A stretch of 64,000 nucleotides of DNA. Origin: Candidatus Iainarchaeum sp. (GTDB lineage: Archaea; Iainarchaeota; Iainarchaeia; Iainarchaeales; UBA10191). The notes beneath the pieces were generated by a model that worked only from the letters and a program-made list of their open reading frames with translations, did no database searches and was not told where the DNA came from. Location: the NCBI GenBank assembly GCA_030649735.1, contig JAUSFL010000044.1:14038-78037 (forward strand), given 5' to 3'. Positions 1 to 64,000 of the stretch are shown here, piece by piece (the stretch's first letter is position 1; every line of letters starts with the position of its first letter). A program made the position numbers and the translations under genes.

Positions 1-838
1 TTGCTTTTGGCAAATGCAACCCTATCCAATGGAAGCGTTGCAAGAGTGTACAATTTCTCTACGCGGGAAAGTTTTCCAAATTGAGAAATTCTCTCACGCC
101 AGCTTTTCATTGACTCCTTGCCAACCAAAGCTCCCGGCACCCCTTTCAAAAGCCCCATTTCATAAAATTGTCTTCCGCCAGCAAAATTTCTTATGCGCGC
201 ATTCATGTAGTCGCGAATTTTCCTTGCAGATTGATAGTAAACTTTTGCAGAATTTACAAAGACAACCCGGTTTCCTGCCTTAATTTCCAAAAAAGTGTCA
301 TCGCAAATAATATTAGCAGGCATTTTCACTGATTCTGCAAAATCCCTTTTAACGCCATAAAGCATTCCAGTGACCCAGGGAGTTCCTGAACGAAGAACTT
401 CCTTTGATAATTTGTTTATTCCACGCATGAATGCTGAATCAGCCGCTGTTAAAGGAACTATTCTCGCAGCTGCAATCAAAGCTCTTCCGGAAAGCGCGCT
501 TTTCAAGTTTTCCAAGGCCTTGCGATGGACTAGAACATCAGCATCGGCAAAAAACAATACTTTCGCACGCCCATCCATTTTCTTGACCAGGGCATTCCAT
601 GCAACTGCCTTTCCCGGGGCGCTAACAATAAGCTTCACATCTCCCCTACGCTGCTCAACACTGATCCGCTTCACAATTTCCTCAGTCTTGTCAGTGCAGC
701 CGTTGCAGCAAACCATGACTTCACGCATTCCTGGAGGCGTCTGCCTCCACAAAGTGCTTTTGAAAACACTTGAAAGCATTCTCTCAATGCTTTCCTCCTC
801 ATTATAAGCCGCAATTCCAACACTCAAAAAATCAGCCA
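1..838 (-). CDS. Glycosyltransferase family 2 (5'-partial in window; start codon at 838-836)
   Basis: Minus-strand translation from 838: MADFLSVGIAAYNEEESIERML... with a DADV (DxD) motif, typical GT2 N-terminus. The plus-strand ORFs 14-283 and 370-807 are its antisense shadows. Confidence 0.65.
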
Positions 839-934
839 TTTAAAGCACCTTAATTTATGGTTTTTCCAGAGAATGACGCAATTTCAAATTATAAGCTTTT
901 GGATTGAATTTAAAAGAAAATTTTAAAGGGAAAC

Positions 935-987
935 GCAGGGCAGATTTTTTGTGGGGGCTTTGGGGAAAATAACCTTTTCTGCCCTGC
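935..987. other. Perfect 10-bp inverted repeat (GCAGGGCAGA / TCTGCCCTGC) with a 33-nt loop in the divergent intergenic region
   Basis: Read directly at 935-944 and 978-987. Confidence 0.5.
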
Positions 988-1094
988 TGGAAAAGCACAA
1001 TTTTGGAATGACTAACAAAATCATACTCGAAAAAGAGCTTCTAGACTAAAAAAACAGCATTGGCTTTTAAAAATTCCCAAACACAGTATTTTCA

Positions 1095-1163
1095 GGCGAT
1101 GATGAAGTTAACACCTATAGACCTTGAGCGATCAAGGAGTGATGAGGATGTCAAGACTGAGCC
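1095..1163 (+). ncRNA. Candidate archaeal C/D-box sRNA
   Basis: C box ATGATGA (1099-1105), C' box GTGATGA (1139-1145) and D box CTGA (1157-1160) lie 11 nt after C'. A terminal stem GGC(1095-1097)/GCC(1161-1163) closes it. The D' box is degenerate (TTGA, 1124-1127). Confidence 0.4.
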
Positions 1164-1217
1164 TATTTTCTTTTATTAGTTTCGAACCTTATTCTAAAGG
1201 TTTTTGACGGAGTTGAT

Positions 1218-1523
1218 TTGAAAATGCCAGATTTGAAAATTAAGGACTTGAAGGCCGGAACCGGCGACGTAACAATTGAATTGGAAATTGTGAGCCTGGG
1301 GGAAGCAAGGGCTTTCAGCAGCTTTAAAGGCCAAGGAACTGTCTGCAGCGCAGCGGGAAAAGATTCTGACGGAAAAGAAATCACGGTTTCATTATGGAAC
1401 GACCAGTGCAAGCAAGTTCACGAAGGCGACAAAATAAAAATCGAAAAAGGCTACGTGAGCGAGTACAAGGGCCAAAAGCAATTAAGCACTGGAAAATTTG
1501 GCATTTTGACTGTTTTAAAATAA
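1218..1523 (+). CDS. OB-fold ssDNA-binding protein (short archaeal SSB/RPA-like)
   Basis: 101-aa single OB-fold pattern (VTIELEIVSLGEARAF...ITVSLWNDQ...GDKIKIEKGYV). Confidence 0.5.
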   Translation: MKMPDLKIKDLKAGTGDVTIELEIVSLGEARAFSSFKGQGTVCSAAGKDSDGKEITVSLWNDQCKQVHEGDKIKIEKGYVSEYKGQKQLSTGKFGILTVLK

Positions 1524-1576
1524 AGCATTCAAGAAAAAAGCCGGGTTAATAAAGTTTTTTCAGGAATAATGGTATT

Positions 1577-2845
1577 ATGCTGGACATTGATTTAATCAGG
1601 AAGAACCCACAGTTTGTCAAGGAAAACCTTGCAAAAAGGCTTTGCGAAATCAGCATTGACGAAGTCGTGAAATCCGATCTCGAATGGAAGAAAAGCAAAG
1701 AGCTTGAGGATTCTTTAAGAAAGAAAAGAAACGACTTGACTGAAGAAATCAAGAACGCAAAAATGCAGAAAAAGCCTGCAGAGCGCTTGGTTGATGAAGC
1801 AAAGCAAGTCGCAGACAAAATAATCGTCGCGGGCGAAAAAACAAAAGAAATGGCTGAAAAAAGAAACTATCTGATTGAAAGGCTTCCGAACTTGATTGAC
1901 AATTCTGTTCCTGAAGGCCCTGAAGAAAATTTCAAAATAGTAAAAGAATGGGGCAAAAAGCCAAGCTTTGATTTCAAGCCAAAACAGCACCACGAGCTTG
2001 GGCAATCTTTGGGAATTTTGGACATGCCCCGCGCGGCAAAGATTGCGGGCGCTGGATTTTACATGTTCCGCGGGCCATTGGCAAGGTTGGAATGGGCTTT
2101 AATCAATTATTTTAGGGATTCTCACTTCAAAAACGGATTTGAGGAAATTTGCCCGCCATTTTTAGTCAATTCGCAAACTGCTTTTGGCACTGGAAATTTG
2201 CCAAAATTTGAGAAAGACCTTTACAAGACCATTGACGGCTTTTACTTGATTCCTACAGCCGAAGTTCCAGTAACAAACATTTACGCCAATGAAGTCTTGG
2301 AAGAAAGCGAATTGCCAAAAAGATTTTACGCTTACACGCCATGCTATAGGACAGAGGCTGGAAGGCACGGCTCTGAAACCCCTGGGTTTTTCAGGCTGCA
2401 TCAATTTGACAAGGTTGAAATGGTTTTCTTGAGCAAGCCTGAAGACTCTTGGAAAATGCATGAGGAAATGCTTTCTTTTGGGGAAAAATTGATTGAAGGC
2501 TTGGGCTTGCATTACAGGACTAAAATGCTTGCTGCCGGAGATTGCGGAATTGCTTCTGCAAAAACTTACGATTTGGAAGTTTACGCTCCGGGAATGGACA
2601 AGTATTTGGAAACCAGCAGCATTTCAAACTGCACTGACTTTCAGGCAAGAAGAATGAACACCAAGTATAAGACAAAAGAAGGCTCAAAGTTAATTCACAC
2701 TTTGAATGGTTCTGGCCTTGCAACACCGCGCTTGATGATTGCACTAATGGAAACTTGCCAGACAAAGGAAGGAAACATCAAGGTTCCGGAAGTACTGCAA
2801 AAATACATGAACGGCTTGAAAGAAATAGCGCCGGTAAAAAAATAA
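1577..2845 (+). CDS. serS: Seryl-tRNA synthetase
   Basis: Class II motifs FRGPLARLEWAL, TPCYRTEAGRHGSETPGFFRLHQFDKVE and GSGLATPRLMIALME; N-terminal coiled-coil arm. Confidence 0.92.
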   Translation: MLDIDLIRKNPQFVKENLAKRLCEISIDEVVKSDLEWKKSKELEDSLRKKRNDLTEEIKNAKMQKKPAERLVDEAKQVADKIIVAGEKTKEMAEKRNYLIERLPNLIDNSVPEGPEENFKIVKEWGKKPSFDFKPKQHHELGQSLGILDMPRAAKIAGAGFYMFRGPLARLEWALINYFRDSHFKNGFEEICPPFLVNSQTAFGTGNLPKFEKDLYKTIDGFYLIPTAEVPVTNIYANEVLEESELPKRFYAYTPCYRTEAGRHGSETPGFFRLHQFDKVEMVFLSKPEDSWKMHEEMLSFGEKLIEGLGLHYRTKMLAAGDCGIASAKTYDLEVYAPGMDKYLETSSISNCTDFQARRMNTKYKTKEGSKLIHTLNGSGLATPRLMIALMETCQTKEGNIKVPEVLQKYMNGLKEIAPVKK

Positions 2846-2847
2846 AA

Positions 2848-3066
2848 TTATTTCTTTAATTCGGCGAGCTTTTTCTTCCAGTCTTTAAGCGTCAAGCGTT
2901 TCATTTCTTTTCCGTGCAAGACTTGGCCATTGGCCAGTTTCAAAAGCAAGTAAGGCGCAGCGCATTCCCCGCATTTCGTCAAAGAGCCAAAATGGCAATA
3001 GCCTTGCTTTTCCCACAGGCTAAGGCAAAATTCAAGTTCTGAAACCAAAGAATTCATAAAATTCAA
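2848..3066 (-). CDS. Small Cys-containing hypothetical protein
   Basis: 72-aa ORF with C..C...CxxC. Confidence 0.3.
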   Translation of the reverse strand: MNFMNSLVSELEFCLSLWEKQGYCHFGSLTKCGECAAPYLLLKLANGQVLHGKEMKRLTLKDWKKKLAELKK

Positions 3067-3075
3067 ACAAGAAAA

Positions 3076-3684
3076 TTATCTTTTGCTAATGTAGCTTTTC
3101 CTGATTTTTTGCAGTGCTTCAAAGTCTGCAATCCGGACTGTGCCTTGCTGGATTCTTTGCGCTATTTGCTGCAATTGGTCTTGGTGGACTGAACTGATTT
3201 CCAAACTTTGCGAAGCCTGCCTTAATTCCTGCAAAATCCTTAAAGAATTCATGCGCATTGCTTGCCTTGAAACTGCAGGATCCAAATGCTCCCGCACTAC
3301 TGGCTCGCGCCTTGCTGTCTGAGGCCTTTGAGCAGAAGGCCTTTTTTCCAAAGGCCCTAATTTTGAAAGCTCTCTTTTTTGGAACAATTGCTTCACGCGT
3401 TCAATGTCTGCGGCAGTCCAAGAGCCAGTGATGTTTCTTTCTTCAATGGCACGCAATTCAGCCTGGGCCTTCATTGACAAGTGAGTTGTCTGCTCTGAAA
3501 GCATTTCCCTAAATTTCCCCAAAAGCCCTGAAAGCTCAACGCTTGCAGTCCTCCGCGGCTTTGCGACAGGCCTTAACTTTTCTTTCCCGTAAGTCGGCCC
3601 GCGGGGATGCTTTTCAAAATGTTCTGAAGCCCTGCTGACTCCGGAAATCGGAGGAATGAAAGGCTTTCTCGGAGGCTTTGGCAT
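3076..3684 (-). CDS. Hypothetical basic protein
   Basis: 202-aa ORF, Pro/Arg-rich N-terminus, locally higher GC by eye; next to tnpB. Confidence 0.35.
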   Translation of the reverse strand: MPKPPRKPFIPPISGVSRASEHFEKHPRGPTYGKEKLRPVAKPRRTASVELSGLLGKFREMLSEQTTHLSMKAQAELRAIEERNITGSWTAADIERVKQLFQKRELSKLGPLEKRPSAQRPQTARREPVVREHLDPAVSRQAMRMNSLRILQELRQASQSLEISSVHQDQLQQIAQRIQQGTVRIADFEALQKIRKSYISKR

Positions 3685-3803
3685 GAAATAATTAACGCAT
3701 TGCGGGTTTTTTAATCTGTAGCATGAAAAATCCAGGAACGGCTGCCCTTTAGAGTGGAAATGAATCGCGCTTCAAATTATTCTTTCGACCGGAATTCTGG
3801 GGT

Positions 3804-4979
3804 TTGGGAGTGTTTATTAATTTTAGAATGTACTTTTTTGTAATGGCTGAGTCTAGTTTGAGGGCTTATAAATTCAGATTGTATCCAAATAAATTGCAGA
3901 TTTTGGGATTGCGTAAGCATCTATGGATATCTAAGAATCTGTGGAATAAATTGCTTGCTTTTTGTAAGGGCATTTATGCTAAAACTAAAAGGTTTCCGAA
4001 AAAGACTGAATTGCAGTTAATGGTGAAGGGTTTTGGTTTGTATTCTCAGACTCAGCAGTGTGTTTCTCATCGAGTGTTCGAGTCAATCAAGAGGATGTTT
4101 ACTCTTAAGAAAAAGGGGGTTCATTGTGGTTTTCCAAGGTTTAAGAGTTTTCACAATATGAAGTCTTTGTATTATCCTCAGAGTGGTTTTAAGCTCGGGA
4201 AGAAGTTAAAGGTGACTCCTTTTGGTGAAATTGCAATCAGAAAGCATAGGAAAATTAAGGGACGAATTAAGACTTTGAGTTTGAAACTGGAGCCTACTGG
4301 CAAGTGGTATGCTGTTTTTACTGTGGAAGTAGAATTAGAGCACAGGGTAAATTGCGGTGGTTTTGTGGGTGTTGATTTGGGTTTGAAGTCTTTTGCTTCT
4401 TTGTCTGATGGTCTGATAATTCAGAATCCGCATCATTTTAAAAAGTACGAAAGCAAACTTTCTTTTTTGCAGAGGAATTTATCACGATGCAAGAAAGATT
4501 CAAGAAACAGAAATAAAGCCAAGCATAAAGTTGCTTTATTGCATGAGAAAGTAGGTAATTCGCGCAGGGATTTTTTGCATAAGTTGAGTGCTTCTTTAGT
4601 TTCAAAATATTCTCTAATAGCATTGGAAAAGCTTAATCCAAAAGAAATGAGTGAACAACAATTAGGAAAAAGCATTCATGATGCTGGTTGGAGCATGTTC
4701 TCGAACATGTTGTGCTACAAGGCTGAAAGTGCTGGTAGCAGAATAGTGTTCGTGAATCCAAAAGACACAACTAAAGAATGCAGTGAATGCGGATCATTAT
4801 CCAAGAAAAACTTGCAGGATAGAACACACAATTGCCCAATTTGCGGTTTTTCTCTGGATAGAGATTTAAATGCTGCCAAAGTTATACTCAAAAGAGCTAC
4901 CGCCGGACTTGCGGAATGTAACGCTTGCGGAGTCGGAACAAAAAGTTCCGTCAAGGAAGCAAGAAACCCAGTCAATTAA
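3804..4979 (+). CDS. tnpB: TnpB (IS200/IS605 OrfB-family RNA-guided nuclease), solitary
   Basis: RuvC-I GVDLGLKSFASLSDG, RuvC-II E in ALEKLN, C-terminal zinc finger CSECG...CPICG. No tnpA nearby. Confidence 0.88.
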   Translation: MGVFINFRMYFFVMAESSLRAYKFRLYPNKLQILGLRKHLWISKNLWNKLLAFCKGIYAKTKRFPKKTELQLMVKGFGLYSQTQQCVSHRVFESIKRMFTLKKKGVHCGFPRFKSFHNMKSLYYPQSGFKLGKKLKVTPFGEIAIRKHRKIKGRIKTLSLKLEPTGKWYAVFTVEVELEHRVNCGGFVGVDLGLKSFASLSDGLIIQNPHHFKKYESKLSFLQRNLSRCKKDSRNRNKAKHKVALLHEKVGNSRRDFLHKLSASLVSKYSLIALEKLNPKEMSEQQLGKSIHDAGWSMFSNMLCYKAESAGSRIVFVNPKDTTKECSECGSLSKKNLQDRTHNCPICGFSLDRDLNAAKVILKRATAGLAECNACGVGTKSSVKEARNPVN

Positions 4980-5041
4980 GACTGAGGGGATGTCACCTTT
5001 TGGCTTTTTAAACAATAAAAACCATTCAATAATCAGTCATT

Positions 5042-5755
5042 ATGAATTCAGTCTTGAATTTTTCCACAATTGAAAAAAAGGAAGTCTTGAAGTTTTTGGA
5101 GAACTTTCCAAGCTCTGGCGTGCGTTCAGAGTTTGAGGAATACCGTTGCAAGATTCTGGACTGTGCTGTAGTGCTTTACAAATCGGGAAAGCTTTTGATT
5201 CAAGGAAACTCTGCGGAAAAAGTGAAGGCGACAATTTTGCAAAAGGTTTCTTTCAAGGACGAACTAGTGCTTGGAATTGATGAAGTCGGCAGGGGCGAAG
5301 GCTTTGGAGCTTTTGTTGTTGCAGGGGTTTTGGGAAAAACAAGCGCTTTGCGCGAGCTAAGGGACAGCAAGAAAACCGCAAAGGAAAAAATTCCTGAAAA
5401 GGCAAGGCTTGTGAAAAAAAATGCGGAGTGGTTTTTTGTTGAAATTTCGGCGAGTGAAATTGACTCTTTAAGAGAGTTAGGCACTACAATGAATCAAATC
5501 CAGGCAAACGCAGTGAACAAAATCATCAAGCATTTTGAAGCCGAAAAAGCAAAAGAAAAATTCCGGATTGTAGTTGACGGCTCGAAAATCAAAGGCATTG
5601 ACAAGAAAGCAGAATTTTTGACAAAAGCCGACGACCTTGTAGTGCAATGCGCTGCTGCTTCAATAATCGCAAAAGACGCAAGAAATAATAGCAAGGATTC
5701 TGGAAAAAGAAATACTTGGAAAAGCAAGGAAAATTCAGAGAAAACAAAAAATTAA
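5042..5755 (+). CDS. rnhB: Ribonuclease HII with N-terminal extension
   Basis: GIDEVGRGEGFGAFVVAGV (DE), LRDSKK (DSK), EID, IVVDGS. Contains an in-frame copy of the dispersed 16-mer (ELGTT). Confidence 0.7.
   Translation: MNSVLNFSTIEKKEVLKFLENFPSSGVRSEFEEYRCKILDCAVVLYKSGKLLIQGNSAEKVKATILQKVSFKDELVLGIDEVGRGEGFGAFVVAGVLGKTSALRELRDSKKTAKEKIPEKARLVKKNAEWFFVEISASEIDSLRELGTTMNQIQANAVNKIIKHFEAEKAKEKFRIVVDGSKIKGIDKKAEFLTKADDLVVQCAAASIIAKDARNNSKDSGKRNTWKSKENSEKTKN
5477..5488 (+). repeat. Dispersed element copy (TTAGGCACTACA; context GAGTTAGGCACTACAA), inside rnhB in frame (LGTT)
   Basis: Exact 12-mer; the surrounding 16-mer is identical to the copies at 29045 and 31186. Confidence 0.8.
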
Positions 5756-5779
5756 ATACGCAAACAAGGTGAATATATT

Positions 5780-6220
5780 ATGGAAGTAAAAATCACAAGC
5801 CCAAAATACAATGAAATACTCAAAGTAGGCCAAAAAGTCAAGATAACGTGGACTGCCGATAGCGTTACAGAAAGAGCCGCAACCACAATTGAAATAACTT
5901 GCTATGGCCCGCGTGCAAAGCTTAGCGGCGATATATCTGCAGCAGATATTCCCGCACCCGCAAAACTAAAGTTAATATTCGAAGCTTTGCCAGAGAAAAC
6001 TTTATCTTACGATTGGGTTGTTCCTACCGCAAAAGAATGTAATATTGTTGAAGAAGAAAAAAAAAGTTGGAATGCATGGCACACTTTTTTTAATATTGGG
6101 CCAGATCTTGAATATCATTGGCCAAAAGATCCAGAAACAAGATTTACAATACGAATTGCGGTTCAAAATAAAGAAGAGCCCTGCCAGTCAGACTATATCC
6201 AATTCCAAGTTAAGGAATAA
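5780..6220 (+). CDS. Hypothetical protein
   Basis: 146-aa ORF; its N-terminal ITSP..G..V.ITW pattern is reminiscent of Kre9/KNH1-like domains. Confidence 0.4.
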   Translation: MEVKITSPKYNEILKVGQKVKITWTADSVTERAATTIEITCYGPRAKLSGDISAADIPAPAKLKLIFEALPEKTLSYDWVVPTAKECNIVEEEKKSWNAWHTFFNIGPDLEYHWPKDPETRFTIRIAVQNKEEPCQSDYIQFQVKE

Positions 6221-6243
6221 TTCGACAAGATCATTAAATTTGG

Positions 6244-6807
6244 CTAGTTCCCTTGAAACACAGTGATTGGCTTTTTGAGCTTTGCAGCCTGCTGTTTTGA
6301 AAGAAGAATTCTTTTAACGCTGTTTCCGACAAGCGCTGAATTGCCGAAAGGGTCAAGCACTTCAACAGTGAATGAAAATTTGGAGTCGCGCGCAGCGTGG
6401 ATTTTTTCCAAGGCTTTGTCTGCGGCTTTGACTTCTTTGGGCTCTTTTGCAGAGCTTACCAGAATTTCAGCGACTTGCTGAATGCGGTCCAAAAGGCCTT
6501 CAATGTTGCTGAAATAGCCGTCACTTGCAGGCCCTGGTTCGATTAAAACTCCGAGCTCTGGAATTTTTATTGTTGCAGTTGAACTTTTGATTATTTTAAT
6601 GCTCAAGTGCGAAGGCTTTGAAATTTTTGCAGAATACTCGACTGGCTTTTTGAAGTCAAGGCTCATTACGTCAGAAAGCTTAAAGCCGCACTTTTCACAA
6701 TGCAGGACTGAAAAAAGCATTTTTCCAAAATTAGCAATTTCTTCAACAGTCTGCTGCAGTTGAATGTCTGCATTGCAGTTCGGGCATTTTACGTTCTGAG
6801 TGGGCAT
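6244..6807 (-). CDS. ZPR1-type zinc-finger protein
   Basis: CPNC...CEKC zinc ribbon followed by the DPFGNSAL (ZPR1 DPxGNS) motif. Confidence 0.7.
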   Translation of the reverse strand: MPTQNVKCPNCNADIQLQQTVEEIANFGKMLFSVLHCEKCGFKLSDVMSLDFKKPVEYSAKISKPSHLSIKIIKSSTATIKIPELGVLIEPGPASDGYFSNIEGLLDRIQQVAEILVSSAKEPKEVKAADKALEKIHAARDSKFSFTVEVLDPFGNSALVGNSVKRILLSKQQAAKLKKPITVFQGN

Positions 6808-6853
6808 GAAAGAAATTAGAAAGCTTGTGATTTAATGCTTTATGGTCTGGAGT

Positions 6854-7396
6854 CTAGCGCTTTGCTGTTCTTCCGCGCGGAGTCCTGGCTTTAAAAATTT
6901 GAGAGCTCAAGAATTCTTCATCCTGTTTTCTCAAGCTATCATAGCTTGTGGTTCTAGGGTTTCTTCCAATTGCAAGCTGGGCCGCAATTATTTCCTTCAA
7001 GGCCTTGATTTCATTTTCAGTGTCAGAGCGGAAATTGTCAAACTTTTCAAGCCTTTTTTCAAAAGGAAGCAGTTTTGTTTCTTCAACGCCCGCGCTTTCT
7101 GATTTTGAAGCGACTAATTCCTGCTCCAAGTCATTAAGCCTTGAATGCGCCATGTCTGTCTTTTTGCTCATTGCATTAAGCCTTGACTGGATTGCAATCA
7201 TTGTTTCTGCAGTGGAATAGTCTGCCGGAAGCCTTGATTCTGAGGCAAGTTCCTTGTTAAAGTAAACTTTCACTTCAGGATTGCTTGGCTCTTGAAAGAC
7301 GCGTTTGGGCTTTGAAAGGTCAATAAGCCACACTACCAAGAATAAAATAACTGCCGATGCAAGCAAAATCAAGGAAAGCTCAGTCATTAACCCCAC
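6854..7396 (-). CDS. Membrane-anchored coiled-coil hypothetical protein
   Basis: N-terminal TM helix (LSLILLASAVILFLVVWLI) followed by a charged helical region. Confidence 0.45.
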   Translation of the reverse strand: MGLMTELSLILLASAVILFLVVWLIDLSKPKRVFQEPSNPEVKVYFNKELASESRLPADYSTAETMIAIQSRLNAMSKKTDMAHSRLNDLEQELVASKSESAGVEETKLLPFEKRLEKFDNFRSDTENEIKALKEIIAAQLAIGRNPRTTSYDSLRKQDEEFLSSQIFKARTPRGRTAKR

Positions 7397-7468
7397 TAAA
7401 TTAATTAGTGAAAAGAAACTCTTTTAAATCAGAAAAGCCGGCTTTAAAAGAAAACAGTGTTTTTGGCA

Positions 7469-7960
7469 TTATTTGTACTTGTAGTCGTAAGTTCCGTAAG
7501 ACACCAAAAGCTCTTCGCCTTTCTTGATTTTTCGCAGAGTTCTGAAATTAGCGCCGTTGTTTTCTGCCTTGATGTTTGGCTTTTTTGAATGATTGATGTA
7601 GAATGAAGGCTCCATTCCATTAAGCCCCAAATCCCATGCCCAGAAAGAGCCGTCTTTTTGAATCACGAAGAAAGCGTCAATCAATTCCAGGACTGCCTTG
7701 TCTGCGTTCTGGAATTCTGAAATATTGAATTTCACCCATTTTTGCTTTCTCACGCTTGGGAAAGGGTTTGTTCCCTTGGGAATGTCCCTTATTGCAAGAA
7801 TTCCAACTCCTTGGACTTTTGAAGGCGCAATTCTGCAGTAAGTGCTTTTCAAATTTTGCAATAATTCTTTCCGCGAGTTCACGAGATTATAGAATCCGCT
7901 AACTCTTTTAATTCTTTCCAAAAAGCGCTTGGAAGTTTTTTTCAGCAGCCTTTTGGACAT
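7469..7960 (-). CDS. SET-domain protein (putative lysine methyltransferase)
   Basis: GVGILAIRDIPKG and INHSKKPN (NHSCxPN-like) motifs and a C-terminal Tyr. The ORF 5' end overlaps the TatD 3' end by ~50 nt; the true start may be later. Confidence 0.65.
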   Translation of the reverse strand: MSKRLLKKTSKRFLERIKRVSGFYNLVNSRKELLQNLKSTYCRIAPSKVQGVGILAIRDIPKGTNPFPSVRKQKWVKFNISEFQNADKAVLELIDAFFVIQKDGSFWAWDLGLNGMEPSFYINHSKKPNIKAENNGANFRTLRKIKKGEELLVSYGTYDYKYK

Positions 7961-8666
7961 TTTCTGCCTGAATGCCTTTCAATTCTGCAATTTTTGAGGC
8001 AATTCTTGGAATCCAAACCGACGAGCATTGTTCTCCAGAGAATTCAAGCGGGCTGTCTGTCTCTAAAAGCAGTTTTTCCAAAGGCAATTCTTGCGCGAAT
8101 TTTTGAATCCATTCACTGTTCAAAACTCCTGCACCCACAGAGACAAAAAAAGAAGTTTTTAGCAAGTCTTTCATTTGCTTTTCCTTGCAGACAAAAGAAT
8201 GCAATAAAACTTTTTGCGCGTTTTCTTCCTGCAGAATGCGCAGCACTTCAGCCCTAGAGCCGCGCGCGTGCACGATCAATGGCTTTTTGAATTCTTTTGA
8301 GAGTAAAATGAATTTTTTGAAAATTGCGACTTGCAATTCTTTCTCTTCTTTTGAAGTTTGCTCGTCAAAATCAAGTCCGACTTCTCCAAAAGCAATTGCT
8401 TCGCTCGCGTGCTGTATGATGTGGTTCATTGTTTCCTCGCGCTTGCTTGCCGAGTCTTCGAAGATGTGAGTTGGATGATAGCCTAAAGCCACTGAAATTA
8501 TTTTGGGAAATTGCATTTTCAATGCAAGGCACTTGTGCAATCCTTCAAGAGTTGTGGAATTTGCGATTATGCGCTTGACTCCTGCTTTTTCAGCCGCAAC
8601 AATGATTTCTGCAGGGTTTTCAAAATAGTCAAAATGACAATGAACGTCAGCCCACATTTTAGTCAC
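7908..8666 (-). CDS. TatD-family metal-dependent hydrolase/DNase
   Basis: HCHFDYF, EVGLDFDE, HARGS and LETDSP motifs. Confidence 0.85.
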   Translation of the reverse strand: MTKMWADVHCHFDYFENPAEIIVAAEKAGVKRIIANSTTLEGLHKCLALKMQFPKIISVALGYHPTHIFEDSASKREETMNHIIQHASEAIAFGEVGLDFDEQTSKEEKELQVAIFKKFILLSKEFKKPLIVHARGSRAEVLRILQEENAQKVLLHSFVCKEKQMKDLLKTSFFVSVGAGVLNSEWIQKFAQELPLEKLLLETDSPLEFSGEQCSSVWIPRIASKIAELKGIQAENVQKAAEKNFQALFGKN

Positions 8667-8698
8667 TTTTAGTATTCTGGGGGCATTTTTTTAAAAAG

Positions 8699-8710
8699 TG
8701 TAGTGCCTAA
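8699..8710 (-). repeat. Dispersed element copy (reverse orientation), intergenic between TatD and the downstream ORF
   Basis: TGTAGTGCCTAA, exact reverse complement. Confidence 0.8.
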
Positions 8711-8720
8711 CAATTATGTC

Positions 8721-8903
8721 ATGTCATTTGTAAGAAGCAAAAGCATCAAAGGCCACACTTACTACTACTTGGTTTCAAACAAGCGCGTTAACGGCCGCGT
8801 TGTTCAAAAGTTCGAAAAGTATTATGGAAAAAACTCTCCAAGCCCAAGCACTAAAGTGGAAACCGTTGATGCTTCAAAGCAAGAGCAAAGCCAGCAGCAA
8901 TAA
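8721..8903 (+). CDS. Small hypothetical protein
   Basis: The ORF track starts at a GTG inside the repeat copy (8703); the ATG at 8721 is more plausible. Confidence 0.3.
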   Translation: MSFVRSKSIKGHTYYYLVSNKRVNGRVVQKFEKYYGKNSPSPSTKVETVDASKQEQSQQQ

Positions 8904-8936
8904 AAAATTGCTGAAAAAAGAAAAAAAAGTTTTTTT

Positions 8937-10082
8937 ATGACAACTAATGTTTCAGTAGAATACGGAAAAGCGCAGGAAAAGTACGAGGCAGCAAAAACAG
9001 ACGCTGAAAGGCTTCAGGCGCTTTTGGAAATGAAGTCTGCAGCGCCAAACCACAAGGGCGCTGAAAACATGCGCGTGGAGCTTGGAAAAAAAATCTCAAA
9101 ACTAAAAATGGAGATTGAAAAGCAAAAAACCCAAGAGTCAAAAAAAGGCTCTGGCCAAAGCTTAGCAGTAAAAAAAGACGGAATTGGGCAAATTGTCCTA
9201 ATTGGCTTGCCAAATGCAGGAAAAAGCTGCGTGCTAAAAGCCCTAACTGGAGTTGACGTGCAAATAGCCCCTTTTGAATTCACTACAACAATTCCGGAAA
9301 AAGGAATGGTGTTTTTTGAGCAAGTGCAAATTCAAATTGTGGAACTTCCAGCAATAATTGAGGGCAGTTCTGAAGGAAAAGCAAATGGAACTCAAATAAT
9401 TTCAATAGTGAGAAATGCAGATGCGGTGTGCCTGGTGCTTAATGGAAATAATGCATTGCAAGAGTACAAGATTTTGGCTTCAGAATTGAGAAAATCAAAT
9501 ATTTTATTGAATGACAGAAAGCCAAGAATCAGGGTTGAAAGCTCAAAGTTTCCTGGAATTTCAATGTCTGGGAAGCAGTTTTTGAAATGCAGGCAGGAAG
9601 AATTTGAAGGGTTCTTGAAAACAATGGGTTTTTCCAACGCTAGCGTAATGCTTGAAGAGCCGACAGACTTGGCGCTTTTGGCAAAAGCCCTTGATGAAAA
9701 ACTGGTTTACAAAAACGCAATAGCTTTTTTCATCAGGCAAAATCCAGAACAGCTTGAAGAATTGAAAAAAGAGTTTGGCGGAAAAATAATGGTTTTTCAA
9801 GATTACAAAAGTAAGGAAAAAATTGAAGAAGCAAAAAAAGAACTTTTTCAAATTTTGGGAAAAATAAGGATTTTTACAAAAAAGCCTGGAAAAGAAGCTG
9901 ATAAAGAACCGCTTGTTTTGCCGATTGGCTGCACTATCGAAGATGTTGCAAAAGACTTGCACAAAGACTTTGCAGCAAGCCTGAAGTATGCAAAGCTTTG
10001 GGGCTCAAGCAAGTTTGAAGGCCAAAGAGTCCCGAAAGACTACCAATTGCAAGACAAGGACATTGTTGAAATCAGCGCTTGA
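8937..10082 (+). CDS. OBG/DRG-type GTPase with C-terminal TGS domain
   Basis: G1 GLPNAGKS, G-domain order and a C-terminal TGS-like segment (VPKDYQLQDKDIVEI). Confidence 0.75.
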   Translation: MTTNVSVEYGKAQEKYEAAKTDAERLQALLEMKSAAPNHKGAENMRVELGKKISKLKMEIEKQKTQESKKGSGQSLAVKKDGIGQIVLIGLPNAGKSCVLKALTGVDVQIAPFEFTTTIPEKGMVFFEQVQIQIVELPAIIEGSSEGKANGTQIISIVRNADAVCLVLNGNNALQEYKILASELRKSNILLNDRKPRIRVESSKFPGISMSGKQFLKCRQEEFEGFLKTMGFSNASVMLEEPTDLALLAKALDEKLVYKNAIAFFIRQNPEQLEELKKEFGGKIMVFQDYKSKEKIEEAKKELFQILGKIRIFTKKPGKEADKEPLVLPIGCTIEDVAKDLHKDFAASLKYAKLWGSSKFEGQRVPKDYQLQDKDIVEISA

Positions 10083-10143
10083 GCCGACTCATTCTTTAAA
10101 GCAGGGAAGTAAGAATTTATTCTTTTCCGCAAACTATGTTGTA

Positions 10144-11412
10144 ATGCCTGTTGAAGTTAATGTTGGATTAGTTGGTTTGGGAAATATTGGCTCTGGAGTC
10201 CTTGACATTTTGAAGGAAAACTCTGAAATCATTGAAAAACGAACCGGAGTTAGGATAAACCTTGTTGCCGCCTGCGACAAAAGCAAGGAACAGTTGGAGA
10301 AAGCAATTACTTTAGGAATTCCAACAACTGAAAATTTTAAAGACTTGCTCAATAACGAAAAAATCGGCGTGATTATTGAATTGATTGGAGGCTATGAGCC
10401 GGCGCATTCAATAATCATTGATGCGTTAAGGGCAAAAAAGCACGTTATTACAGCCAATAAGGCAGTTCTTGCCAAGTACGGCACTGAAATTTTTGCTGAA
10501 GCGCAAAAAAACAATGTCAATGTATTGTTTGAGGCTGCTGTCGGAGGCTGCATTCCAATAATCAGAACGATTGAAGAAAGCTATTCTTCGGACAGGATAG
10601 AAAAAATTTATGGAATTCTAAACGGAACCACAAACTTTATTCTCACAAGAATGGGTGAAGGAATGAGCTACGAAGAAGCATTGAAAAAAGCGCAAGAGCT
10701 CGGCTTTGCAGAAGCAGACCCTTCTTTTGACGTTGAAGGAAAAGACACCGCGCAAAAGCTTTCAATTCTTGCAGGACTGGCTTTTGACGCAAAAATAGGC
10801 TGCGAAATTTTCACTGAAGGAATCACTAAAATCACTAAAAGCGACATTGACTTTGCAAAAGAGCTTGGCTATGTGATAAAGCTTTTGGCAATCGCAAAAA
10901 AAGAGAACGGCCAGATTGAATTAAGGGTCCATCCGACAATGATTCCAGCCAGTCATTTTTTCGCGAACATCAGCAATGAATTCAATGCAGTTTTGCTTTC
11001 AGGCGCAAACACTGGCGAAATTTTGCTTTCAGGAAAAGGCGCTGGAAAGCTTCCCACCGCAACTGTCGTGGTTACAGACATTATTGAATTAGGGTCCAGG
11101 GTTAGAGTTACGCAAAGGAATTTTGAGAATGTAAAAATAATGCCTTTTGAAGAAGTCACGTCCAGGTTTTTGTTAAGGCTTAATGTTGCCGACAAGCCTG
11201 GAATTCTTGCTGAAATTGCCAAGAGTTTGGGAAATAATGGAATTTCAATTGCCGCGCTTTCGCAGAAAGAAACCAATATGGAAACAGTGCCAATAATTCT
11301 TATAACCCACAAGGCAAGCGAAGGCCAGTTGATTAAGGCAATCAAAGAATTTGAAAGCATTAAAGAAATCAGGGAAAAAGCAAGCGTTTTAAGGATTGAA
11401 GACTTTGATTGA
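10144..11412 (+). CDS. hom: Homoserine dehydrogenase with C-terminal ACT domain
   Basis: VGLVGLGNIGSGV Rossmann motif, catalytic core and C-terminal ACT. Start chosen at the ATG at 10144; the ORF-track upstream extension is unlikely. Confidence 0.85.
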   Translation: MPVEVNVGLVGLGNIGSGVLDILKENSEIIEKRTGVRINLVAACDKSKEQLEKAITLGIPTTENFKDLLNNEKIGVIIELIGGYEPAHSIIIDALRAKKHVITANKAVLAKYGTEIFAEAQKNNVNVLFEAAVGGCIPIIRTIEESYSSDRIEKIYGILNGTTNFILTRMGEGMSYEEALKKAQELGFAEADPSFDVEGKDTAQKLSILAGLAFDAKIGCEIFTEGITKITKSDIDFAKELGYVIKLLAIAKKENGQIELRVHPTMIPASHFFANISNEFNAVLLSGANTGEILLSGKGAGKLPTATVVVTDIIELGSRVRVTQRNFENVKIMPFEEVTSRFLLRLNVADKPGILAEIAKSLGNNGISIAALSQKETNMETVPIILITHKASEGQLIKAIKEFESIKEIREKASVLRIEDFD

Positions 11413-11418
11413 TTTTTT

Positions 11419-12765
11419 TCAGCGCTTCATGCTGTAACTGTCCTTGAATTCTTCAAAGTCTTCCTGCGGGCCTTTTGGCTTGATTATTTTTGGCAAGACT
11501 TTTTGGATAAAAATTATCAAAGCCAATACTGCCGCAATTCCAACCGCGAATTGCACGAAAATGTCAGTGTTCATTGGCTGGTCTATTGGAGCCTGTTCTT
11601 TAACTCCTGCCTTTAGAATCAACCCAATGCTTTGCTTTGCTTTTTGCGCTTCGGAAATTGCAGCGTCATAGTTTGTTTTCTGGAATGCCAGTTCTGCATT
11701 GGTCCAATAGCCTGAAAGCTTTTTGACTTCAGACTGGCTTTTCCACAAACTCACTTTGGTTTCTGACAAGACATCCAATACAGCGGTTTTGAGTATTGAA
11801 TAGTCTTTTGTTGTGGTTTTGAATGAAGCGTCTTCTGAATAAAGCTCGTTGTATGCCTTTACGCGCTTTAGCCTTGATTGCAAGGAGTCAGAGAACACAA
11901 TTGAATAGGAGATTGCTTCCTTTAATGCCTGCTGGACTGCAAGAATGCTTGCGTTAGCCGCTTGCTTTCTTGAAGAAATAGCGCTCTTGTTCAACGCGCT
12001 TGGAGGCTCTGCAAAGGCCATTAACTGCTGTTTTACTGTAGAGTCCAGGTTTGCGTCGGCAATTGCCTTGCGCAAGGCAGAAACCTTGCTGTCATAATCT
12101 ATTGCTTTTTGCTCTAAAGAACTCATGTCGTCCTTTACTGCTTCAAACGCTAATACAACATTGCTTGATTTTTCAGGCGTTGGATTGCTTGAAAAGTCTG
12201 TTTCTTCAGTCAATGCTGCAGAAATTCCTTTCCCAATTGACTTGCAGTCTTCCTGCATTGAGGCAAGCGCAATTTTCATTTCATCGGCCTTTGATTTTAT
12301 CGCCAGAATTTTGGTTTCTGAAGAGACCAGCGAAATGTCTGACTCTTGCTCTTGCTTTAAAACGCGGTTCAGGCTTTCAAAAAAGTCAATGTTTTGCGGC
12401 GTGAAAAACCACTGGCTTTGCAAGGCTTCGCTTTTAGTGTTCAAGAACCTCAGGAAGTATGCTGTTTTGAATAATTGCTCATTGGTTGTTTTGGATTCTA
12501 AAACTTCAGGCAGTGCTTTTGAGGCATTGACTGAAACAAACCCTGCAATTAAAGTGCCTGAAGTTATTGTGACAACCCAGTATTTTGAGTTTGAGGCAGT
12601 AATTTGGACAGGGGGCGAGATTTCAGCGCTTTCTCCAGTTCCCAAAAAGCCTGAAGATCCGACAAAATCGACTGCCTGGCTTGCTGAAATTCCGGCAAAA
12701 GAAAATGCGGGAATTATTGCAAAAGCCAGCAAAATCGCAAAGAATTTTGAGTTCGCAAAAAGCAT
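11419..12765 (-). CDS. Secreted/membrane-anchored coiled-coil protein (signal peptide plus C-terminal TM)
   Basis: N-terminal hydrophobic signal and a C-terminal TM helix followed by a basic tail. Confidence 0.5.
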   Translation of the reverse strand: MLFANSKFFAILLAFAIIPAFSFAGISASQAVDFVGSSGFLGTGESAEISPPVQITASNSKYWVVTITSGTLIAGFVSVNASKALPEVLESKTTNEQLFKTAYFLRFLNTKSEALQSQWFFTPQNIDFFESLNRVLKQEQESDISLVSSETKILAIKSKADEMKIALASMQEDCKSIGKGISAALTEETDFSSNPTPEKSSNVVLAFEAVKDDMSSLEQKAIDYDSKVSALRKAIADANLDSTVKQQLMAFAEPPSALNKSAISSRKQAANASILAVQQALKEAISYSIVFSDSLQSRLKRVKAYNELYSEDASFKTTTKDYSILKTAVLDVLSETKVSLWKSQSEVKKLSGYWTNAELAFQKTNYDAAISEAQKAKQSIGLILKAGVKEQAPIDQPMNTDIFVQFAVGIAAVLALIIFIQKVLPKIIKPKGPQEDFEEFKDSYSMKR

Positions 12766-12821
12766 AATTGACCAAAATTTTAAGGAAATTCTTGTTTATA
12801 ATGGTTTTCAGGGAAAAAGCC

Positions 12822-13046
12822 TCACTTTCCAAGCAATTGTTTTCTTTTTTCCTGCTGTTGCTCCATGAATTTTTGGATTAGAAAGTAGGCCGCCGCCAGT
12901 ATTGGCGGGATTATTGCAATGAAAGAATTCAGGCCCTGGGTTTTCATTGAAATAAAGTTCAATAGAATGAGCAAAGTGGCTGAAAACTCTAAAGTGATCA
13001 GGACAATCATGACTCGCTTGACATCGCTTAAGGCCCTCATTCTCAA
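12822..13046 (-). CDS. Small two-TM membrane protein
   Basis: 74 aa with two hydrophobic helices. Confidence 0.3.
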   Translation of the reverse strand: MRMRALSDVKRVMIVLITLEFSATLLILLNFISMKTQGLNSFIAIIPPILAAAYFLIQKFMEQQQEKRKQLLGK

Positions 13047-13112
13047 AAACCCCTAATCAAACAGGCAAAACAAATATAATAATGTTTTTTTGCAAAAAAA
13101 CAGGCTGGGGAT

Positions 13113-13388
13113 TTGGTTTTTAAAGTTTCACTTCTAGAGAATACTCTTATGCACAGGAAACAATCGAAAGACCATATTGAAAAGCCAGAGGACAAGATCT
13201 GGAAACAATGGTTTGAAAAGCTCACTCCCAAAGACCATGACAATTACATGTCAAAATTGGGTTTGACTGAAGAAGACAAGGAAGAATTGCCTGTAATTGA
13301 AGAGCAATTGCATTCTTTGGACAGTCCGCAAAAGAGCCAAGAGCAGGCACTTGATTCCAAGGCATTGAAAGGCAAGAAAAAACGTTGA
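13113..13388 (+). CDS. Hypothetical charged protein
   Basis: ORF only. Confidence 0.3.
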   Translation: MVFKVSLLENTLMHRKQSKDHIEKPEDKIWKQWFEKLTPKDHDNYMSKLGLTEEDKEELPVIEEQLHSLDSPQKSQEQALDSKALKGKKKR

Positions 13389-13401
13389 GGGGCGGTTTTG
13401 A

Positions 13402-13773
13402 ATGGGTGAATTGAAAATTTTAAAGTTAAAGGACGGCGATGACGTCATTGAATCATTGAAGGAGTTTGCTTCAAAAAACAACATACAGCAAGGCTACATC
13501 AAGGAAGCCGAGGGAAAAATCAGGGATTTTGAAATAAGCGCTTTTTCAGGCGGCGGAAGCATTCAAAACTACAGGGACAAAAACCAGCAGGACGTAATCG
13601 CAATCAATGGGCAAATTACTCTATCTAAAGGGAATCCGGTAATTCAATTGAAAATTTCAGTCTCCAGGGCTGGATTAAGCGCTGTTTCAGGGCTTTTGCT
13701 TTCAGCAAAGGCTGGGGAAACCCTTGACATTGCAATTGAAAAAAGAGACATGAGCAAAATGATTTACGCTTGA
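13402..13773 (+). CDS. PPC/DUF296-like domain protein
   Basis: ~120-aa beta-rich pattern resembling the PPC (DUF296) fold. Confidence 0.4.
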   Translation: MGELKILKLKDGDDVIESLKEFASKNNIQQGYIKEAEGKIRDFEISAFSGGGSIQNYRDKNQQDVIAINGQITLSKGNPVIQLKISVSRAGLSAVSGLLLSAKAGETLDIAIEKRDMSKMIYA

Positions 13774-13823
13774 AGTCTTGAAAGCCTTATTAACCACTTT
13801 CGACTTTTTTCTTTAGGTCTAAA

Positions 13824-14378
13824 ATGCTGCAAAAACTGATTGGCGAGCTTGTCGAGTTAAGGCAAAGCTTCAAGAAAGAAAAGCAATTCAAGCTTAAGGA
13901 ATTAAGCAGCGAACTAATCGAACAGGCTGCCTTGACTAATGACTACTTCAAGGCATTAATGTCCTTAATCGCCTATTCTTTGTACAAGCTTTCTTCAAAA
14001 ACACACGTTCGGAAAAACCCGAAATGGAAATTAGCGAGAACTGAAATCCTGTCGCATTTGGATGCTGCGATTGGCTTGCTTGAAAAGCACGATTTTCGGA
14101 ATGCGGAAGAAGAATTGCGCAATGCCGTAGGGCATATTTCAAGGGCAGATTCTGAAATAAGCAATTACGCGAAAGGAATTTTTGAAAAGTCAAAGACAAA
14201 AATGGCGTCAAGCGCTTATTCTTTCGGGCTTTCTTTAGGCCAGGCGGCATGGCTTACTGGCGCTGACAAGAAAGACTTGATGAATTACATTGGAATTACT
14301 AAAATGCATGAAGAGGCGGGCGTTAGCCTGGGAATCAGCGAGCGCTTGAAAAACCTGAAGGGAGCGCTTTCTGCATGA
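13824..14378 (+). CDS. Hypothetical alpha-helical protein
   Basis: ORF only. Confidence 0.4.
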   Translation: MLQKLIGELVELRQSFKKEKQFKLKELSSELIEQAALTNDYFKALMSLIAYSLYKLSSKTHVRKNPKWKLARTEILSHLDAAIGLLEKHDFRNAEEELRNAVGHISRADSEISNYAKGIFEKSKTKMASSAYSFGLSLGQAAWLTGADKKDLMNYIGITKMHEEAGVSLGISERLKNLKGALSA

Positions 14379-15040
14379 ACAGCATTGTCTTGGATTCAAG
14401 CAGCATTATTTCAATCAGCGAAAAATGCTTTATCAAAAGCTTTGCAGGCCTGTCAAAAAAGGCAGAATTGGTCATTCCAAAAAAAGTCGAGTTTGAGTCA
14501 ATAATAAAGCCAATTGGAATTAAAGAATTCGAGCTTAACGCGTTAAGGATTAGAATGGCTTTGAAAGAGCAGTGGCTGAAAAGCATTCAATTGACTCCGG
14601 AATTTTTGCAGCTTTCTGTAAAAATCAAGGACACTGCAAACAATTGCTTTCTTGTTGACCAAAAGCCTTTCGTGCTCATTCAAGACGGCGAGGCAGAGAC
14701 TCTGGCATTAATGAAGCAAATTAATGCCTCAATGCTGGTCATTGATGAAAGGAACACTCGAATGCTGATTGAAGACATTCAAGGCTTGAAGTCTTACTTG
14801 GAGCACAAGATTGGCAAAATAACAATCAATGAAAAAAGCGCTTTGGAATTGAAGCGTTTGATTTCGGGCATTAAAGTGTGCAGATCTGTGGAATTGATTG
14901 CGCTCGCTTTCGAGCAGGGATTTTTGGATGAAGAGCTTGAAAAAAGCAAGGAATCGCTTGAGGCTGCGCTTTACGCAGTCAAGTTTTCAGGCTGCGCTGT
15001 CTCAGAACAGGAAATCCAAGAGTACTTAAGAAACGTTTGA
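14375..15040 (+). CDS. Hypothetical protein
   Basis: ORF; 4-nt overlap with the upstream gene suggests an operon. Confidence 0.4.
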   Translation: MNSIVLDSSSIISISEKCFIKSFAGLSKKAELVIPKKVEFESIIKPIGIKEFELNALRIRMALKEQWLKSIQLTPEFLQLSVKIKDTANNCFLVDQKPFVLIQDGEAETLALMKQINASMLVIDERNTRMLIEDIQGLKSYLEHKIGKITINEKSALELKRLISGIKVCRSVELIALAFEQGFLDEELEKSKESLEAALYAVKFSGCAVSEQEIQEYLRNV

Positions 15041-15107
15041 AAAGTCTTTTAGGAATTGAATAAAAAAGGTTTCGGTTTTAATAAATTAGTTCACAAGGCG
15101 TTTTTTT

Positions 15108-15566
15108 ATGATTGTTAAAAAAGCAGAAAGCGAGGATGCTGCAGTAATAAGTGAAATGATTTTTTCAGAATTCCCTTACACCAAGGCAGACACTGAAAAC
15201 GTCAAAGTGCGCATGAGCAAGCCGCACATCGGGCTTTTCAAGGCAATTGATGGGGCAAAAATTGCCGGATTTTTGGAAATTGAACTGCTTGACAGTCTTT
15301 TCAATGTCTGGAGAATCAATGGCCTTGCAGTGAAGAAAGAGTTCAGGCAGAATGGAATTGGGAAAGAACTGACAGAATTTGCTGTTTCTTTCGCAAAGCG
15401 CAATAGGGCTTCACAATTGGTTCTTTTAGTAAGGCCTGACAATTACATTGCGAAAAAAATGTACAAGAAAATTGGCTTTCAGGCAAATGGATTGTGGAAA
15501 AGCCAGATTAATGGCAAGCGCGCTGAAGAATGGGTCTTGAATTTGCAGAACAATTCCATAGTTTAG
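15108..15566 (+). CDS. GNAT N-acetyltransferase
   Basis: Motif A region LAVKKEFRQNGIGKELT. Confidence 0.8.
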   Translation: MIVKKAESEDAAVISEMIFSEFPYTKADTENVKVRMSKPHIGLFKAIDGAKIAGFLEIELLDSLFNVWRINGLAVKKEFRQNGIGKELTEFAVSFAKRNRASQLVLLVRPDNYIAKKMYKKIGFQANGLWKSQINGKRAEEWVLNLQNNSIV

Positions 15567-15636
15567 CCTGGTTTTTCTTCGACCGGAACTCTCGCACCAA
15601 AAGCGATTTATAAAGCAAAAATTATCGTATAGCTTT

Positions 15637-15828
15637 ATGCTAAGGCTTTTGAAAATTCCTGAAAACGAGGCTAAGAGAGTGAAATGGTCGGCAAGGTATA
15701 GGCGCTTGCTATTTATTCACAGAAACGAGAAATTTGGGGATTTGAGGCTTTTCTTGAAGCAAACCCAGCTTGTTTTAGAAGCTACTGCCGCAGTGCAAAT
15801 TCAGTCTTCAAGAAAGCCAAGCCTTTAG
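15637..15828 (+). CDS. Small hypothetical protein, possible antitoxin partner of the downstream PIN protein
   Basis: 63-aa ORF immediately upstream of the PIN gene. Confidence 0.25.
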   Translation: MLRLLKIPENEAKRVKWSARYRRLLFIHRNEKFGDLRLFLKQTQLVLEATAAVQIQSSRKPSL

Positions 15829-15851
15829 CATTATCTTTACAGGCGGCTTTT

Positions 15852-16265
15852 GTGAGAATTTACCTGGATTCTAACGTGCTGATTTCTTTAATTAAGGAAG
15901 AAATTAACAGCCAGCTTAGGGCATTGTTCATTGAGGCTGAAAGATTTTTCAGGAATGCCAAAGCAAAAGGCCACACATTAGTTATTTCAGAATTTTTCTT
16001 AATGGAGGTTGGAAAAATCTGCAAAATAAGCAGGGCGCAGATCATCGAATATTTTGAAATGATGGAAGTAAAAACAGAAATTGCTTGCCTTAATGAAAAG
16101 ATTATTCGGGAAATGGCTCAAAGAATAAGACTGCACTATCCAGGCAATTTTCACGCTGCAATTGCACTGGCAAACAAATGTGATTGCATTGTAACATTCA
16201 ATGGCAGGGATTTTGAAGCAATTAAATGCAAGATTCAAGTCTTGGAACCTTTAGATTTGGCTTGA
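15852..16265 (+). CDS. PIN-domain (VapC-like) protein
   Basis: N-terminal IYLDSNVLI with a conserved Asp, ~135 aa, GTG start. Confidence 0.65.
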   Translation: MRIYLDSNVLISLIKEEINSQLRALFIEAERFFRNAKAKGHTLVISEFFLMEVGKICKISRAQIIEYFEMMEVKTEIACLNEKIIREMAQRIRLHYPGNFHAAIALANKCDCIVTFNGRDFEAIKCKIQVLEPLDLA

Positions 16266-16537
16266 AGTTCTTTAAGAAATTCATCAGCAATTCCTGCGCG
16301 GTCTTTTCTCATTAGTGTTCTGCCGTCATAACCGTTTTTTCTTGCAAGCGCGCGGATCTTTTCACTGGCTTCGTGGACTTTCCTGAAATCCTCGTCAAGC
16401 ATTAAAGTTTCCAGAAGGTTTTTCCTGATTGCATCCTTTAAGAATTCGCTTCGTGAGGAGTAAAGGCCTGAATTCTTGACAGCATTGTCAATTACCTTAA
16501 CTAGAGAATCATTAACTTCAACTGAAAGCATTTTCAT
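16235..16537 (-). CDS. Ribbon-helix-helix (CopG/NikR-like) DNA-binding protein
   Basis: N-terminal RHH pattern LSVEVNDSLVKVIDNAVKNSGLYSSRSEFLKDAIRKNL. Confidence 0.6.
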   Translation of the reverse strand: MKMLSVEVNDSLVKVIDNAVKNSGLYSSRSEFLKDAIRKNLLETLMLDEDFRKVHEASEKIRALARKNGYDGRTLMRKDRAGIADEFLKELQAKSKGSKT

Positions 16538-16604
16538 AAAACCACATTAAAAATGTGTTAGTAACAGGTTATTAAGGCTTTCGTGGCTGAAAACAAGAAG
16601 AAAA

Positions 16605-18071
16605 TCAATAGCTTTTGCCAAACAATATTTTTCGTTTTGAGGGCTTTCCGCAGCGAATGCATTTTCCGCTTGAAGGCTTTTGGTTGAATGGAATGCATCT
16701 TGTTCCTGCTGTTGTTTCTGCCTTGATGTTGTCTTCGCATTCTCCTGTTTCGCAAAAGTGCGCCAAAACCATTTTTTTGCCTTCAATGATTTTTTTCAAT
16801 TCTGCCATTGTTGAAGCTTCCACAATGCTCGAGTCAAGGAAAGCTTTTGCTTTTTTGAAAAGAGAGCTTTGCATTTCTTCAAGAGATTTTAAGACTTCCT
16901 TTTTAACTTCAGGAATTTTTACCGGCTTTTTTTCCCCGGTGTCCCTTCGCACAAGCATTATGCTTTCTTTTTCCAGGTCTTTTGGGCCTATCTCAATCCT
17001 TAATGGAATTCCCTTTAGTTCCCACTCGCCATACTTGAAGCCTGGGGAAAGGTTTTCCCTGTCGTCAATTATTGGGTTGAATTCTAGAAGTGCTTTTTCA
17101 AGCTCGCGGGCTTTTTTAAGGACTTTTTCCTTGGAGTCTGTAAATAAAATCGGCACAATCACTATCTTATTGAACGCGATTTTTGGAGGAATCACAAGCC
17201 CTTTATTGTCCGAATGAGTCATTATCAAACCGCCAATAAGCCTTGTTGAAAAGCCCCAGCTGTTTTGCCAGCCAAACTCGAATTCGCCTTTCTTGTTCAG
17301 GAATTTTATTCCAAAAGCTTTTGCGAAATTCTGCCCCAAAAAATGCGTTGTTCCCATTTGCAATGCCTTTCCGTCAGGCATGAATGCTTCCACAGCATAA
17401 GTGTTGACTGCGCCGGGAAATTTTTCCTTTTCAGTTTTGACTCCCAAAATTACGGGAATTGCCAAGAGCTCTTCGTCAAGCTTTTTGTACTCTTGCAGCA
17501 TTTCCAAAGCATCTTTTTCTGCCTCTTCGGGTGTTGCAAAAACATTATGGCCTTCCTGCCACAAGAACTCGCGCGTCCTAAGGAAGAGCTTTGTCATTTT
17601 GATTTCCCAACGCACTATGTTGCACCATTGATTAATGCGCAAGGGCAAGTCACGCCAGCTTCTAATCCATTTTGAATAGGCATCGTACATTATTGTTTCG
17701 CTTGTTGGACGGATTGCAAGCCTTTCCACTGTCTCTTGCCTGTCTTTTTCAACCCATGCAACTTCTGGAGTGAATCCTTCAGCGTGCTCTTGCTCTTTCT
17801 TGAAGAATGATTCTGGAATCAATAATGGAAAATAAGCGTTTTTTACTCCGCGGGCTTTAATGACTTCGTCAAAGTTTTTTTGGATTGCTTCCCAAATTGC
17901 ATAACCGTTGGGGCGAATTGTCATGAAGCCATGAACTGGCGCATAATCTGCAAGCTCTGCTTTTTCGACAATTTGATTGTACCATTCAGAGAAATCCTGC
18001 TCTTTAGTGACTGTCAAGCCGGCAGTCTGAGAGCTCTTTTCATTAATTGCCTGCTTTCTTTGCCCTTGCAT
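16605..18071 (-). CDS. proS: Prolyl-tRNA synthetase, archaeal/eukaryotic type (no bacterial editing insertion)
   Basis: Class II motifs, C-terminal zinc-binding archaeal-type domain, 488 aa. Confidence 0.92.
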   Translation of the reverse strand: MQGQRKQAINEKSSQTAGLTVTKEQDFSEWYNQIVEKAELADYAPVHGFMTIRPNGYAIWEAIQKNFDEVIKARGVKNAYFPLLIPESFFKKEQEHAEGFTPEVAWVEKDRQETVERLAIRPTSETIMYDAYSKWIRSWRDLPLRINQWCNIVRWEIKMTKLFLRTREFLWQEGHNVFATPEEAEKDALEMLQEYKKLDEELLAIPVILGVKTEKEKFPGAVNTYAVEAFMPDGKALQMGTTHFLGQNFAKAFGIKFLNKKGEFEFGWQNSWGFSTRLIGGLIMTHSDNKGLVIPPKIAFNKIVIVPILFTDSKEKVLKKARELEKALLEFNPIIDDRENLSPGFKYGEWELKGIPLRIEIGPKDLEKESIMLVRRDTGEKKPVKIPEVKKEVLKSLEEMQSSLFKKAKAFLDSSIVEASTMAELKKIIEGKKMVLAHFCETGECEDNIKAETTAGTRCIPFNQKPSSGKCIRCGKPSKRKILFGKSY

Positions 18072-18137
18072 TTTTTGAAAACCTTTAGAACAATTACTGC
18101 TGATTTTGTTTAAAAAACAACTGCTGCGCGCTGGCTT

Positions 18138-18392
18138 TTATTTGCTTAATTGCTTTTCAGAGCCGCGCGTGCAATAATACCTGTTGTGCAGCCCGGCTTT
18201 TTGCGTTACTGGACAGCCGCCGCAAATGCAGCCGTTTTCTTCTTTTATGCACTTGCTTTTGCCAATGCTTTCAAAGCAAAAGCCGCCTTTTTCCTTGCAT
18301 TCAATCCAGGAAGGGCATTGAGGGCAGGCGCATAATGGAATCAGTTCTTTCTTTTGCTTTTCCATTGCCTCAAAATCAACCATTTGAAACAC
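18138..18392 (-). CDS. Small cysteine-rich (metal-binding) protein
   Basis: 84 aa with CACPQCPS and CICGGCP clusters. Confidence 0.45.
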   Translation of the reverse strand: MFQMVDFEAMEKQKKELIPLCACPQCPSWIECKEKGGFCFESIGKSKCIKEENGCICGGCPVTQKAGLHNRYYCTRGSEKQLSK

Positions 18393-18401
18393 CGTACATT
18401 T

Positions 18402-19283
18402 TTAATTTTTTGAATTGTCAAAAACCCACTTGTTCGGGCCTTCCTTACGCAGTATTCTTGCGGAATTCATGACATTTTCAGCCAGTAATTCAACTTCTTC
18501 CACATTGCATTCTGAAAGCACTATTGGCTTGTCCTTGCTTGTGGCATTGCAGATTGAAGCCATTGCGTAAGAATTTGAGAATGGAGGAAAGCTCATTCCA
18601 TAATGGTTTAATGTCATAAAAAGGCTTGAAATTGCCATTGACGCCCCTTCCTCATGGCTTGTTGTAATAATCCCGGCTGTCTTTCCAGTGAATCTTTTCA
18701 GCATTCCAGAACCTGGAATTTTACTGTCTGCAGTCAATTCAATGAATTGCATATGCTTTTTGTTCAATTCCCTGTTTTTCGGGCTTTTTGGGTCTGCTGG
18801 AGAAAGGCTTCCGTCAAGGCTAATGCACCTGTCAATGAATGCCGCCATTAGAGTTGAAATTTTGAAATTGTTAACTGGGGTTGCAAAAATTATTGCGTCA
18901 GCCTTCAGGATTTTGTCATAAAGCTTGTTTGACATGTCGTCTCCTTGCGGAGTCCCTTTAGGATAGCAAGTGCAGTAAAAGTGGCATTGCGTGTTGACTG
19001 TCGAATAGCAGGCCTTGCAGTGCTGTATGCTGAATTTCCGCAATGGAACCAATTCTGTTTTTGCGCCTAATTTTTCGCATTTTTTCAGGCAGGCTTTCAA
19101 AAGCGCTTCTGAACTCGAGCTTTCCTGGGACATGTCGAACTCGTCCCTTGCGCTGCCCGAAATTCCCAAAACAGTGATTTTTCCCGTCTTTTTCTTTGCA
19201 AGCGCTTTTGCTTCCTTCAATGTCTTGCCTTGCACTTTCTTGAACATTTGCAAAGTTTTGGAATCAATCCCTAGCGCAGACAT
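18402..19283 (-). CDS. NADPH-dependent FMN reductase / iron-sulfur flavoprotein (Isf-like)
   Basis: Flavodoxin-like KITVLGISGSARD and compact Cys motif HCKACYSTVNTQCHFYCTC. Start uncertain; the ORF track extends to 19394. Confidence 0.65.
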   Translation of the reverse strand: MSALGIDSKTLQMFKKVQGKTLKEAKALAKKKTGKITVLGISGSARDEFDMSQESSSSEALLKACLKKCEKLGAKTELVPLRKFSIQHCKACYSTVNTQCHFYCTCYPKGTPQGDDMSNKLYDKILKADAIIFATPVNNFKISTLMAAFIDRCISLDGSLSPADPKSPKNRELNKKHMQFIELTADSKIPGSGMLKRFTGKTAGIITTSHEEGASMAISSLFMTLNHYGMSFPPFSNSYAMASICNATSKDKPIVLSECNVEEVELLAENVMNSARILRKEGPNKWVFDNSKN

Positions 19284-19417
19284 TATTTCAGAGTCAGAAT
19301 GCCTTGAGACCATGATTAGCATTAAATGCATAATTTGTTTAAAAAAACAAGCGCAAAAAGCGCGTTTTTTCGCTTCCCTTCCCGGAAAAAGCACTCAAGC
19401 TGAACTGTTTTTATAAA

Positions 19418-19433
19418 GTTAGGTTGACCTAAT
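19418..19433. promoter_or_regulatory. Probable DtxR/MntR-family operator (palindrome TTAGGTTGACCTAA) overlapping the TATA-like box of the dtxR-feoB promoter
   Basis: TTTTTATAAA at 19409-19418, then GTTAGGTTGACCTAAT immediately upstream of the dtxR ATG (19439). Half-sites TTAGGT/ACCTAA match the DtxR iron-box half-site. Confidence 0.5.
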
Positions 19434-19438
19434 ATTTT

Positions 19439-20077
19439 ATGCCATCACGGAATGAGCAAGATTATTTGAGATACATTTACGAACTTCAGTCAAAGAACAA
19501 CCGGGGCGTCAAAGTTGGCGAGATTGCTAAAGAATTGGGAATTTCAAAGCCCAGCGTTTCTGAAATGCTTTCAAAATTCAAAAAGGCCGGCCTTGTTGAA
19601 TTCAAGAATTACGGGCCAGTCTCATTGACAAAGCGGGGAATCAGGCAGGCAAGGATTGTCCTTAGAAAGCACAGAATTCTAGAGGTTTTCTTTGCAAGGC
19701 TTTTGGGATTGAAAAAGTCATTTCATGACGAAGCGCATGAGATAGAGCACGCAATTTCTGAAGTTGCAAGCGACAGGCTTGAAAAGCTTTTGAAAAACCC
19801 GAAAGAATGCCCTGACGGGAGGGAAATCCCGGCAAAGCAGGCAAAAGTAATGACATTAAATTCAGCGCCATTGAACAGGCAATTGCGCGTGCTTTTTTCA
19901 AGGATTGAAAGAAAGGAAGAGCAGAGCAGGATTAACGCGTTGGGCCTGGTCCATGGGGAAAAAATCAGTGTGACAAAAAGAATTTCCAACGGCCCTTTGA
20001 TAATCAAGGTTAAAAAAAGCGAGATTGTTCTTGGAAAGAACATTTCATCCCTGATTTTTGTCGAGGCAGACAAATGA
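19439..20077 (+). CDS. DtxR/MntR-family metal-dependent repressor fused to a C-terminal FeoA-like domain
   Basis: N-terminal wHTH (GEIAKELGISKPSVSEML) plus metal-binding helices; C-terminal SH3-like FeoA segment. Confidence 0.85.
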   Translation: MPSRNEQDYLRYIYELQSKNNRGVKVGEIAKELGISKPSVSEMLSKFKKAGLVEFKNYGPVSLTKRGIRQARIVLRKHRILEVFFARLLGLKKSFHDEAHEIEHAISEVASDRLEKLLKNPKECPDGREIPAKQAKVMTLNSAPLNRQLRVLFSRIERKEEQSRINALGLVHGEKISVTKRISNGPLIIKVKKSEIVLGKNISSLIFVEADK

Positions 20078-21852
20078 AAGACTGCTGTAAAACAGGCATT
20101 AAGCTGAAAGGCGCTGACATTGCGCTTTTGGGAAACCCTAATGTCGGAAAAAGCGCGTTGATAAACCAATTGACCGGAATTGGCGCTACAGTGTCTAACT
20201 ATCCTGGAACAACAGTGGAAATACTGGAAGGCGAATGCAATTCAGGAAAAGAAGGAATAGTGAGAATTGCAGACCTGCCGGGAATATACTCAATCCACGG
20301 GTCTTCGGAAGACGAGCTGGTTGCGTGGAATTACATCAAGTCTTCAGAGCCCAAAGCAATAATCAACGTGGTTGATGCCACAAAGCTTGAAAGAAACCTT
20401 TTTCTCACTTTACAGCTAATTGCATTGAAAAGGCCAATGGTGATAGCGCTTAACTTTAATGAAGAGGCTGAAGAAAAAGGAATGAAAGTGAATGCAGAAA
20501 GGCTTTCTGAAATCCTGGGAGTTCCAGTAGTCAAGATTAATGCAGTCCGCGGACTGCAGGTAAACAAGCTTGTGGAAGAGGCAGTAAAACAATCCAAATC
20601 CAAAAAGTTGAAGAAGAGGATAATTTCAAGAGAGCAAGGCAACAAAAAAAACCATTCCTTGGCTTCTTCAATAGCTGAAAAATCAGTGTCAAAAACCCGT
20701 GGAAAGAAAACCAGCAATATTAAGGATTACTTGGATTCTTTAACAACAGACCAGTTTAGCGGCACAATAATACTTGTCATTATAATGGCACTGCTTTTTG
20801 CCGCATTGTTCATTATTGGCAGCGGGCTTTCAGGGATAATTGGAAACGCATTTCAATCATTTGCAGCGCCATTTCTAAACTCGCTGATCAATCTAGTTCC
20901 AAACAAAGTTCTCCAGGAAACATTAAAGTACATGTTTGTTGACGGGATTAACGCAGGCCTGCAGATAGCAATTCCTTTCGTGCTTGTTTTCTACGCGATA
21001 ATAGCAGTTCTTGAAGACTGTGGATATCTTCCAAGAATGGCATTCTTGATGGATAAGACAATGCACAAGCTCGGTCTTCATGGAAAGGCAGTGATTCCAA
21101 TGATGCTTGGCTTTGGATGCAGTGTTCCGGCAATAATTTCAACAAGAGTGCTTCCAAACCCTAGGGAAAGACTGTTGACTGCAATACTGATTGTCTTGAT
21201 TCCCTGCTCTGCAAGAACTGCAGTGATACTTGGAGCCGTGGGCCTTTTTGTAGGCTGGCAGTATGCTTTGCTGATTTACGCATTCCTTCTATTGCTCATT
21301 TTTGCTTCAGGATTCATTCTTGGAAAAGCATTGCCTGGAGAACAATTAGGGATTATAATGGAAATGCCGCCTTACAGGCTTCCAAGAGCAAAGAATGTTT
21401 TAATGAAAACCTGGATTAGAGTGAAAGACTTTATAATTTCCGCATTTCCGCTAATTTTCCTGGGCTCTGGGGTTTTGGGCGGCTTGAAGGCTCTTGGGCT
21501 TCTTGAATCAATTCTCGCGCCAGCGCAGCCTTTGATTTCAGGCTGGCTCTTGCTTCCTTCAGTCGCGGGAATCACGCTGGTTTTTGGAGTGTTAAGGAAA
21601 GAGCTTGCCTTGGAAATGCTTGTGGTCCTTGGAGGAAGCGCAAGCCTGCTGGCATTTATGAGCAGGCTTCAAATATTCGTTTTTGCACTGGTTGTTGCAA
21701 TTTACATTCCTTGCATTGCCACTGTCGGAGTCTTGAACAGGGAATTTGGGTGGAAAAAAGCCGCAATTATTTCAGCATCCACAATAAGTCTTGCAATACT
21801 CATTGGAGGAATTGCCGCAAGGATTCTTCCAGCCTTTGGACTGCTTTCCTGA
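20074..21852 (+). CDS. feoB: Ferrous iron transporter FeoB
   Basis: G-domain GNPNVGKS and a large polytopic membrane domain; 4-nt overlap with dtxR. Confidence 0.9.
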   Translation: MKDCCKTGIKLKGADIALLGNPNVGKSALINQLTGIGATVSNYPGTTVEILEGECNSGKEGIVRIADLPGIYSIHGSSEDELVAWNYIKSSEPKAIINVVDATKLERNLFLTLQLIALKRPMVIALNFNEEAEEKGMKVNAERLSEILGVPVVKINAVRGLQVNKLVEEAVKQSKSKKLKKRIISREQGNKKNHSLASSIAEKSVSKTRGKKTSNIKDYLDSLTTDQFSGTIILVIIMALLFAALFIIGSGLSGIIGNAFQSFAAPFLNSLINLVPNKVLQETLKYMFVDGINAGLQIAIPFVLVFYAIIAVLEDCGYLPRMAFLMDKTMHKLGLHGKAVIPMMLGFGCSVPAIISTRVLPNPRERLLTAILIVLIPCSARTAVILGAVGLFVGWQYALLIYAFLLLLIFASGFILGKALPGEQLGIIMEMPPYRLPRAKNVLMKTWIRVKDFIISAFPLIFLGSGVLGGLKALGLLESILAPAQPLISGWLLLPSVAGITLVFGVLRKELALEMLVVLGGSASLLAFMSRLQIFVFALVVAIYIPCIATVGVLNREFGWKKAAIISASTISLAILIGGIAARILPAFGLLS

Positions 21853-21903
21853 AAAAAAGGATTAGGCGCTGTTTTTTTAAATCCAAAAACACCTAATTAT
21901 ACC

Positions 21904-23766
21904 ATGCGCTTTGAGCTTGTCGCGGAGTATTTTGAAAAGATTGAGGGCGTGAGCTCTCGCTTGGAAATGACTGCAATCTTGCAGGAGTTCTTGCATAAGG
22001 TTCCTGCAAAAGAAATGAGGCGGGTCATTTACTTGTGCCAGGGAAGGCTTGCGCCTGCTTTTGAAAACTTGGAGATTGGAATGGGCGAAAAGTTCGTGAT
22101 GGAAGCCATTGCGAAAACTTCCGGCTTTGAAAGGAAGGAAGTCGAGAAAAAATTCAAGGAACTCGGCGATTTGGGGCTTGTGGCTGAAGAGTTTGCGAAA
22201 AAGAAAAGGCAAAAGGCATTGTACAGCGAAGAGCTTTCTTTGGACAAGGTTTTTGCAAACTTGAAGAAAATCGCGACTTCTTCAGGAACTGGAAGCCAGG
22301 ACTTGAAGATTAAATTGCTTTCTGAATTATTGAACAGCTCAAATTCTTTAGAGGCAAAGTTCATCACGCGCGTTCCAATTGGGAACTTGCGCTTGGGAGT
22401 CGGAGATCCCACAATAATGGACGCTTTTGCGTTAATGCTTTCTAAGGAATTCCGCAAGGAAAACCTAAAAGTTGTTGAAGAATTGGAGAAAGAGTTAAAA
22501 GAAAAAAAAGAGGAAAAGCGAAGCGAAGAGTTGGACAGGAAAGTAAAAGTGAAAATCCGCGAGCTGATTGAGGAAAAATACAACATTCACTCTGACCTTG
22601 GAAGCATTGCTGAAATCCTGAAAGAGCACGGGTTGAAGGGGCTGGAAAAGATTGAAATCACTCCGGGAATTCCATTGCGTCCGACTTTGGCTGAAAGGCT
22701 TTCAAGCGCCGAAGAAATAATTGAAAAGCTCGGAAAGTGCGCTGTGGAAGCAAAGTATGACGGCTTTAGATTGCAAATCCACAAGAAAGGAAATGAAGTG
22801 CATATTTTCAGCAGGCATTCTGAAAACATGACTGAAATGTTTCCGGACATTGTGAAAGCAGTCAGGGAAGAAATAAAGGCAAAGGACGCTATTTTTGAAG
22901 GAGAAGCCCTGGCTTACAATGAAACTGCTGAAGAATTTTATTCATTCCAGGTTACAATCCAGCGCAAGAGAAAATACGACATTCAGGAAAAAAGCCTGGA
23001 ATTTCCCTTGCGCTTGTTCTGCTTTGACCTAATGTTCCTTAATGGAAAAGACCTGATGCCATTGCCTTTCAAGGAAAGAAGGGAAAAGCTTGAGGAAGTC
23101 ATTGGAAAGGGAAAAATTGTTGAATTGACAAAAAGCATCATTACTGACTCTGCAAAAGAGCTGGAAAAATTCTTTGAACAGAATGTTTCCGCGGGCCTTG
23201 AAGGAATCATTGCAAAAGACTTGAACGCGAAGTACATTGCGGGCGCGAGAAAGTTTGCGTGGATAAAGCTCAAGCGCTCGTACAAGGGAGAATTGCAGGA
23301 CTCCCTGGACTGCGTGATTTTAGGATATTTTAAAGGCCGCGGGCAAAGGACAGAGTTTGGCCTCGGAGCTTTATTGACTGGAGTTTATGACGAGGCAAAA
23401 GACGAGTTTGCGACAATTGCAAAAGTGGGCACTGGAATGAGCGAGGACAAAATGGTAGAGCTTGAAAAAATGCTTTCAAAAATAAAGGAAAGGAAAAAGC
23501 CCGCGAGGGTTTTCAGCAACTTGGAGCCTGATGTTTGGGTAACGCCAATTCACGTGATTGAAATTCGCGCTGACGAAATCACAAAAAGCCCAGTGCACTC
23601 TTGCTCTTGGAATGGAAGTGAAGGCCTTGCTTTAAGGTTTCCGCGGCTTATTAGCATGCGAAGCGACAAGAAAGCGGAAGAGTGCTCTAGTGTTAAAGAA
23701 GTGAAGAAAATGTTTGAAAGCCAGAAAAAGCAAAAGACTTCATTTGGGGAAGGCGAGGAAAAATGA
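21904..23766 (+). CDS. lig: ATP-dependent DNA ligase
   Basis: Motif I EAKYDGFRLQ (adenylation Lys), OB domain, 620 aa. Confidence 0.9.
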   Translation: MRFELVAEYFEKIEGVSSRLEMTAILQEFLHKVPAKEMRRVIYLCQGRLAPAFENLEIGMGEKFVMEAIAKTSGFERKEVEKKFKELGDLGLVAEEFAKKKRQKALYSEELSLDKVFANLKKIATSSGTGSQDLKIKLLSELLNSSNSLEAKFITRVPIGNLRLGVGDPTIMDAFALMLSKEFRKENLKVVEELEKELKEKKEEKRSEELDRKVKVKIRELIEEKYNIHSDLGSIAEILKEHGLKGLEKIEITPGIPLRPTLAERLSSAEEIIEKLGKCAVEAKYDGFRLQIHKKGNEVHIFSRHSENMTEMFPDIVKAVREEIKAKDAIFEGEALAYNETAEEFYSFQVTIQRKRKYDIQEKSLEFPLRLFCFDLMFLNGKDLMPLPFKERREKLEEVIGKGKIVELTKSIITDSAKELEKFFEQNVSAGLEGIIAKDLNAKYIAGARKFAWIKLKRSYKGELQDSLDCVILGYFKGRGQRTEFGLGALLTGVYDEAKDEFATIAKVGTGMSEDKMVELEKMLSKIKERKKPARVFSNLEPDVWVTPIHVIEIRADEITKSPVHSCSWNGSEGLALRFPRLISMRSDKKAEECSSVKEVKKMFESQKKQKTSFGEGEEK

Positions 23767-24020
23767 AGGGCGGAAAGGCATTGGGCTTTGGCGCCAAAGT
23801 GATTGTTTTCCTCGCTGCTTTTGCAGTGGTAATAGTGTTCAATGCTTTCATTAGCCCGGAAATTTCCTCAAATGCTAGATTCTGGTTCAGGACAGGGGAT
23901 TACTTCAGCTTAATAATTGTCTTGGCCGAGACTTTCATCCTAGGCTCAATTTTCAGGGCATTGCTGATGTGGGCTTTCAAGATGCAGTTTGAAAGGAAAG
24001 AATTGAGGCGGTCAAAGTGA
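23763..24020 (+). CDS. Small membrane protein
   Basis: Two TM helices; overlaps the lig stop. Confidence 0.35.
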   Translation: MKGGKALGFGAKVIVFLAAFAVVIVFNAFISPEISSNARFWFRTGDYFSLIIVLAETFILGSIFRALLMWAFKMQFERKELRRSK

Positions 24021-25009
24021 GCGAGGGAAGCGGGGTTTTCGGCATCTTGATTGCGGCAATTGCTTTCATAATAGTTCTTTTTTTGGCTTACACTTACTTC
24101 CTGCCATTCCTTAATCCCCCAATAGACTTGAGCAAGGAAGTTAAAAACGGCTTTGCGATTTCACAGGCAAATGAAGGAAAAGTTTCTGAGGAAAAAAAGC
24201 TTTTCTTGAAGGCAAGCCAGTCAATTAACGCGAAAAACTTTGACGATTCTTCAACAATTGCCGTGCTTGAATGCAACAATCCTGCAATTTGCTGCATTGA
24301 TGAGGAAAACTGCAGCAGTGCATTAAGCATTAACACTGCATTCAGGGGCATTTTTGTGAAAAAAGACATTCTGACAAGCGTTTTTTACCGCTGCATGTTC
24401 GATCGCAAGGCTTTTGTCTGCAAGGCATTTTTTGGAGTCAAGCCAGCGCAAGTTGAAATTAAAAGCCTGAAAGTTCCCGCAACAATTGACCTGGGCAAAA
24501 ACAACGCTTTGGATTTAGAAATTAACATTCAAAATTCGGGCGCTCTTCCAAACAATGAGACAATGACTGCAATAGTGAAAGTTTTCAATGCTTCAGATAC
24601 CAATCCTTCAAAAGAGCCATTGCTTGAGGCAAGCCAGGAAATCGGGAAATTGCAGGCTGGAGAATCCAAAACCCAAAAAATGCAATTGCTGCTTTCAAGC
24701 CCTGGAAAGCTTGAAGTAAGAGTGAGTGTTTCTGGAGAGAATTCAGGAAGCGATTTGAAAAAAGCGATTGTTCAGGCTTCCGGAATTCCTGCAACAGGCT
24801 GTGCTGCTTTAGGCAGGCAGGCTCCAGAATTTTATTCAAGCAGCGGAAGCATTGAAGAACTGAAGGGAAAATGCGTTTCAAAGGCATTGTGCGGCAGTTG
24901 CAGTACTTCTTTTGAATGCAGGCAGGCCTGGCTTTCAAGGGAAGCAGTTGTTGTTTCAGCAAACAGCGATTACGCATACGTTGTATTGCAAGACAGCCAG
25001 TGCCAATAG
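24017..25009 (+). CDS. Cys-rich secreted/membrane-anchored hypothetical protein
   Basis: N-terminal TM anchor; many Cys in the extracellular portion. Confidence 0.4.
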   Translation: MSEGSGVFGILIAAIAFIIVLFLAYTYFLPFLNPPIDLSKEVKNGFAISQANEGKVSEEKKLFLKASQSINAKNFDDSSTIAVLECNNPAICCIDEENCSSALSINTAFRGIFVKKDILTSVFYRCMFDRKAFVCKAFFGVKPAQVEIKSLKVPATIDLGKNNALDLEINIQNSGALPNNETMTAIVKVFNASDTNPSKEPLLEASQEIGKLQAGESKTQKMQLLLSSPGKLEVRVSVSGENSGSDLKKAIVQASGIPATGCAALGRQAPEFYSSSGSIEELKGKCVSKALCGSCSTSFECRQAWLSREAVVVSANSDYAYVVLQDSQCQ

Positions 25010-25070
25010 GCAAATGACGAAAGCAATTAGCTTATATAATTTACGCCTAAGTCTTAGGTAAAGTGATTTC

Positions 25071-25496
25071 ATGATTGACTGGCAGCAATTTGACAAGGGA
25101 ATTTTTCTCGTTAATGTTCTGGGAATAATCTATGACAAGAAGTCAAAGAAAATCCTGATTGGAAAGAGGGAAAACGACCCTTTCACCAAGGAATTGGCCT
25201 GGTGCTTTCCTGGCGGAAGGCCGGCTTATGGAAAAAGCACTGGGGAAAGCCTTGTTGAAGAAGTCAGGAAAAAGACCGGCATTGAAGTGAAAGTGAAAAA
25301 GATTGTTTTCGCAAGGCCGTTTCCTGAAAAAAGGGAATTCTTGCTGCTTTATTATTACTGCGAATTCCGAAAAGGAACCGCAAAAGCGGGCGATAAAATC
25401 ACAGAATTAAAATGGGTCAGGCCTTCAGAAGTCAAAAAATACTTCACTACTTCAATAGCCGATGAAGTGCTTGATTTCTTGCAGAAATTAAAGTAA
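25071..25496 (+). CDS. Nudix-fold protein with degenerate Nudix box
   Basis: GGRPAYGKSTGESLVEEVRKKTGI aligns to the Nudix box, but REx2EE is replaced by EEVRKK. Confidence 0.55.
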   Translation: MIDWQQFDKGIFLVNVLGIIYDKKSKKILIGKRENDPFTKELAWCFPGGRPAYGKSTGESLVEEVRKKTGIEVKVKKIVFARPFPEKREFLLLYYYCEFRKGTAKAGDKITELKWVRPSEVKKYFTTSIADEVLDFLQKLK

Positions 25497-25560
25497 AATC
25501 GCGCTGCAGAATGCAATGCATATAAAAAGCATTTTCACTCTAGTCTAATTACTGAAGCTT

Positions 25561-26910
25561 ATGAGACTGCAAGAGTTTTTCCAAAAATTTGCGCTTTCCG
25601 AAGGAAACCAAGTCAGTGTCTTGACTAAAAAGCAGCAAATTTTGGAAGGAACGCTCATTCCGTCAAATGATGAAGGAATTCTGGCCTTGAAATTAAAGAA
25701 CGGTTATAATGCGGGCATTAAAGTTGAGGAAGTTTCTGAAATCAAGAAAATTTCTGAAGGCAAGACTGTCGGAAAGCCTCCAGTGAAAGAAATCCAGAAA
25801 GACTCAAAAAAGCCGACAATTGCAATACTGCACACTGGGGGAACAATTGCGAGCAGGGTTGATTACGCGACTGGCGCTGTTTACGCAAGCTTTAACGAAA
25901 AAGACCTTTTGACAATGTTTCCAGAGCTTTCGCAAAAGGCAAACATTGTTTCAGAGCACTTAAGCAACATGTGGAGCGATGACATGCGCTTTGCGCATTA
26001 TGCAAAAATGGCAAAGGCAATTGAAAAGCACGCAAGTTCTGGAGTTGCAGGAATAATTATTGGCCACGGCACTGACACTTTAGGATACAGCGCAGCTGCA
26101 TTGGCTTTCATGCTTGAAGGCTTGAATATTCCAGTGCTTTTGGTTGGAGCACAAAGAAGCTCTGACAGGGGCAGTTCTGACGCTGCAATGAATTTGGAAT
26201 GCGCTGCAGAATTTATTCTGAACTCTGACTTTGCTGGAGTTGCTGTTTGCATGCATGATTCTTCAAGCGATTCAAAATGCGCGATTCTTCCGGCCTGCAA
26301 AATGCGAAAATTGCATTCAAGCAGGCGCGACGCTTTCAAGGCAGTGAATGACACTCCAATAGCGCTCGTTGATTACAATTCCAAAAAAATAGATTTCTTG
26401 AAAGAGAATTTTGAAAGGAAAAGCAGCAAGAAAAAGCTTGTTGTTAAGGAAAAAATGGAAGATAAGGTTGCAATACTAAAAGTCCATACTAACATGAGCC
26501 CTGAGCAAGTCAGGTTTTTCGAAAAACAGGAATACAAAGGATTAGTGATTGAAGGAACTGGCCTTGGGCAAATGCCTGGATTTATTCCTGATGATTCCGC
26601 AATGGGAAACAAGGGAATTATTGAAGCAGTCGAATCATTGACAAAATCCGGCTGCGTTGTAGTAATGACTACCCAATGCATTTTTGGAAGAGTGCAAATG
26701 CATGTTTACGACAAGGGCGTGAAATTGATAAAAGTGGGAGTTATTCCGGGAGAAGACATGCTTGCTGAAACCGCGTTCGTGAAGCTTGCGTGGCTTTTGG
26801 GGCAGTATCCAAAAAGTCCTGAAAAAGTCAAAGAGCTAATGGTAAAAAACTTGCGCGGGGAAATAACTGAAAGGACAAATTTTGACGAAGACTTTGCAAA
26901 AGAGCTCTAA
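25561..26910 (+). CDS. gatD: Glu-tRNA(Gln) amidotransferase subunit D
   Basis: Asparaginase-type domain (ILHTGGTIAS, GHGTDT) with an N-terminal GatD extension. Confidence 0.9.
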   Translation: MRLQEFFQKFALSEGNQVSVLTKKQQILEGTLIPSNDEGILALKLKNGYNAGIKVEEVSEIKKISEGKTVGKPPVKEIQKDSKKPTIAILHTGGTIASRVDYATGAVYASFNEKDLLTMFPELSQKANIVSEHLSNMWSDDMRFAHYAKMAKAIEKHASSGVAGIIIGHGTDTLGYSAAALAFMLEGLNIPVLLVGAQRSSDRGSSDAAMNLECAAEFILNSDFAGVAVCMHDSSSDSKCAILPACKMRKLHSSRRDAFKAVNDTPIALVDYNSKKIDFLKENFERKSSKKKLVVKEKMEDKVAILKVHTNMSPEQVRFFEKQEYKGLVIEGTGLGQMPGFIPDDSAMGNKGIIEAVESLTKSGCVVVMTTQCIFGRVQMHVYDKGVKLIKVGVIPGEDMLAETAFVKLAWLLGQYPKSPEKVKELMVKNLRGEITERTNFDEDFAKEL

Positions 26911-26921
26911 AACTTTAGAAA

Positions 26922-27356
26922 TTGAAAGTTTGCGTGGGAAAATTAATGGATAATTTTCGGGTTGCTGTAAAAGCATTGATTTTGGACGACGAAAACAATT
27001 TGCTGCTTGTCAGGCGAAGCCATGATGACAAAGTGGCCGCCGGGCTTTGGGAAATTCCTGGCGGAAGGCTGGAGCTTGGCGAAAGCCCTTTTGATGGATT
27101 AAAGAGAGAAGTGATGGAAGAAACTGGAATTCCAATAGATATTGGGGCTCCAGTAAACGTGCAGCATTTCACAAACACGGACAAGGTTGTAATAACAATG
27201 ATTATTTTCAAATGCAAGGCGCTTTCAAAGGAAGTAAAGCTTGTTGACGGAGAGCTTTCAGAATTTGGCTGGGTGAAAATTCCTGAAGCAAAAGCCAAAA
27301 TTACAAAATACTTCCATAAGGAAATAGATATTCTGGAAAAAATGGCTGGTGTTTAG
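26922..27356 (+). CDS. Nudix hydrolase
   Basis: Canonical Nudix box GGRLELGESPFDGLKREVMEETGI. Start may be the ATG at 26946. Confidence 0.8.
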   Translation: MKVCVGKLMDNFRVAVKALILDDENNLLLVRRSHDDKVAAGLWEIPGGRLELGESPFDGLKREVMEETGIPIDIGAPVNVQHFTNTDKVVITMIIFKCKALSKEVKLVDGELSEFGWVKIPEAKAKITKYFHKEIDILEKMAGV

Positions 27357-27358
27357 AA

Positions 27359-29248
27359 ATGCCGAAACTAAAATGCGGGATTGAAGTGCACCAGCAGCTT
27401 GATACTGGAAAATTGTTCTGCCGCTGCCCGAGCTTTTTGCGCGATGACAAGCCAGAATTCACTGTTGAAAGAAAGCTTCGTGCTGTTGCATCTGAAATGG
27501 GCGAATTTGACGCTGCAGCCTTGGAAGCAATGCAAAAGAATTATACGTTTGTTTATGAAGGACACCACGAAAACGCATGCCTAACGGACATTGACGAATC
27601 CCCGCCAATGCCAGTTGATAAAGAAGCCTTGAGAATAGTCCTAGAAGTTGCATTGCTTGCAAAATCAACAGTGCTTGACAAGGTTTTTGTAATGCGAAAG
27701 GCAGTTGTTGACGGAAGCAACACTTCAGGCTTCCAAAGAACAGCGCTTGTCAGTACTGGCGGAAGCCTGAAAATCAATGAAAAAAAAAGCGTGGGCATTC
27801 AGACAATTGCGTTGGAAGAGGACGCTTGCAGGCCTTCAAAGAAAGACGAGGAAAACAAGAGAATTTACTACCGTCTGGACAGGCTGGGAATTCCATTGAT
27901 TGAGCTTGCGACAGCGCCAGACATTGAAACTCCAGAAGAGGCAAAAGAGACTGCATTGGCCATTGGAAAATTATTGAGGATTACTTGCAAGGCAATGAGG
28001 GGCTTGGGGACAATAAGGCAGGACTTGAACATCAGCATTGAAGGCGGAGCAAGAATTGAAATCAAGGGCTGCCAGGATTTGGAAATGCTTGAAGAGCTTG
28101 TAAGGCGGGAAATGCAAAGGCAGGAAAAGCTTTTGGAATTGAAGAAAATTCTTTCTTCAAAAGCAAAGCCCGAAGATTTTGGAAAATTCGAGATTTTAGA
28201 GCTTTCGGAATTTTTCAAGAATTCTGAAAACAAGCTAGTGAAGGGAAAAAAGATTTTTGGGGCAAGAATTCCAAAAATGAAAGGACTGCTTGGAATTGAA
28301 TTACAGCCCGGAAGACGGTTTGGAAGCGAATTGTCAGACCAAGTGAAGGCAAAGGCAGGCTTGAAGGGATTATTGCACAGCGACGAGCTGCCGAATTATG
28401 GAATTACTGAAGCAGAGAAGAGTCGCATTGCAGGCAAGCTTGATATTCCTCTTGACGATATACTGCTCCCTTATGGCGACGCTTTCATTCTAGTGATTGC
28501 AGAAAAAGAAGCAGCGGAGAAAGCATTCAAAGCAATCAGCGCAAGGATTTTGCAGGCTTTCAAAGGAGTTCCTGAAGAAACCCGCAATGCTTTAGAGAAC
28601 GGAAACACTGAATATTCGCGCCCTTTGCCCGGAGCTGCTAGAATGTATCCTGAAACCGACATTGCTTCTTTTGAAACTTCAGAAAAAGAACTCAGCGAGT
28701 TGGAGAAAGAGCTGCCTTTATGGCCGCAAGAACGCGTGAGGCTTTACACTGAAAAATTCGGGGTTTCAAGACAGCTTGCAGAAAAGATGTCATTGGACAA
28801 TTACGCAATCTTTTTTGAAAGCCTTGCGAAAAAAGGCTTTGATGCAACGCAAGCCGCTGTTTTGCTTTTGGAGGGATTGACTCAGCTTTCAAGGGAAGGA
28901 ATCAATGTTGAAAAATTTACGGAGCAACAGATTGAAGAATCATTGCAGCTTTTGAAAGATAAAAAACTGACCAAAGAGACAGTTCTTGAATTCTTGAAAT
29001 TACGGAGCAAAAATCAGTTCAAACTTGCAGCGGAATTGCTAAAAGAGTTAGGCACTACAAGTGTTTCAGAAAAAGAAGTGCAAAAAACAATTGCCGCAAT
29101 TGTTGCAAAAAGCTCTGCGCTCATTAAGGAAAAAGGCGACCGGGCAATTTCAGCATTGATGGGTGAGGCAATGAAAGAACTGAAAGGAAAAACTGACGGG
29201 GCAACAATCTCGCGAATTCTAAAAGAAGAAATTGCAAAGCTCAAATAA
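27359..29248 (+). CDS. gatE: Glu-tRNA(Gln) amidotransferase subunit E
   Basis: N-terminal KCGIEVHQQLDTGKLFCRC, AspRS-like insertion, C-terminal GatB/YqeY tail. Contains an in-frame copy of the dispersed 16-mer at 29045-29060. Confidence 0.9.
   Translation: MPKLKCGIEVHQQLDTGKLFCRCPSFLRDDKPEFTVERKLRAVASEMGEFDAAALEAMQKNYTFVYEGHHENACLTDIDESPPMPVDKEALRIVLEVALLAKSTVLDKVFVMRKAVVDGSNTSGFQRTALVSTGGSLKINEKKSVGIQTIALEEDACRPSKKDEENKRIYYRLDRLGIPLIELATAPDIETPEEAKETALAIGKLLRITCKAMRGLGTIRQDLNISIEGGARIEIKGCQDLEMLEELVRREMQRQEKLLELKKILSSKAKPEDFGKFEILELSEFFKNSENKLVKGKKIFGARIPKMKGLLGIELQPGRRFGSELSDQVKAKAGLKGLLHSDELPNYGITEAEKSRIAGKLDIPLDDILLPYGDAFILVIAEKEAAEKAFKAISARILQAFKGVPEETRNALENGNTEYSRPLPGAARMYPETDIASFETSEKELSELEKELPLWPQERVRLYTEKFGVSRQLAEKMSLDNYAIFFESLAKKGFDATQAAVLLLEGLTQLSREGINVEKFTEQQIEESLQLLKDKKLTKETVLEFLKLRSKNQFKLAAELLKELGTTSVSEKEVQKTIAAIVAKSSALIKEKGDRAISALMGEAMKELKGKTDGATISRILKEEIAKLK
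29048..29059 (+). repeat. Dispersed element copy inside gatE, in frame (LGTT)
   Basis: Exact 12-mer within the 16-mer GAGTTAGGCACTACAA. Confidence 0.8.
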
Positions 29249-29255
29249 AAAAGAA

Positions 29256-29266
29256 TTAGGCACTAC
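29256..29266 (+). repeat. Dispersed element copy (11/12) just after the gatE stop
   Basis: GAATTAGGCACTACTG. Confidence 0.7.
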
Positions 29267-29280
29267 TGAGTTGAAAAACA

Positions 29281-29943
29281 ATGAAGCATTTTCCAATAGC
29301 TAAAGAATTGCATACTGATGTTCTGGCTCAAAAGTACGGGCAAATTTCAGCAAAAGTATTAAGGCATGATGAAAAAGCAAGGGAAGCGCACTTGATTGAT
29401 TCTAATGGAATTTCAAGAACTTTTGCAATAACGCTCTTTCCCAAAAGCATTCCCAAGCAAATCAAAAAGATTAATGAACAAATAAAGAATGGCAGTCCAA
29501 TTGGCGAAACTTTCAGGCAGAACGGCTTTGAAGTCAGAAAGAATGTTTTAAGCGTTAACATACTTCAAATTCCAAAATGGCTAAAGAATGATTTTAGAAC
29601 TGGAAAAGCAAGTGCAAAATACAGGATTTCTGAATTTTACGCAAAAAGCCAAAAATCAAAGCCAGTAATTTATGGGACAGTCATTGAAATTTACTCCCCG
29701 GACTTTAGGGAAGCCAAAATAAACCAAATTGACTTGATTCAATTAAGTGCTCCAACAGAAGCATTGAAAAAAGCAGGGTTTTCAATGCAGGAAATCTGGG
29801 AAAAAATCGGCGATGCTTCATTAAAATCCCAGCAAGCACTGAGAGAAAAAGCCAACCCAAAAGCCGGAAAACTAGTCAGAGAAATGGAAAATGAAATAAT
29901 GGATATTTTATCACTGCCTCACCAAAGCATTAGAAAGAGTTAG
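29281..29943 (+). CDS. Hypothetical protein (cassette-like ORF bounded by two direct copies of the dispersed element)
   Basis: 220-aa ORF; copies at 29256 and 29940, the latter providing its stop codon. Confidence 0.5.
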   Translation: MKHFPIAKELHTDVLAQKYGQISAKVLRHDEKAREAHLIDSNGISRTFAITLFPKSIPKQIKKINEQIKNGSPIGETFRQNGFEVRKNVLSVNILQIPKWLKNDFRTGKASAKYRISEFYAKSQKSKPVIYGTVIEIYSPDFREAKINQIDLIQLSAPTEALKKAGFSMQEIWEKIGDASLKSQQALREKANPKAGKLVREMENEIMDILSLPHQSIRKS

Positions 29944-29949
29944 GCACTA
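29940..29949 (+). repeat. Dispersed element copy (10/12) supplying the TAG stop of ORF 29281-29943
   Basis: AAAGAGTTAGGCACTAT; the stop codon TAG is at 29941-29943. Confidence 0.7.
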
Positions 29950-29969
29950 TTTTTTTAGAAATCAAGAGC

Positions 29970-30407
29970 TTACACAAATGCGGAAATCAAAACAATCAAA
30001 TACCACAAAGCCAAGTTTGTAATGCTTAGCATGCCTAATTGCTTTTTTGCTTTAAAGAATTCTTCAGAAGGCTTTTCGCCGGGCTTTGCAAGCTTTTGCA
30101 TTTTTTTAACCCTTAAAAAAATCAAGGCTCCAATTGCAACTATCAAAACCACCAAAGCATGCTTTATTAGTAGTAAATTCGTGTCAAGCGGCCATTTTAC
30201 AAGGCTTGTTACTGCAATTCCGGAAATTATGAGCAAAACCAAGCCAGCCCAGATTAGTTTTGACAGCGCGGGAATTATTTTCATCAAGCTTGCGGCAACT
30301 TCCGGATTTTTCTCCGCCTTCATTGAAATAATTGCGGCTGCTGTTGCTCCGCCAACTCCCCAGGCCAATCCAATAAAGTGCAGAAAATTGAAAATTTCTA
30401 AAAGCAT
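29970..30407 (-). CDS. Four-TM membrane protein
   Basis: Hydrophobic helices throughout. Confidence 0.45.
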   Translation of the reverse strand: MLLEIFNFLHFIGLAWGVGGATAAAIISMKAEKNPEVAASLMKIIPALSKLIWAGLVLLIISGIAVTSLVKWPLDTNLLLIKHALVVLIVAIGALIFLRVKKMQKLAKPGEKPSEEFFKAKKQLGMLSITNLALWYLIVLISAFV

Positions 30408-30525
30408 GCTTTGATTAAAAGCGCTTTAGTTTTTAATTTTTCCTGCCAAAAAGCCCGAAAAAGCGGGATAAAAAGAAAATAAAATGAAAAGCCGCAAAAA
30501 ACGGCTTTTCAAAAACTGGTTCAAA

Positions 30526-31002
30526 TCATTTTTTCTTGAACACGTTCAAGGCAAGGAATGCTCCAATAACTCCCAAGATTGCGCCAATTATTATTGCCAC
30601 AATTATGCCGATTATTAGGCCGACTATTCCAATTGCAGCTCCAAGGCCTGCAGCTGCTGGGTTTGAGCCAATGCCTGCCGAAATCAATGGCGCAACAAGC
30701 AATAACTGCAAAATTCCGCCAATAATTCCGGAAATTACTGCAACAACTGCTCCTGCAACAGCTCCTGAAACATATGCTTCAGCGGCTGGCGCTTTCTTTG
30801 CGGCTTCAAGGCCTGCCCAAATTACAACTACCCAAATCAGCAATCCAATAAGTCCTGCCAATCCAATCGAGCCAACTGCGGCAAGCGGGTTTCCTCCAGC
30901 GCCAGCCCAGGCAGCGTAAGTAATTGCAATCACGACTAATTCCAAAACAATGGCCAGTATTATTTGAGTTTTAACCGCCATTGCTGTTTTCATTATATCC
31001 AT
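30526..31002 (-). CDS. Gly/Ala-rich polytopic membrane protein
   Basis: AxxxG/GxxxG-rich TM segments. Confidence 0.45.
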   Translation of the reverse strand: MDIMKTAMAVKTQIILAIVLELVVIAITYAAWAGAGGNPLAAVGSIGLAGLIGLLIWVVVIWAGLEAAKKAPAAEAYVSGAVAGAVVAVISGIIGGILQLLLVAPLISAGIGSNPAAAGLGAAIGIVGLIIGIIVAIIIGAILGVIGAFLALNVFKKK

Positions 31003-31132
31003 TAAAATAATCCCTCCATTAATGTAATAGAAATAAACAACGAGCCCGGCTTAATAAAACTTTGCGGGTTAAAAAACAAGGGTTTTTTTCAATATTTTAA
31101 ACCATTCTGCCGGCCATTCTCAGTTATCAAAT

Positions 31133-31215
31133 ATTCAAAATTACGGAGCAAAAACTCTTTCAAACTTGCAGCGGAAATTCTAAAAGAGTTAGGCACTACA
31201 ATTGTTTCAGAAAAA
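31133..31215 (+). repeat. Decayed duplicate (~85% identity by eye) of gatE internal segment 28996-29078, centred on the dispersed element
   Basis: Window: ATTACGGAGCAAAAACTCTTTCAAACTTGCAGCGGAAATTCTAAAAGAGTTAGGCACTACAATTGTTTCAGAAAAAAAG. gatE: ATTACGGAGCAAAAATCAGTTCAAACTTGCAGCGGAATTGCTAAAAGAGTTAGGCACTACAAGTGTTTCAGAAAAAGAAG. Confidence 0.75.
31189..31200 (+). repeat. Dispersed element copy within a decayed duplicate of the gatE internal segment
   Basis: Exact 12-mer; flanks match gatE 28996-29078. Confidence 0.8.
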
Positions 31216-31223
31216 AAGCCAAA

Positions 31224-31565
31224 TTATAAGAATTTTACAAACTTGTTGTTTTCATTGACTAAAATCTTTTTTGCTTTCACTGGCTTGCTTGAAAGCTCAA
31301 AGCCCATTATTATCACGCGTTCTCCGGCTTTTATCAAGTGCGCTGCAGCTCCATTAATGCAAACAATTCCCGAACCTTCATTTCCGGGCATTATGTAAGT
31401 TTCAAGCCTTACCCCAGAACTCTTGCTAACAACCAGTGCTTTCTCCCCACTCAAGAAACCGGCTTTTTTCATAAGGGCAGAGTCAATGGTAATGCTTCCC
31501 TCATACTCTACATTAGCTTCTGTTACAGTCGCATCATGAATTTTAGACCTTAGCACCCAGCGCAT
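31224..31565 (-). CDS. panD: Aspartate 1-decarboxylase, pyruvoyl-dependent (bacterial type)
   Basis: Self-processing site EYEGSITID (Gly-Ser), KIHDATVT, INGAAAH; 113 aa. Confidence 0.82.
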   Translation of the reverse strand: MRWVLRSKIHDATVTEANVEYEGSITIDSALMKKAGFLSGEKALVVSKSSGVRLETYIMPGNEGSGIVCINGAAAHLIKAGERVIIMGFELSSKPVKAKKILVNENNKFVKFL

Positions 31566-31631
31566 TCCAAAACACCAATTATTTTCTTAAAGTATTTTGT
31601 TGCAATTAGTATTTAAGAATTTAAGTAAAAG

Positions 31632-31643
31632 TTAGGCACTACA
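31632..31643 (+). repeat. Dispersed element copy supplying the (minus-strand) TAG stop of ORF 31639-32826
   Basis: AAAGTTAGGCACTACAAA; the minus-strand stop is the reverse complement of CTA at 31639-31641. Confidence 0.8.
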
Positions 31644-32826
31644 AATTTGAAATTTTAACTACTCCCCATTCAAGAATTTCTCGCGAATCATAATATAGTG
31701 GTTTCCTACCATAATAAATCCAACCAGTTATTTTGTAAATGTGGTTTTTTGGAAGCCGCAGTTTTTCAAGTATTCTATCTGCGCTCAATCCAGTACTTCG
31801 TAATTGAATAGTTTTTTCATAAGTTTCCCATTCTTTCTTTAATCCACTGGAGTTTTTTAGAAATGTTTCAACTGCCTTAACAAATTTGGCTTGCTTTTTC
31901 TCCGCATATTTGAAAGGAATTTCCTGAAATAATTTGACAATATTTGGGCTTCGTCCATCAATATAGAATGAGATTTTCTGTGAAAGAGTTCCATCCTTTC
32001 TTAATGTCCTATTTTTCTCTCCAGCAATTGGTGAAGAAGTAACTCCAAACTCAGCCAACAAGGATTTTACTTGTTCATGAAATTTTATTAGCTCATTTAC
32101 CTTTGACTCAACTTTATGCAATCCAAAAGTTGCAGAAGTAAATGCATTCTTTGCTCTAATAAAAGGGCATTGCAACTCGTTGCCAAAAAGAACACTCAGA
32201 AAAGCGCGTTTTATCTCCTTATCAGAATTCATTACCCAATCAGGAACTTTTGTTGAAGAAGAAACTTTATCCCCAACAGGAGCGCCCGCCAAGAATAATA
32301 ATCTTGCAAGCGGAGAACTATTAACATTTAAACGATAATCACCCCCTTTTGGATAAGTTCGATATAGTACCCTATTTTTTATTTTTCTTATTTCTGACTC
32401 CGAAGAATTAATTGCCAAATGCGGTTCGATTTTGTATTGCTTGAACAATAATGATGCAATCAACTCCAAGTCTTCTTTCTCGCCAAAAAGGGAAAAGGCG
32501 CCCAAATGTTTCATTAAATGGCCATCACCAAATAGAAATGCAGATAGCTCTGTAAAAAGAAGAAAACTTTGAGTATCTTCTACTTTTAATGGAATCAATC
32601 TAATTGACTTAAGATAATTCAAGGCTCTAATTGGAAAAGGCACTCTTTTGTCAGATAACCAACTGTATATTGTCCTTTCAGGATGCTTTATCAAGCGCGA
32701 TATTTCAGAAATAGTCTTTATTGAATTTTGCAATTCTTTAGCTTGAATATACTTTTCTGCCAGGTTTAATTGCCGGTCTCCAAAAGAAGCAAGAAATTTA
32801 TTCTCATCAACAATTATTTCTTCCAT
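31639..32826 (-). CDS. Free-standing LAGLIDADG-like (double-motif) homing-endonuclease-like protein with N-terminal HTH
   Basis: LSAFLFGDGHL and a second degenerate KRAFLSVLFGNEL motif ~130 aa later; N-terminal HTH-like segment. The stop codon lies inside a dispersed element copy. Confidence 0.4.
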   Translation of the reverse strand: MEEIIVDENKFLASFGDRQLNLAEKYIQAKELQNSIKTISEISRLIKHPERTIYSWLSDKRVPFPIRALNYLKSIRLIPLKVEDTQSFLLFTELSAFLFGDGHLMKHLGAFSLFGEKEDLELIASLLFKQYKIEPHLAINSSESEIRKIKNRVLYRTYPKGGDYRLNVNSSPLARLLFLAGAPVGDKVSSSTKVPDWVMNSDKEIKRAFLSVLFGNELQCPFIRAKNAFTSATFGLHKVESKVNELIKFHEQVKSLLAEFGVTSSPIAGEKNRTLRKDGTLSQKISFYIDGRSPNIVKLFQEIPFKYAEKKQAKFVKAVETFLKNSSGLKKEWETYEKTIQLRSTGLSADRILEKLRLPKNHIYKITGWIYYGRKPLYYDSREILEWGVVKISNL

Positions 32827-32885
32827 TAATAACTTCTAATTTAATTATTTAAGAACACTGGGGAGCCAAAGCGCCAGTCGTAAAA

Positions 32886-33101
32886 TCAAACCATTTTGCC
32901 TGCAAGCCTTTTTGCAACACGCCTGCATTTCGTGTGAAAGTATTGTCCCATCCACTTAACGTCTGTCGGGCCTTTTCCGCAAATCGCGCAGGTTTCGCTG
33001 AATTTTCCCGAGTTTTGGCTTTCTGAAGCCCCAGAATTTTTTTGCAATGGAGCCGCAGAATTTTCTTCTGGCTTTTTTCTGAAACCGTCCAATAATCCCA
33101 T
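32886..33101 (-). CDS. Small zinc-ribbon protein
   Basis: CAICG...HTKC. Confidence 0.35.
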   Translation of the reverse strand: MGLLDGFRKKPEENSAAPLQKNSGASESQNSGKFSETCAICGKGPTDVKWMGQYFHTKCRRVAKRLAGKMV

Positions 33102-33155
33102 TAATGCACCTTTTACAAAAAGATTAAACCTGCAAAGTTATTAAATATTGCTTGA

Positions 33156-34085
33156 ATGCTTGATACTTGCATGATTCCCGAAAGGCTCAAGGCTGGCGAC
33201 TGCATTGGAATAATATCTCCATCCGGCGCTATGGAGAAAGAAAGAATGGGCCAGTTTGAGCATGGCAGGGCTTTTTTTGAAAAGCATGAATTCAAAGTAA
33301 TTTTGGCAAAAAACGCGCTAAGCAATTCTCTGGGCTATTCTGCAAGCCCTGCTGAAAAGGCAGAAGACTTGAACAGCATGTTCAAAGACAATTCAATAAA
33401 GGCCATTATTTGCTCGCAGGGCGGCCAGAATTCCAATTCTATTCTTCCATTGCTTGATTTTAAATCAATTGCAAAAAACCCAAAGATTTTCCTTGGAATA
33501 AGTGACATTACAGTATTATTGAACGCAATTTACTCAAGGACCGGGCTTGTCACATTTCACGGTAATGACTTGGTGTGGGGTTTTGGAAGAAACCCGACTG
33601 CTTATGACATCCTGGAATTTGATGATAGGCTGGTTGGAGGAAAAACAGGCCTAATTACCAAGAATTCAGAATGGATTTGCGTCAGGGAAGGAAATGCAAA
33701 AGGAGTATTGATTGGCGGGAGCATAAATTGCATGAACAAGCTTGTGGGTACAAAATTCGCGCCTGATTTTAAGGGCAAAATCTTGTTTTTGGAGTCTTAT
33801 GGGGAAGGAAGAACTGCAGATGAGCTTGACGGCCAGATACAAAGACTAAAGCAGTCGGGGGCTTTCGAGAAAATCAAGGGATTATGGCTTGGCTATTATA
33901 AATCAAAAGACAATTTTGCAATTGAAACAGTAGTGCAAAACTCCCTTAAAGAATTTGATTTTCCAATATTAAAGTGCAATGACTTTGGACATAATACTCC
34001 AAACACTACAATTCCAATTGGGGTAAAAGCAGAACTTGATGCTGATAAAAGAACTTTGGAAATCTTGGAAAAGTGCGTGAAATAA
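33156..34085 (+). CDS. LD-carboxypeptidase (peptidase S66, LdcA/MccF-like)
   Basis: GISDITVLLNA (catalytic-Ser GxSDxT motif) and two-domain S66 architecture. Confidence 0.78.
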   Translation: MLDTCMIPERLKAGDCIGIISPSGAMEKERMGQFEHGRAFFEKHEFKVILAKNALSNSLGYSASPAEKAEDLNSMFKDNSIKAIICSQGGQNSNSILPLLDFKSIAKNPKIFLGISDITVLLNAIYSRTGLVTFHGNDLVWGFGRNPTAYDILEFDDRLVGGKTGLITKNSEWICVREGNAKGVLIGGSINCMNKLVGTKFAPDFKGKILFLESYGEGRTADELDGQIQRLKQSGAFEKIKGLWLGYYKSKDNFAIETVVQNSLKEFDFPILKCNDFGHNTPNTTIPIGVKAELDADKRTLEILEKCVK

Positions 34086-34106
34086 TTCACCATTTTTGCT
34101 TTTTTG

Positions 34107-35192
34107 TCATGAATTCCTGACATACTCCAACGACAAAATGCCGTTAAGTTTTGGGGTTTCTGGATTCCTAATATTTTCCCCTTTAGGCGTATCAGTGCTA
34201 CCCTTCAGCACATCTCTGTCTGTGCTGAATCGAGATATGCCTTGGCGATACAAACTTGCAATATTGAATCCTGCGTTTGCATCGGCATTCTCAACCACCC
34301 CACATTTCGTGCAGTGGAATTCTTTTAGTTTTCTGTTCCTTGCTTCTATATGACCGCACTTACTACACCTTTGCGAAGTATATTGCGGTTCAACATAGGC
34401 AACAGGCACTCCGAACTTTTTGGATTTGTATTCTATCATTTTTTGCAACTGATAAAAACTCCAAGAGTTTATGGAATACCTCTGCTTTCTTCTCATTTTT
34501 GTAGTCTTTCGAATATCTTTCAATTCTTCAAGTACTATAATTGCTTTGCTATTTTGTGCTTCATCAATCAATTTCTTGCTTATCTGGTGATTAATATTCC
34601 TAATGATTCTGCTCTCTCTATCTTTGATTTTCTTAACAAGAGAATGCTTGCCATTCTTTTGAAGTGACCGTCTTATGTTTTTATATTTTGTGTGAATATG
34701 ATTGCACTTCTTACCTAGCTTAAGCACTTTTCCAGTATCAATATTTGAAGCTACAAGGACATGCTTAATTGTATTTCTATCCACACCAATCACTTGCTTT
34801 GGTTTGTATTGACAAGGTTCTTCGTATGAATATGACACATAAGCAAAAGTCTCCCCAATTTCAACTTGGTTTATCTTCTTAAATGAAATATTAAAGCGAA
34901 TTGGAAGTGTTAATTTCAGACAAGGTATTATTATCTCTTTTTTTGTGAATCTAATTCCTTGAGAAGGAACAGTCAGTTTTACTGAATTTACAGTTTTGAT
35001 TGTTTTATTTTTGGCATACTTTCGGAGGATTTGGTTGGCAATCACTGATTTCAAGCCAATATGTTTTACATCTTTGCTTGATAATGTTCTCTCTCTTATT
35101 GCATACTCAGCTATTTTCTTTGCCAAGCTAAGTTCTCTGCTAAAGTTCTGATAATGCTTTATTTTGAGAGTCAATATCAAAAAAGACCACAA
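34107..35192 (-). CDS. tnpB: TnpB (IS200/IS605 OrfB-family), solitary
   Basis: RuvC-I IGVDRN, E in IVLEELK, zinc finger CSKCGH...CTKCG. Only 21 nt separate its stop from the convergent ldcA stop. Confidence 0.85.
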   Translation of the reverse strand: MWSFLILTLKIKHYQNFSRELSLAKKIAEYAIRERTLSSKDVKHIGLKSVIANQILRKYAKNKTIKTVNSVKLTVPSQGIRFTKKEIIIPCLKLTLPIRFNISFKKINQVEIGETFAYVSYSYEEPCQYKPKQVIGVDRNTIKHVLVASNIDTGKVLKLGKKCNHIHTKYKNIRRSLQKNGKHSLVKKIKDRESRIIRNINHQISKKLIDEAQNSKAIIVLEELKDIRKTTKMRRKQRYSINSWSFYQLQKMIEYKSKKFGVPVAYVEPQYTSQRCSKCGHIEARNRKLKEFHCTKCGVVENADANAGFNIASLYRQGISRFSTDRDVLKGSTDTPKGENIRNPETPKLNGILSLEYVRNS

Positions 35193-35301
35193 AATAACTT
35201 GGCCTTTGATGTTTATAAGTGGTTGGAGACGCTAGATTTCCACTCGTTGCAATCCCCTCCGCGCTAGAACGAAACAAAGATTGTTGGGGCTAGCTCTAAA
35301 A

Positions 35302-36099
35302 CTACCAGTTTACTCTTTTACTCATAAATTCATAAAACAAGTAAATTTGGGCAAAGCCTTTATACTCGTGCCATAATTCTTCTGCTTTTTGCAAGTACTG
35401 GTCGTTTTTTGCTTCTTTTCCTTGAAAGTAAACTTTGCTCATTGCGCGCTTCATCCAAACATCCAATGGAAATCCATTAGTGTCGCCAAAGCCATAAAGC
35501 AGAATGCATTCTGCAATTTTTTCTCCAATGCCTGGGCAGGAAAGCAGGAATTCTTTCAGTTCTGCAGAGTTCTTGAATTTCAAATCTCCCCTTTGCAAGA
35601 CCTTCAGTGTAGTGCCTAACAAGTACTGGTCGCGAAAACCGCACTTTACTTTTCGAAAATCCTGCACTGTGCATTTTGCAAAGTCTTCAGGCATTGGAAA
35701 TTCATGCAGGCCTTCCACTTTTGCCCCGTAAGCATTCATTAATTCCTGCACGTTCATTCTGATTATTGGAATGCTCCTGTTCGAGCTTAGCAGGAAGCAG
35801 ACTATTGTTTCCCACAAGTCGCTTTGCGTCAAGCGCAGGCCTTTGTAATCCTTGACTGCCTGCTTCATGAAAGAGTCTGTTGAAATTTTCGCAAAAACCA
35901 TTTTGTAATTGTCATTGCTCCGTAAAGTGAACTCTGCAAACTTTGCATTATTGGTTTTCAGTTTTCCTTGCTCTTGCATTAACTCGACAATTTTTCCATT
36001 CCGGGCCCTTTTGAAAACTCCGCGGTCTTCCTGCCAGACAAACTGTGGAGTTTGCCCTGAAAGCATTGTCAAACCAAGATTCAATGACTTTGGCAGCAT
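35302..36099 (-). CDS. HhH-GPD DNA glycosylase (Ogg/AlkA-like)
   Basis: LLSCPGIGEKIAECILLYGFGDTNGFPLDVW HhH-GPD motif. Start uncertain (36099 or 36066); the ORF track extends to 36201, overlapping the divergent DJ-1 gene. Confidence 0.7.
   Translation of the reverse strand: MLPKSLNLGLTMLSGQTPQFVWQEDRGVFKRARNGKIVELMQEQGKLKTNNAKFAEFTLRSNDNYKMVFAKISTDSFMKQAVKDYKGLRLTQSDLWETIVCFLLSSNRSIPIIRMNVQELMNAYGAKVEGLHEFPMPEDFAKCTVQDFRKVKCGFRDQYLLGTTLKVLQRGDLKFKNSAELKEFLLSCPGIGEKIAECILLYGFGDTNGFPLDVWMKRAMSKVYFQGKEAKNDQYLQKAEELWHEYKGFAQIYLFYEFMSKRVNW
35608..35619 (-). repeat. Dispersed element copy (reverse) inside the ogg-family gene, in frame on the minus strand (LGTT)
   Basis: TGTAGTGCCTAA exact. Confidence 0.8.
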
Positions 36100-36133
36100 A
36101 TTATTTTTAAGGCTTGCAAAGCAAATTAATGTT

Positions 36134-36646
36134 ATGGGTGGAAAGAAGGCATTGCTTGTTATTGCTTCACGCAATTTTCGCGATGAGGAATTGTTTGACA
36201 CTCAAGCCGAGCTTGAGAAATCTGGAGTTCAATGCGTTATTGCCTCGACTTCGCTTTCAGAGGCTGTCGGAATGCTTGGCGGAAAAGCAAGGCCGGCTTT
36301 GACAATTGACAAAATAAATGCTGAAGATTTTGACGCTTTGGTTTTTGTCGGGGGCTCTGGCTCTGAAACTTTTTTCAAGAACCGCTTTGCCTTGGGATTG
36401 TGCCAAAAATTCGCAAATGCCGGAAAAGTCACTGCGGCAATTTGCATTGCTCCGATGGTTTTGCTTAATGCAGGAGTTCTTAAAGGAAAGAAAGCGACTA
36501 TTTCCAAGGGAATTTCTGAAGAATTCAAGGAAAAAGGGGCAAATTACTCGGGCAATCCAGTGGAAGTTGACGGCTTGATTGTCACAGCGCAAGGCCCTAA
36601 GGACGCGAAAGAGTTTGGAAAAAGAATCGCGGCTTTTTTGAAGTAA
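36134..36646 (+). CDS. DJ-1/PfpI-family protein
   Basis: MGGKKALLVIAS..., nucleophile elbow AAICIAPMVL, 170 aa. Confidence 0.8.
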   Translation: MGGKKALLVIASRNFRDEELFDTQAELEKSGVQCVIASTSLSEAVGMLGGKARPALTIDKINAEDFDALVFVGGSGSETFFKNRFALGLCQKFANAGKVTAAICIAPMVLLNAGVLKGKKATISKGISEEFKEKGANYSGNPVEVDGLIVTAQGPKDAKEFGKRIAAFLK

Positions 36647-36660
36647 AAACCAGCGATTTT

Positions 36661-37063
36661 ATGAGATTCAGATTCTACAAAAGCCCGGATTTTAAGGAAT
36701 TAATTGCCTTATTGAAAATCAATGGCTCTTTTGACAAGGCGACTGACAGCAAAAGGATTTTCAGTAAATTAATCAGGCAAAACCCAAAGTCAATAATCCT
36801 TGCTGTTGAAGGAAAGCAAAATTGCAGGGTATGTTTTTGCAATTTTCACCCCGTTTGAGTCTTACATTCATCATTTGGGAGTTGCTCCGACATTCCAGAG
36901 CAAGGGACTTGGAACAATGCTTTTGAAGTTTGCTGAAAAAACCTTGAAACAGGAAGGCGCCAAAAGAATCAACTTGTTCTGCAGCAAGGACAAGATTGAA
37001 TATTATAAGGACCGTGGCTGGGTTTTTTTGGAAAACGCGGCTTGCTTTGAAAAATACCCTTGA
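36661..37063 (+). pseudogene. GNAT acetyltransferase interrupted by a 1-nt frameshift near 36815-36825
   Basis: ORFs 36661-36858 and 36800-37063 together form one GNAT (…ILAVEGK / KIAGYVFAIF…HHLGVAPTFQSKGLGTMLL). Removing the c in AAGCAAAATT restores VEGKKIAGYV. Confidence 0.55.
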
Positions 37064-37116
37064 AAAAACTTGTTTTTTAACAGTTTCCTTCCACTATTTT
37101 TTTGAAAAGAACCGCT

Positions 37117-37189
37117 AGCCCCGTAGTATAGTGGCCAAGTATGCCGGGCTTTGAACCCGTTGACGGGAGTCCGAATCTCCCCGGGGCTA
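37117..37189 (+). tRNA. tRNA-Gln (anticodon UUG)
   Basis: Acceptor AGCCCCG/CGGGGCT, anticodon loop CTTTGAA, T arm GGGAG-TCCGAAT-CTCCC, discriminator A, no encoded CCA. Confidence 0.8.
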
Positions 37190-37253
37190 TTAGCCAAAAG
37201 TTAGTAGCCTCTTTCCTCGTTTCTTTTAAAGTCCGAGGAAGGAGGTTATTAAC

Positions 37254-38525
37254 ATGGAAGAAAACGTTTTCGACCCGCATGGTTTGACCAAGCGAATGGA
37301 AGCAGAATTACGAAAGATTTCCTTGCTTCCAGAACCCAATAAATCTCTAATTCTGGATTTTTTGCACAATTACAGGTACAAAAAGAAGTCTTTGAGCTTG
37401 GCCAGGCGTTGTCGTTTGGCAAGCCAGTTTCACTTTTTTGCCAAGCTTTCAGGAAAGCCTTTGAATCCTTTTAGAGAACAGGATGCTCGAAGCTTGGTTG
37501 GCTTGATTGAAAGGTATGAGAATTCTCGAAAGCCTTATTCTTTGCATACTTGGAAAGAAATCGTAAAGAATGTTAAGATTTGGGTTAAATGGGTTAATCC
37601 TGAAGACTACCCTAACGTTTTGTTGAAGTGTAAAGATGTTTTAACAGTCCAAAACCCTTACTCAGACCCTAAAAGAAAAGCCAGTCTTGAGGATTTCTTG
37701 ATTACTGACGAAACCTTCCTGAAGCTTTTGAATGTAGCCAAAGACCAACAAAAAGCCATTCTAGCCATTGGATTTGGCTGCGGTTCAAGAACTGGAGAGC
37801 TCTTGGGTTTGCGTAGAAAAGACTTGAAATTCAATCCTGACGGAACAATATCGCTTTCTTTTCTTGAAAGCAAAACTTTTCCCCGAGAAAATATTTTATT
37901 AAGTCCAGACTTATCCTGTTACGTGCGAGAATGATTTGAAAAAAGCCCGTTGAAAAGCCAGAATGACTTCTTTTTCTGCACTGTCAACGGCCCGCCAAAA
38001 CCACTATCTCAAAACGCTCTTGGAATAATCCTAAAACGCCTGGCTGTCAAAGCCGGCTTAGGAAAATGGAAGAAAGTCAAGTCAAGCAATGGCATTTGGT
38101 ATTCTCACTATCAAGGCCAAAGAATCTATTTCACTAAATTCCGGCGTTCTGCAGCAACTTGGGCTTTAAAAAACTTGAAAAGCCACGCCTTAGCTGGCAA
38201 AAGAATCTGGGGTAACGAAGCTTCAAGCATGATTAAAATTTACTCTGGATTAGTTTCTGAAGACGCTAACGAAGCTTACAGGGAAGCTTTAGGTTTAGCA
38301 CAACCAACTCAAGTCGAAAACATTCTGAAGCCTAAAACCTGCTTCAAATGCCATACAATGCTTTCTCCAACTCAAAGCCTTTGCCCAAACTGTAAAATAG
38401 AAACAGACACTTCAAAATTAATAGATACTCAATTACTGAAAGAAGCAGAAATGACAGCCTTAAGGGAAGAAATGAAAATGCTCCAAACAGCACTAGCGCA
38501 AATAACCCTAAAAATGCAAAGTTAG
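37254..38525 (+). pseudogene. int: Tyrosine recombinase/integrase interrupted by one in-frame TGA (37932-37934); N- and C-parts in the same frame
   Basis: Core-binding N-domain; catalytic box GCGSRTGELLGLRRKDL (Arg) upstream of the stop; KFRRSAATW and KIYSG (Tyr) downstream. Junction reads YVRE*FEKSPLKSQ; the stop is a single transition from TGG (Trp). Strong SD AGGAGGT 8 nt upstream. Confidence 0.75.
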
Positions 38526-38532
38526 GCACTAC
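38522..38532 (+). repeat. Dispersed element copy (11/12) supplying the TAG stop of the integrase
   Basis: CAAAGTTAGGCACTACG; the stop codon is at 38523-38525. Confidence 0.7.
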
Positions 38533-38785
38533 GCCGGAACTAAAAAAGCAATAAAAAAGCTTCAAAAGCTAAGAAAAACAGTAAAAATAATGATTGCGCC
38601 AATCAAAGCAAAATAATGTTACAAAAAAAGGAATACGAGCTGAAAGAAACAACCTATTGGTTGAAAGGAGGGAAAATCCAGCTAAAAATTTCCCCCGAAT
38701 AAAAGATTATTCTTAGAGTGTGGATCCAAATCAATAAGCTCGCTCATTAAATCTTCAATTTTTTTGACAATCATTTTCAAGATTA

Positions 38786-39691
38786 TTATTGATTCCATTT
38801 CCTTTGCGTTTCTATTTTAGCGTGTAGTTTAAACTTTTTTCTGAATTGATTAATTTTTTCTTGAAAATCTTTTGGGTAGGTCTTAGATTTCTCGTTGAAT
38901 AAAAATTTTAAATATCCTACTTTTTGTGGATTTACTCCTATTAATTGGGCCAGTGTAAAGTCACACATGAATGGGTTATCGGATGCTAGCGCCCAATTGC
39001 AATTTATTTTGGTTCCAAACAGCGGTCCATTCCCCTCCATGCCTAGATAGCCATCAATTATTGAATAATTTGGATACGCTTTCTTGATTAAACTGGCCAA
39101 ATTATAATGAATTAATTTAATACTTTGCAAGTATTCTTTTCCTTTTAAGGTGTGTTTTCTCAAGCCATGAATTTTCACTCGATCTTCTGGTTTGATTAAT
39201 GGCATTACAAAGTTTTTGGTTGAACTTGTCATAATAGCGTAATCATGTGACTTTGGAACTGTCATTGATATCAAAATATCATAATCTAGAAAAGTCCGAT
39301 TAATTCTAACTTTATCCCACCCATAAATGGTTTTAACTGGGTGGGAGAAATATTCTGAGTCCAAATTTAGATCAACAAAAGATGCTCCGTGTTTTTGAAT
39401 GATGTCCCAAACGCCAAATTTTTTGAGTGTTGATTTGGTAGTAAGCCCTTGTTGCCAGGACTCGCCGCTTCCTTCAGCCACTGTAATTTTAGATGGGTGG
39501 TGTTCTGTTAAGATTTGTAAAACAGTGTCTAGCGATTCTGCAGAGGTATCTGCTAGTTGGGTATTGCAAGAAGTAAAATTTGGTTTTATAAAAATAGATT
39601 TATCCCGTATTTTGTCGTCTGAGAATAGTTTTGGAACTATTGAACGTATGTTTTCAACTCTGTTTTTGCCGCCAGTCAACAAAATTTTCAT
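38786..39691 (-). CDS. DUF362-family protein
   Basis: IFIKPNF... and overall DUF362-like pattern; first gene of a minus-strand pair with the kinase. Confidence 0.45.
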   Translation of the reverse strand: MKILLTGGKNRVENIRSIVPKLFSDDKIRDKSIFIKPNFTSCNTQLADTSAESLDTVLQILTEHHPSKITVAEGSGESWQQGLTTKSTLKKFGVWDIIQKHGASFVDLNLDSEYFSHPVKTIYGWDKVRINRTFLDYDILISMTVPKSHDYAIMTSSTKNFVMPLIKPEDRVKIHGLRKHTLKGKEYLQSIKLIHYNLASLIKKAYPNYSIIDGYLGMEGNGPLFGTKINCNWALASDNPFMCDFTLAQLIGVNPQKVGYLKFLFNEKSKTYPKDFQEKINQFRKKFKLHAKIETQRKWNQ

Positions 39692-40371
39692 GCATTCACT
39701 TTAATTAATTTTGGGTGGTTATAATTTGCATTGTTTATAACTAAATTGGCTGCTTTTTTTGGGTGGTTTTTTCTAAGGTACCATTGTTGGGCTGGTTTGT
39801 GCCAATGGTTCCACCGAAATATTACTTCTTTTCTGGAAATTTTTCTCACAATTGGCTCTCTTTTAAGTTGCCGTTCAAACGAGCATGAAAATGGAATGTC
39901 TAAAAAAATTCTGAACGCCGGTATCTTGCTAAATTCCTTTTTTGATAGAAAAACGCCCTCAACGATTAAAATTGATTCTTTTTTGACTTGTATTTTTTCC
40001 TTTTTTTTCTTGGTTTTATTGTTAAATATTAAGGATTCTTTTTCTAGTTTGCCTTTCTGAATGAATGTTGTTAGAATTTTTTTTATGGTTATAAAATCAA
40101 ACCATTGGCTATAATATGCTTTCCAGGAAGATTTTCCGTTTCTGATTCTCTTGGTTTCGGTTTTCAAAAAGTCATCCACCCGTAATTGGGTGGATTTTAT
40201 CGCCTTGCTGTAAAGGCTTTTTTTTAGATTGCGGGCAAAGTATGTTTTTCCGGATGCGTCTATTCCGTCCACAAAAATAATGGTTTTCCCACTCTTCAAA
40301 AATGAGTTTACTACCATTGTCATTATTGAATCTGTTTTCCTATTTGGCCAATTCTGTTGGGGCATAGACAT
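39688..40371 (-). CDS. P-loop nucleoside/nucleotide kinase-like protein
   Basis: Walker A VDGIDASGKTYFARNL, ~200 aa. True start probably a few codons downstream of 40371. Confidence 0.5.
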   Translation of the reverse strand: MSMPQQNWPNRKTDSIMTMVVNSFLKSGKTIIFVDGIDASGKTYFARNLKKSLYSKAIKSTQLRVDDFLKTETKRIRNGKSSWKAYYSQWFDFITIKKILTTFIQKGKLEKESLIFNNKTKKKKEKIQVKKESILIVEGVFLSKKEFSKIPAFRIFLDIPFSCSFERQLKREPIVRKISRKEVIFRWNHWHKPAQQWYLRKNHPKKAANLVINNANYNHPKLIKVNA

Positions 40372-40405
40372 TTAAAGAATATAATCATTAATAAAAGCTT
40401 CCGAA

Positions 40406-41749
40406 TTGAATGATTCTATGCAAAAAAGATTGACGGAGAAAATCATACAAGTTGTTCTGAAAGATTTGATTCATCAGCCCACCAATAGTAAAAGCCGCGC
40501 TGAATTGATTTTAGACTGCTTGTTTGAAGGAAGAAAGGGGATTAGCTGGGATTTTCGTTGCGATTTGTATTTCTTTTTTCTGAAAACGATTGTTACTAAA
40601 ATGATGAAAGAGAACCGGGAGCTCATTGATACTGTGAAAAAAGGTTACTGCGATTATTCTATTTTTAAAAAAGCGCTTAACAAGGCCCTCAAACTTTATC
40701 TTACCAGTATTGTGGAATATGGAATCACAACTCCCCAAAAATTTAGCTTTCCATTCCTTGTGGAATTTGAACTCACTAATAAGTGCAATTTGGCGTGTAA
40801 ACATTGTTATGCAAATGCTGGTAAAGAGCTGGCTGATGAAATTAATACTCAAGAAGCAAAAGAAATCCTTAACCAGCTAAACAATATAGGTGTTCCAATA
40901 GTCTGTTTCACTGGCGGAGAGCCCTTTCTAAGGGCAGACTTCTTTGAATTACTTGAACACTCTAATAAAATAGGCCTCTTGACTGTTATAACTAGTAATG
41001 GAACCTTGATTACAAAGGAAAGTGCAGCCAGACTCAAAGAATTGCAAGTGGAATATATTAGAATCAGCTTGGACAGTGCAACCCCTAAAACGCACGATTG
41101 GCTAAGGGGAATGCCAGGAGCCTACGAGCAAACCATTCAAGGAATAAAAAATTCTATCCAAGCTGGAATCAAAACCGGAGTCACTACAGTTTTGATTCAA
41201 GAAAACTCGTCAGAAATGGAACAAATGATAGAACTTTTGAGCCAATTAGGGTGTTCAGATTTTACTGTGTGCAGGTTGTTTCCATTAGGTAAAGGAAGTT
41301 CGTTGCAAAATAGTTTGCTTAACAAAGAAGAATTGAGTAAAGTGGAATCTCGCATTTCGGCAAAAGCAAAAGAGCACCCTAATCTTTTGATGAATCCTTT
41401 GACGCTGGAAGGCAGAATCCATTCAAAAAAAGACATGCTACGGAAAATAACAGACATGATTGGAGGCTGCCCTGCCGGATTAAACGTATGCGCCATTACT
41501 CCTAAAGGGGAAATAAAGCCTTGCGCGCTAATGTCTATAACCGCGGGGGATTTTAAAAAACAAAAGTTTGAAGAAGTCTGGAAAAACAGTCGGTTATTTA
41601 ATGAACTTCGGGATCGCTCGCTGCTTAAAGGAAAATGTTCCGCTTGCGAATTCAAATTTTCGTGCGGTGGTTGTCGTGCAACCGCATATGGTTATACTGG
41701 AGATTACCTTGAGACAGACCCCATCACATGCATGTTACGTATAAAATGA
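40406..41749 (+). CDS. Radical SAM enzyme with C-terminal SPASM domain and ~115-aa N-terminal extension
   Basis: CNLACKHC (CxxxCxxC) and a SPASM Cys cluster (CPAG...C...CSACEFKFSCGGCRA). Confidence 0.8.
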   Translation: MNDSMQKRLTEKIIQVVLKDLIHQPTNSKSRAELILDCLFEGRKGISWDFRCDLYFFFLKTIVTKMMKENRELIDTVKKGYCDYSIFKKALNKALKLYLTSIVEYGITTPQKFSFPFLVEFELTNKCNLACKHCYANAGKELADEINTQEAKEILNQLNNIGVPIVCFTGGEPFLRADFFELLEHSNKIGLLTVITSNGTLITKESAARLKELQVEYIRISLDSATPKTHDWLRGMPGAYEQTIQGIKNSIQAGIKTGVTTVLIQENSSEMEQMIELLSQLGCSDFTVCRLFPLGKGSSLQNSLLNKEELSKVESRISAKAKEHPNLLMNPLTLEGRIHSKKDMLRKITDMIGGCPAGLNVCAITPKGEIKPCALMSITAGDFKKQKFEEVWKNSRLFNELRDRSLLKGKCSACEFKFSCGGCRATAYGYTGDYLETDPITCMLRIK

Positions 41750-41770
41750 CTCCGCTAATGGGATGATAAT

Positions 41771-43123
41771 GTGAAAAGAATACAGAACCTGATTGGAAGC
41801 GCTATAATCAAATCCGCGTTATTTGATTTGTCCAAACCAATAGGGGTTTTAAAGAAAAGCCGTGCTGAACTCATTTTAGACAGACTCTTTGAAGAAAAAA
41901 AAGAGATTGATTGGGACATTAAATGCCGAATTTATTTTTTTCTCTTGAATCAAATAATGGCTAAAATGATTAAAGAAAATAAGATCACGATGCAAACTGC
42001 AAAGAAGTTTTTTCAGGATTACCCTATTTTTAGAAGAATACTCAATAAAACGCTTAAACTATTTCTTCAGAGCATAACTGAATACGGGATTACTATGCCG
42101 CAAAAACTTAGTGCGCCATTATTGGTAGAATTTGAGTTGACTAATAAATGTAATCTTGCATGCAAACACTGTTATGCAAATTCTGGAAGCAAATTTGCAA
42201 AAGAACTGGATTTAAGAGAAGTAAAAGAAATCCTGAACCAAATCAACCAAGCCGGCGTTCCTTTAGTGTGCTTTACTGGCGGCGAACCACTTCTAAGGCC
42301 GGACTTCTTTGACATTTTGAGCCATGCTAAGCGCATTGGTCTTGTTACTATTGTTACAACCAATGGGACTCTAATCACAAAAGAAAAGGCCAGAAAGTTC
42401 AAAGAGCTTGGAACAGATTATATCCGCATTAGTTTGGATGGGGCAAGTATAAAAACACATGATTGGCTGCGTGGAATTCCTGGCGCGTATAAAAGAACCG
42501 TTCAAGGAATCAGAAATTCCATTGAAGCAGGAAACAAAACCGGAATAGGCACAGTTCTAATTCAAGAAAACGTGCATGAACTTGAAAACTTGATTGATCT
42601 GGCAGCTCAATTAGGTTGCACTGACATAAACGCAATTCCGCTCATTGAAAGCGGTCGGGCAAAAAGCACTTTGAATAAAGAGATTCATGAAATGAGCAAT
42701 GAACAAAAAAAGAAAAACGAAGAGTTGATAGTTGCAAAAGCCAAAGAATATGAGGGAAAAATGCTGCTTAATTTTTTGGATTTAGATCATATTCGCAGGG
42801 TAAAAGGTTCATCAAAGCATTTTGTTGGTTGGGCTCAAGGTGGTTGCGCTGCAGGGCGAACAGTTTGTGTCATAAACCCCAATGGAGAAATTCGGCCATG
42901 TATCACTCTTAGATTGAATGTCGGAAGCCTGCAAAAACAAAAGTTTGTAAAGATTTGGAAAAATTCCAAAATAATGGAAGAACTTAAAAACCGTTCTCTT
43001 GTAAAAGGAAGTTGCGGCAAATGTGAATCCAAGTATACTTGTGGGGGATGCCGCGCTGCAGCTTATGATAAATTTGGGGATTATCTTGAATCAGACCCTG
43101 GTTGCTATGTGCGATACTTTTGA
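41771..43123 (+). CDS. Radical SAM/SPASM enzyme, paralog of 40406-41749
   Basis: Same architecture (CNLACKHC; C-terminal CGKCESKYTCGGCRA); recognisably similar along its length. Confidence 0.8.
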   Translation: MKRIQNLIGSAIIKSALFDLSKPIGVLKKSRAELILDRLFEEKKEIDWDIKCRIYFFLLNQIMAKMIKENKITMQTAKKFFQDYPIFRRILNKTLKLFLQSITEYGITMPQKLSAPLLVEFELTNKCNLACKHCYANSGSKFAKELDLREVKEILNQINQAGVPLVCFTGGEPLLRPDFFDILSHAKRIGLVTIVTTNGTLITKEKARKFKELGTDYIRISLDGASIKTHDWLRGIPGAYKRTVQGIRNSIEAGNKTGIGTVLIQENVHELENLIDLAAQLGCTDINAIPLIESGRAKSTLNKEIHEMSNEQKKKNEELIVAKAKEYEGKMLLNFLDLDHIRRVKGSSKHFVGWAQGGCAAGRTVCVINPNGEIRPCITLRLNVGSLQKQKFVKIWKNSKIMEELKNRSLVKGSCGKCESKYTCGGCRAAAYDKFGDYLESDPGCYVRYF

Positions 43124-43145
43124 GATTGGGAAAAAGCGTGATTGA

Positions 43146-44360
43146 ATGGAATTATATATTGAAAGAGCAAAAGGAGTTTGGCTATACGGCCAGAATAATG
43201 AAAAGTATTTGGACGCGTGTGCTGGGACGTTTAACATAATTCTTGGGCATGGGGAAGAACGAGTAATGGACGCCGTCCAAGAACAATTGGGTAAAATGGT
43301 TCAATATTCTTCTTCTTGGAAAAGCCATTTAGTTGAAGATTTCTCAGCAAACCTTTTGTCAATATCTCCAAAAAATTTGGACTCCTGTTTTTGTAAAGTT
43401 ACTGGGGGAAGTACTGCAAACGAAGTGGCCATTAGAATGTTGGCAAAAAATTTAAATAGAAAAAAAGTGATCTTGATGGAAGGCAGCCATCATGGGAATA
43501 CAATTTTTCTTTCAAACAATCAATCTGTTTTGAATGAAAATAATAAAATCTTTGTGAAAATGCCTAAACTTTCCTTTCCATCCATGTCTAGCATGAATGA
43601 TTCGGCATGGGCAAAATCCGCTGCTGATTTGGACTTTTTATTTAAAAAACACTCAAAAGAAGCGGCTTGTTTCATAATTGAACCAATTCAAGGCCGAGGT
43701 GGAAATCTTGTACCCCCAAAGTCATTTTTTAAAACGGTTTCAGAATCAGCTTCAAGGTATAGTATACCCATAATTGCCGATGAAGTGCAAGTGGGTGTTG
43801 GCCGAACTGGAAAGTTTTTTGGAAGTGAAGCTGTTGGCTTGTTACAACCAGATGTAATTGTCTTGGCCAAAGGAATCACTGGGTGTGGTTTTCCTTTAGG
43901 CGTAATTTTATATGACTCAACGTATGGAAAATTGGAATCAGCAAAAGACGGTTTTACTTTTGGATCCAATCTAGTTTCAGTTGCGGCAGCCAAAAAAACA
44001 GTGGAAATAGTGAGCGATCCAAAGTTTTTGCAGGAAATCCAATTTAAAGGAGAATATTTGCGAGCCAAGCTTGAAAAGCTGCAACTTGAGCACAATTCTT
44101 TGGAAGATATTCGCGGCATTGGGTTGTTTTTTGGCATAAAACTGAAGTCTGGAAAAGAATTTCCAAGCACTGAACGCATGATTGCAGTTCTTGCTAAAAA
44201 TGGGGTAATCTGCCGGTCAAGCGAAAACGTTCTTAAAATTAGACCGCCCCTTGTAATAACTTTGGAACAAATTGATTTTTTATGTAAATCATTGGAGGTG
44301 GCTCTGAATGAAACAGAAAGAAAAACTAAATTGGCAAATGGAATTCTTGCGCATGGGTAA
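43146..44360 (+). CDS. Class-III (omega) PLP-dependent aminotransferase
   Basis: IADEVQVGVGRTGKFFG, PLP-Lys region VLAKGITGCGFPLG, ~400 aa. Confidence 0.8.
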   Translation: MELYIERAKGVWLYGQNNEKYLDACAGTFNIILGHGEERVMDAVQEQLGKMVQYSSSWKSHLVEDFSANLLSISPKNLDSCFCKVTGGSTANEVAIRMLAKNLNRKKVILMEGSHHGNTIFLSNNQSVLNENNKIFVKMPKLSFPSMSSMNDSAWAKSAADLDFLFKKHSKEAACFIIEPIQGRGGNLVPPKSFFKTVSESASRYSIPIIADEVQVGVGRTGKFFGSEAVGLLQPDVIVLAKGITGCGFPLGVILYDSTYGKLESAKDGFTFGSNLVSVAAAKKTVEIVSDPKFLQEIQFKGEYLRAKLEKLQLEHNSLEDIRGIGLFFGIKLKSGKEFPSTERMIAVLAKNGVICRSSENVLKIRPPLVITLEQIDFLCKSLEVALNETERKTKLANGILAHG

Positions 44361-45297
44361 ACTCCTTCGAAAAGAAATCACTTCATTGAAACAGTTTAAC
44401 GAACGGCAAAAAATTTCTGGAATTAGCAAATCAGGAGATCCCCAATTTAAAGTGGATAATATTGCTGAAAACTTTCTTTTAAAACAAATAAAAAAGATTT
44501 CCAAAAAAACAAGCATTGCTTATTTTTCAGAAGATAAAGGCCTTGTTCGTTTTGCAAAAAACCCAGAGTATTTGCTGATTTGCGACCCAATTGATGGATC
44601 AAGACCGTTCTCAGCTGGTTTTGAGTCAAATAACTTTTCGATTGCACTTGCAGAAACAAATGGTAAAGACCCCACGGATTTAACATTTGCTCAAATAGTC
44701 TCGGGTTTTTTATTGGAACTGAAAACCGGAGAATATCTTTTTGCGGAAAAAGGAAAAGGAGTTATTCAAAACGGAGCTAAATTTCAACCTAAACCCACTC
44801 GTTTTAATAGCAATAACTTGAACCAATTGTTTTGGAGTTTTGAATTCAATGGAACCCCCTCAAGAATTGTTCATGAAATACTGGGTGATTTGATTGATAC
44901 TTCAGCAAATAAGGGGGGCATTTTTGTTTTCAATTCTGGAAGTTATTCAATTTCAAGAGTGATTACTGGCCAACTTCACGCATATATTGACATTGGAAAT
45001 TTGGTTTTGAAGAAATTTCCCGAACTTGAAAAAGAATTCAAATCTGTAGGTTCGGGATCAATTCTGCACTTGTTCCCGTATGACATTGCAGCCTCCTACA
45101 TTATTGCAAAAGAAGCGCACATAAGCATTGCAGATGCTGCAGGAAATTCATTGGAATCTCTTTCCCTAACAGATTTATCTGCACAAAATCAAACTTCTTG
45201 CGTATGCGCGCTGAATGAAAAGCTATCCAAGAAACTAATTAACGAGATTTCTGTAAACCTAGAAAAAAAACGAAAACAAATCGCTGAAGAACAGTGA
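44308..45297 (+). CDS. Inositol-monophosphatase-family (IMPase/FBPase-like) phosphatase
   Basis: LICDPIDGSRPF (DPIDGT-type motif). Start probably 44338 or 44353. The 3' end overlaps the convergent gene by 59 bp. Confidence 0.7.
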   Translation: MKQKEKLNWQMEFLRMGKLLRKEITSLKQFNERQKISGISKSGDPQFKVDNIAENFLLKQIKKISKKTSIAYFSEDKGLVRFAKNPEYLLICDPIDGSRPFSAGFESNNFSIALAETNGKDPTDLTFAQIVSGFLLELKTGEYLFAEKGKGVIQNGAKFQPKPTRFNSNNLNQLFWSFEFNGTPSRIVHEILGDLIDTSANKGGIFVFNSGSYSISRVITGQLHAYIDIGNLVLKKFPELEKEFKSVGSGSILHLFPYDIAASYIIAKEAHISIADAAGNSLESLSLTDLSAQNQTSCVCALNEKLSKKLINEISVNLEKKRKQIAEEQ

Positions 45298-45874
45298 ATA
45301 AAGCAGCTATTGCGAGTAGAAGCAACACAACGCCAGCCATTTGGCTATCGAATAACAGCAAGATAAAAATTAGAACGAATAACATGCATCTTTCTCCTCT
45401 TTGAATTAACCCATGCATATTGTCAAGTTGTTTTCGCCAGTTAGGGTTGCTGTATGATGCATGCGACTTGGCAAAACTGGTTAAAAAAACACCCAAAATG
45501 CAAGTAAAAATTATATAATTCCAAGAGATAAAAAAACCAAAAAGGTTGACAGAATTCAAATTTAAACTCCACAATCCAACTAACAAAAGAAAGTCAACCA
45601 GGATATCAGATAACCCATCAAAATAATCGCCAAAAGGAGTTTGTTTTTTCAAATATTTGGCTATACTCCCATCAAAAATGTCAAACAGAAAAGAAAGCGA
45701 AAAAAGAATACCTCCTAAAAGAATTTGCTTCTCAACTAAGCTTAGAAAACCGCTAAACCCAAGCACAACTGCCAGTAAAGTCCATTGATTAGGGGATAAA
45801 GGCACGATCGAAAGCATTCTCCCAACAGATTGTTCTAACTCAACCAATTGCTTATCAAATAACCCTTTAATCAT
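45239..45874 (-). CDS. CDP-alcohol phosphatidyltransferase
   Basis: DGSIAKYLKKQTPFGDYFDGLSD matches D-G-x2-A-R/K-x8-G-x3-D-x3-D; multiple TM helices. Confidence 0.8.
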   Translation of the reverse strand: MIKGLFDKQLVELEQSVGRMLSIVPLSPNQWTLLAVVLGFSGFLSLVEKQILLGGILFSLSFLFDIFDGSIAKYLKKQTPFGDYFDGLSDILVDFLLLVGLWSLNLNSVNLFGFFISWNYIIFTCILGVFLTSFAKSHASYSNPNWRKQLDNMHGLIQRGERCMLFVLIFILLLFDSQMAGVVLLLLAIAALFTVLQRFVFVFFLGLQKSR

Positions 45875-46622
45875 TTGTAATGCCGCCCAAAAACAAAATA
45901 AATTCTGGAATTTTAGTAATCTTTGGAAATAGTTGCCCTGTCTTTTGTTGGTATATTACATATTCTTTCCCAAATCTTTGAATCAAATCTTTCTCCTCAA
46001 TTGAAATCCACATCAAAGCAGTTAAGCACACTGCTAAAAACGATAATAAACCAAATAAGCTCGGACTAATAATGAAAAGTCCAAAACAAACCACGACTGC
46101 TATTCCCAAAAAGGGATGGCGAATAAACCGAAAAACCGAGTTCTGCTTCAATTTAAAACTAGAAGGAAAAAATGAGCCCATAACATATATTTCTTCAACA
46201 GAAAAGACTTTTACTGCCTTCTTCCAAATTAACAATGCAATCAAGAATAAGATAAAACCCGCAACGAAATTCACTGGGTGAATTTGTTTTATATTTCCAG
46301 CAAAAAAAGGAATTAGTAAAGCAGAATACCACAAACACATTCCAAAAAAGAAAAAAGGCAGTGCATGACGATAATTTAGTCTTTGATCGCCCGTCTTTTT
46401 TGAAAAACCATGCGCTTTCTTCCAGAGCAAAAAACTAAGCGCGCAATAAACTAACGATTGTAAAAACGGTATAAAATCAAATTTTATAATCGCGTTTGGT
46501 ACAAATGCAAATAGAAAAGCAAAAATAAAAAGCGCAAACAACAAAAAGTAATATCTTGGAGGAGAAATCTCCGGAACTAAATCAAATAAACGCAATTTTT
46601 CCTCACGAATATTCACGGGCAA
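45867..46622 (-). CDS. ICMT/PEMT-family membrane methyltransferase (isoprenylcysteine carboxyl / phospholipid methyltransferase-like)
   Basis: RFIRHPFLGIA...IEEKDLIQRFGKEYVIYQQKTGQLFP signature; polytopic. Confidence 0.65.
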   Translation of the reverse strand: MPVNIREEKLRLFDLVPEISPPRYYFLLFALFIFAFLFAFVPNAIIKFDFIPFLQSLVYCALSFLLWKKAHGFSKKTGDQRLNYRHALPFFFFGMCLWYSALLIPFFAGNIKQIHPVNFVAGFILFLIALLIWKKAVKVFSVEEIYVMGSFFPSSFKLKQNSVFRFIRHPFLGIAVVVCFGLFIISPSLFGLLSFLAVCLTALMWISIEEKDLIQRFGKEYVIYQQKTGQLFPKITKIPEFILFLGGITND

Positions 46623-47614
46623 ATAACCACCTTTACCGCAGTTGATTCTCGTGCAAACCTTCTTGATGCAAAATCATATCCAAGAACTTCAAAAGCTTCC
46701 CGATAATCTTTCAAACCAAACTTGTGAGTAATAATGTCTTTGCCCCTAATTCTTGGCAGTAACTTGATCGCTTGTTTAAATGTACCAGAGTCCATATTGA
46801 CTCCAAGAATATCCACGTTCTTTTGAGCAATCAAAAAAGGTTCAATCTTCTCAACATGCCCTGGACTCATTCCAAATAACACTAACTTGCCAGCAGGCTT
46901 GACCAAGCGAACCCCCAGCTCAAACGCTTGCCCAGAAGAATCAATCACAAAATTAAAACCATTCGATTCATCCCCCTGGCAAATTGTTATCCCAAACTTT
47001 TGAGCAAAAGCACACCTAAACTCGGACTTTTCAACGCCAAAAACTTTTATTCCCCTCAATCTAAAGAGTTCAGCCCAAATCAACCCAGTAGGACCAAGAC
47101 CAATAATACACGCTGTTTGATTCTTTTTGATGTTAAGCCGATTAAAACCATTCAATATACACGCCAATGGCTCAACCAAAGTAGCTTCTTCAAAGCTAAT
47201 ATTATCAGACAACTTATACACATTACTTTCTCTGATTTTCACAAAAGCAGCAAATGCCCCGTTGATATTAACACCCAACTCACCATTTCCGCCAGTACCT
47301 AAATTTTTACACAAATTCTGCTTTCCATCAAGACAAAACTCACAATTCCCGCAAGTTAGTGTTGGATCAGCAACTACCATATCCCCAATTTTAAATCGCC
47401 TTGCTTTATTCCCTGTTGAAGTAATTACGCCGGAAAATTCATGACCCAGAACAATATTATCTAAACAACCCATAATCCCTGAAACAATCTTTAAATCAGA
47501 CCCGCAAATTCCGCAACAATTAACCCTAATCAGAACCTCATCTGGTAAAACGGCTGGCATGGGAAATTGGCTCACTTCCAGACTACTCTTTTTAGACAAA
47601 CACAATGCATCCAT
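46613..47614 (-). CDS. Zinc-dependent medium-chain alcohol/polyol dehydrogenase
   Basis: GHEFSGVI, Cys-rich structural-zinc loop (CGNCEFC), Rossmann IGLGPTGL. Start taken at MDALCL; the ORF track extends to 47668. Confidence 0.82.
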   Translation of the reverse strand: MDALCLSKKSSLEVSQFPMPAVLPDEVLIRVNCCGICGSDLKIVSGIMGCLDNIVLGHEFSGVITSTGNKARRFKIGDMVVADPTLTCGNCEFCLDGKQNLCKNLGTGGNGELGVNINGAFAAFVKIRESNVYKLSDNISFEEATLVEPLACILNGFNRLNIKKNQTACIIGLGPTGLIWAELFRLRGIKVFGVEKSEFRCAFAQKFGITICQGDESNGFNFVIDSSGQAFELGVRLVKPAGKLVLFGMSPGHVEKIEPFLIAQKNVDILGVNMDSGTFKQAIKLLPRIRGKDIITHKFGLKDYREAFEVLGYDFASRRFARESTAVKVVICP

Positions 47615-48033
47615 AAACATGGAAATAAGGTTGTTACTGAATAAAAAAATAGCACATTCTAATGCCAAAATTAGTGTATAATGATTTGATAATTATTATA
47701 GTGGGTCTTTTAGATATCTTCTTTCAAAATAATCAATTAATTGTAAATTACAAGTTTAGAACTATGATTACATTTGTTTATGATAAAAAATTGTTAAAAC
47801 ATCAACTGAAAATCCAAAATATGATTAATTAAGTCTGGATTGAACTTCGAATTTCTTGTATATTCTATGGGTTTTTAAGTGTAGGAATTGCCTTGCTTTT
47901 AGCTGATTTCTAGTAATCCTTGTTGTTTTTTCTATTAATTAGACTAGATTAGCTTTATTCTTGGCAAAAAGAAATAATTAAGCTTATTTGCTGGTTTTAG
48001 TTTTTGCAGTTTCTTTTTTTCTGGGTTATTTTT

Positions 48034-48044
48034 TGTAGTGCCTA
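48034..48044 (-). repeat. Dispersed element copy (11/12, reverse) in the repeat-dense non-coding block
   Basis: TTTTGTAGTGCCTAT. Confidence 0.65.
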
Positions 48045-48198
48045 TGTCTCTATTTTTGCTTTTGTTTTCGGGACATTTACAAGACATTTTTTGGGTTTGC
48101 GGGACAATTAATTGGCAATTTTATAGTTGATTTTTTTGATTCGTATTTTTTTTGCCGACATTTTCCCGACATTTTTTCACTTTTCCCGACACCCATTT

Positions 48199-48210
48199 TG
48201 TAGTGCCTAA
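48199..48210 (-). repeat. Dispersed element copy (exact, reverse) in the repeat-dense non-coding block
   Basis: TTTTGTAGTGCCTAA. Confidence 0.8.
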
Positions 48211-48296
48211 TGCTGCTTTCAATTTTCCTATTTTCTGCTTAGTGCCATTTTTGTGCCATTTTTTTACTTTGCGTGTCATTCAAAGCTTGCATCTTC

Positions 48297-48307
48297 TGTA
48301 GTGCCTA
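48297..48307 (-). repeat. Dispersed element copy (11/12, reverse) in the repeat-dense non-coding block
   Basis: CTGTAGTGCCTAT. Confidence 0.65.
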
Positions 48308-48482
48308 TGCTCCGCTTTATTCACTTGCTTGCCAGTAACTGAGTTAACTCATGCTTAAATAATTCAATGTAGAAGGTATGTCTAGAGAGTTTTCAAAACT
48401 GCTTTATAAAAGCAGAAGTAAGGACTTCTCATGAGAAACCCGACAACGACAATAAGAAGGCCGGAACAGAAATTAATGCAAG

Positions 48483-48671
48483 GTGAAGAAATTGGAACTA
48501 CAGCAAACTCTTACAGTTAGGAAGAATGAGCAAATGACGGCAAAGCAAGTGGCCTTGTTGCTGGCGAGAAAGACAGATTTTGAGTTAAAGCGAGAGTTTC
48601 CGGTTTTTTGGGAATTGCTTGCAATAAAAAGCAAAAGTTGGAAAAGTGTTGATGATGAGTTTGAATATTGA
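48483..48671 (+). CDS. Small hypothetical protein
   Basis: 62-aa ORF at the edge of the repeat block. Confidence 0.3.
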   Translation: MKKLELQQTLTVRKNEQMTAKQVALLLARKTDFELKREFPVFWELLAIKSKSWKSVDDEFEY

Positions 48672-48882
48672 GTTGAGAATACCAAAGCAAGTAGTGCCTA
48701 ACTGTTTTCTCTGCCTCTCAAACAAAAGAAAACGCAAAAAAATGGTGTTCCGTACAACCCAAAGAAGATGGGTTTGCAAAGAATGCCTTGACGCGCTTGG
48801 AGAAAACCAAATACAACAAATGCTTGAAAAAATTCCTTTGGCTGAAGATATAATATTCAGAAAGCCAAGCATCAATTTTTAG
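48646..48882 (+). CDS. Small zinc-ribbon protein
   Basis: CFLC...CKEC. Confidence 0.35.
   Translation: MLMMSLNIELRIPKQVVPNCFLCLSNKRKRKKMVFRTTQRRWVCKECLDALGENQIQQMLEKIPLAEDIIFRKPSINF
48691..48701 (-). repeat. Dispersed element copy (11/12, reverse) between small ORFs of the element
   Basis: AAGTAGTGCCTAACTG. Confidence 0.65.
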
Positions 48883-48890
48883 TGATTGCT

Positions 48891-49241
48891 TCAGACGCAG
48901 ATTATTTTTACTGTTTTTAAGTCTATTAGCGGGGTTCTTTTTTCTGTTTCGTTGATGATTTCGAACATTTTTTCAACGTTTTCTGGAACGTTTGCTTCAT
49001 TGATGTCTTTTTTTGAAGTGTTTTTTCTTGTTAGGTATTCTTGTGCGAAAGAGCGGGATATTGACTTGACTTTTTTGAAGTCTATGGTTATTTGTTTCTC
49101 TTTCATTTTCTCTAAATCATCAAAGAAGTTGCTGACTAGGTCTCTTAAAGCAAGGTTTTCGGAAATTATTTTTGCAATTTCTATCTTACTTGATAAAGTC
49201 ATAAATGTCCACTTCTTTTGCCGGATAGGGTATTCTGACAC
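48891..49241 (-). CDS. STAS-like (DUF4325-like) small protein, partner of the upstream GHKL ATPase
   Basis: ITIDFKKVKSISRSFAQEY pattern, 116 aa; overlaps the ATPase 3' end. Confidence 0.4.
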   Translation of the reverse strand: MSEYPIRQKKWTFMTLSSKIEIAKIISENLALRDLVSNFFDDLEKMKEKQITIDFKKVKSISRSFAQEYLTRKNTSKKDINEANVPENVEKMFEIINETEKRTPLIDLKTVKIICV

Positions 49242-49995
49242 TTATTAGGGTGCCTTGTAACCTATAATTGTCTCGGAGTTTATATAATTTTGTTGGTTCA
49301 TTGCCTTTAAAGTAGGCTGCCCCATTTCCTGACACAATAAGCAGCTCTCCCGAAAGGCCTTTTGTGAAAAGCTTTAAGTTTGAGCCTAAGCCAAAACCAC
49401 GCTCTTTCCCTTTGGTTGAAAGGCCATTAATTGCCTGGATTATGCTTTCAGCGTCCTCAAAAACCATTCCTTTTTTTGCAAAACTACCGGGAATTGTTAT
49501 TCCGTCATCAAAAAAGCATATTTCAACAAATCCTTTCTTTTCATACTTTTGGGCCATTACAAAAGCATTCTTGAATTCTGAATGCTGATAAATGTTATCA
49601 ACAAGCTCGTTTATCAAATATTTGAAAGCATTTTCCCCACCATACTCTTTGCCATTATTGTGCAGTTTGAAAATCTGTTCTAGAAACTTTTCTGAATCCT
49701 TTTCTGCAACTTTTGGCGGCAGGCCTATTATTGGAATGTAAGTTTTTAATCCATTCTCAACCTTAAACTCACCAATAACCAAAGAAATATAGTTTGCGGC
49801 ATTCTGATTTGCTGGGGGAACATACTTGATTTTCTTGCTGTTTTCCTTAATGAACACGCCTAAAGGAAGCAAGGTTGTGGGATAAAGCCAGCTAACAGTT
49901 TGCAAATTAAGAACTTTTGTTTCAATGCTGGAATTCTTAAAATTACAGAAAATAAGGTAATTGTTCAATTGATTAGGAAACTCCAACTCAGCCAT
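49186..49995 (-). CDS. GHKL-superfamily ATPase (histidine-kinase-like ATP-binding domain) with N-terminal unknown region
   Basis: N box ELVDNIYQHS, G1 DDGITIP, G2 GFGLGSNL. Confidence 0.6.
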   Translation of the reverse strand: MAELEFPNQLNNYLIFCNFKNSSIETKVLNLQTVSWLYPTTLLPLGVFIKENSKKIKYVPPANQNAANYISLVIGEFKVENGLKTYIPIIGLPPKVAEKDSEKFLEQIFKLHNNGKEYGGENAFKYLINELVDNIYQHSEFKNAFVMAQKYEKKGFVEICFFDDGITIPGSFAKKGMVFEDAESIIQAINGLSTKGKERGFGLGSNLKLFTKGLSGELLIVSGNGAAYFKGNEPTKLYKLRDNYRLQGTLISVRIPYPAKEVDIYDFIK

Positions 49996-50232
49996 AAAGC
50001 AATTATCGCTAAAAAGAGAATAAAAACCTAAGCAGGCGAGAATTCCACTGGAAAAAAGCGCCAGAAACGTTTTACGCAGAAAAAATTATTAACAACTTAC
50101 TACTTCTATGTCAACTACTAAAGGATAAATAAAAGAAGCGAGTTTTAAGCATTGAGGGAATTCTTACTTTTGACCTTTATTCTCCCCGGGGCTATTAAGA
50201 CCTGGGGCTTTTTTGAACAGCAGTTCAAAATT

Positions 50233-50246
50233 GCCCCTGGGGCTAT
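50233..50246 (+). repeat. Degenerate second att-like copy (CCCCTGGGGCTATT) 40 bp beyond attR
   Basis: Resembles CCCCGGGGCTATT with one T inserted; CCTGGGGCT also at 50200. Confidence 0.4.
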
Positions 50247-50387
50247 TTTTTCTTTTTTGCCTAGTTTTCCAACTATTGCACTATTTTTTGTTAGCCTTTT
50301 CCCTAACATTAACGTTTTCTTTTAAAACTGCTGCGACTGCTTTTACTAATGCATGTGTTTTGATTTCGTGCTTAAATTTTTCAAGAG

Positions 50388-51263
50388 GTGAAAAGCATGG
50401 TTAAGGAAAACAAGTTTTGGATAATTCCTGCGGCTGTGATTCTTGCGGCATTGATTGTTGCAATTGGATTGAATTTCAGCTCGCTGACAGGCAAAAATGC
50501 GGAAGTTGCTCCGCAGATTCAAGTGCCGAACTATTTGACAAAGGCGCAAAACAATTATAATGCGCAAGATTTTATTCCGGCAAGCGATGGAGCAATCAGT
50601 TTTGCGGCTGACAATTCAGGCAATCAGGCAAGATTGCTTTCGGTTTCTGGAACAGTCTTGAAAACCACGGCTCCAGACAAGGCAACAGTGGTTTTTAGCG
50701 TTGAAACAACGGATAAGCATGCTTCAAAAAGCCAAAGCGACAATGCAGAACTTGCCGCCAAAGTAATGGCTGCCTTGAAAAATGCGGGAATTGCGGACAA
50801 GGACATCAAGACAGTCTCTTACAACTTGAATGAAGAATTCCAATGGAATGAGACTTTGAGAAAGTCTGAAAGCATTGGATACAGGACAACAAACAGCGTT
50901 CAAGTTTCATTGACTGACCTGTCAAAGACTGGAAGCGTCATTGATGCCGCAGTGCAGGCTGGAGCAAACAATGTAAGCTCTGTAAGCTTTGGGCTTTCTT
51001 CGGACAAGGAAAGCGCGTTGAAAATTCAGGCATTAAAAGAAGCTGCTGAAGCAGCCAAAGTCAAGGCAGAAAGCATTGCTTCAGGGCTTGGAATCACTGT
51101 GGGACAGGTTTACAGCGCGCAGGAAAGCTCGAACTATTACATTCCAAACTACAAGAATTACGCAATGGAATCGGCAGCGCCTTCAGCGGGAGTTTCTACT
51201 CCAATAACTCCAGGCGACATTGAGTTTTCTGCAACAGTCAGCGTTCAATTTGAAATCCAGTAA
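50388..51263 (+). CDS. SIMPL/DUF541-family secreted protein
   Basis: N-terminal TM/signal, two-repeat SIMPL pattern (VSYNLNEEF...; GITVGQVYS...). Confidence 0.7.
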   Translation: MKSMVKENKFWIIPAAVILAALIVAIGLNFSSLTGKNAEVAPQIQVPNYLTKAQNNYNAQDFIPASDGAISFAADNSGNQARLLSVSGTVLKTTAPDKATVVFSVETTDKHASKSQSDNAELAAKVMAALKNAGIADKDIKTVSYNLNEEFQWNETLRKSESIGYRTTNSVQVSLTDLSKTGSVIDAAVQAGANNVSSVSFGLSSDKESALKIQALKEAAEAAKVKAESIASGLGITVGQVYSAQESSNYYIPNYKNYAMESAAPSAGVSTPITPGDIEFSATVSVQFEIQ

Positions 51264-51446
51264 AAAAAACTGGGTTTCCTTCTTTTCTTTTTTATTCTGG
51301 AAAAAAAAGCCTTAAATCCAGAGTGTTTTTTAATACTTTTTCCAGAAAATTCATTATATGCAGGCCAGAAGGGATTGTCGGATTCTCAGTCTTTAAGACT
51401 TCTTCTTTAAATAATTTATTGGCTAATAGATTTATGAGTGATGTTT

Positions 51447-51520
51447 GGGAGGGTAGCATAGTCTGGTGGTGCTCTCGACTGATAATCGAGTGGTCCTGGG
51501 TTCAAATCCCAGCCTTCCCA
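51447..51520 (+). tRNA. tRNA-Ile (anticodon GAU)
   Basis: Acceptor GGGAGGG/CCTTCCC, D stem GCAT/GTGC, anticodon stem CTCGA/TCGAG with loop CTGATAA, T arm CTGGG-TTCAAAT-CCCAG. Confidence 0.8.
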
Positions 51521-51550
51521 ATTCCCTCAAAACTCTAAAAGGTTTTTTGA

Positions 51551-52180
51551 ATGCCGATTCCTAAAAAACAAAGGACAGCAATAAACAATGCAAGGCAAAG
51601 GCTCGGAAAGCCTGAAGGAATTTTTTACAGCAGGCTCAAAAGGCTGCTAAAAGGCAAAGAGCTAATGCGCATGTATGCCAGGCAAAGCGCTTTGCTTGAC
51701 ACGCGGGCAACTCAAGGCGTTGAATTAATAAAAAAGCTTGCGGAAGACTTAGACGCTGGAAAAATACCTGTTGAAGAGTATTCTAAAAAGCGCGGGCAAT
51801 TAACAATTAAGTACATTCAAGGCAGGACTCAAATGAAGGCAATGGGCCGCTTGATTTTAAATAACATTATGAGAGTTTCAAAAATTGAAAACCCGCAAGA
51901 AATTAGAATGTTAAATGAAATGATTTTTAAGGCAAAGTTTCCCTTGCCTGCTGATTTTGTAAAGGCAGTGGGGAATGGAATTGTTTCGGCAGAAAGCATT
52001 AAAAAAGCCAGGCTGGATTTGGAACTAATTGCACAGCAAAACAGCAAAATGCTTAGGAAAATCAGGATTTACAAAAAGCAGGATTTCATGGTCCATCATC
52101 ACTTCACGCACATTGGGCTTGTTATTCAAGGGTATTCTCAAATTATGGCGCATTATTTGAAAGACTTTCAGTCAGCATGA
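51551..52180 (+). CDS. Hypothetical protein
   Basis: ORF only. Confidence 0.4.
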   Translation: MPIPKKQRTAINNARQRLGKPEGIFYSRLKRLLKGKELMRMYARQSALLDTRATQGVELIKKLAEDLDAGKIPVEEYSKKRGQLTIKYIQGRTQMKAMGRLILNNIMRVSKIENPQEIRMLNEMIFKAKFPLPADFVKAVGNGIVSAESIKKARLDLELIAQQNSKMLRKIRIYKKQDFMVHHHFTHIGLVIQGYSQIMAHYLKDFQSA

Positions 52181-52186
52181 GTTAAT

Positions 52187-53125
52187 TCAGCGCTTGGCTT
52201 GCATTGGAGCAATGATGCTTTTTGGGTTTTGAGGCTTTTGGGGCTTGCTTGGCCCTTTCACTAAAGGCATTGCGCCTGCAGGGTGCAATTGCTCTTCGAT
52301 TTCTTTTTCATCAACCAGTTCGCAAATGTCATCCAAAGGAATGTCGTAGGCTTTCGCGAATTCTTCAGTGCAGCGAATGTACTGCTTTAACGGCGCCATT
52401 CTTGTCGCGAATTCCGCCTTGTATGGAAAGTCGCCGTTCAGCAAGTCGTAAACTTTCAGGCCGCGCGCAATTCCCAAATTAATGTTTTGCAGTATTGCGT
52501 AAAATCCAAGCGCCCTCTTGTTCAATGCCGCGTTTTCTTTCCTCAAGAAAGCAAGGTCGTAAATTGTCGAGTTGACCCACATGCTCACGTTAACTCCGAC
52601 AAGCTCTTCGCCAAGGTAAAAGCTTAAAGTGTGGGTGTTTTTGGAATGGAACAGTTCCCAGCGCATTTTCCAGTCTTCTTCAGGCTCTGGATCTTCGCCT
52701 TCTTTCATGTTCAATTCGTCAATTTTTTTCACAAACCATTTCCAGGCTTTCTTCAAGTCTTCAAAATTGTCTTCAACAATCCTTATGTCGGAATTTTTTC
52801 TTAAAATGTACTTGAATTTTTTCCTTCGTTTCTTTTGAACGCCGGCCAAGTATTCATTAAAGTTTTCCGGCAAGTCCACAATGTATTCTTTAAGGTTGGA
52901 ATTGTCGATTTTTCCAATCTTTGACTTCCTGTCAATTCCAGTAATCCAGACATTGGTTGGGGCGTTTTTCAAATCGCTTTTCTTTAGCCTTACGGTTGGG
53001 ATTACCCAGCACAAAGGATACTCGAAAAAAACAGGCCCTTTCACGCTTGGGTCTATGGGAGAGCTTGTCCTTGGCTTCCAATCAAGACTTTTTTTATCAT
53101 CAAACCAAAAATCAACTACCGGCAT
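52187..53125 (-). CDS. Hypothetical protein, possibly FemAB/CelD-like (BioF2-like) acyltransferase fold
   Basis: Weak pattern similarity (LNGDFPYKAEFA near the C-terminus); uncertain. Confidence 0.35.
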   Translation of the reverse strand: MPVVDFWFDDKKSLDWKPRTSSPIDPSVKGPVFFEYPLCWVIPTVRLKKSDLKNAPTNVWITGIDRKSKIGKIDNSNLKEYIVDLPENFNEYLAGVQKKRRKKFKYILRKNSDIRIVEDNFEDLKKAWKWFVKKIDELNMKEGEDPEPEEDWKMRWELFHSKNTHTLSFYLGEELVGVNVSMWVNSTIYDLAFLRKENAALNKRALGFYAILQNINLGIARGLKVYDLLNGDFPYKAEFATRMAPLKQYIRCTEEFAKAYDIPLDDICELVDEKEIEEQLHPAGAMPLVKGPSKPQKPQNPKSIIAPMQAKR

Positions 53126-53378
53126 AATTTTTATTAAACCCCCAAAAGGATTTTCACACGCTTCAAAAAATATTTTCCAAAATAATTCTCGGATTTTTTT
53201 CCAAGAACTTTTTCCAAATATTTTTTGCTAACTAAAATAAATCAAAAGAAGTATTTAAACATTAGCTTTAGAATTTTTTTCGTTGAAAGGAAAAAAGATT
53301 GGTTCAATAGTTAAAAAATGCTTGAAAAAAATACTTTTCACGGAAAAATCTTGAATTCTGCGGGAAATTAGGCAAGAT

Positions 53379-55310
53379 TTATTTTTTTGAAATTGTTTTT
53401 TCAAATATTTTCTGCAGTTCTTTCGCGTCTGCCTTGCCTTTTGCAGCGCGCATTGCCTGCCCGACAAGGAAATTTAGGGCTTTTTCGCTGCCGTTCGCAA
53501 AGTCTTGCGCGGCCTTCTGGTTTTCTGAAGCAATTTTTTTACAGATTTCTTCAAGTTCTTTTCCGCCAAGCTTTGAAAGCAGGCCTTGCGAGCTCAAATA
53601 CTGCAAGGGGTCTATCTTTTCGCTTACAATCCGAATCATTGTTTCTTTGGCGATTTTTTCATTGATTTTTCCAGCCTGCAGAAATTCAAGCAGGGAAATT
53701 ATTTTTTTTGCGGGAATTTCGGCCTCGGCAAGGGACAAATTGCCGTGGTTGAGTATTGCCAAGAGCTCGCGCGTGAGGAATTTTGCCGAAAGCTTTGCGT
53801 CAATTTTTTTGGAAACTTCATCAAAGAGCTTTCCGAGCTCGAAGTCCGAGACTATCACGCGCGCTTCATATTCTGTAAGGCCTTTTTCTTTCACTATGCG
53901 TTTTATTTTTTGCTCTGGCAGTTCTGGCAGTTCTGCCTTGATTTTCTTGATTTTTTCTTCAGAAACTTCAACAACCGGCAGGTCTGGCTCGAAAATATAT
54001 CCGTAATCCTCTTCGGTTTCTTTTGTTCGAAGGCTTCTTGTCTTTCCGGTTGTTTCATCAAAAGACCTTGTTTCGCGAATTGGCTTTCCGCCAGCCGCTA
54101 TTAATTTCGTTTGCCTTTCAACTTCAAACTTCAAAGCGTCTTCAACTGCCTTAAAGCCAGTCACGTTTTTCACTTCGACTCTTTCAAAGCCCTGCATTGA
54201 AACATTTGTGTCTGCCTTCATTACGTTTTTTCCCAAGACAAAAACATTCAAGTAATTCAATAAATTCAGGAGCAAGTCCAGGAATTCGCGCGCTTCTTCA
54301 GGGGTTTCCATGTCCGGGTCAGTGACTATTTCAAGCAATGGGATTCCCGAGCGGTTGTAGTCAATGAGCGAGTAATTGCTTGACGAGATTCCTGCCTCGT
54401 GCACTAATGCTGCCGGGTCTTCTTCCAAGTGAACTCTTGTAATGTTGATTGTTTTTCCATTTTTTAAATTCAGGCTGCCTTTTTCCCCTAATGGAATTTC
54501 AAACTGCGTGATTTGGAAGTCTTTCGCCAGGTCTGGATAAAAGTATGTTTTCCTGCTGAAAAAGAATTCCTTGTTGATTTTGCAGTTCAATGCCAGCGCT
54601 ACCTTTAATCCCATTTCAACTGCCTTTTCGTTCAATGAAGGCTTGCTGCCTGGCATTCCGAGGCAGATTTCGCAGACTCTGGAGTTTGGCTTGTCTTCAA
54701 CTTCTGCGCCAGAGCCTGAAATCGCTTTTTCAATGCCTTCTTTTTCGGCAATGACTTCATCGCTTGAAATTTCCGCAATTTTGTAATTGTCAATTGCCTT
54801 GAGGAATTCTTTTTTTGAAATTATTATTCCTGAATAATGGTTTCCGGCATTGAATGAAATCAATTCATTTTCCAAAAGCCTTTTGTCAATTATTTTTTTC
54901 ACGCCTTCAATTGTTGGTGGAACTGCCCCTACAGAGCAGCCGGTGAATTTCAGCACTTCTTCAGGAGTTGCTGGCCTTATTTTTTCTCTATTCAATGCTT
55001 CTGAAGATTTTTCCAAATCCAGTTTTCTGTCTCCCGGAAGAATGAAAATGACCGGGTTTCCTGAACTGACGCAAACCATTGCTTTTGCTATCTGGCTTGC
55101 CTTGAGGTTTCTTTCCCTTGCGGAGTCAGCGCAGCGCATTGCGAGGCCATGCTGCACGTACTTGAAGTCAATTCCTTTATTTTCCAAATAATTCTTGACC
55201 CAAGGCGCTTTCATTGCCTGTGTCGGGCATTTGCAGAAAAGCTTTGTTTGAGTGTTCAATTGAATATGGATTTCAAGGCCCATCATTGGCGTAAGGCTTT
55301 TCTGGCTCAT
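53379..55310 (-). CDS. gatB: Asp/Glu-tRNA amidotransferase subunit B with an inserted YbaK/ProX-type deacylase domain
   Basis: GLEIHIQLNT..KLFCKCPTQ, then ~170-aa insert (aa ~32-205; nt ~54696-55217), then PNSRVCEICLGMPGSKP..ALALNC and the rest of GatB including the C-terminal YqeY tail. The insert aligns to YbaK. Confidence 0.85.
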   Translation of the reverse strand: MSQKSLTPMMGLEIHIQLNTQTKLFCKCPTQAMKAPWVKNYLENKGIDFKYVQHGLAMRCADSARERNLKASQIAKAMVCVSSGNPVIFILPGDRKLDLEKSSEALNREKIRPATPEEVLKFTGCSVGAVPPTIEGVKKIIDKRLLENELISFNAGNHYSGIIISKKEFLKAIDNYKIAEISSDEVIAEKEGIEKAISGSGAEVEDKPNSRVCEICLGMPGSKPSLNEKAVEMGLKVALALNCKINKEFFFSRKTYFYPDLAKDFQITQFEIPLGEKGSLNLKNGKTINITRVHLEEDPAALVHEAGISSSNYSLIDYNRSGIPLLEIVTDPDMETPEEAREFLDLLLNLLNYLNVFVLGKNVMKADTNVSMQGFERVEVKNVTGFKAVEDALKFEVERQTKLIAAGGKPIRETRSFDETTGKTRSLRTKETEEDYGYIFEPDLPVVEVSEEKIKKIKAELPELPEQKIKRIVKEKGLTEYEARVIVSDFELGKLFDEVSKKIDAKLSAKFLTRELLAILNHGNLSLAEAEIPAKKIISLLEFLQAGKINEKIAKETMIRIVSEKIDPLQYLSSQGLLSKLGGKELEEICKKIASENQKAAQDFANGSEKALNFLVGQAMRAAKGKADAKELQKIFEKTISKK

Positions 55311-56752
55311 TGAACCGCCTTTTCAATCATTCTTGAAGCCTGCAATAATTGCAGTTCTTGCAGGTAATTTCCAGTAAGCATTAATCCAACCGGCATTTTT
55401 CCTTCAAAGCCTGCATTAATGCTTGCGTGAGGCAGGCCTGCAAGATTTGCCGGAACAGTGCAAAGGTCCATTGCGTAATTTTGCAATGGAGAGAGCTTTT
55501 CAATTTTTGAAAATTCTGGCGCGATTATTGGCATTGTCGGGCTTGCGAGAATTTCTGCTTTTTTGAAGGCTTGCTGGAATTCTTGAATCAATAAAGTCCT
55601 TACTTTCATTGCCTTCAGATAATACGCGTCCCTAAAGCCGCTCATTCTTGCGAAAGTTCCCAGAATTATCCTGCGTTTTGCCTCTTCTCCAAAGAATTCA
55701 GTCCTTACTTTAGTGAAGTACTCGTCAAAGCTTCCTTCAAGATTTAATGCGTTTCCATAGCGCAGCCCGCAGTATTTTGCCAGGTTTGTCGAGGATTCAG
55801 TCATTGCAACCAGGTAGTATGCTGGAATTCCGTATTTTGCGTTTAATGGAAGCGAAATTTCTTCAAGCTTTGCGCCTTCGCTTTCAAGCCTTTTCAATGC
55901 TTTCCAGACTGTTTCTGACACTTTCTTGTCAATTCCTTCGCTAAAGAATTCTTTTATAATTCCAATCTTCAATTCTTTAGGTTGTTTTTCCAAAAGCTTT
56001 GAGTATTCTTCAACTGGATTTGGCAGTGAAGTGCTGTCTTTTTCATCAATTCCTGCGATTGATTCAAGCATTAACGCCGCATCTTGGGTGTTTTTTGCCA
56101 TTGATCCTATTTTGTCAAGTGAACTCGCATAATCCATGAGTCCATAGCGTGAAACCCTGCCGTAAGTTGGAGTAAAGCCAAAGACTCCGCAAAATGAGGC
56201 AGGACATGCTATAGAGCCGCCAGTGCTTTCTGCAATTCCTGCATGGGTGTTTTCAGTCAATGCGGCAAATCCAGCGCTTCCGCCAGAGCTTCCGCCACAG
56301 CTTCTTTTCTTGTCGTATGGATTCAAAGGAATTTGGAATCCTTTTCCTACATTAGTGCTGAAAGTTCCAAACCCAAACTCGTCCTGGCTTGTTTTTCCAA
56401 TTATTATTGCGCCCTCGCGCTCAGCTCGTTCAACTGCAGTCGCGTTGAATAATGGCTTGTAAGTTTTCAAAATCGCGCTTCCCGCAGTGCTTTCGACTCC
56501 TTTCACGCAAAGGCAGTCTTTTACTGAAACTGGAATTCCGAACAATTTTCCGCTGGCTTTTCTTGCCTTGAGTTGCTTGTCAAGCTCTTTTGACTTTTGC
56601 AGTGCTTTTTCCCAGGATATTTCATTAAAGTGATGGAATTCTTTATTGGAGTTTTTTGCCTCGCTGATTATTTTTTGCGTGTTTTCTTCCACTGAAAGCT
56701 CTCCGCTAGTGAACTTTTCCTGCAATTCTAAAATTGAAAGCGCTTTTTTCAT
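55307..56752 (-). CDS. gatA: Amidotransferase subunit A (amidase signature)
   Basis: Amidase-signature Gly/Ser-rich GGSSGGSAG; ATGA start/stop overlaps with gatC and gatB. Confidence 0.9.
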   Translation of the reverse strand: MKKALSILELQEKFTSGELSVEENTQKIISEAKNSNKEFHHFNEISWEKALQKSKELDKQLKARKASGKLFGIPVSVKDCLCVKGVESTAGSAILKTYKPLFNATAVERAEREGAIIIGKTSQDEFGFGTFSTNVGKGFQIPLNPYDKKRSCGGSSGGSAGFAALTENTHAGIAESTGGSIACPASFCGVFGFTPTYGRVSRYGLMDYASSLDKIGSMAKNTQDAALMLESIAGIDEKDSTSLPNPVEEYSKLLEKQPKELKIGIIKEFFSEGIDKKVSETVWKALKRLESEGAKLEEISLPLNAKYGIPAYYLVAMTESSTNLAKYCGLRYGNALNLEGSFDEYFTKVRTEFFGEEAKRRIILGTFARMSGFRDAYYLKAMKVRTLLIQEFQQAFKKAEILASPTMPIIAPEFSKIEKLSPLQNYAMDLCTVPANLAGLPHASINAGFEGKMPVGLMLTGNYLQELQLLQASRMIEKAVQ

Positions 56753-57048
56753 TCTAAAACCACTTTTGGGCCTTTGAAGTAGCCATTTTTTGAATGCTTT
56801 GCCAATGAAAGCGCTTCCTCTTGTGAAATGCATTCTCCCGCATTGTCTTTCCTGAAAACATTCTTTACAGGCAATGGCTGGAAGGAAGGCTTTGCTTTTG
56901 AAACATCGACTTCATCAAGCCTGTCAAAGACTTCAAGAATTTCTTTCATTTGCGAAAGGAACTTTTTCACCTCGCTTTCCGAAAGCTTCAGGCGCGAGTT
57001 TTTCGCGACTTTCAGGATTAATTCTTCATCAAGCTTTAATTTAGGCAT
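56749..57048 (-). CDS. gatC: Amidotransferase subunit C
   Basis: 99-aa GatC-like protein; stop overlaps the gatA start (ATGA). Confidence 0.75.
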   Translation of the reverse strand: MPKLKLDEELILKVAKNSRLKLSESEVKKFLSQMKEILEVFDRLDEVDVSKAKPSFQPLPVKNVFRKDNAGECISQEEALSLAKHSKNGYFKGPKVVLE

Positions 57049-57107
57049 AAATAACTACAATAAAGCAAAAAAGGGTTAAAAAAGCCTTTTCACGCTAGCT
57101 TTCCTTA

Positions 57108-57548
57108 ATGAAGCACAAATTGAAAGAATGGCTATTGCGCTACGGCCCTGCTGAAGCAATTAGCATTGGAATATCCATAATTGCAGGATTGCTTGTTTTT
57201 GCGGTTTCCCGAAACAACATTGCTGTTTCTTTCATAAGCCCGTGGATTCAAAACATCGGCTTTTACTGCATAATGGCATTTAATGAATATTCCAGAATGC
57301 GAAAAAAGCACGGAAAGAATTTCAAGAACATTCATTACTGGAAAATCTTAAGGAATTTGATTATAGAATTTGGGCCTGCGGAATTCTTTGACAGTTTAAT
57401 CATCAGGCCTTTCTGGATTTTTGTTTTCACAAGCGCGCTTAATAATATCGCTTTAGGCGTGCTTGCAGGCAGCTTGCTCGCAAATGTTTCATTTTACGCG
57501 CCGACAATAGTTTCTTACGAGTTGAGGAAAAAGCACTTGAAAGATTAA
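57108..57548 (+). CDS. Four-TM membrane protein
   Basis: Hydrophobic helices. Confidence 0.4.
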   Translation: MKHKLKEWLLRYGPAEAISIGISIIAGLLVFAVSRNNIAVSFISPWIQNIGFYCIMAFNEYSRMRKKHGKNFKNIHYWKILRNLIIEFGPAEFFDSLIIRPFWIFVFTSALNNIALGVLAGSLLANVSFYAPTIVSYELRKKHLKD

Positions 57549-57561
57549 TCAAAGACTTTTT

Positions 57562-59013
57562 TTACTGCGAGTAATTCGGGGCTTCTTCAGTTATCATGAC
57601 ATCGTGCGGGTGGCTTTCTTTCAAGCCGGCGCCAGTAATCCTGACAAATTTTGCGTTCTTGCGCAGTTCTTCAATTGTTTTGCAGCCTGCATAGCCCATT
57701 CCGCTCCTCAAGCCGCCCAGCAACTGGAAAACCATTTCTGAAATGCTTCCTTTGAATGGAACAACGCCTTCAATTCCTTCAGGAACCAATTTTTTCGTGT
57801 CTTTCACGTCGCCTTGGCCGTAACGGTCTTTAGAGCCGCTTGGCATTGCGCCAATGGATCCCATTCCCCTGTATTGCTTGAATTTCCTGTTGTTCAAGAA
57901 AACAATTTTTCCAGGAGTTTCCTCGCATCCTGCAAACAGGCTTCCAATCATTACGCTTGAAGCTCCGGCAGCAATTGATTTTGTAATGTCTCCGGAATAT
58001 TTCACTCCGCCGTCTGCAATTACTGGAATTTTTTCTTTCTCGGCAATTTTTGCTACATTCATTATTGCAGTGACTTGCGGAATTCCAATTCCTGAAATTA
58101 TCCTGGTGGTACAAATGCTTCCGGGGCCGACCCCGACTTTAACCGCGTCAGCGCCTGCAGAAATCAAGTCTTCGGCCGCTTTTGACGTTGCAATGTTTCC
58201 CGCAATTATTTCGCAATTGAAAGCTTTCTTGAATCGTTTTACCGCGTCAATCACTGAAACACTGTGTCCGTGCGCAGTGTCCAATACTATGACGTCAGCC
58301 CCTTTTTCCAGTAATTGCTCAACGCGCTTGTCGTCTTTTGGGCCGACTGCAGCTCCAACAAGCAAGCGGCCTTTGGAATCCTTGTTTGAGTTGGGAAATT
58401 TTTTTTCATTGTTGACGTCAGTGCTAGTAATCAATCCTTTAAGGTTTCCTTCAGAATCAACTATCGGCAGCTTTTCAACCTTGTTTTTTCTCAAAATTTC
58501 CCTGGCTTCATCCAGCCCTACCATTCTGTTTACTGTAATCAAGTCCTTGCTCATCAGCTCTTTCGCTTTTTTGCTTTCATCATCCTCGAAGACAATGTCT
58601 CTTTTGGTGATTATTCCAACAAGCCTTTGGCCTTCGACGACTGGAAAGGCGCTAAAGCCGTGAACCAGCCTTAATGCCTTTATTTCTGCAAGGGTCATTT
58701 CTGGATTTACTGTTATTGGATGGGTGATTATTCCAGACTCAAAGCGCTTTACTCTTTCAACCTGCAGTGCCTGCTCTGAGATTGAAAGGTTTTTGTGGAT
58801 TATTCCAATTCCGCCTTCTTTTGCTATTGCAATTGCGGTTTGGAATTCTGTCACAGTGTCCATTGCGGCGCTGAGCAATGGAACATTCAATGAAATTTTT
58901 GCGGTAAGTTTGGTTTTTAATGAAGCTTCAGAAGGAAGAATTCCAGAAATAGAAGGCTCTATCAGCACGTCGTCAAAGGTTAGTGCTTCAATAATGTGGG
59001 AATCCGCGACCAT
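57562..59013 (-). CDS. guaB: IMP dehydrogenase with CBS pair
   Basis: Catalytic loop GIGPGSICTTR, two CBS domains, 483 aa. Confidence 0.92.
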   Translation of the reverse strand: MVADSHIIEALTFDDVLIEPSISGILPSEASLKTKLTAKISLNVPLLSAAMDTVTEFQTAIAIAKEGGIGIIHKNLSISEQALQVERVKRFESGIITHPITVNPEMTLAEIKALRLVHGFSAFPVVEGQRLVGIITKRDIVFEDDESKKAKELMSKDLITVNRMVGLDEAREILRKNKVEKLPIVDSEGNLKGLITSTDVNNEKKFPNSNKDSKGRLLVGAAVGPKDDKRVEQLLEKGADVIVLDTAHGHSVSVIDAVKRFKKAFNCEIIAGNIATSKAAEDLISAGADAVKVGVGPGSICTTRIISGIGIPQVTAIMNVAKIAEKEKIPVIADGGVKYSGDITKSIAAGASSVMIGSLFAGCEETPGKIVFLNNRKFKQYRGMGSIGAMPSGSKDRYGQGDVKDTKKLVPEGIEGVVPFKGSISEMVFQLLGGLRSGMGYAGCKTIEELRKNAKFVRITGAGLKESHPHDVMITEEAPNYSQ

Positions 59014-59069
59014 ACTGGTTTAGGAAAGAAATTGCTTTTAAAACTAACTTTAAGGCAATTGCAGGAAAA

Positions 59070-60833
59070 TTATTTTTCTTCCTGGATTTTAATGCGCAGT
59101 TCTTTCAGTTGCTTTTCTGAAACGCCTGCGGGGGCGTTTTCCATTAGTGCAATGCCTGACTTGTTTTTTGGGAATGCAATCACGTCGCGGATGCTTTCAG
59201 AATTTGTCAAGAGCATTAGCAAGCGGTCTATTCCAATCGCAAAGCCTCCGTGAGGCGGAGCTCCATGGCCGAATGCCGAAAGCATGAAACCGAATTTTTC
59301 CTTTGCTTCTTCCTCATTTATTCCCGCAATATTGAAAACGCGCATTTGCAATTCTGGAATGTGGATTCTGATGCTGCCTGAAGCCATTTCATAACCGTTA
59401 TAGACTAGGTCGTAAGCGCTTGATTTTGCATCCAATGGCCTTTTTTCCAGGTCTTCCAAAGGCTCTATTTTAGGCCAGGTAAACATATGATGCGTGGCAT
59501 TGTATTTTCCGTCCTCTTCGCTCCATTCAAACATTGGGAATTCCAGAACCCAAAGGAAAGCATGCTGGCTTTCGTCAATTATTTTCAGTTTTTTCCCCAA
59601 ATGATTCCTCACTTGCCCTAAAGAATTGCTTGCCACTGCATAATTGTCTGCCACTATAACTATCAAGTCGCCTTTTTCCGCATTCATTTTCTTTTTCAAT
59701 TCTTCAATTGTTTTTTCGTCAAGGAATTTTGAAATTGAGCTTTCAATTCCTTTTTCAGTGAATTTTACTGTAACCAGCCCTTTTGCCTTGTAAATTTTTG
59801 CGACTTCTTCCATTTCCTTGATGTCTTTTTGCGAAAAGATTGCACAGTTTTTCGCGTTCAAGGCGCGAATGCTTTTTTTTGCAGCAGCGGCTTTCTTGAA
59901 AATTTCAAACCCGGAGTTTTTGAAAATGTCAGTGACTGTCTCAAGTTCCAGGCCAAAGCGAACGTCTGGCTTGTCCACTCCGAATCTTTCAAGCGCTTCA
60001 ACGTAAGGCATTCTTGGAAATGGAGTTTGCAATTTTATTCCCAAAGCCTGCTCGAAAGCAAATGCCATTGCGCCTTCGGCGACTTCAAAAATGTCTTCTT
60101 CTTTCACAAAACTCATTTCAACATCCAATTGCGTGAATTCCGGCTGCCTGTCTCCGCGCAAGTCTTCATCGCGCAGGCATTTTGCAATTTGGAAATAGCG
60201 GTCGAAGCCTGCAACCATTAGCATTTGCTTGTATAATTGCGGGCTTTGCGGGAGCGCAAAAAATGTTCCTGGATTTGTCCTGCTTGGGACTAAATAATCG
60301 CGCGCTCCTTCAGGAGTTGACTTTGCCAATAATGGGGTTTCAACTTCCACAAAAGCCTGCAAGTCCATGAAGTCCCTGATTGCTTTTATGAATTTGTGGC
60401 GCAAAAAGATTTTTTGCTGGCTTTTTGGATTGCGCAAGTCCAAATACCTGTATTTTAACCGCACGTCTTCGCCGACTGGAACTCTTCCATCAATTTCGAA
60501 AGGGACTGAAGTGCAGGCATTCAATATTTCAATGCTGTCTGCAACTACTTCAATCTTTCCAGTGTTTATTTTTTCGTTTTCAGTGCCTTTAGGCCTTGCA
60601 GAGACTGTTCCGGAAATTTGTATTACAAACTCTTTTCCGACAGTTTTTGCCTGCTCGTGGACTTTCTTGTTTTGCTCTGCATTGAATACGGCTTGCGTTG
60701 TTCCGTAACGGTCACGCATTTCAAAAAAAGTCAATTCTCCATGGTCTCTGCGTTTTGCAACCCAGCCTTGCAGGATTATTTTTTTTCCAACCTGCTTTTC
60801 AGACAATTCGCCGCAAGTGTGAGTTCTTTTCAA
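59070..60833 (-). CDS. aspS: Aspartyl-tRNA synthetase, bacterial type (with GAD insertion), probably non-discriminating
   Basis: 587 aa, N-terminal OB, class II motifs ([10 protein letters not shown]; [13 protein letters not shown]), GAD-like insertion. Confidence 0.9.
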
Positions 60834-60930
60834 ACAAAAAACCTTTTTGAACTTTTGAATTTTGATGTAATATTGCCGAAAAGTGTTTTTTAACCTTCGG
60901 GTTAGAAATAGAGTTTAAAGCAAGTTGATT

Positions 60931-61575
60931 TTACGGCTGTCTTGGAGGATTTCTTCGCCTGTTTCTTGCTGCTTCTGCGGCCCTTCTTGCTGCTTCTGCC
61001 GCTGCTCTTCCTGAAGCAGTGACAAGTTTTTCCCTTGCTTTTGGGGACATTGCCTTCCAGGCTGCAGCGCTAATGCCTAATGCAATCCCAGTCAATGGCG
61101 AGGCTGCTCCGCCAATTGCCCCAAGCGCTGTTGCTCCAGCAACAATTTTTCCGTGATATTTTCCCTGCCTTTTTTGCCCGCTTGCAATCCGGCTTAAGGC
61201 CCAGCCCGCGGCTAAAGCCCCAGCTGCTGTCCTGATTGGCCTGTTTGCTGCATTATCGCCTACTTTACCGCCAAGCTTTGCGGCGCCAATGACAATTGAC
61301 TTGCCAGTCCTTGTAACTGGATTGTGCGCTATTGCATGGCCTGCTACCTTAATCTCTCGGCCTGCGGCATTAACAGTGCGAACATAAGGCGCTGCAACTT
61401 TCCTGACAATTGCAGGCGAATGCTGGCTTGTTCCTGCATGGTATGCCCCTACTCCGCCGCCTACAAGAGTTCCTGCAACAGCGGCTGTAATTGCAAATTT
61501 CTTTAATCTGCCCATTTTCCTTGGTTTTGGAGGCATGTAATTATTGTAATTTAAGATATATTTAATACTTGACAA
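60931..61575 (-). CDS. Gly/Ala-rich hypothetical protein
   Basis: Low-complexity GA-rich ORF. Confidence 0.35.
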   Translation of the reverse strand: MSSIKYILNYNNYMPPKPRKMGRLKKFAITAAVAGTLVGGGVGAYHAGTSQHSPAIVRKVAAPYVRTVNAAGREIKVAGHAIAHNPVTRTGKSIVIGAAKLGGKVGDNAANRPIRTAAGALAAGWALSRIASGQKRQGKYHGKIVAGATALGAIGGAASPLTGIALGISAAAWKAMSPKAREKLVTASGRAAAEAARRAAEAARNRRRNPPRQP

Positions 61576-61617
61576 TTTGACAAACCAGTTTTTGAAGGCT
61601 GAAAAAAGCCATTATTT

Positions 61618-63006
61618 CTAAGCGCATCTTGAAGGCGCATTGTTGATTTTTTGCCAAATTACATTCAGGCTTGGCTTTTGCGAGGCAGTTGCGTCATTCC
61701 TATAAAATCCCGCATTCACAACCCATGACGATTTGTCCCAAAAAGTCCAAAAATTCAGGTAGGAAACGCTGCGGTTTGCAAAGGCGAATTCTGCAATGCT
61801 TCCATAATAATTTGCCTGGCATCCTTCCTGATAGCCCCAGTCAGGCCTGCTTGCACAGCCTGAAAAAGAATCGCTTCCAGCGTCAAGCTCTGTTATTGCA
61901 ATCTTTTTTCCAGTATTTGCAGCCCACCAACTCAAGTGCCCGCCTTCGTACGATGCAGTAAAGCTATTCTTGAAATGATATTGGAATCCAATCTGATCTA
62001 CTATTGCACCATAATTTGCGGTCAAATCATTAATCCAATTGTTTAAGCTCACAATCTTTTCATTGTATGGGTCTTCAACCCCGTACTCATTGACAATGAG
62101 AATTATGCCGGGGTCTGATGCTTTTATCAGCTTGGAAATTTCCGCAGCAAAACCTAAAAAGCCGCTGTAGCCGCACTTGTCTTGATAGACAAAGTCATGG
62201 CCTATTGGCTCGTTGACCAAGTCCCAATACTGGATTTTTCCCTTGTACCTGTTCAAAACAGTCGTGACATAAGTCCTGTACGCGTCTTTCAGTTGCTCGC
62301 AGTTCAATCCATTGACCCATAAGGGGTTTTGCGAATACCATATTGGAGCGTGGACTTTCACTTCAATATTGTTATCATAAGCGAAATTCATTATTGCATC
62401 AGCTGCAGTAAAATCAAAAGAATCCTTGTTGTAAGGTTGTACTGAACCCCACTTTAGCTCGTTTTCTGGAGTTATTATTGTCGCAAAATTATTCATTCTT
62501 TTCCTGTAAATTCTTGCAGACTCGCTGTCTGCATAACTGCCTGGCACCATCAAATGATACTGCATTATTGCGCCTACTTTAATGCATTTTTCCCTCGCAA
62601 TGTCTGAAATGCTTTTCTGGCAGGCTGCAACTCCAGAATAGTCAACTATGCAGCTTTGCTTGTAATTGCATATTGCGCCATTAGGCCCACAGTTTTCTGG
62701 GCTGTCAAGAATGCACTTGCCTGAAGCATTGTCCAAAACAAATCCTTGCGCGCATGCAATGCAGCTTGTCCCGATTTTGTCTGCAACTGCCCGCAAATCC
62801 ATGATGTTAATTGCGCCGTCATCGGTAATGTCAAAAGCAAGGTCATTTTCATTGATTGCTTTCACAATCCTTACAAGATCCAAAACACTAATGACTCCAT
62901 CATTCTTTGCATCAGGGCATTCTGTAGAGAACGCCAAGGCAGCAGGCAAGGCAGCAATGAAAAAAAGCAGGACAAGGAATTCCTTAATCATAATAAAATA
63001 ATTCAT
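61618..63006 (-). CDS. Secreted GH10-family glycoside hydrolase with N-terminal dockerin-like repeats
   Basis: Signal peptide; two DxNxDGxIxxxDL repeats (NDGVISVLDLVRIVKAI; DDGAINIMDLRAVADKI); GH10 motifs WDLVNEP and ITELD. Confidence 0.65.
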   Translation of the reverse strand: MNYFIMIKEFLVLLFFIAALPAALAFSTECPDAKNDGVISVLDLVRIVKAINENDLAFDITDDGAINIMDLRAVADKIGTSCIACAQGFVLDNASGKCILDSPENCGPNGAICNYKQSCIVDYSGVAACQKSISDIAREKCIKVGAIMQYHLMVPGSYADSESARIYRKRMNNFATIITPENELKWGSVQPYNKDSFDFTAADAIMNFAYDNNIEVKVHAPIWYSQNPLWVNGLNCEQLKDAYRTYVTTVLNRYKGKIQYWDLVNEPIGHDFVYQDKCGYSGFLGFAAEISKLIKASDPGIILIVNEYGVEDPYNEKIVSLNNWINDLTANYGAIVDQIGFQYHFKNSFTASYEGGHLSWWAANTGKKIAITELDAGSDSFSGCASRPDWGYQEGCQANYYGSIAEFAFANRSVSYLNFWTFWDKSSWVVNAGFYRNDATASQKPSLNVIWQKINNAPSRCA

Positions 63007-63045
63007 TGATTATATAAATATCTCATGCCTAAAAATGCTTCCAAA

Positions 63046-64000
63046 CTAAGCAGGCCTGCACGCGGGAGTTGTCCCAAGCATGCTTGAAATTGCCTTCATT
63101 CGCAAGTCATTAGAGCCAGTAATGTTAGAACTGTCCCAGACTTCAACTCCTTTCATCTCGTGGTCTAGAACAAATTGTATTTCCGATCTTGCCCTGGCTT
63201 CATCTTTAATGTAAGCGCCCTCATCAAAGTAAAAACCCAGGCCATTAATTATTTTGGAAGCCGGAACTCCTGCAGCAGTCAACTCGCTGAAATATGGCTG
63301 GACAACAGTTTCATAATCCATTGTGTTTACTGAATCAACGTAAGGACTTATTTGGACTATTGAATCTACAGTCACGTCACAGCAGATATCAATCAGCAGT
63401 AAAGGCCTTGGAGTGATTTTGTTGAATTCTGTGCGCAAGTCTTTCATGGTTTGCACTAAATTTGGGTTGTTCACTTCGTCTTCCCAGTCCATTGTTATTC
63501 CGTCATAGCCGTAATCTCTTACAGCAGTTGTTATTTGCTGGACGAATTTTGCCCTATTTGAATTTTTCGTTGCCCCATTGAATTCCGGCCCATAACCCCA
63601 GCCGCCAACAACCAGAATTGCCAAGTCATTTTTGCTATGCGCTGTTTGGGCAAAATTGCGCGCTGTTTGCGCATCCATGCCGCCTAAATTTGTGGAGCCG
63701 TTTGCTTGCGGCTCTAAGTTGAAGTGGAAAAAAATATTGAAATTATCATAATGGTATTGCTGGAGGTCCGGAGTCCAAGTAGGATGCGATAATATGCGCC
63801 ATTTTCCGCAATTTCCAGAACTGTCAATAATGCAATTTGTTCCGCTTTCATCAAGCACTAATCCTTGCGCGCATGCAGTGCAGCTTGCTCCAATTTTGTC
63901 CGCGACAGCCTGCAAGTCTTGAACGTCTATTTTATTGTCTCCAGTCAAATCATAAGCAATGTCATTTTGGTTCATTGCTTTCACTAGTCTTACAATGTCT
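63046..64000 (-). CDS. GH18-family (chitinase-like) protein with dockerin-like repeat (5'-partial; continues beyond the window)
   Basis: DGITMDWED (DGxDxDWE) GH18 motif; N-terminal YDLTGDNKIDVQDLQAVADKIG dockerin-like repeat and a Cys-rich linker shared with the GH10 protein. Confidence 0.6.
   Translation of the reverse strand, partial: DIVRLVKAMNQNDIAYDLTGDNKIDVQDLQAVADKIGASCTACAQGLVLDESGTNCIIDSSGNCGKWRILSHPTWTPDLQQYHYDNFNIFFHFNLEPQANGSTNLGGMDAQTARNFAQTAHSKNDLAILVVGGWGYGPEFNGATKNSNRAKFVQQITTAVRDYGYDGITMDWEDEVNNPNLVQTMKDLRTEFNKITPRPLLLIDICCDVTVDSIVQISPYVDSVNTMDYETVVQPYFSELTAAGVPASKIINGLGFYFDEGAYIKDEARARSEIQFVLDHEMKGVEVWDSSNITGSNDLRMKAISSMLGTTPACRPA

Follow-up and report, generated by a model that had tools for sequence, protein, structure and literature searches.

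A tandem pair of radical SAM enzymes related to Gms within a lipid head-group gene cassette on an integrated element of a DPANN archaeon

Architecture of the tandem pair

Gms, also called Hbs, is the GMGT (H-GDGT) synthase, a radical SAM enzyme characterised in 2024 that introduces cross-links into the membrane lipids of archaea (Li et al. 2024, PMC11186832; Garcia et al. 2024, PMC11214058). The same studies describe a build of an N-terminal domain followed by an AhbD-like radical SAM/SPASM core with one SAM cluster and two auxiliary 4Fe-4S clusters; the N-terminal domain is annotated as COG4001 and modelled as a hydrophobic pocket for lipid, from which a tunnel leads to the active site, and the bridging segment is modelled as a beta-hairpin inserted into the substrate pocket (PMC11186832, PMC11214058). 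Expression of Gms is reported to yield two GMGT isomers, and 39 sequences from DPANN archaea have been reported (PMC11186832, PMC11214058).

In the window, by which we mean the whole 64-kb stretch of DNA analysed, two intact radical SAM genes lie in tandem on the plus strand: rSAM1 (type 1; 40418..41749, 443 aa) and rSAM2 (type 2; 41771..43123, 450 aa). The open reading frame of rSAM1 extends to a TTG at 40406 (40406-41749), but the ATG at 40418 is the likelier start and yields a 443-residue protein identical to P0001. Both proteins comprise an N-terminal five-helix domain of Gms type (40418-40756 in rSAM1), a radical SAM core, a short bridging region and a SPASM domain, and they share 54% identity along the whole sequence (E 1e-175). 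Pfam Radical_SAM was matched at residues 122-278 (109-111 bits, E about 1e-31) and SPASM at residues 355-418 (31.5-34 bits) in both, each above the gathering score. The cysteines of the CxxxCxxC motif (C123/C127/C130) and seven C-terminal cysteines (C351, C369, C407, C410, C416, C419 and C438) are invariant in 66 family members; all cluster-ligand cysteines are retained in the pair, together with the GGE motif, giving the combination of CxxxCxxC and a seven-Cys SPASM domain with two auxiliary clusters that defines the subfamily. Pfam and the invariant cysteines agree with a preliminary description of this DNA, which had recognized a tandem pair of SPASM-type radical SAM enzymes with N-terminal extensions of ~115 residues. 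That description had also seen the extension as common to both proteins, as borne out by 54% identity between the two extensions; the extension is real, but it is not special to the pair, being found also in 91 of the top 120 homologues, which are about 470 aa long.

The two paralogs diverge mainly at residues 281-350, where identity is 24-33% vs. 53-77% elsewhere. This stretch is the bridging region between the radical SAM core and SPASM. In the single-copy loci (L183 and L184), the sole radical SAM gene is of type 2.

The ~115 residues preceding CxxxCxxC are predicted to fold into five helices, with mean pLDDT of 90.4 in the full-length model and pLDDT of 85 in the stand-alone model; the prediction is all-helical save for isolated bridge residues 22 and 25 in the domain-only model. 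Recognizing that an RRE needs a beta-sheet, we do not regard this domain as RRE-like, as had been suggested for the pair. Pfam at E <= 10 returned only noise for the domain and no PqqD/RRE match, and Foldseek against solved structures in the PDB found no match for the isolated domain (best E 4.9); Pfam, a profile search of PDB sequences, the predicted structure and Foldseek together led us to reject an RRE/PqqD identity. Profile-profile alignment instead matched the N-domain of the pair and its relatives to those of 91 Gms-type proteins (HHalign probability 98.7%, E 3e-16), a match made to Gms-type N-domains rather than to a COG4001 model, the COG4001 label being that of the Gms papers. As judged by this homology, the domain is the helical domain of the Gms family that has been proposed in the literature to bind lipid, and in composition it matches the N-domains of canonical Gms (hydrophobic fraction 0.41 vs. 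0.42). Six polar residues (R27, E29, D45, E65, Y51 and Y80) are invariant in the N-domain of the pair and its relatives and are not conserved in Gms, an invariance drawn from eight sequences only and hence weak evidence. An apparent CxKCG…CxxC motif is present in many Gms N-domains. Its loss was considered as a distinguishing mark of the pair and dropped, because Gms-type proteins of Methanococci and Thermococcus also lack the motif.

Position of the pair relative to Gms and other radical SAM enzymes

A homologue from Methanococci (L056) carries C123, C127, C370, C372, C438, F326, S334 and N351 exactly at the positions published for M. okinawensis Gms, which ties the large ~470-aa family to the experimentally characterised enzyme. 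The pair is 34-39% identical (227-273 bits) to the Gms-type proteins of Thermococcus and Methanococci, and the 443- and 450-aa proteins fall within the BLAST-style limits of Li et al. (E < 1e-50, identity > 30%, length > 420 aa); they also have the ~100-aa N-terminal extension (COG4001 domain) joined to an AhbD-like core by which Gms is recognized. A four-part architecture is common to the pair and Gms, consisting of a helical N-domain of about 100-115 aa, a radical SAM core whose CxxxCxxC lies near residue 123, a bridging region and a seven-Cys SPASM domain. In contrast to Gms, the pair has a bridging region that is without the beta-hairpin and shorter by about 25-35 residues: alignments revealed that a segment of roughly this length (…STAPQxAR…PTHF…), which all canonical Gms proteins examined contain, is missing from the pair and its relatives, and the rSAM model shows at residues 330-340 only a short low-confidence loop in place of the hairpin.

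When 81 sequences were compared over the core region by neighbour-joining with 200 bootstraps, the pair and six relatives formed a clade of eight that was monophyletic in 100% of bootstraps, and canonical Gms was monophyletic without this clade in 90.5%. The clade and Gms were grouped together against AhbC/D in 70% of bootstraps, and the core of the clade is about as distant from Gms (1.19) as it is from AhbC/D (1.26). Garcia et al. recognize Gms by placement within its well-supported clade, apart from the AhbD outgroup; in the neighbour-joining tree the pair would instead branch as a sister or basal lineage to canonical Gms, probably outside it. Unlike Gms, it is a tandem duplication in two conserved types on a separate, isolated branch. 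A preliminary description had named clear assignment to a characterised family as the finding that would speak against its own reading, and this has come about by half: the pair are, by homology, rare divergent relatives of Gms whose lineage is clear, whereas orthology and substrate are not.

Clustering at 50% identity leaves the clade with a single representative among 1.84 billion, and in the profile search the scores dropped from 823 bits to 387 bits at the next full-length single-domain relative. Among the matches listed from scans for clade members, those in genome_contigs and metagenome_contigs were all homologues of the canonical Gms/AhbD kind, with identity no higher than 39%, and those in viral_contigs were weak partial matches (21-33% identity over 66-198 residues); these scans missed known JGI contigs and therefore say little about the rarity of the clade, which is judged from the clustering and the profile search.

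More remote systems were also compared. The likeness to BtrN and anSME raised by the preliminary description holds at the superfamily level only, the closest relatives being Gms and AhbD/NirJ: both lack the N-domain and are 16-18% identical to the pair in structural alignment (TM 0.56-0.59 for anSME), BtrN has a single-cluster twitch domain, and neither family was among the 25 best NCBIfam models of either protein. Tes, or GDGT-MAS (PDB 7TOL/7TOM), resembles the proposed enzymes as a lipid-acting radical SAM enzyme with auxiliary clusters that forms a C(sp3)-C(sp3) bond, but its domain composition is different and its alignment to the pair is confined to the N-terminal part of the radical SAM core (phmmer E 3.6e-10; Foldseek TM about 0.4).

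A nine-gene cassette on an element integrated in tRNA-Gln

The pair is carried on an integrated element of a DPANN genome, in contrast to Gms, and the activity of the pair is one predicted from sequence. The tRNA-Gln gene (37116-37190, plus strand; ARAGORN and Rfam) contains at its 3' end a 17-nt repeat, TCTCCCCGGGGCTATTA, as attL (37176-37192, plus strand), and a second exact copy on the plus strand at 50181..50197 closes the element as attR; the repeat occurs exactly twice in the window (37176 and 50181) vs. 0 copies expected by chance. Adjacent to the tRNA is a tyrosine integrase gene (37254..38525, plus strand) in two same-frame open reading frames with an in-frame TGA at 37932-37934, and the joined sequence matches the phrog_1 integrase (E 2e-14) across the stop. 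Near the far end are genes on the minus strand for a DUF4325/STAS-like protein (48891-49241) and an HATPase-like protein (49186-49995), both assigned to PHROG families; they are specific to the element, being absent from the other cassette loci, and PADLOC gave only weak hits to the accessory genes of the element. The integrated element spans 13.0 kb (37176-50197), has a G+C content of 0.35-0.38 inside vs. 0.40-0.43 outside, and is matched by an independent assembly contig of 13,085 bp that spans just the element (L088). The integrase beside a tRNA gene, the direct copy of the tRNA 3' terminus at the opposite boundary and the change in base composition are together the marks of a tRNA-integrated mobile element; the cassette rides on this 13-kb element within the tRNA-Gln of a Diapherotrites (DPANN) genome.

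Seven genes flank the pair in the cassette. On one side are DUF362 (38786..39691, minus strand; Pfam E 6e-31), a family in the same Pfam clan as LarA (PMC11770544), and a P-loop kinase of the PRK/uridine kinase family (39688..40371, minus strand; Pfam PRK E 2.7e-9), which is transcribed divergently from the radical SAM genes. On the other side are a class-III (PLP) aminotransferase (43146..44360, plus strand; Pfam E 9e-77) that reached no NCBIfam cut-off; a phosphatase of the inositol monophosphatase family (44308..45297, plus strand; Pfam Inositol_P E 1.7e-15), with a DPIDGS motif read from the sequence; a CDP-alcohol phosphatidyltransferase (45239..45874, minus strand; Pfam E 1.6e-14), in which the motif D-x2-DG-x2-A[K]-x8-G-x3-D-x3-D was read and for which the nearest model, archaetidylinositol-phosphate synthase (NF040950), scored 92 bits vs. 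a cut-off of 180; a PEMT/ICMT-like membrane methyltransferase (45867..46622, minus strand; Pfam PEMT E 3.5e-10); and a Zn-dependent medium-chain alcohol/polyol dehydrogenase (46613..47668, minus strand; Pfam ADH_N and ADH_zinc_N), with threonine 3-dehydrogenase and scyllo-inosose 3-dehydrogenase as its best NCBIfam models, both far below cut-offs. These Pfam families agree with the lipid head-group gene setting of the preliminary description; the aminotransferase, the dehydrogenase and the CDP-alcohol transferase are so far below every equivalog cut-off that the head group cannot be named.

The full cassette of nine genes, namely DUF362, the PRK-like kinase, the radical SAM gene(s), the class-III aminotransferase, the IMPase-like, CDP-alcohol phosphatidyltransferase and PEMT-like genes and the Zn-ADH, was found in three long loci (the one in the window, L001/L002 and L003). 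Its proteins are 35-65% identical in L001/L002 and L003, with the gene order rearranged in L003, and DUF362 is 54-56% identical in L001, L003 and L183. The kinase adjoins a radical SAM gene in five of five known loci, the single-copy ones included, as part of a kinase-rSAM-aminotransferase adjacency kept in all five; the aminotransferase is directly 3' of the radical SAM gene(s) in all loci except L003, where it is on the opposite strand beside the kinase. Maintenance of the cassette as a unit at 35-65% identity despite rearrangement argues for functional linkage.

An association with DUF362 is common to the pair and Bathyarchaeia-type Gms genes. Gms-DUF362 pairs were found in four loci (L015, L016, L019 and L114), with direct adjacency (0-3 nt gap) checked in L015, L019 and L114. 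In addition, canonical hairpin-bearing Gms genes of Bathyarchaeia-type loci adjoin head-group-type transferases (GT4/GT2, CobS-like and NTP-transferase), showing that such neighbours are compatible with a tail-acting enzyme. An aminotransferase beside Gms in another locus (L121) was judged to be a coincidental ArgD-like housekeeping gene, and those beside homologues lacking the N-domain are, from their context, presumably HemL genes of heme clusters.

Candidate reactions and their implications

Our preferred reading, which we hold tentatively and at somewhat less than even confidence, is that the pair constitutes a rare sister lineage of Gms, with lipid-acting radical enzymes placed within a mobile head-group or remodelling cassette. 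The architecture, the homology, the conserved cassette and the mobile element are observed, whereas the lipid substrate and the type of reaction are what we infer, and the pair may catalyze either tail C-C coupling or head-group tailoring. On the proposed route, an isoprenoid ether lipid would be held by the N-domain, SAM would be reductively cleaved to the 5'-deoxyadenosyl radical, which would abstract a hydrogen from an unactivated lipid carbon, and the auxiliary clusters would serve radical and electron bookkeeping; the most likely outcome would be a C-C bond in or between hydrocarbon chains, as GMGT-type bridging or a variant of it. As the paralogs differ in the bridging segment, which is the pocket beta-hairpin in the Gms model, rSAM1 and rSAM2 would handle two different lipid species or positions. 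The kinase, the Zn-ADH with the aminotransferase, the CDP-alcohol phosphatidyltransferase, the IMPase-like phosphatase and the PEMT-like methyltransferase would build, attach or modify the polar head group, so that the cassette as a whole would re-tailor the membrane lipids of a DPANN archaeon. Against coupling of the tails, the operon link to the aminotransferase and kinase fits polar-group chemistry equally well. The pair also differs from Gms in residing within a head-group cassette and not beside gmm, grs or tes; Gms converts GDGT to GMGT, and a genome with such an enzyme would also encode Tes for the GDGT substrate, so that the lack of tes, grs, gmm or any lipid-core biosynthesis gene in the 64-kb window counts against a Gms-type reading. 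The missing hairpin segment and the position of the core outside canonical Gms in the tree count against it as well.

A somewhat less probable alternative is that the N-domain only docks a membrane lipid, with the radical chemistry directed at the polar head or at a lipid-linked polyol or sugar. The enzymes may then generate a ketone that feeds the adjacent aminotransferase, in the manner of BtrN, or form or contract a ring as do Cds (calditol synthase) and HpnJ, leading to an amino-polyol or aminocyclitol phospholipid for later methylation by the PEMT-like enzyme. This alternative is favoured by 1) the invariant adjacency of the class-III aminotransferase and kinase, even in loci with a single radical SAM gene; 2) the loss of the Gms hairpin and the paralog-specific bridging region, which imply a remodelled pocket; 3) the action of the core relatives AhbD, AhbC and NirJ on polar side chains; and 4) the invariant polar residues of the N-domain listed above, although invariance among eight sequences is weak evidence. 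Cds and HpnJ offer a conceptual precedent as head-group radical SAM enzymes that act on a lipid-bound polar group in a lipid gene cluster (reviewed in PMC13459092), but no specific sequence relationship to either was detected and the analogy is functional only; for BtrN and anSME, too, the relationship is no closer than the superfamily. Moreover, the cassette already has a Zn-ADH that would supply a carbonyl for the aminotransferase, and because genes for DUF362 and head-group transferases adjoin canonical Gms too, the neighbourhood by itself is no pointer to head-group chemistry.

We consider it rather unlikely that the pair are ordinary GMGT synthases, i.e. fast-evolving duplicated DPANN orthologues of Gms, perhaps for two GMGT isomers, with unrelated cargo as neighbours. 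Passage of the published BLAST-style limits together with the N-domain, the 39 reported DPANN sequences and the two isomers reported upon Gms expression are all compatible with this explanation, but it does not accommodate the fully supported branch that is excluded from canonical Gms, the deleted hairpin, the gap in the profile search or a cassette kept together across rearranged loci of such low identity.

A role in tetrapyrrole side-chain chemistry, of the AhbC/AhbD or NirJ1/NirJ2 type, is very improbable. These families provide the best curated matches (NirJ2 and AhbD, E 1e-72 to 1e-83), share the SPASM pattern CX2CX5CX2C and about 35% core identity, and likewise occur as tandem paralogs, with a layout resembling ahbC-ahbD. 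However, every NCBIfam model was below cut-off for rSAM1 and rSAM2, and the pair scored only about half of the family cut-offs of 500 (272/243 bits for TIGR04545 and 280/257 bits for TIGR04055), whereas a genuine AhbC-AhbD fusion (P0009) passes them. AhbD and NirJ2 also lack the N-domain, neither the cassette nor the window contains heme or siroheme genes, and HemL-like aminotransferases accompany only the homologues that lack the N-domain.

Maturation of a RiPP by enzymes with an N-terminal RRE-like domain and an unannotated precursor peptide, an option of the preliminary description, is the least credible explanation: although among solved structures the core has the peptide maturases SkfB, SuiB and PqqE as neighbours and the extension is placed where an RRE would be, the all-helical N-domain has no PqqD/RRE or Foldseek match, the characterised family member acts on lipids, no protease or transporter is present, and, in accord with the lack of a precursor noted in that description, none of 25 small open reading frames in six frames of 38500-38800, 40360-40420 and 47650-48900 was conserved in four related loci (best tblastn E 0.013).

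Returning to the preferred reading of a lipid-acting sister lineage of Gms, we speculate, with more doubt than confidence, that the horizontally mobile cassette is a self-contained lipid-remodelling module with which a lipid-scavenging DPANN archaeon turns host-derived ether lipids into lipid species of its own, with the Gms-derived pair and DUF362 performing a new reaction outside the repertoire of canonical Gms. This may be a different C-C cross-link, or a step that forms or functionalises a head group of the amino-polyol or aminocyclitol kind, as in lipids of the aminopentanetetrol type, for which, to our knowledge, no genes have been assigned. The recurrent coupling of Gms and DUF362 suggests a missing partner protein in GMGT-type chemistry; if such a module exists, DUF362 would be a hitherto unrecognised accessory of Gms-family enzymes generally.

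Producers of GMGT biomarker lipids are inferred from the presence of Gms, and published Gms criteria would probably accept the pair. If true, the placement of a Gms-like branch in a head-group cassette, together with its remodelled substrate region, would call for caution before all COG4001-AhbD homologues are named GMGT synthases. DPANN archaea are generally regarded as reliant on host lipids, and if a mobile element brought them a full set of lipid-tailoring genes, this would be a concrete and testable means of editing the lipids that they acquire.

The tandem genes and their kinship with Gms

The preliminary description had reported tandem radical-SAM/SPASM genes with N-terminal extensions, and this was borne out by the reading frames of rSAM1 (alternative starts at 40406 or 40418, ending at 41749, + strand) and, in tandem with it, rSAM2 (41771-43123, +), the Pfam models Radical_SAM and SPASM each exceeding their gathering scores in both products. 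Full-length identity between the two proteins is 54%, and a deposited 'radical SAM protein' from a Candidatus Diapherotrites (DPANN) MAG is 100% identical to rSAM1. No Pfam domain was found in the first ~115 residues of either protein. Among the best 120 database homologues, 91 are proteins of ~470 residues with CxxxCxxC near residue 125, whose N-terminal regions are homologous to the N-domain of the clade formed by the window pair and its closest relatives (HHalign probability 98.7%, E 3e-16). The extension is thus a trait of the family and not peculiar to rSAM1 and rSAM2. Hosts of this family, among the matches listed, include Bathyarchaeia, Thermoplasmatota, methanogens, Archaeoglobi, Thermococcus, some DPANN, Acidobacteriota and other bacteria.

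Two groups characterised Gms, the GMGT (H-GDGT) synthase, in 2024 as an AhbD homologue with a ~100-residue N-terminal extension annotated COG4001, which AlphaFold models show as a helical domain whose hydrophobic pocket for lipid is linked by a tunnel to the active site (PMC11186832; PMC11214058). The ~470-residue family matches Gms: in a residue-level comparison of a homologue from a Methanococci MAG (L056) with M. okinawensis Gms, 8 of the 9 checked residues agree (C123, C127, C370, C372, C438, F326, S334 and N351 at the published positions). A confident AlphaFold2 model of rSAM1 (mean pLDDT 90.4, pTM 0.90) has five helices in residues 1-113, a model of the domain by itself adds isolated bridge residues at positions 22 and 25, and the bulk composition of the clade N-domain agrees with that of canonical Gms N-domains. 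The clade and Gms share a helical N-domain ahead of a radical-SAM/SPASM core; in our pair this N-domain is of Gms type and the core has three clusters. Since the modelled domain is helical and found no counterpart, either among solved structures with Foldseek (best E 4.9) or, as a profile, among PDB sequences (nothing significant), the RRE/PqqD-like domain proposed earlier is unsupported. The same holds for the suggested BtrN/anSME-like identity, as the solved neighbours SkfB, SuiB, PqqE, BlsE and anSME align with the core only, at 16-20% identity.

A separate clade with two paralog types

The clade comprises eight sequences, namely the window pair, the pairs of related loci L001/L002 and L003, and single copies in L183 and L184. 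At its edge the score in a word-indexed search drops from 457 to ~330 bits; when 1.84 billion representatives were searched exhaustively with a profile, a single one (823 bits) covered the clade in its entirety, followed by a two-domain fusion (461 bits) and then a full-length single-domain relative (387 bits). Of the full-length relatives outside the clade the latter, P0122 (L185, a 1.8-kb contig), is the nearest; it too bears the N-domain, its bridging region is shortened and lacks the PTHF hairpin, and it may represent an intermediate. A neighbour-joining tree built from the core region of 81 sequences (200 bootstraps) recovers the clade as monophyletic with 100% support and canonical Gms as monophyletic to its exclusion with 90.5%, while the mean distances of Gms (1.19) and AhbC/D (1.26) from the clade are about equal. 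This tree, together with the N-domain common to clade and Gms, places the clade as a putative sister or basal lineage of Gms. The two differ in a bridging segment of ~25-35 residues with a β-hairpin, which every canonical Gms examined retains, even the closest, which are of Bathyarchaeia type, but which is missing from the clade in our alignments.

Homologous proteins P0001 (identical to rSAM1), P0002 and P0004 are of type 1, and P0003, P0005, P0006, P0007 and P0008 of type 2, the type of the one copy each in L183 and L184. Same-genome paralogs are 24-33% identical at residues 281-350 vs. 53-77% elsewhere; in L003, the N-domains are 75% identical between paralogs vs. 38-46% between orthologues. 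At the sequence level, these contrasts indicate concerted evolution (gene conversion) of the front half, i.e. N-domain and radical-SAM core, with a specialised bridging region in which residues 281-350 remain paralog-specific.

A lipid head-group cassette on a mobile element

The lipid context sensed in the preliminary description was right, as the genes sit in a conserved nine-gene head-group cassette: DUF362, a PRK/uridine-kinase-family kinase, the radical-SAM gene(s), a class-III aminotransferase, an IMPase-family phosphatase, a CDP-alcohol phosphatidyltransferase (closest to the archaetidylinositol-phosphate synthase model, though short of its cut-off), a PEMT/ICMT-like methyltransferase and a Zn-ADH. 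All nine were found in L001/L002 and, with blocks rearranged, in L003 (35-65% identity); kinase, radical-SAM gene and aminotransferase are adjacent in 5/5 loci, and intact catalytic motifs (P-loop, DPIDGS, CDP-alcohol motif, Zn ligands) can be read from the sequences. The functional linkage of the radical-SAM genes to head-group enzymes is conserved. In L184, the gene beyond the kinase (3-371, -), in DUF362's place at the contig end, encodes a 122-residue Cys-rich protein with a signal-peptide-like segment and a C-terminal hydrophobic segment.

When the cassette proteins were compared by tblastn with all 175 fetched loci, a DUF362 homologue adjoined a canonical hairpin-bearing Gms gene in four Bathyarchaeia-type loci (L015:9725-12148, L019:8388-10805, L114:9737-12132 and L016), lying directly 3' of Gms with a gap of 0-3 nt in the three inspected (L015, L019, L114). 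Given this recurrent pairing in cassette and Bathyarchaeia-type loci, DUF362 is probably a general partner of Gms-family enzymes. The nickel-pincer racemase LarA is in the Pfam clan of DUF362 (PMC11770544); a full-text literature search for 'DUF362' matched neither Gms paper (PMC11186832, PMC11214058). The Gms-DUF362 pairs are flanked by GT4/GT2 glycosyltransferases, or by a CobS-like protein and a MobA/IspD-like nucleotidyltransferase; head-group-type neighbours evidently also fit canonical, presumably tail-acting Gms.

The cassette is carried as cargo on a 13.0-kb integrated mobile element, as evidenced by: 1) a 17-nt exact repeat of the tRNA-Gln 3' end at 37176-37192 and 50181-50197, with no third site and 0 expected by chance; 2) a tyrosine integrase (37254-38525) after the tRNA-Gln; 3) a G+C that falls from 0.40-0.43 to 0.35-0.38 inside; 4) an independent 13,085-bp assembly contig that is just the element. 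A single in-frame TGA (37932-37934) splits the integrase, and once the two parts are joined, the match to integrase PHROGs runs across this stop. The gene could be a pseudogene, or the stop could stem from a sequencing error or from recoding. The flanking 50 kb encode housekeeping functions, and no lipid-biosynthesis gene was found there. At the far end, overlapping DUF4325/STAS-like and HATPase-like genes (48891-49995, -) belong to PHROG families, the HATPase-like protein matching phrog_3364 (E 1e-41) and, weakly, a DrmA segment (PADLOC); both occur in this element alone and are missing from the other cassette loci. The gene-poor 1.2 kb at 47669-48890 inside the element, with T-rich repeats and three copies of TTTTGTAGTGCCTA (48031, 48196 and 48294, the third with one mismatch), may serve in regulation or replication; a 78-residue CxxC…CxxC reading frame lies at 48646-48882. 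Elsewhere in the window of this DPANN genome are two IS605 OrfB/TnpB-like genes with a Cas12f1-like TNB domain (3804-4979, +; 34107-35192, -), a family-10 glycoside hydrolase (xylanase-type) that weakly matches dockerin (61618-63006, -), and, within 30 kb, a GatD/GatE pair plus a GatA-like amidase (25561-29248, +; 53379-56833, -), the latter accompanied by a GatB-like protein fused to a YbaK-type tRNA-editing domain.

Candidate chemistry of the pair

We surmise that the N-domain would hold a membrane isoprenoid lipid, from which the 5'-deoxyadenosyl radical would take a hydrogen. Our favoured though tentative reading is hydrocarbon C-C coupling, GMGT-type or a variant, with the paralogs acting on different lipid species or positions. 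Radical chemistry on the lipid polar head, feeding or following the aminotransferase, is the main rival and has precedents in Cds and HpnJ (PMC13459092), but we consider it rather unlikely. Plain GMGT synthesis by fast-evolving Gms orthologues seems more doubtful still, as the clade is isolated, lies outside canonical Gms in the tree and is devoid of the hairpin segment. Only residual weight is left for tetrapyrrole chemistry, since in HMM classification the best curated models, NirJ2 and AhbD, reach 243-280 bits vs. cut-offs of 500, which a genuine AhbC-AhbD fusion from the same homologue search exceeds, so that an AhbD/NirJ identity was rejected; and for RiPP maturation, correctly discounted earlier, as no small reading frame around the genes is conserved among related loci and the N-domain is not RRE/PqqD-like.

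For the cassette, a plausible but unproven logic is that the ADH would oxidise a polyol or cyclitol, which would be transaminated and then phosphorylated by the kinase; the CDP-alcohol transferase would couple this product to CDP-archaeol, the IMPase-like enzyme would dephosphorylate the coupled lipid and the PEMT-like enzyme would N-methylate it. The resulting amino-polyol phospholipid would resemble the aminopentanetetrol lipids known from Methanospirillum; the literature found on such lipids names no genes for their biosynthesis. As the Gms lineage has been known since 2024, the radical-SAM pair does not form a new category. Its novelty lies in a rare branch, derived from Gms, whose substrate region is remodelled and which, in duplicate, sits in a head-group cassette on a DPANN integrative element.
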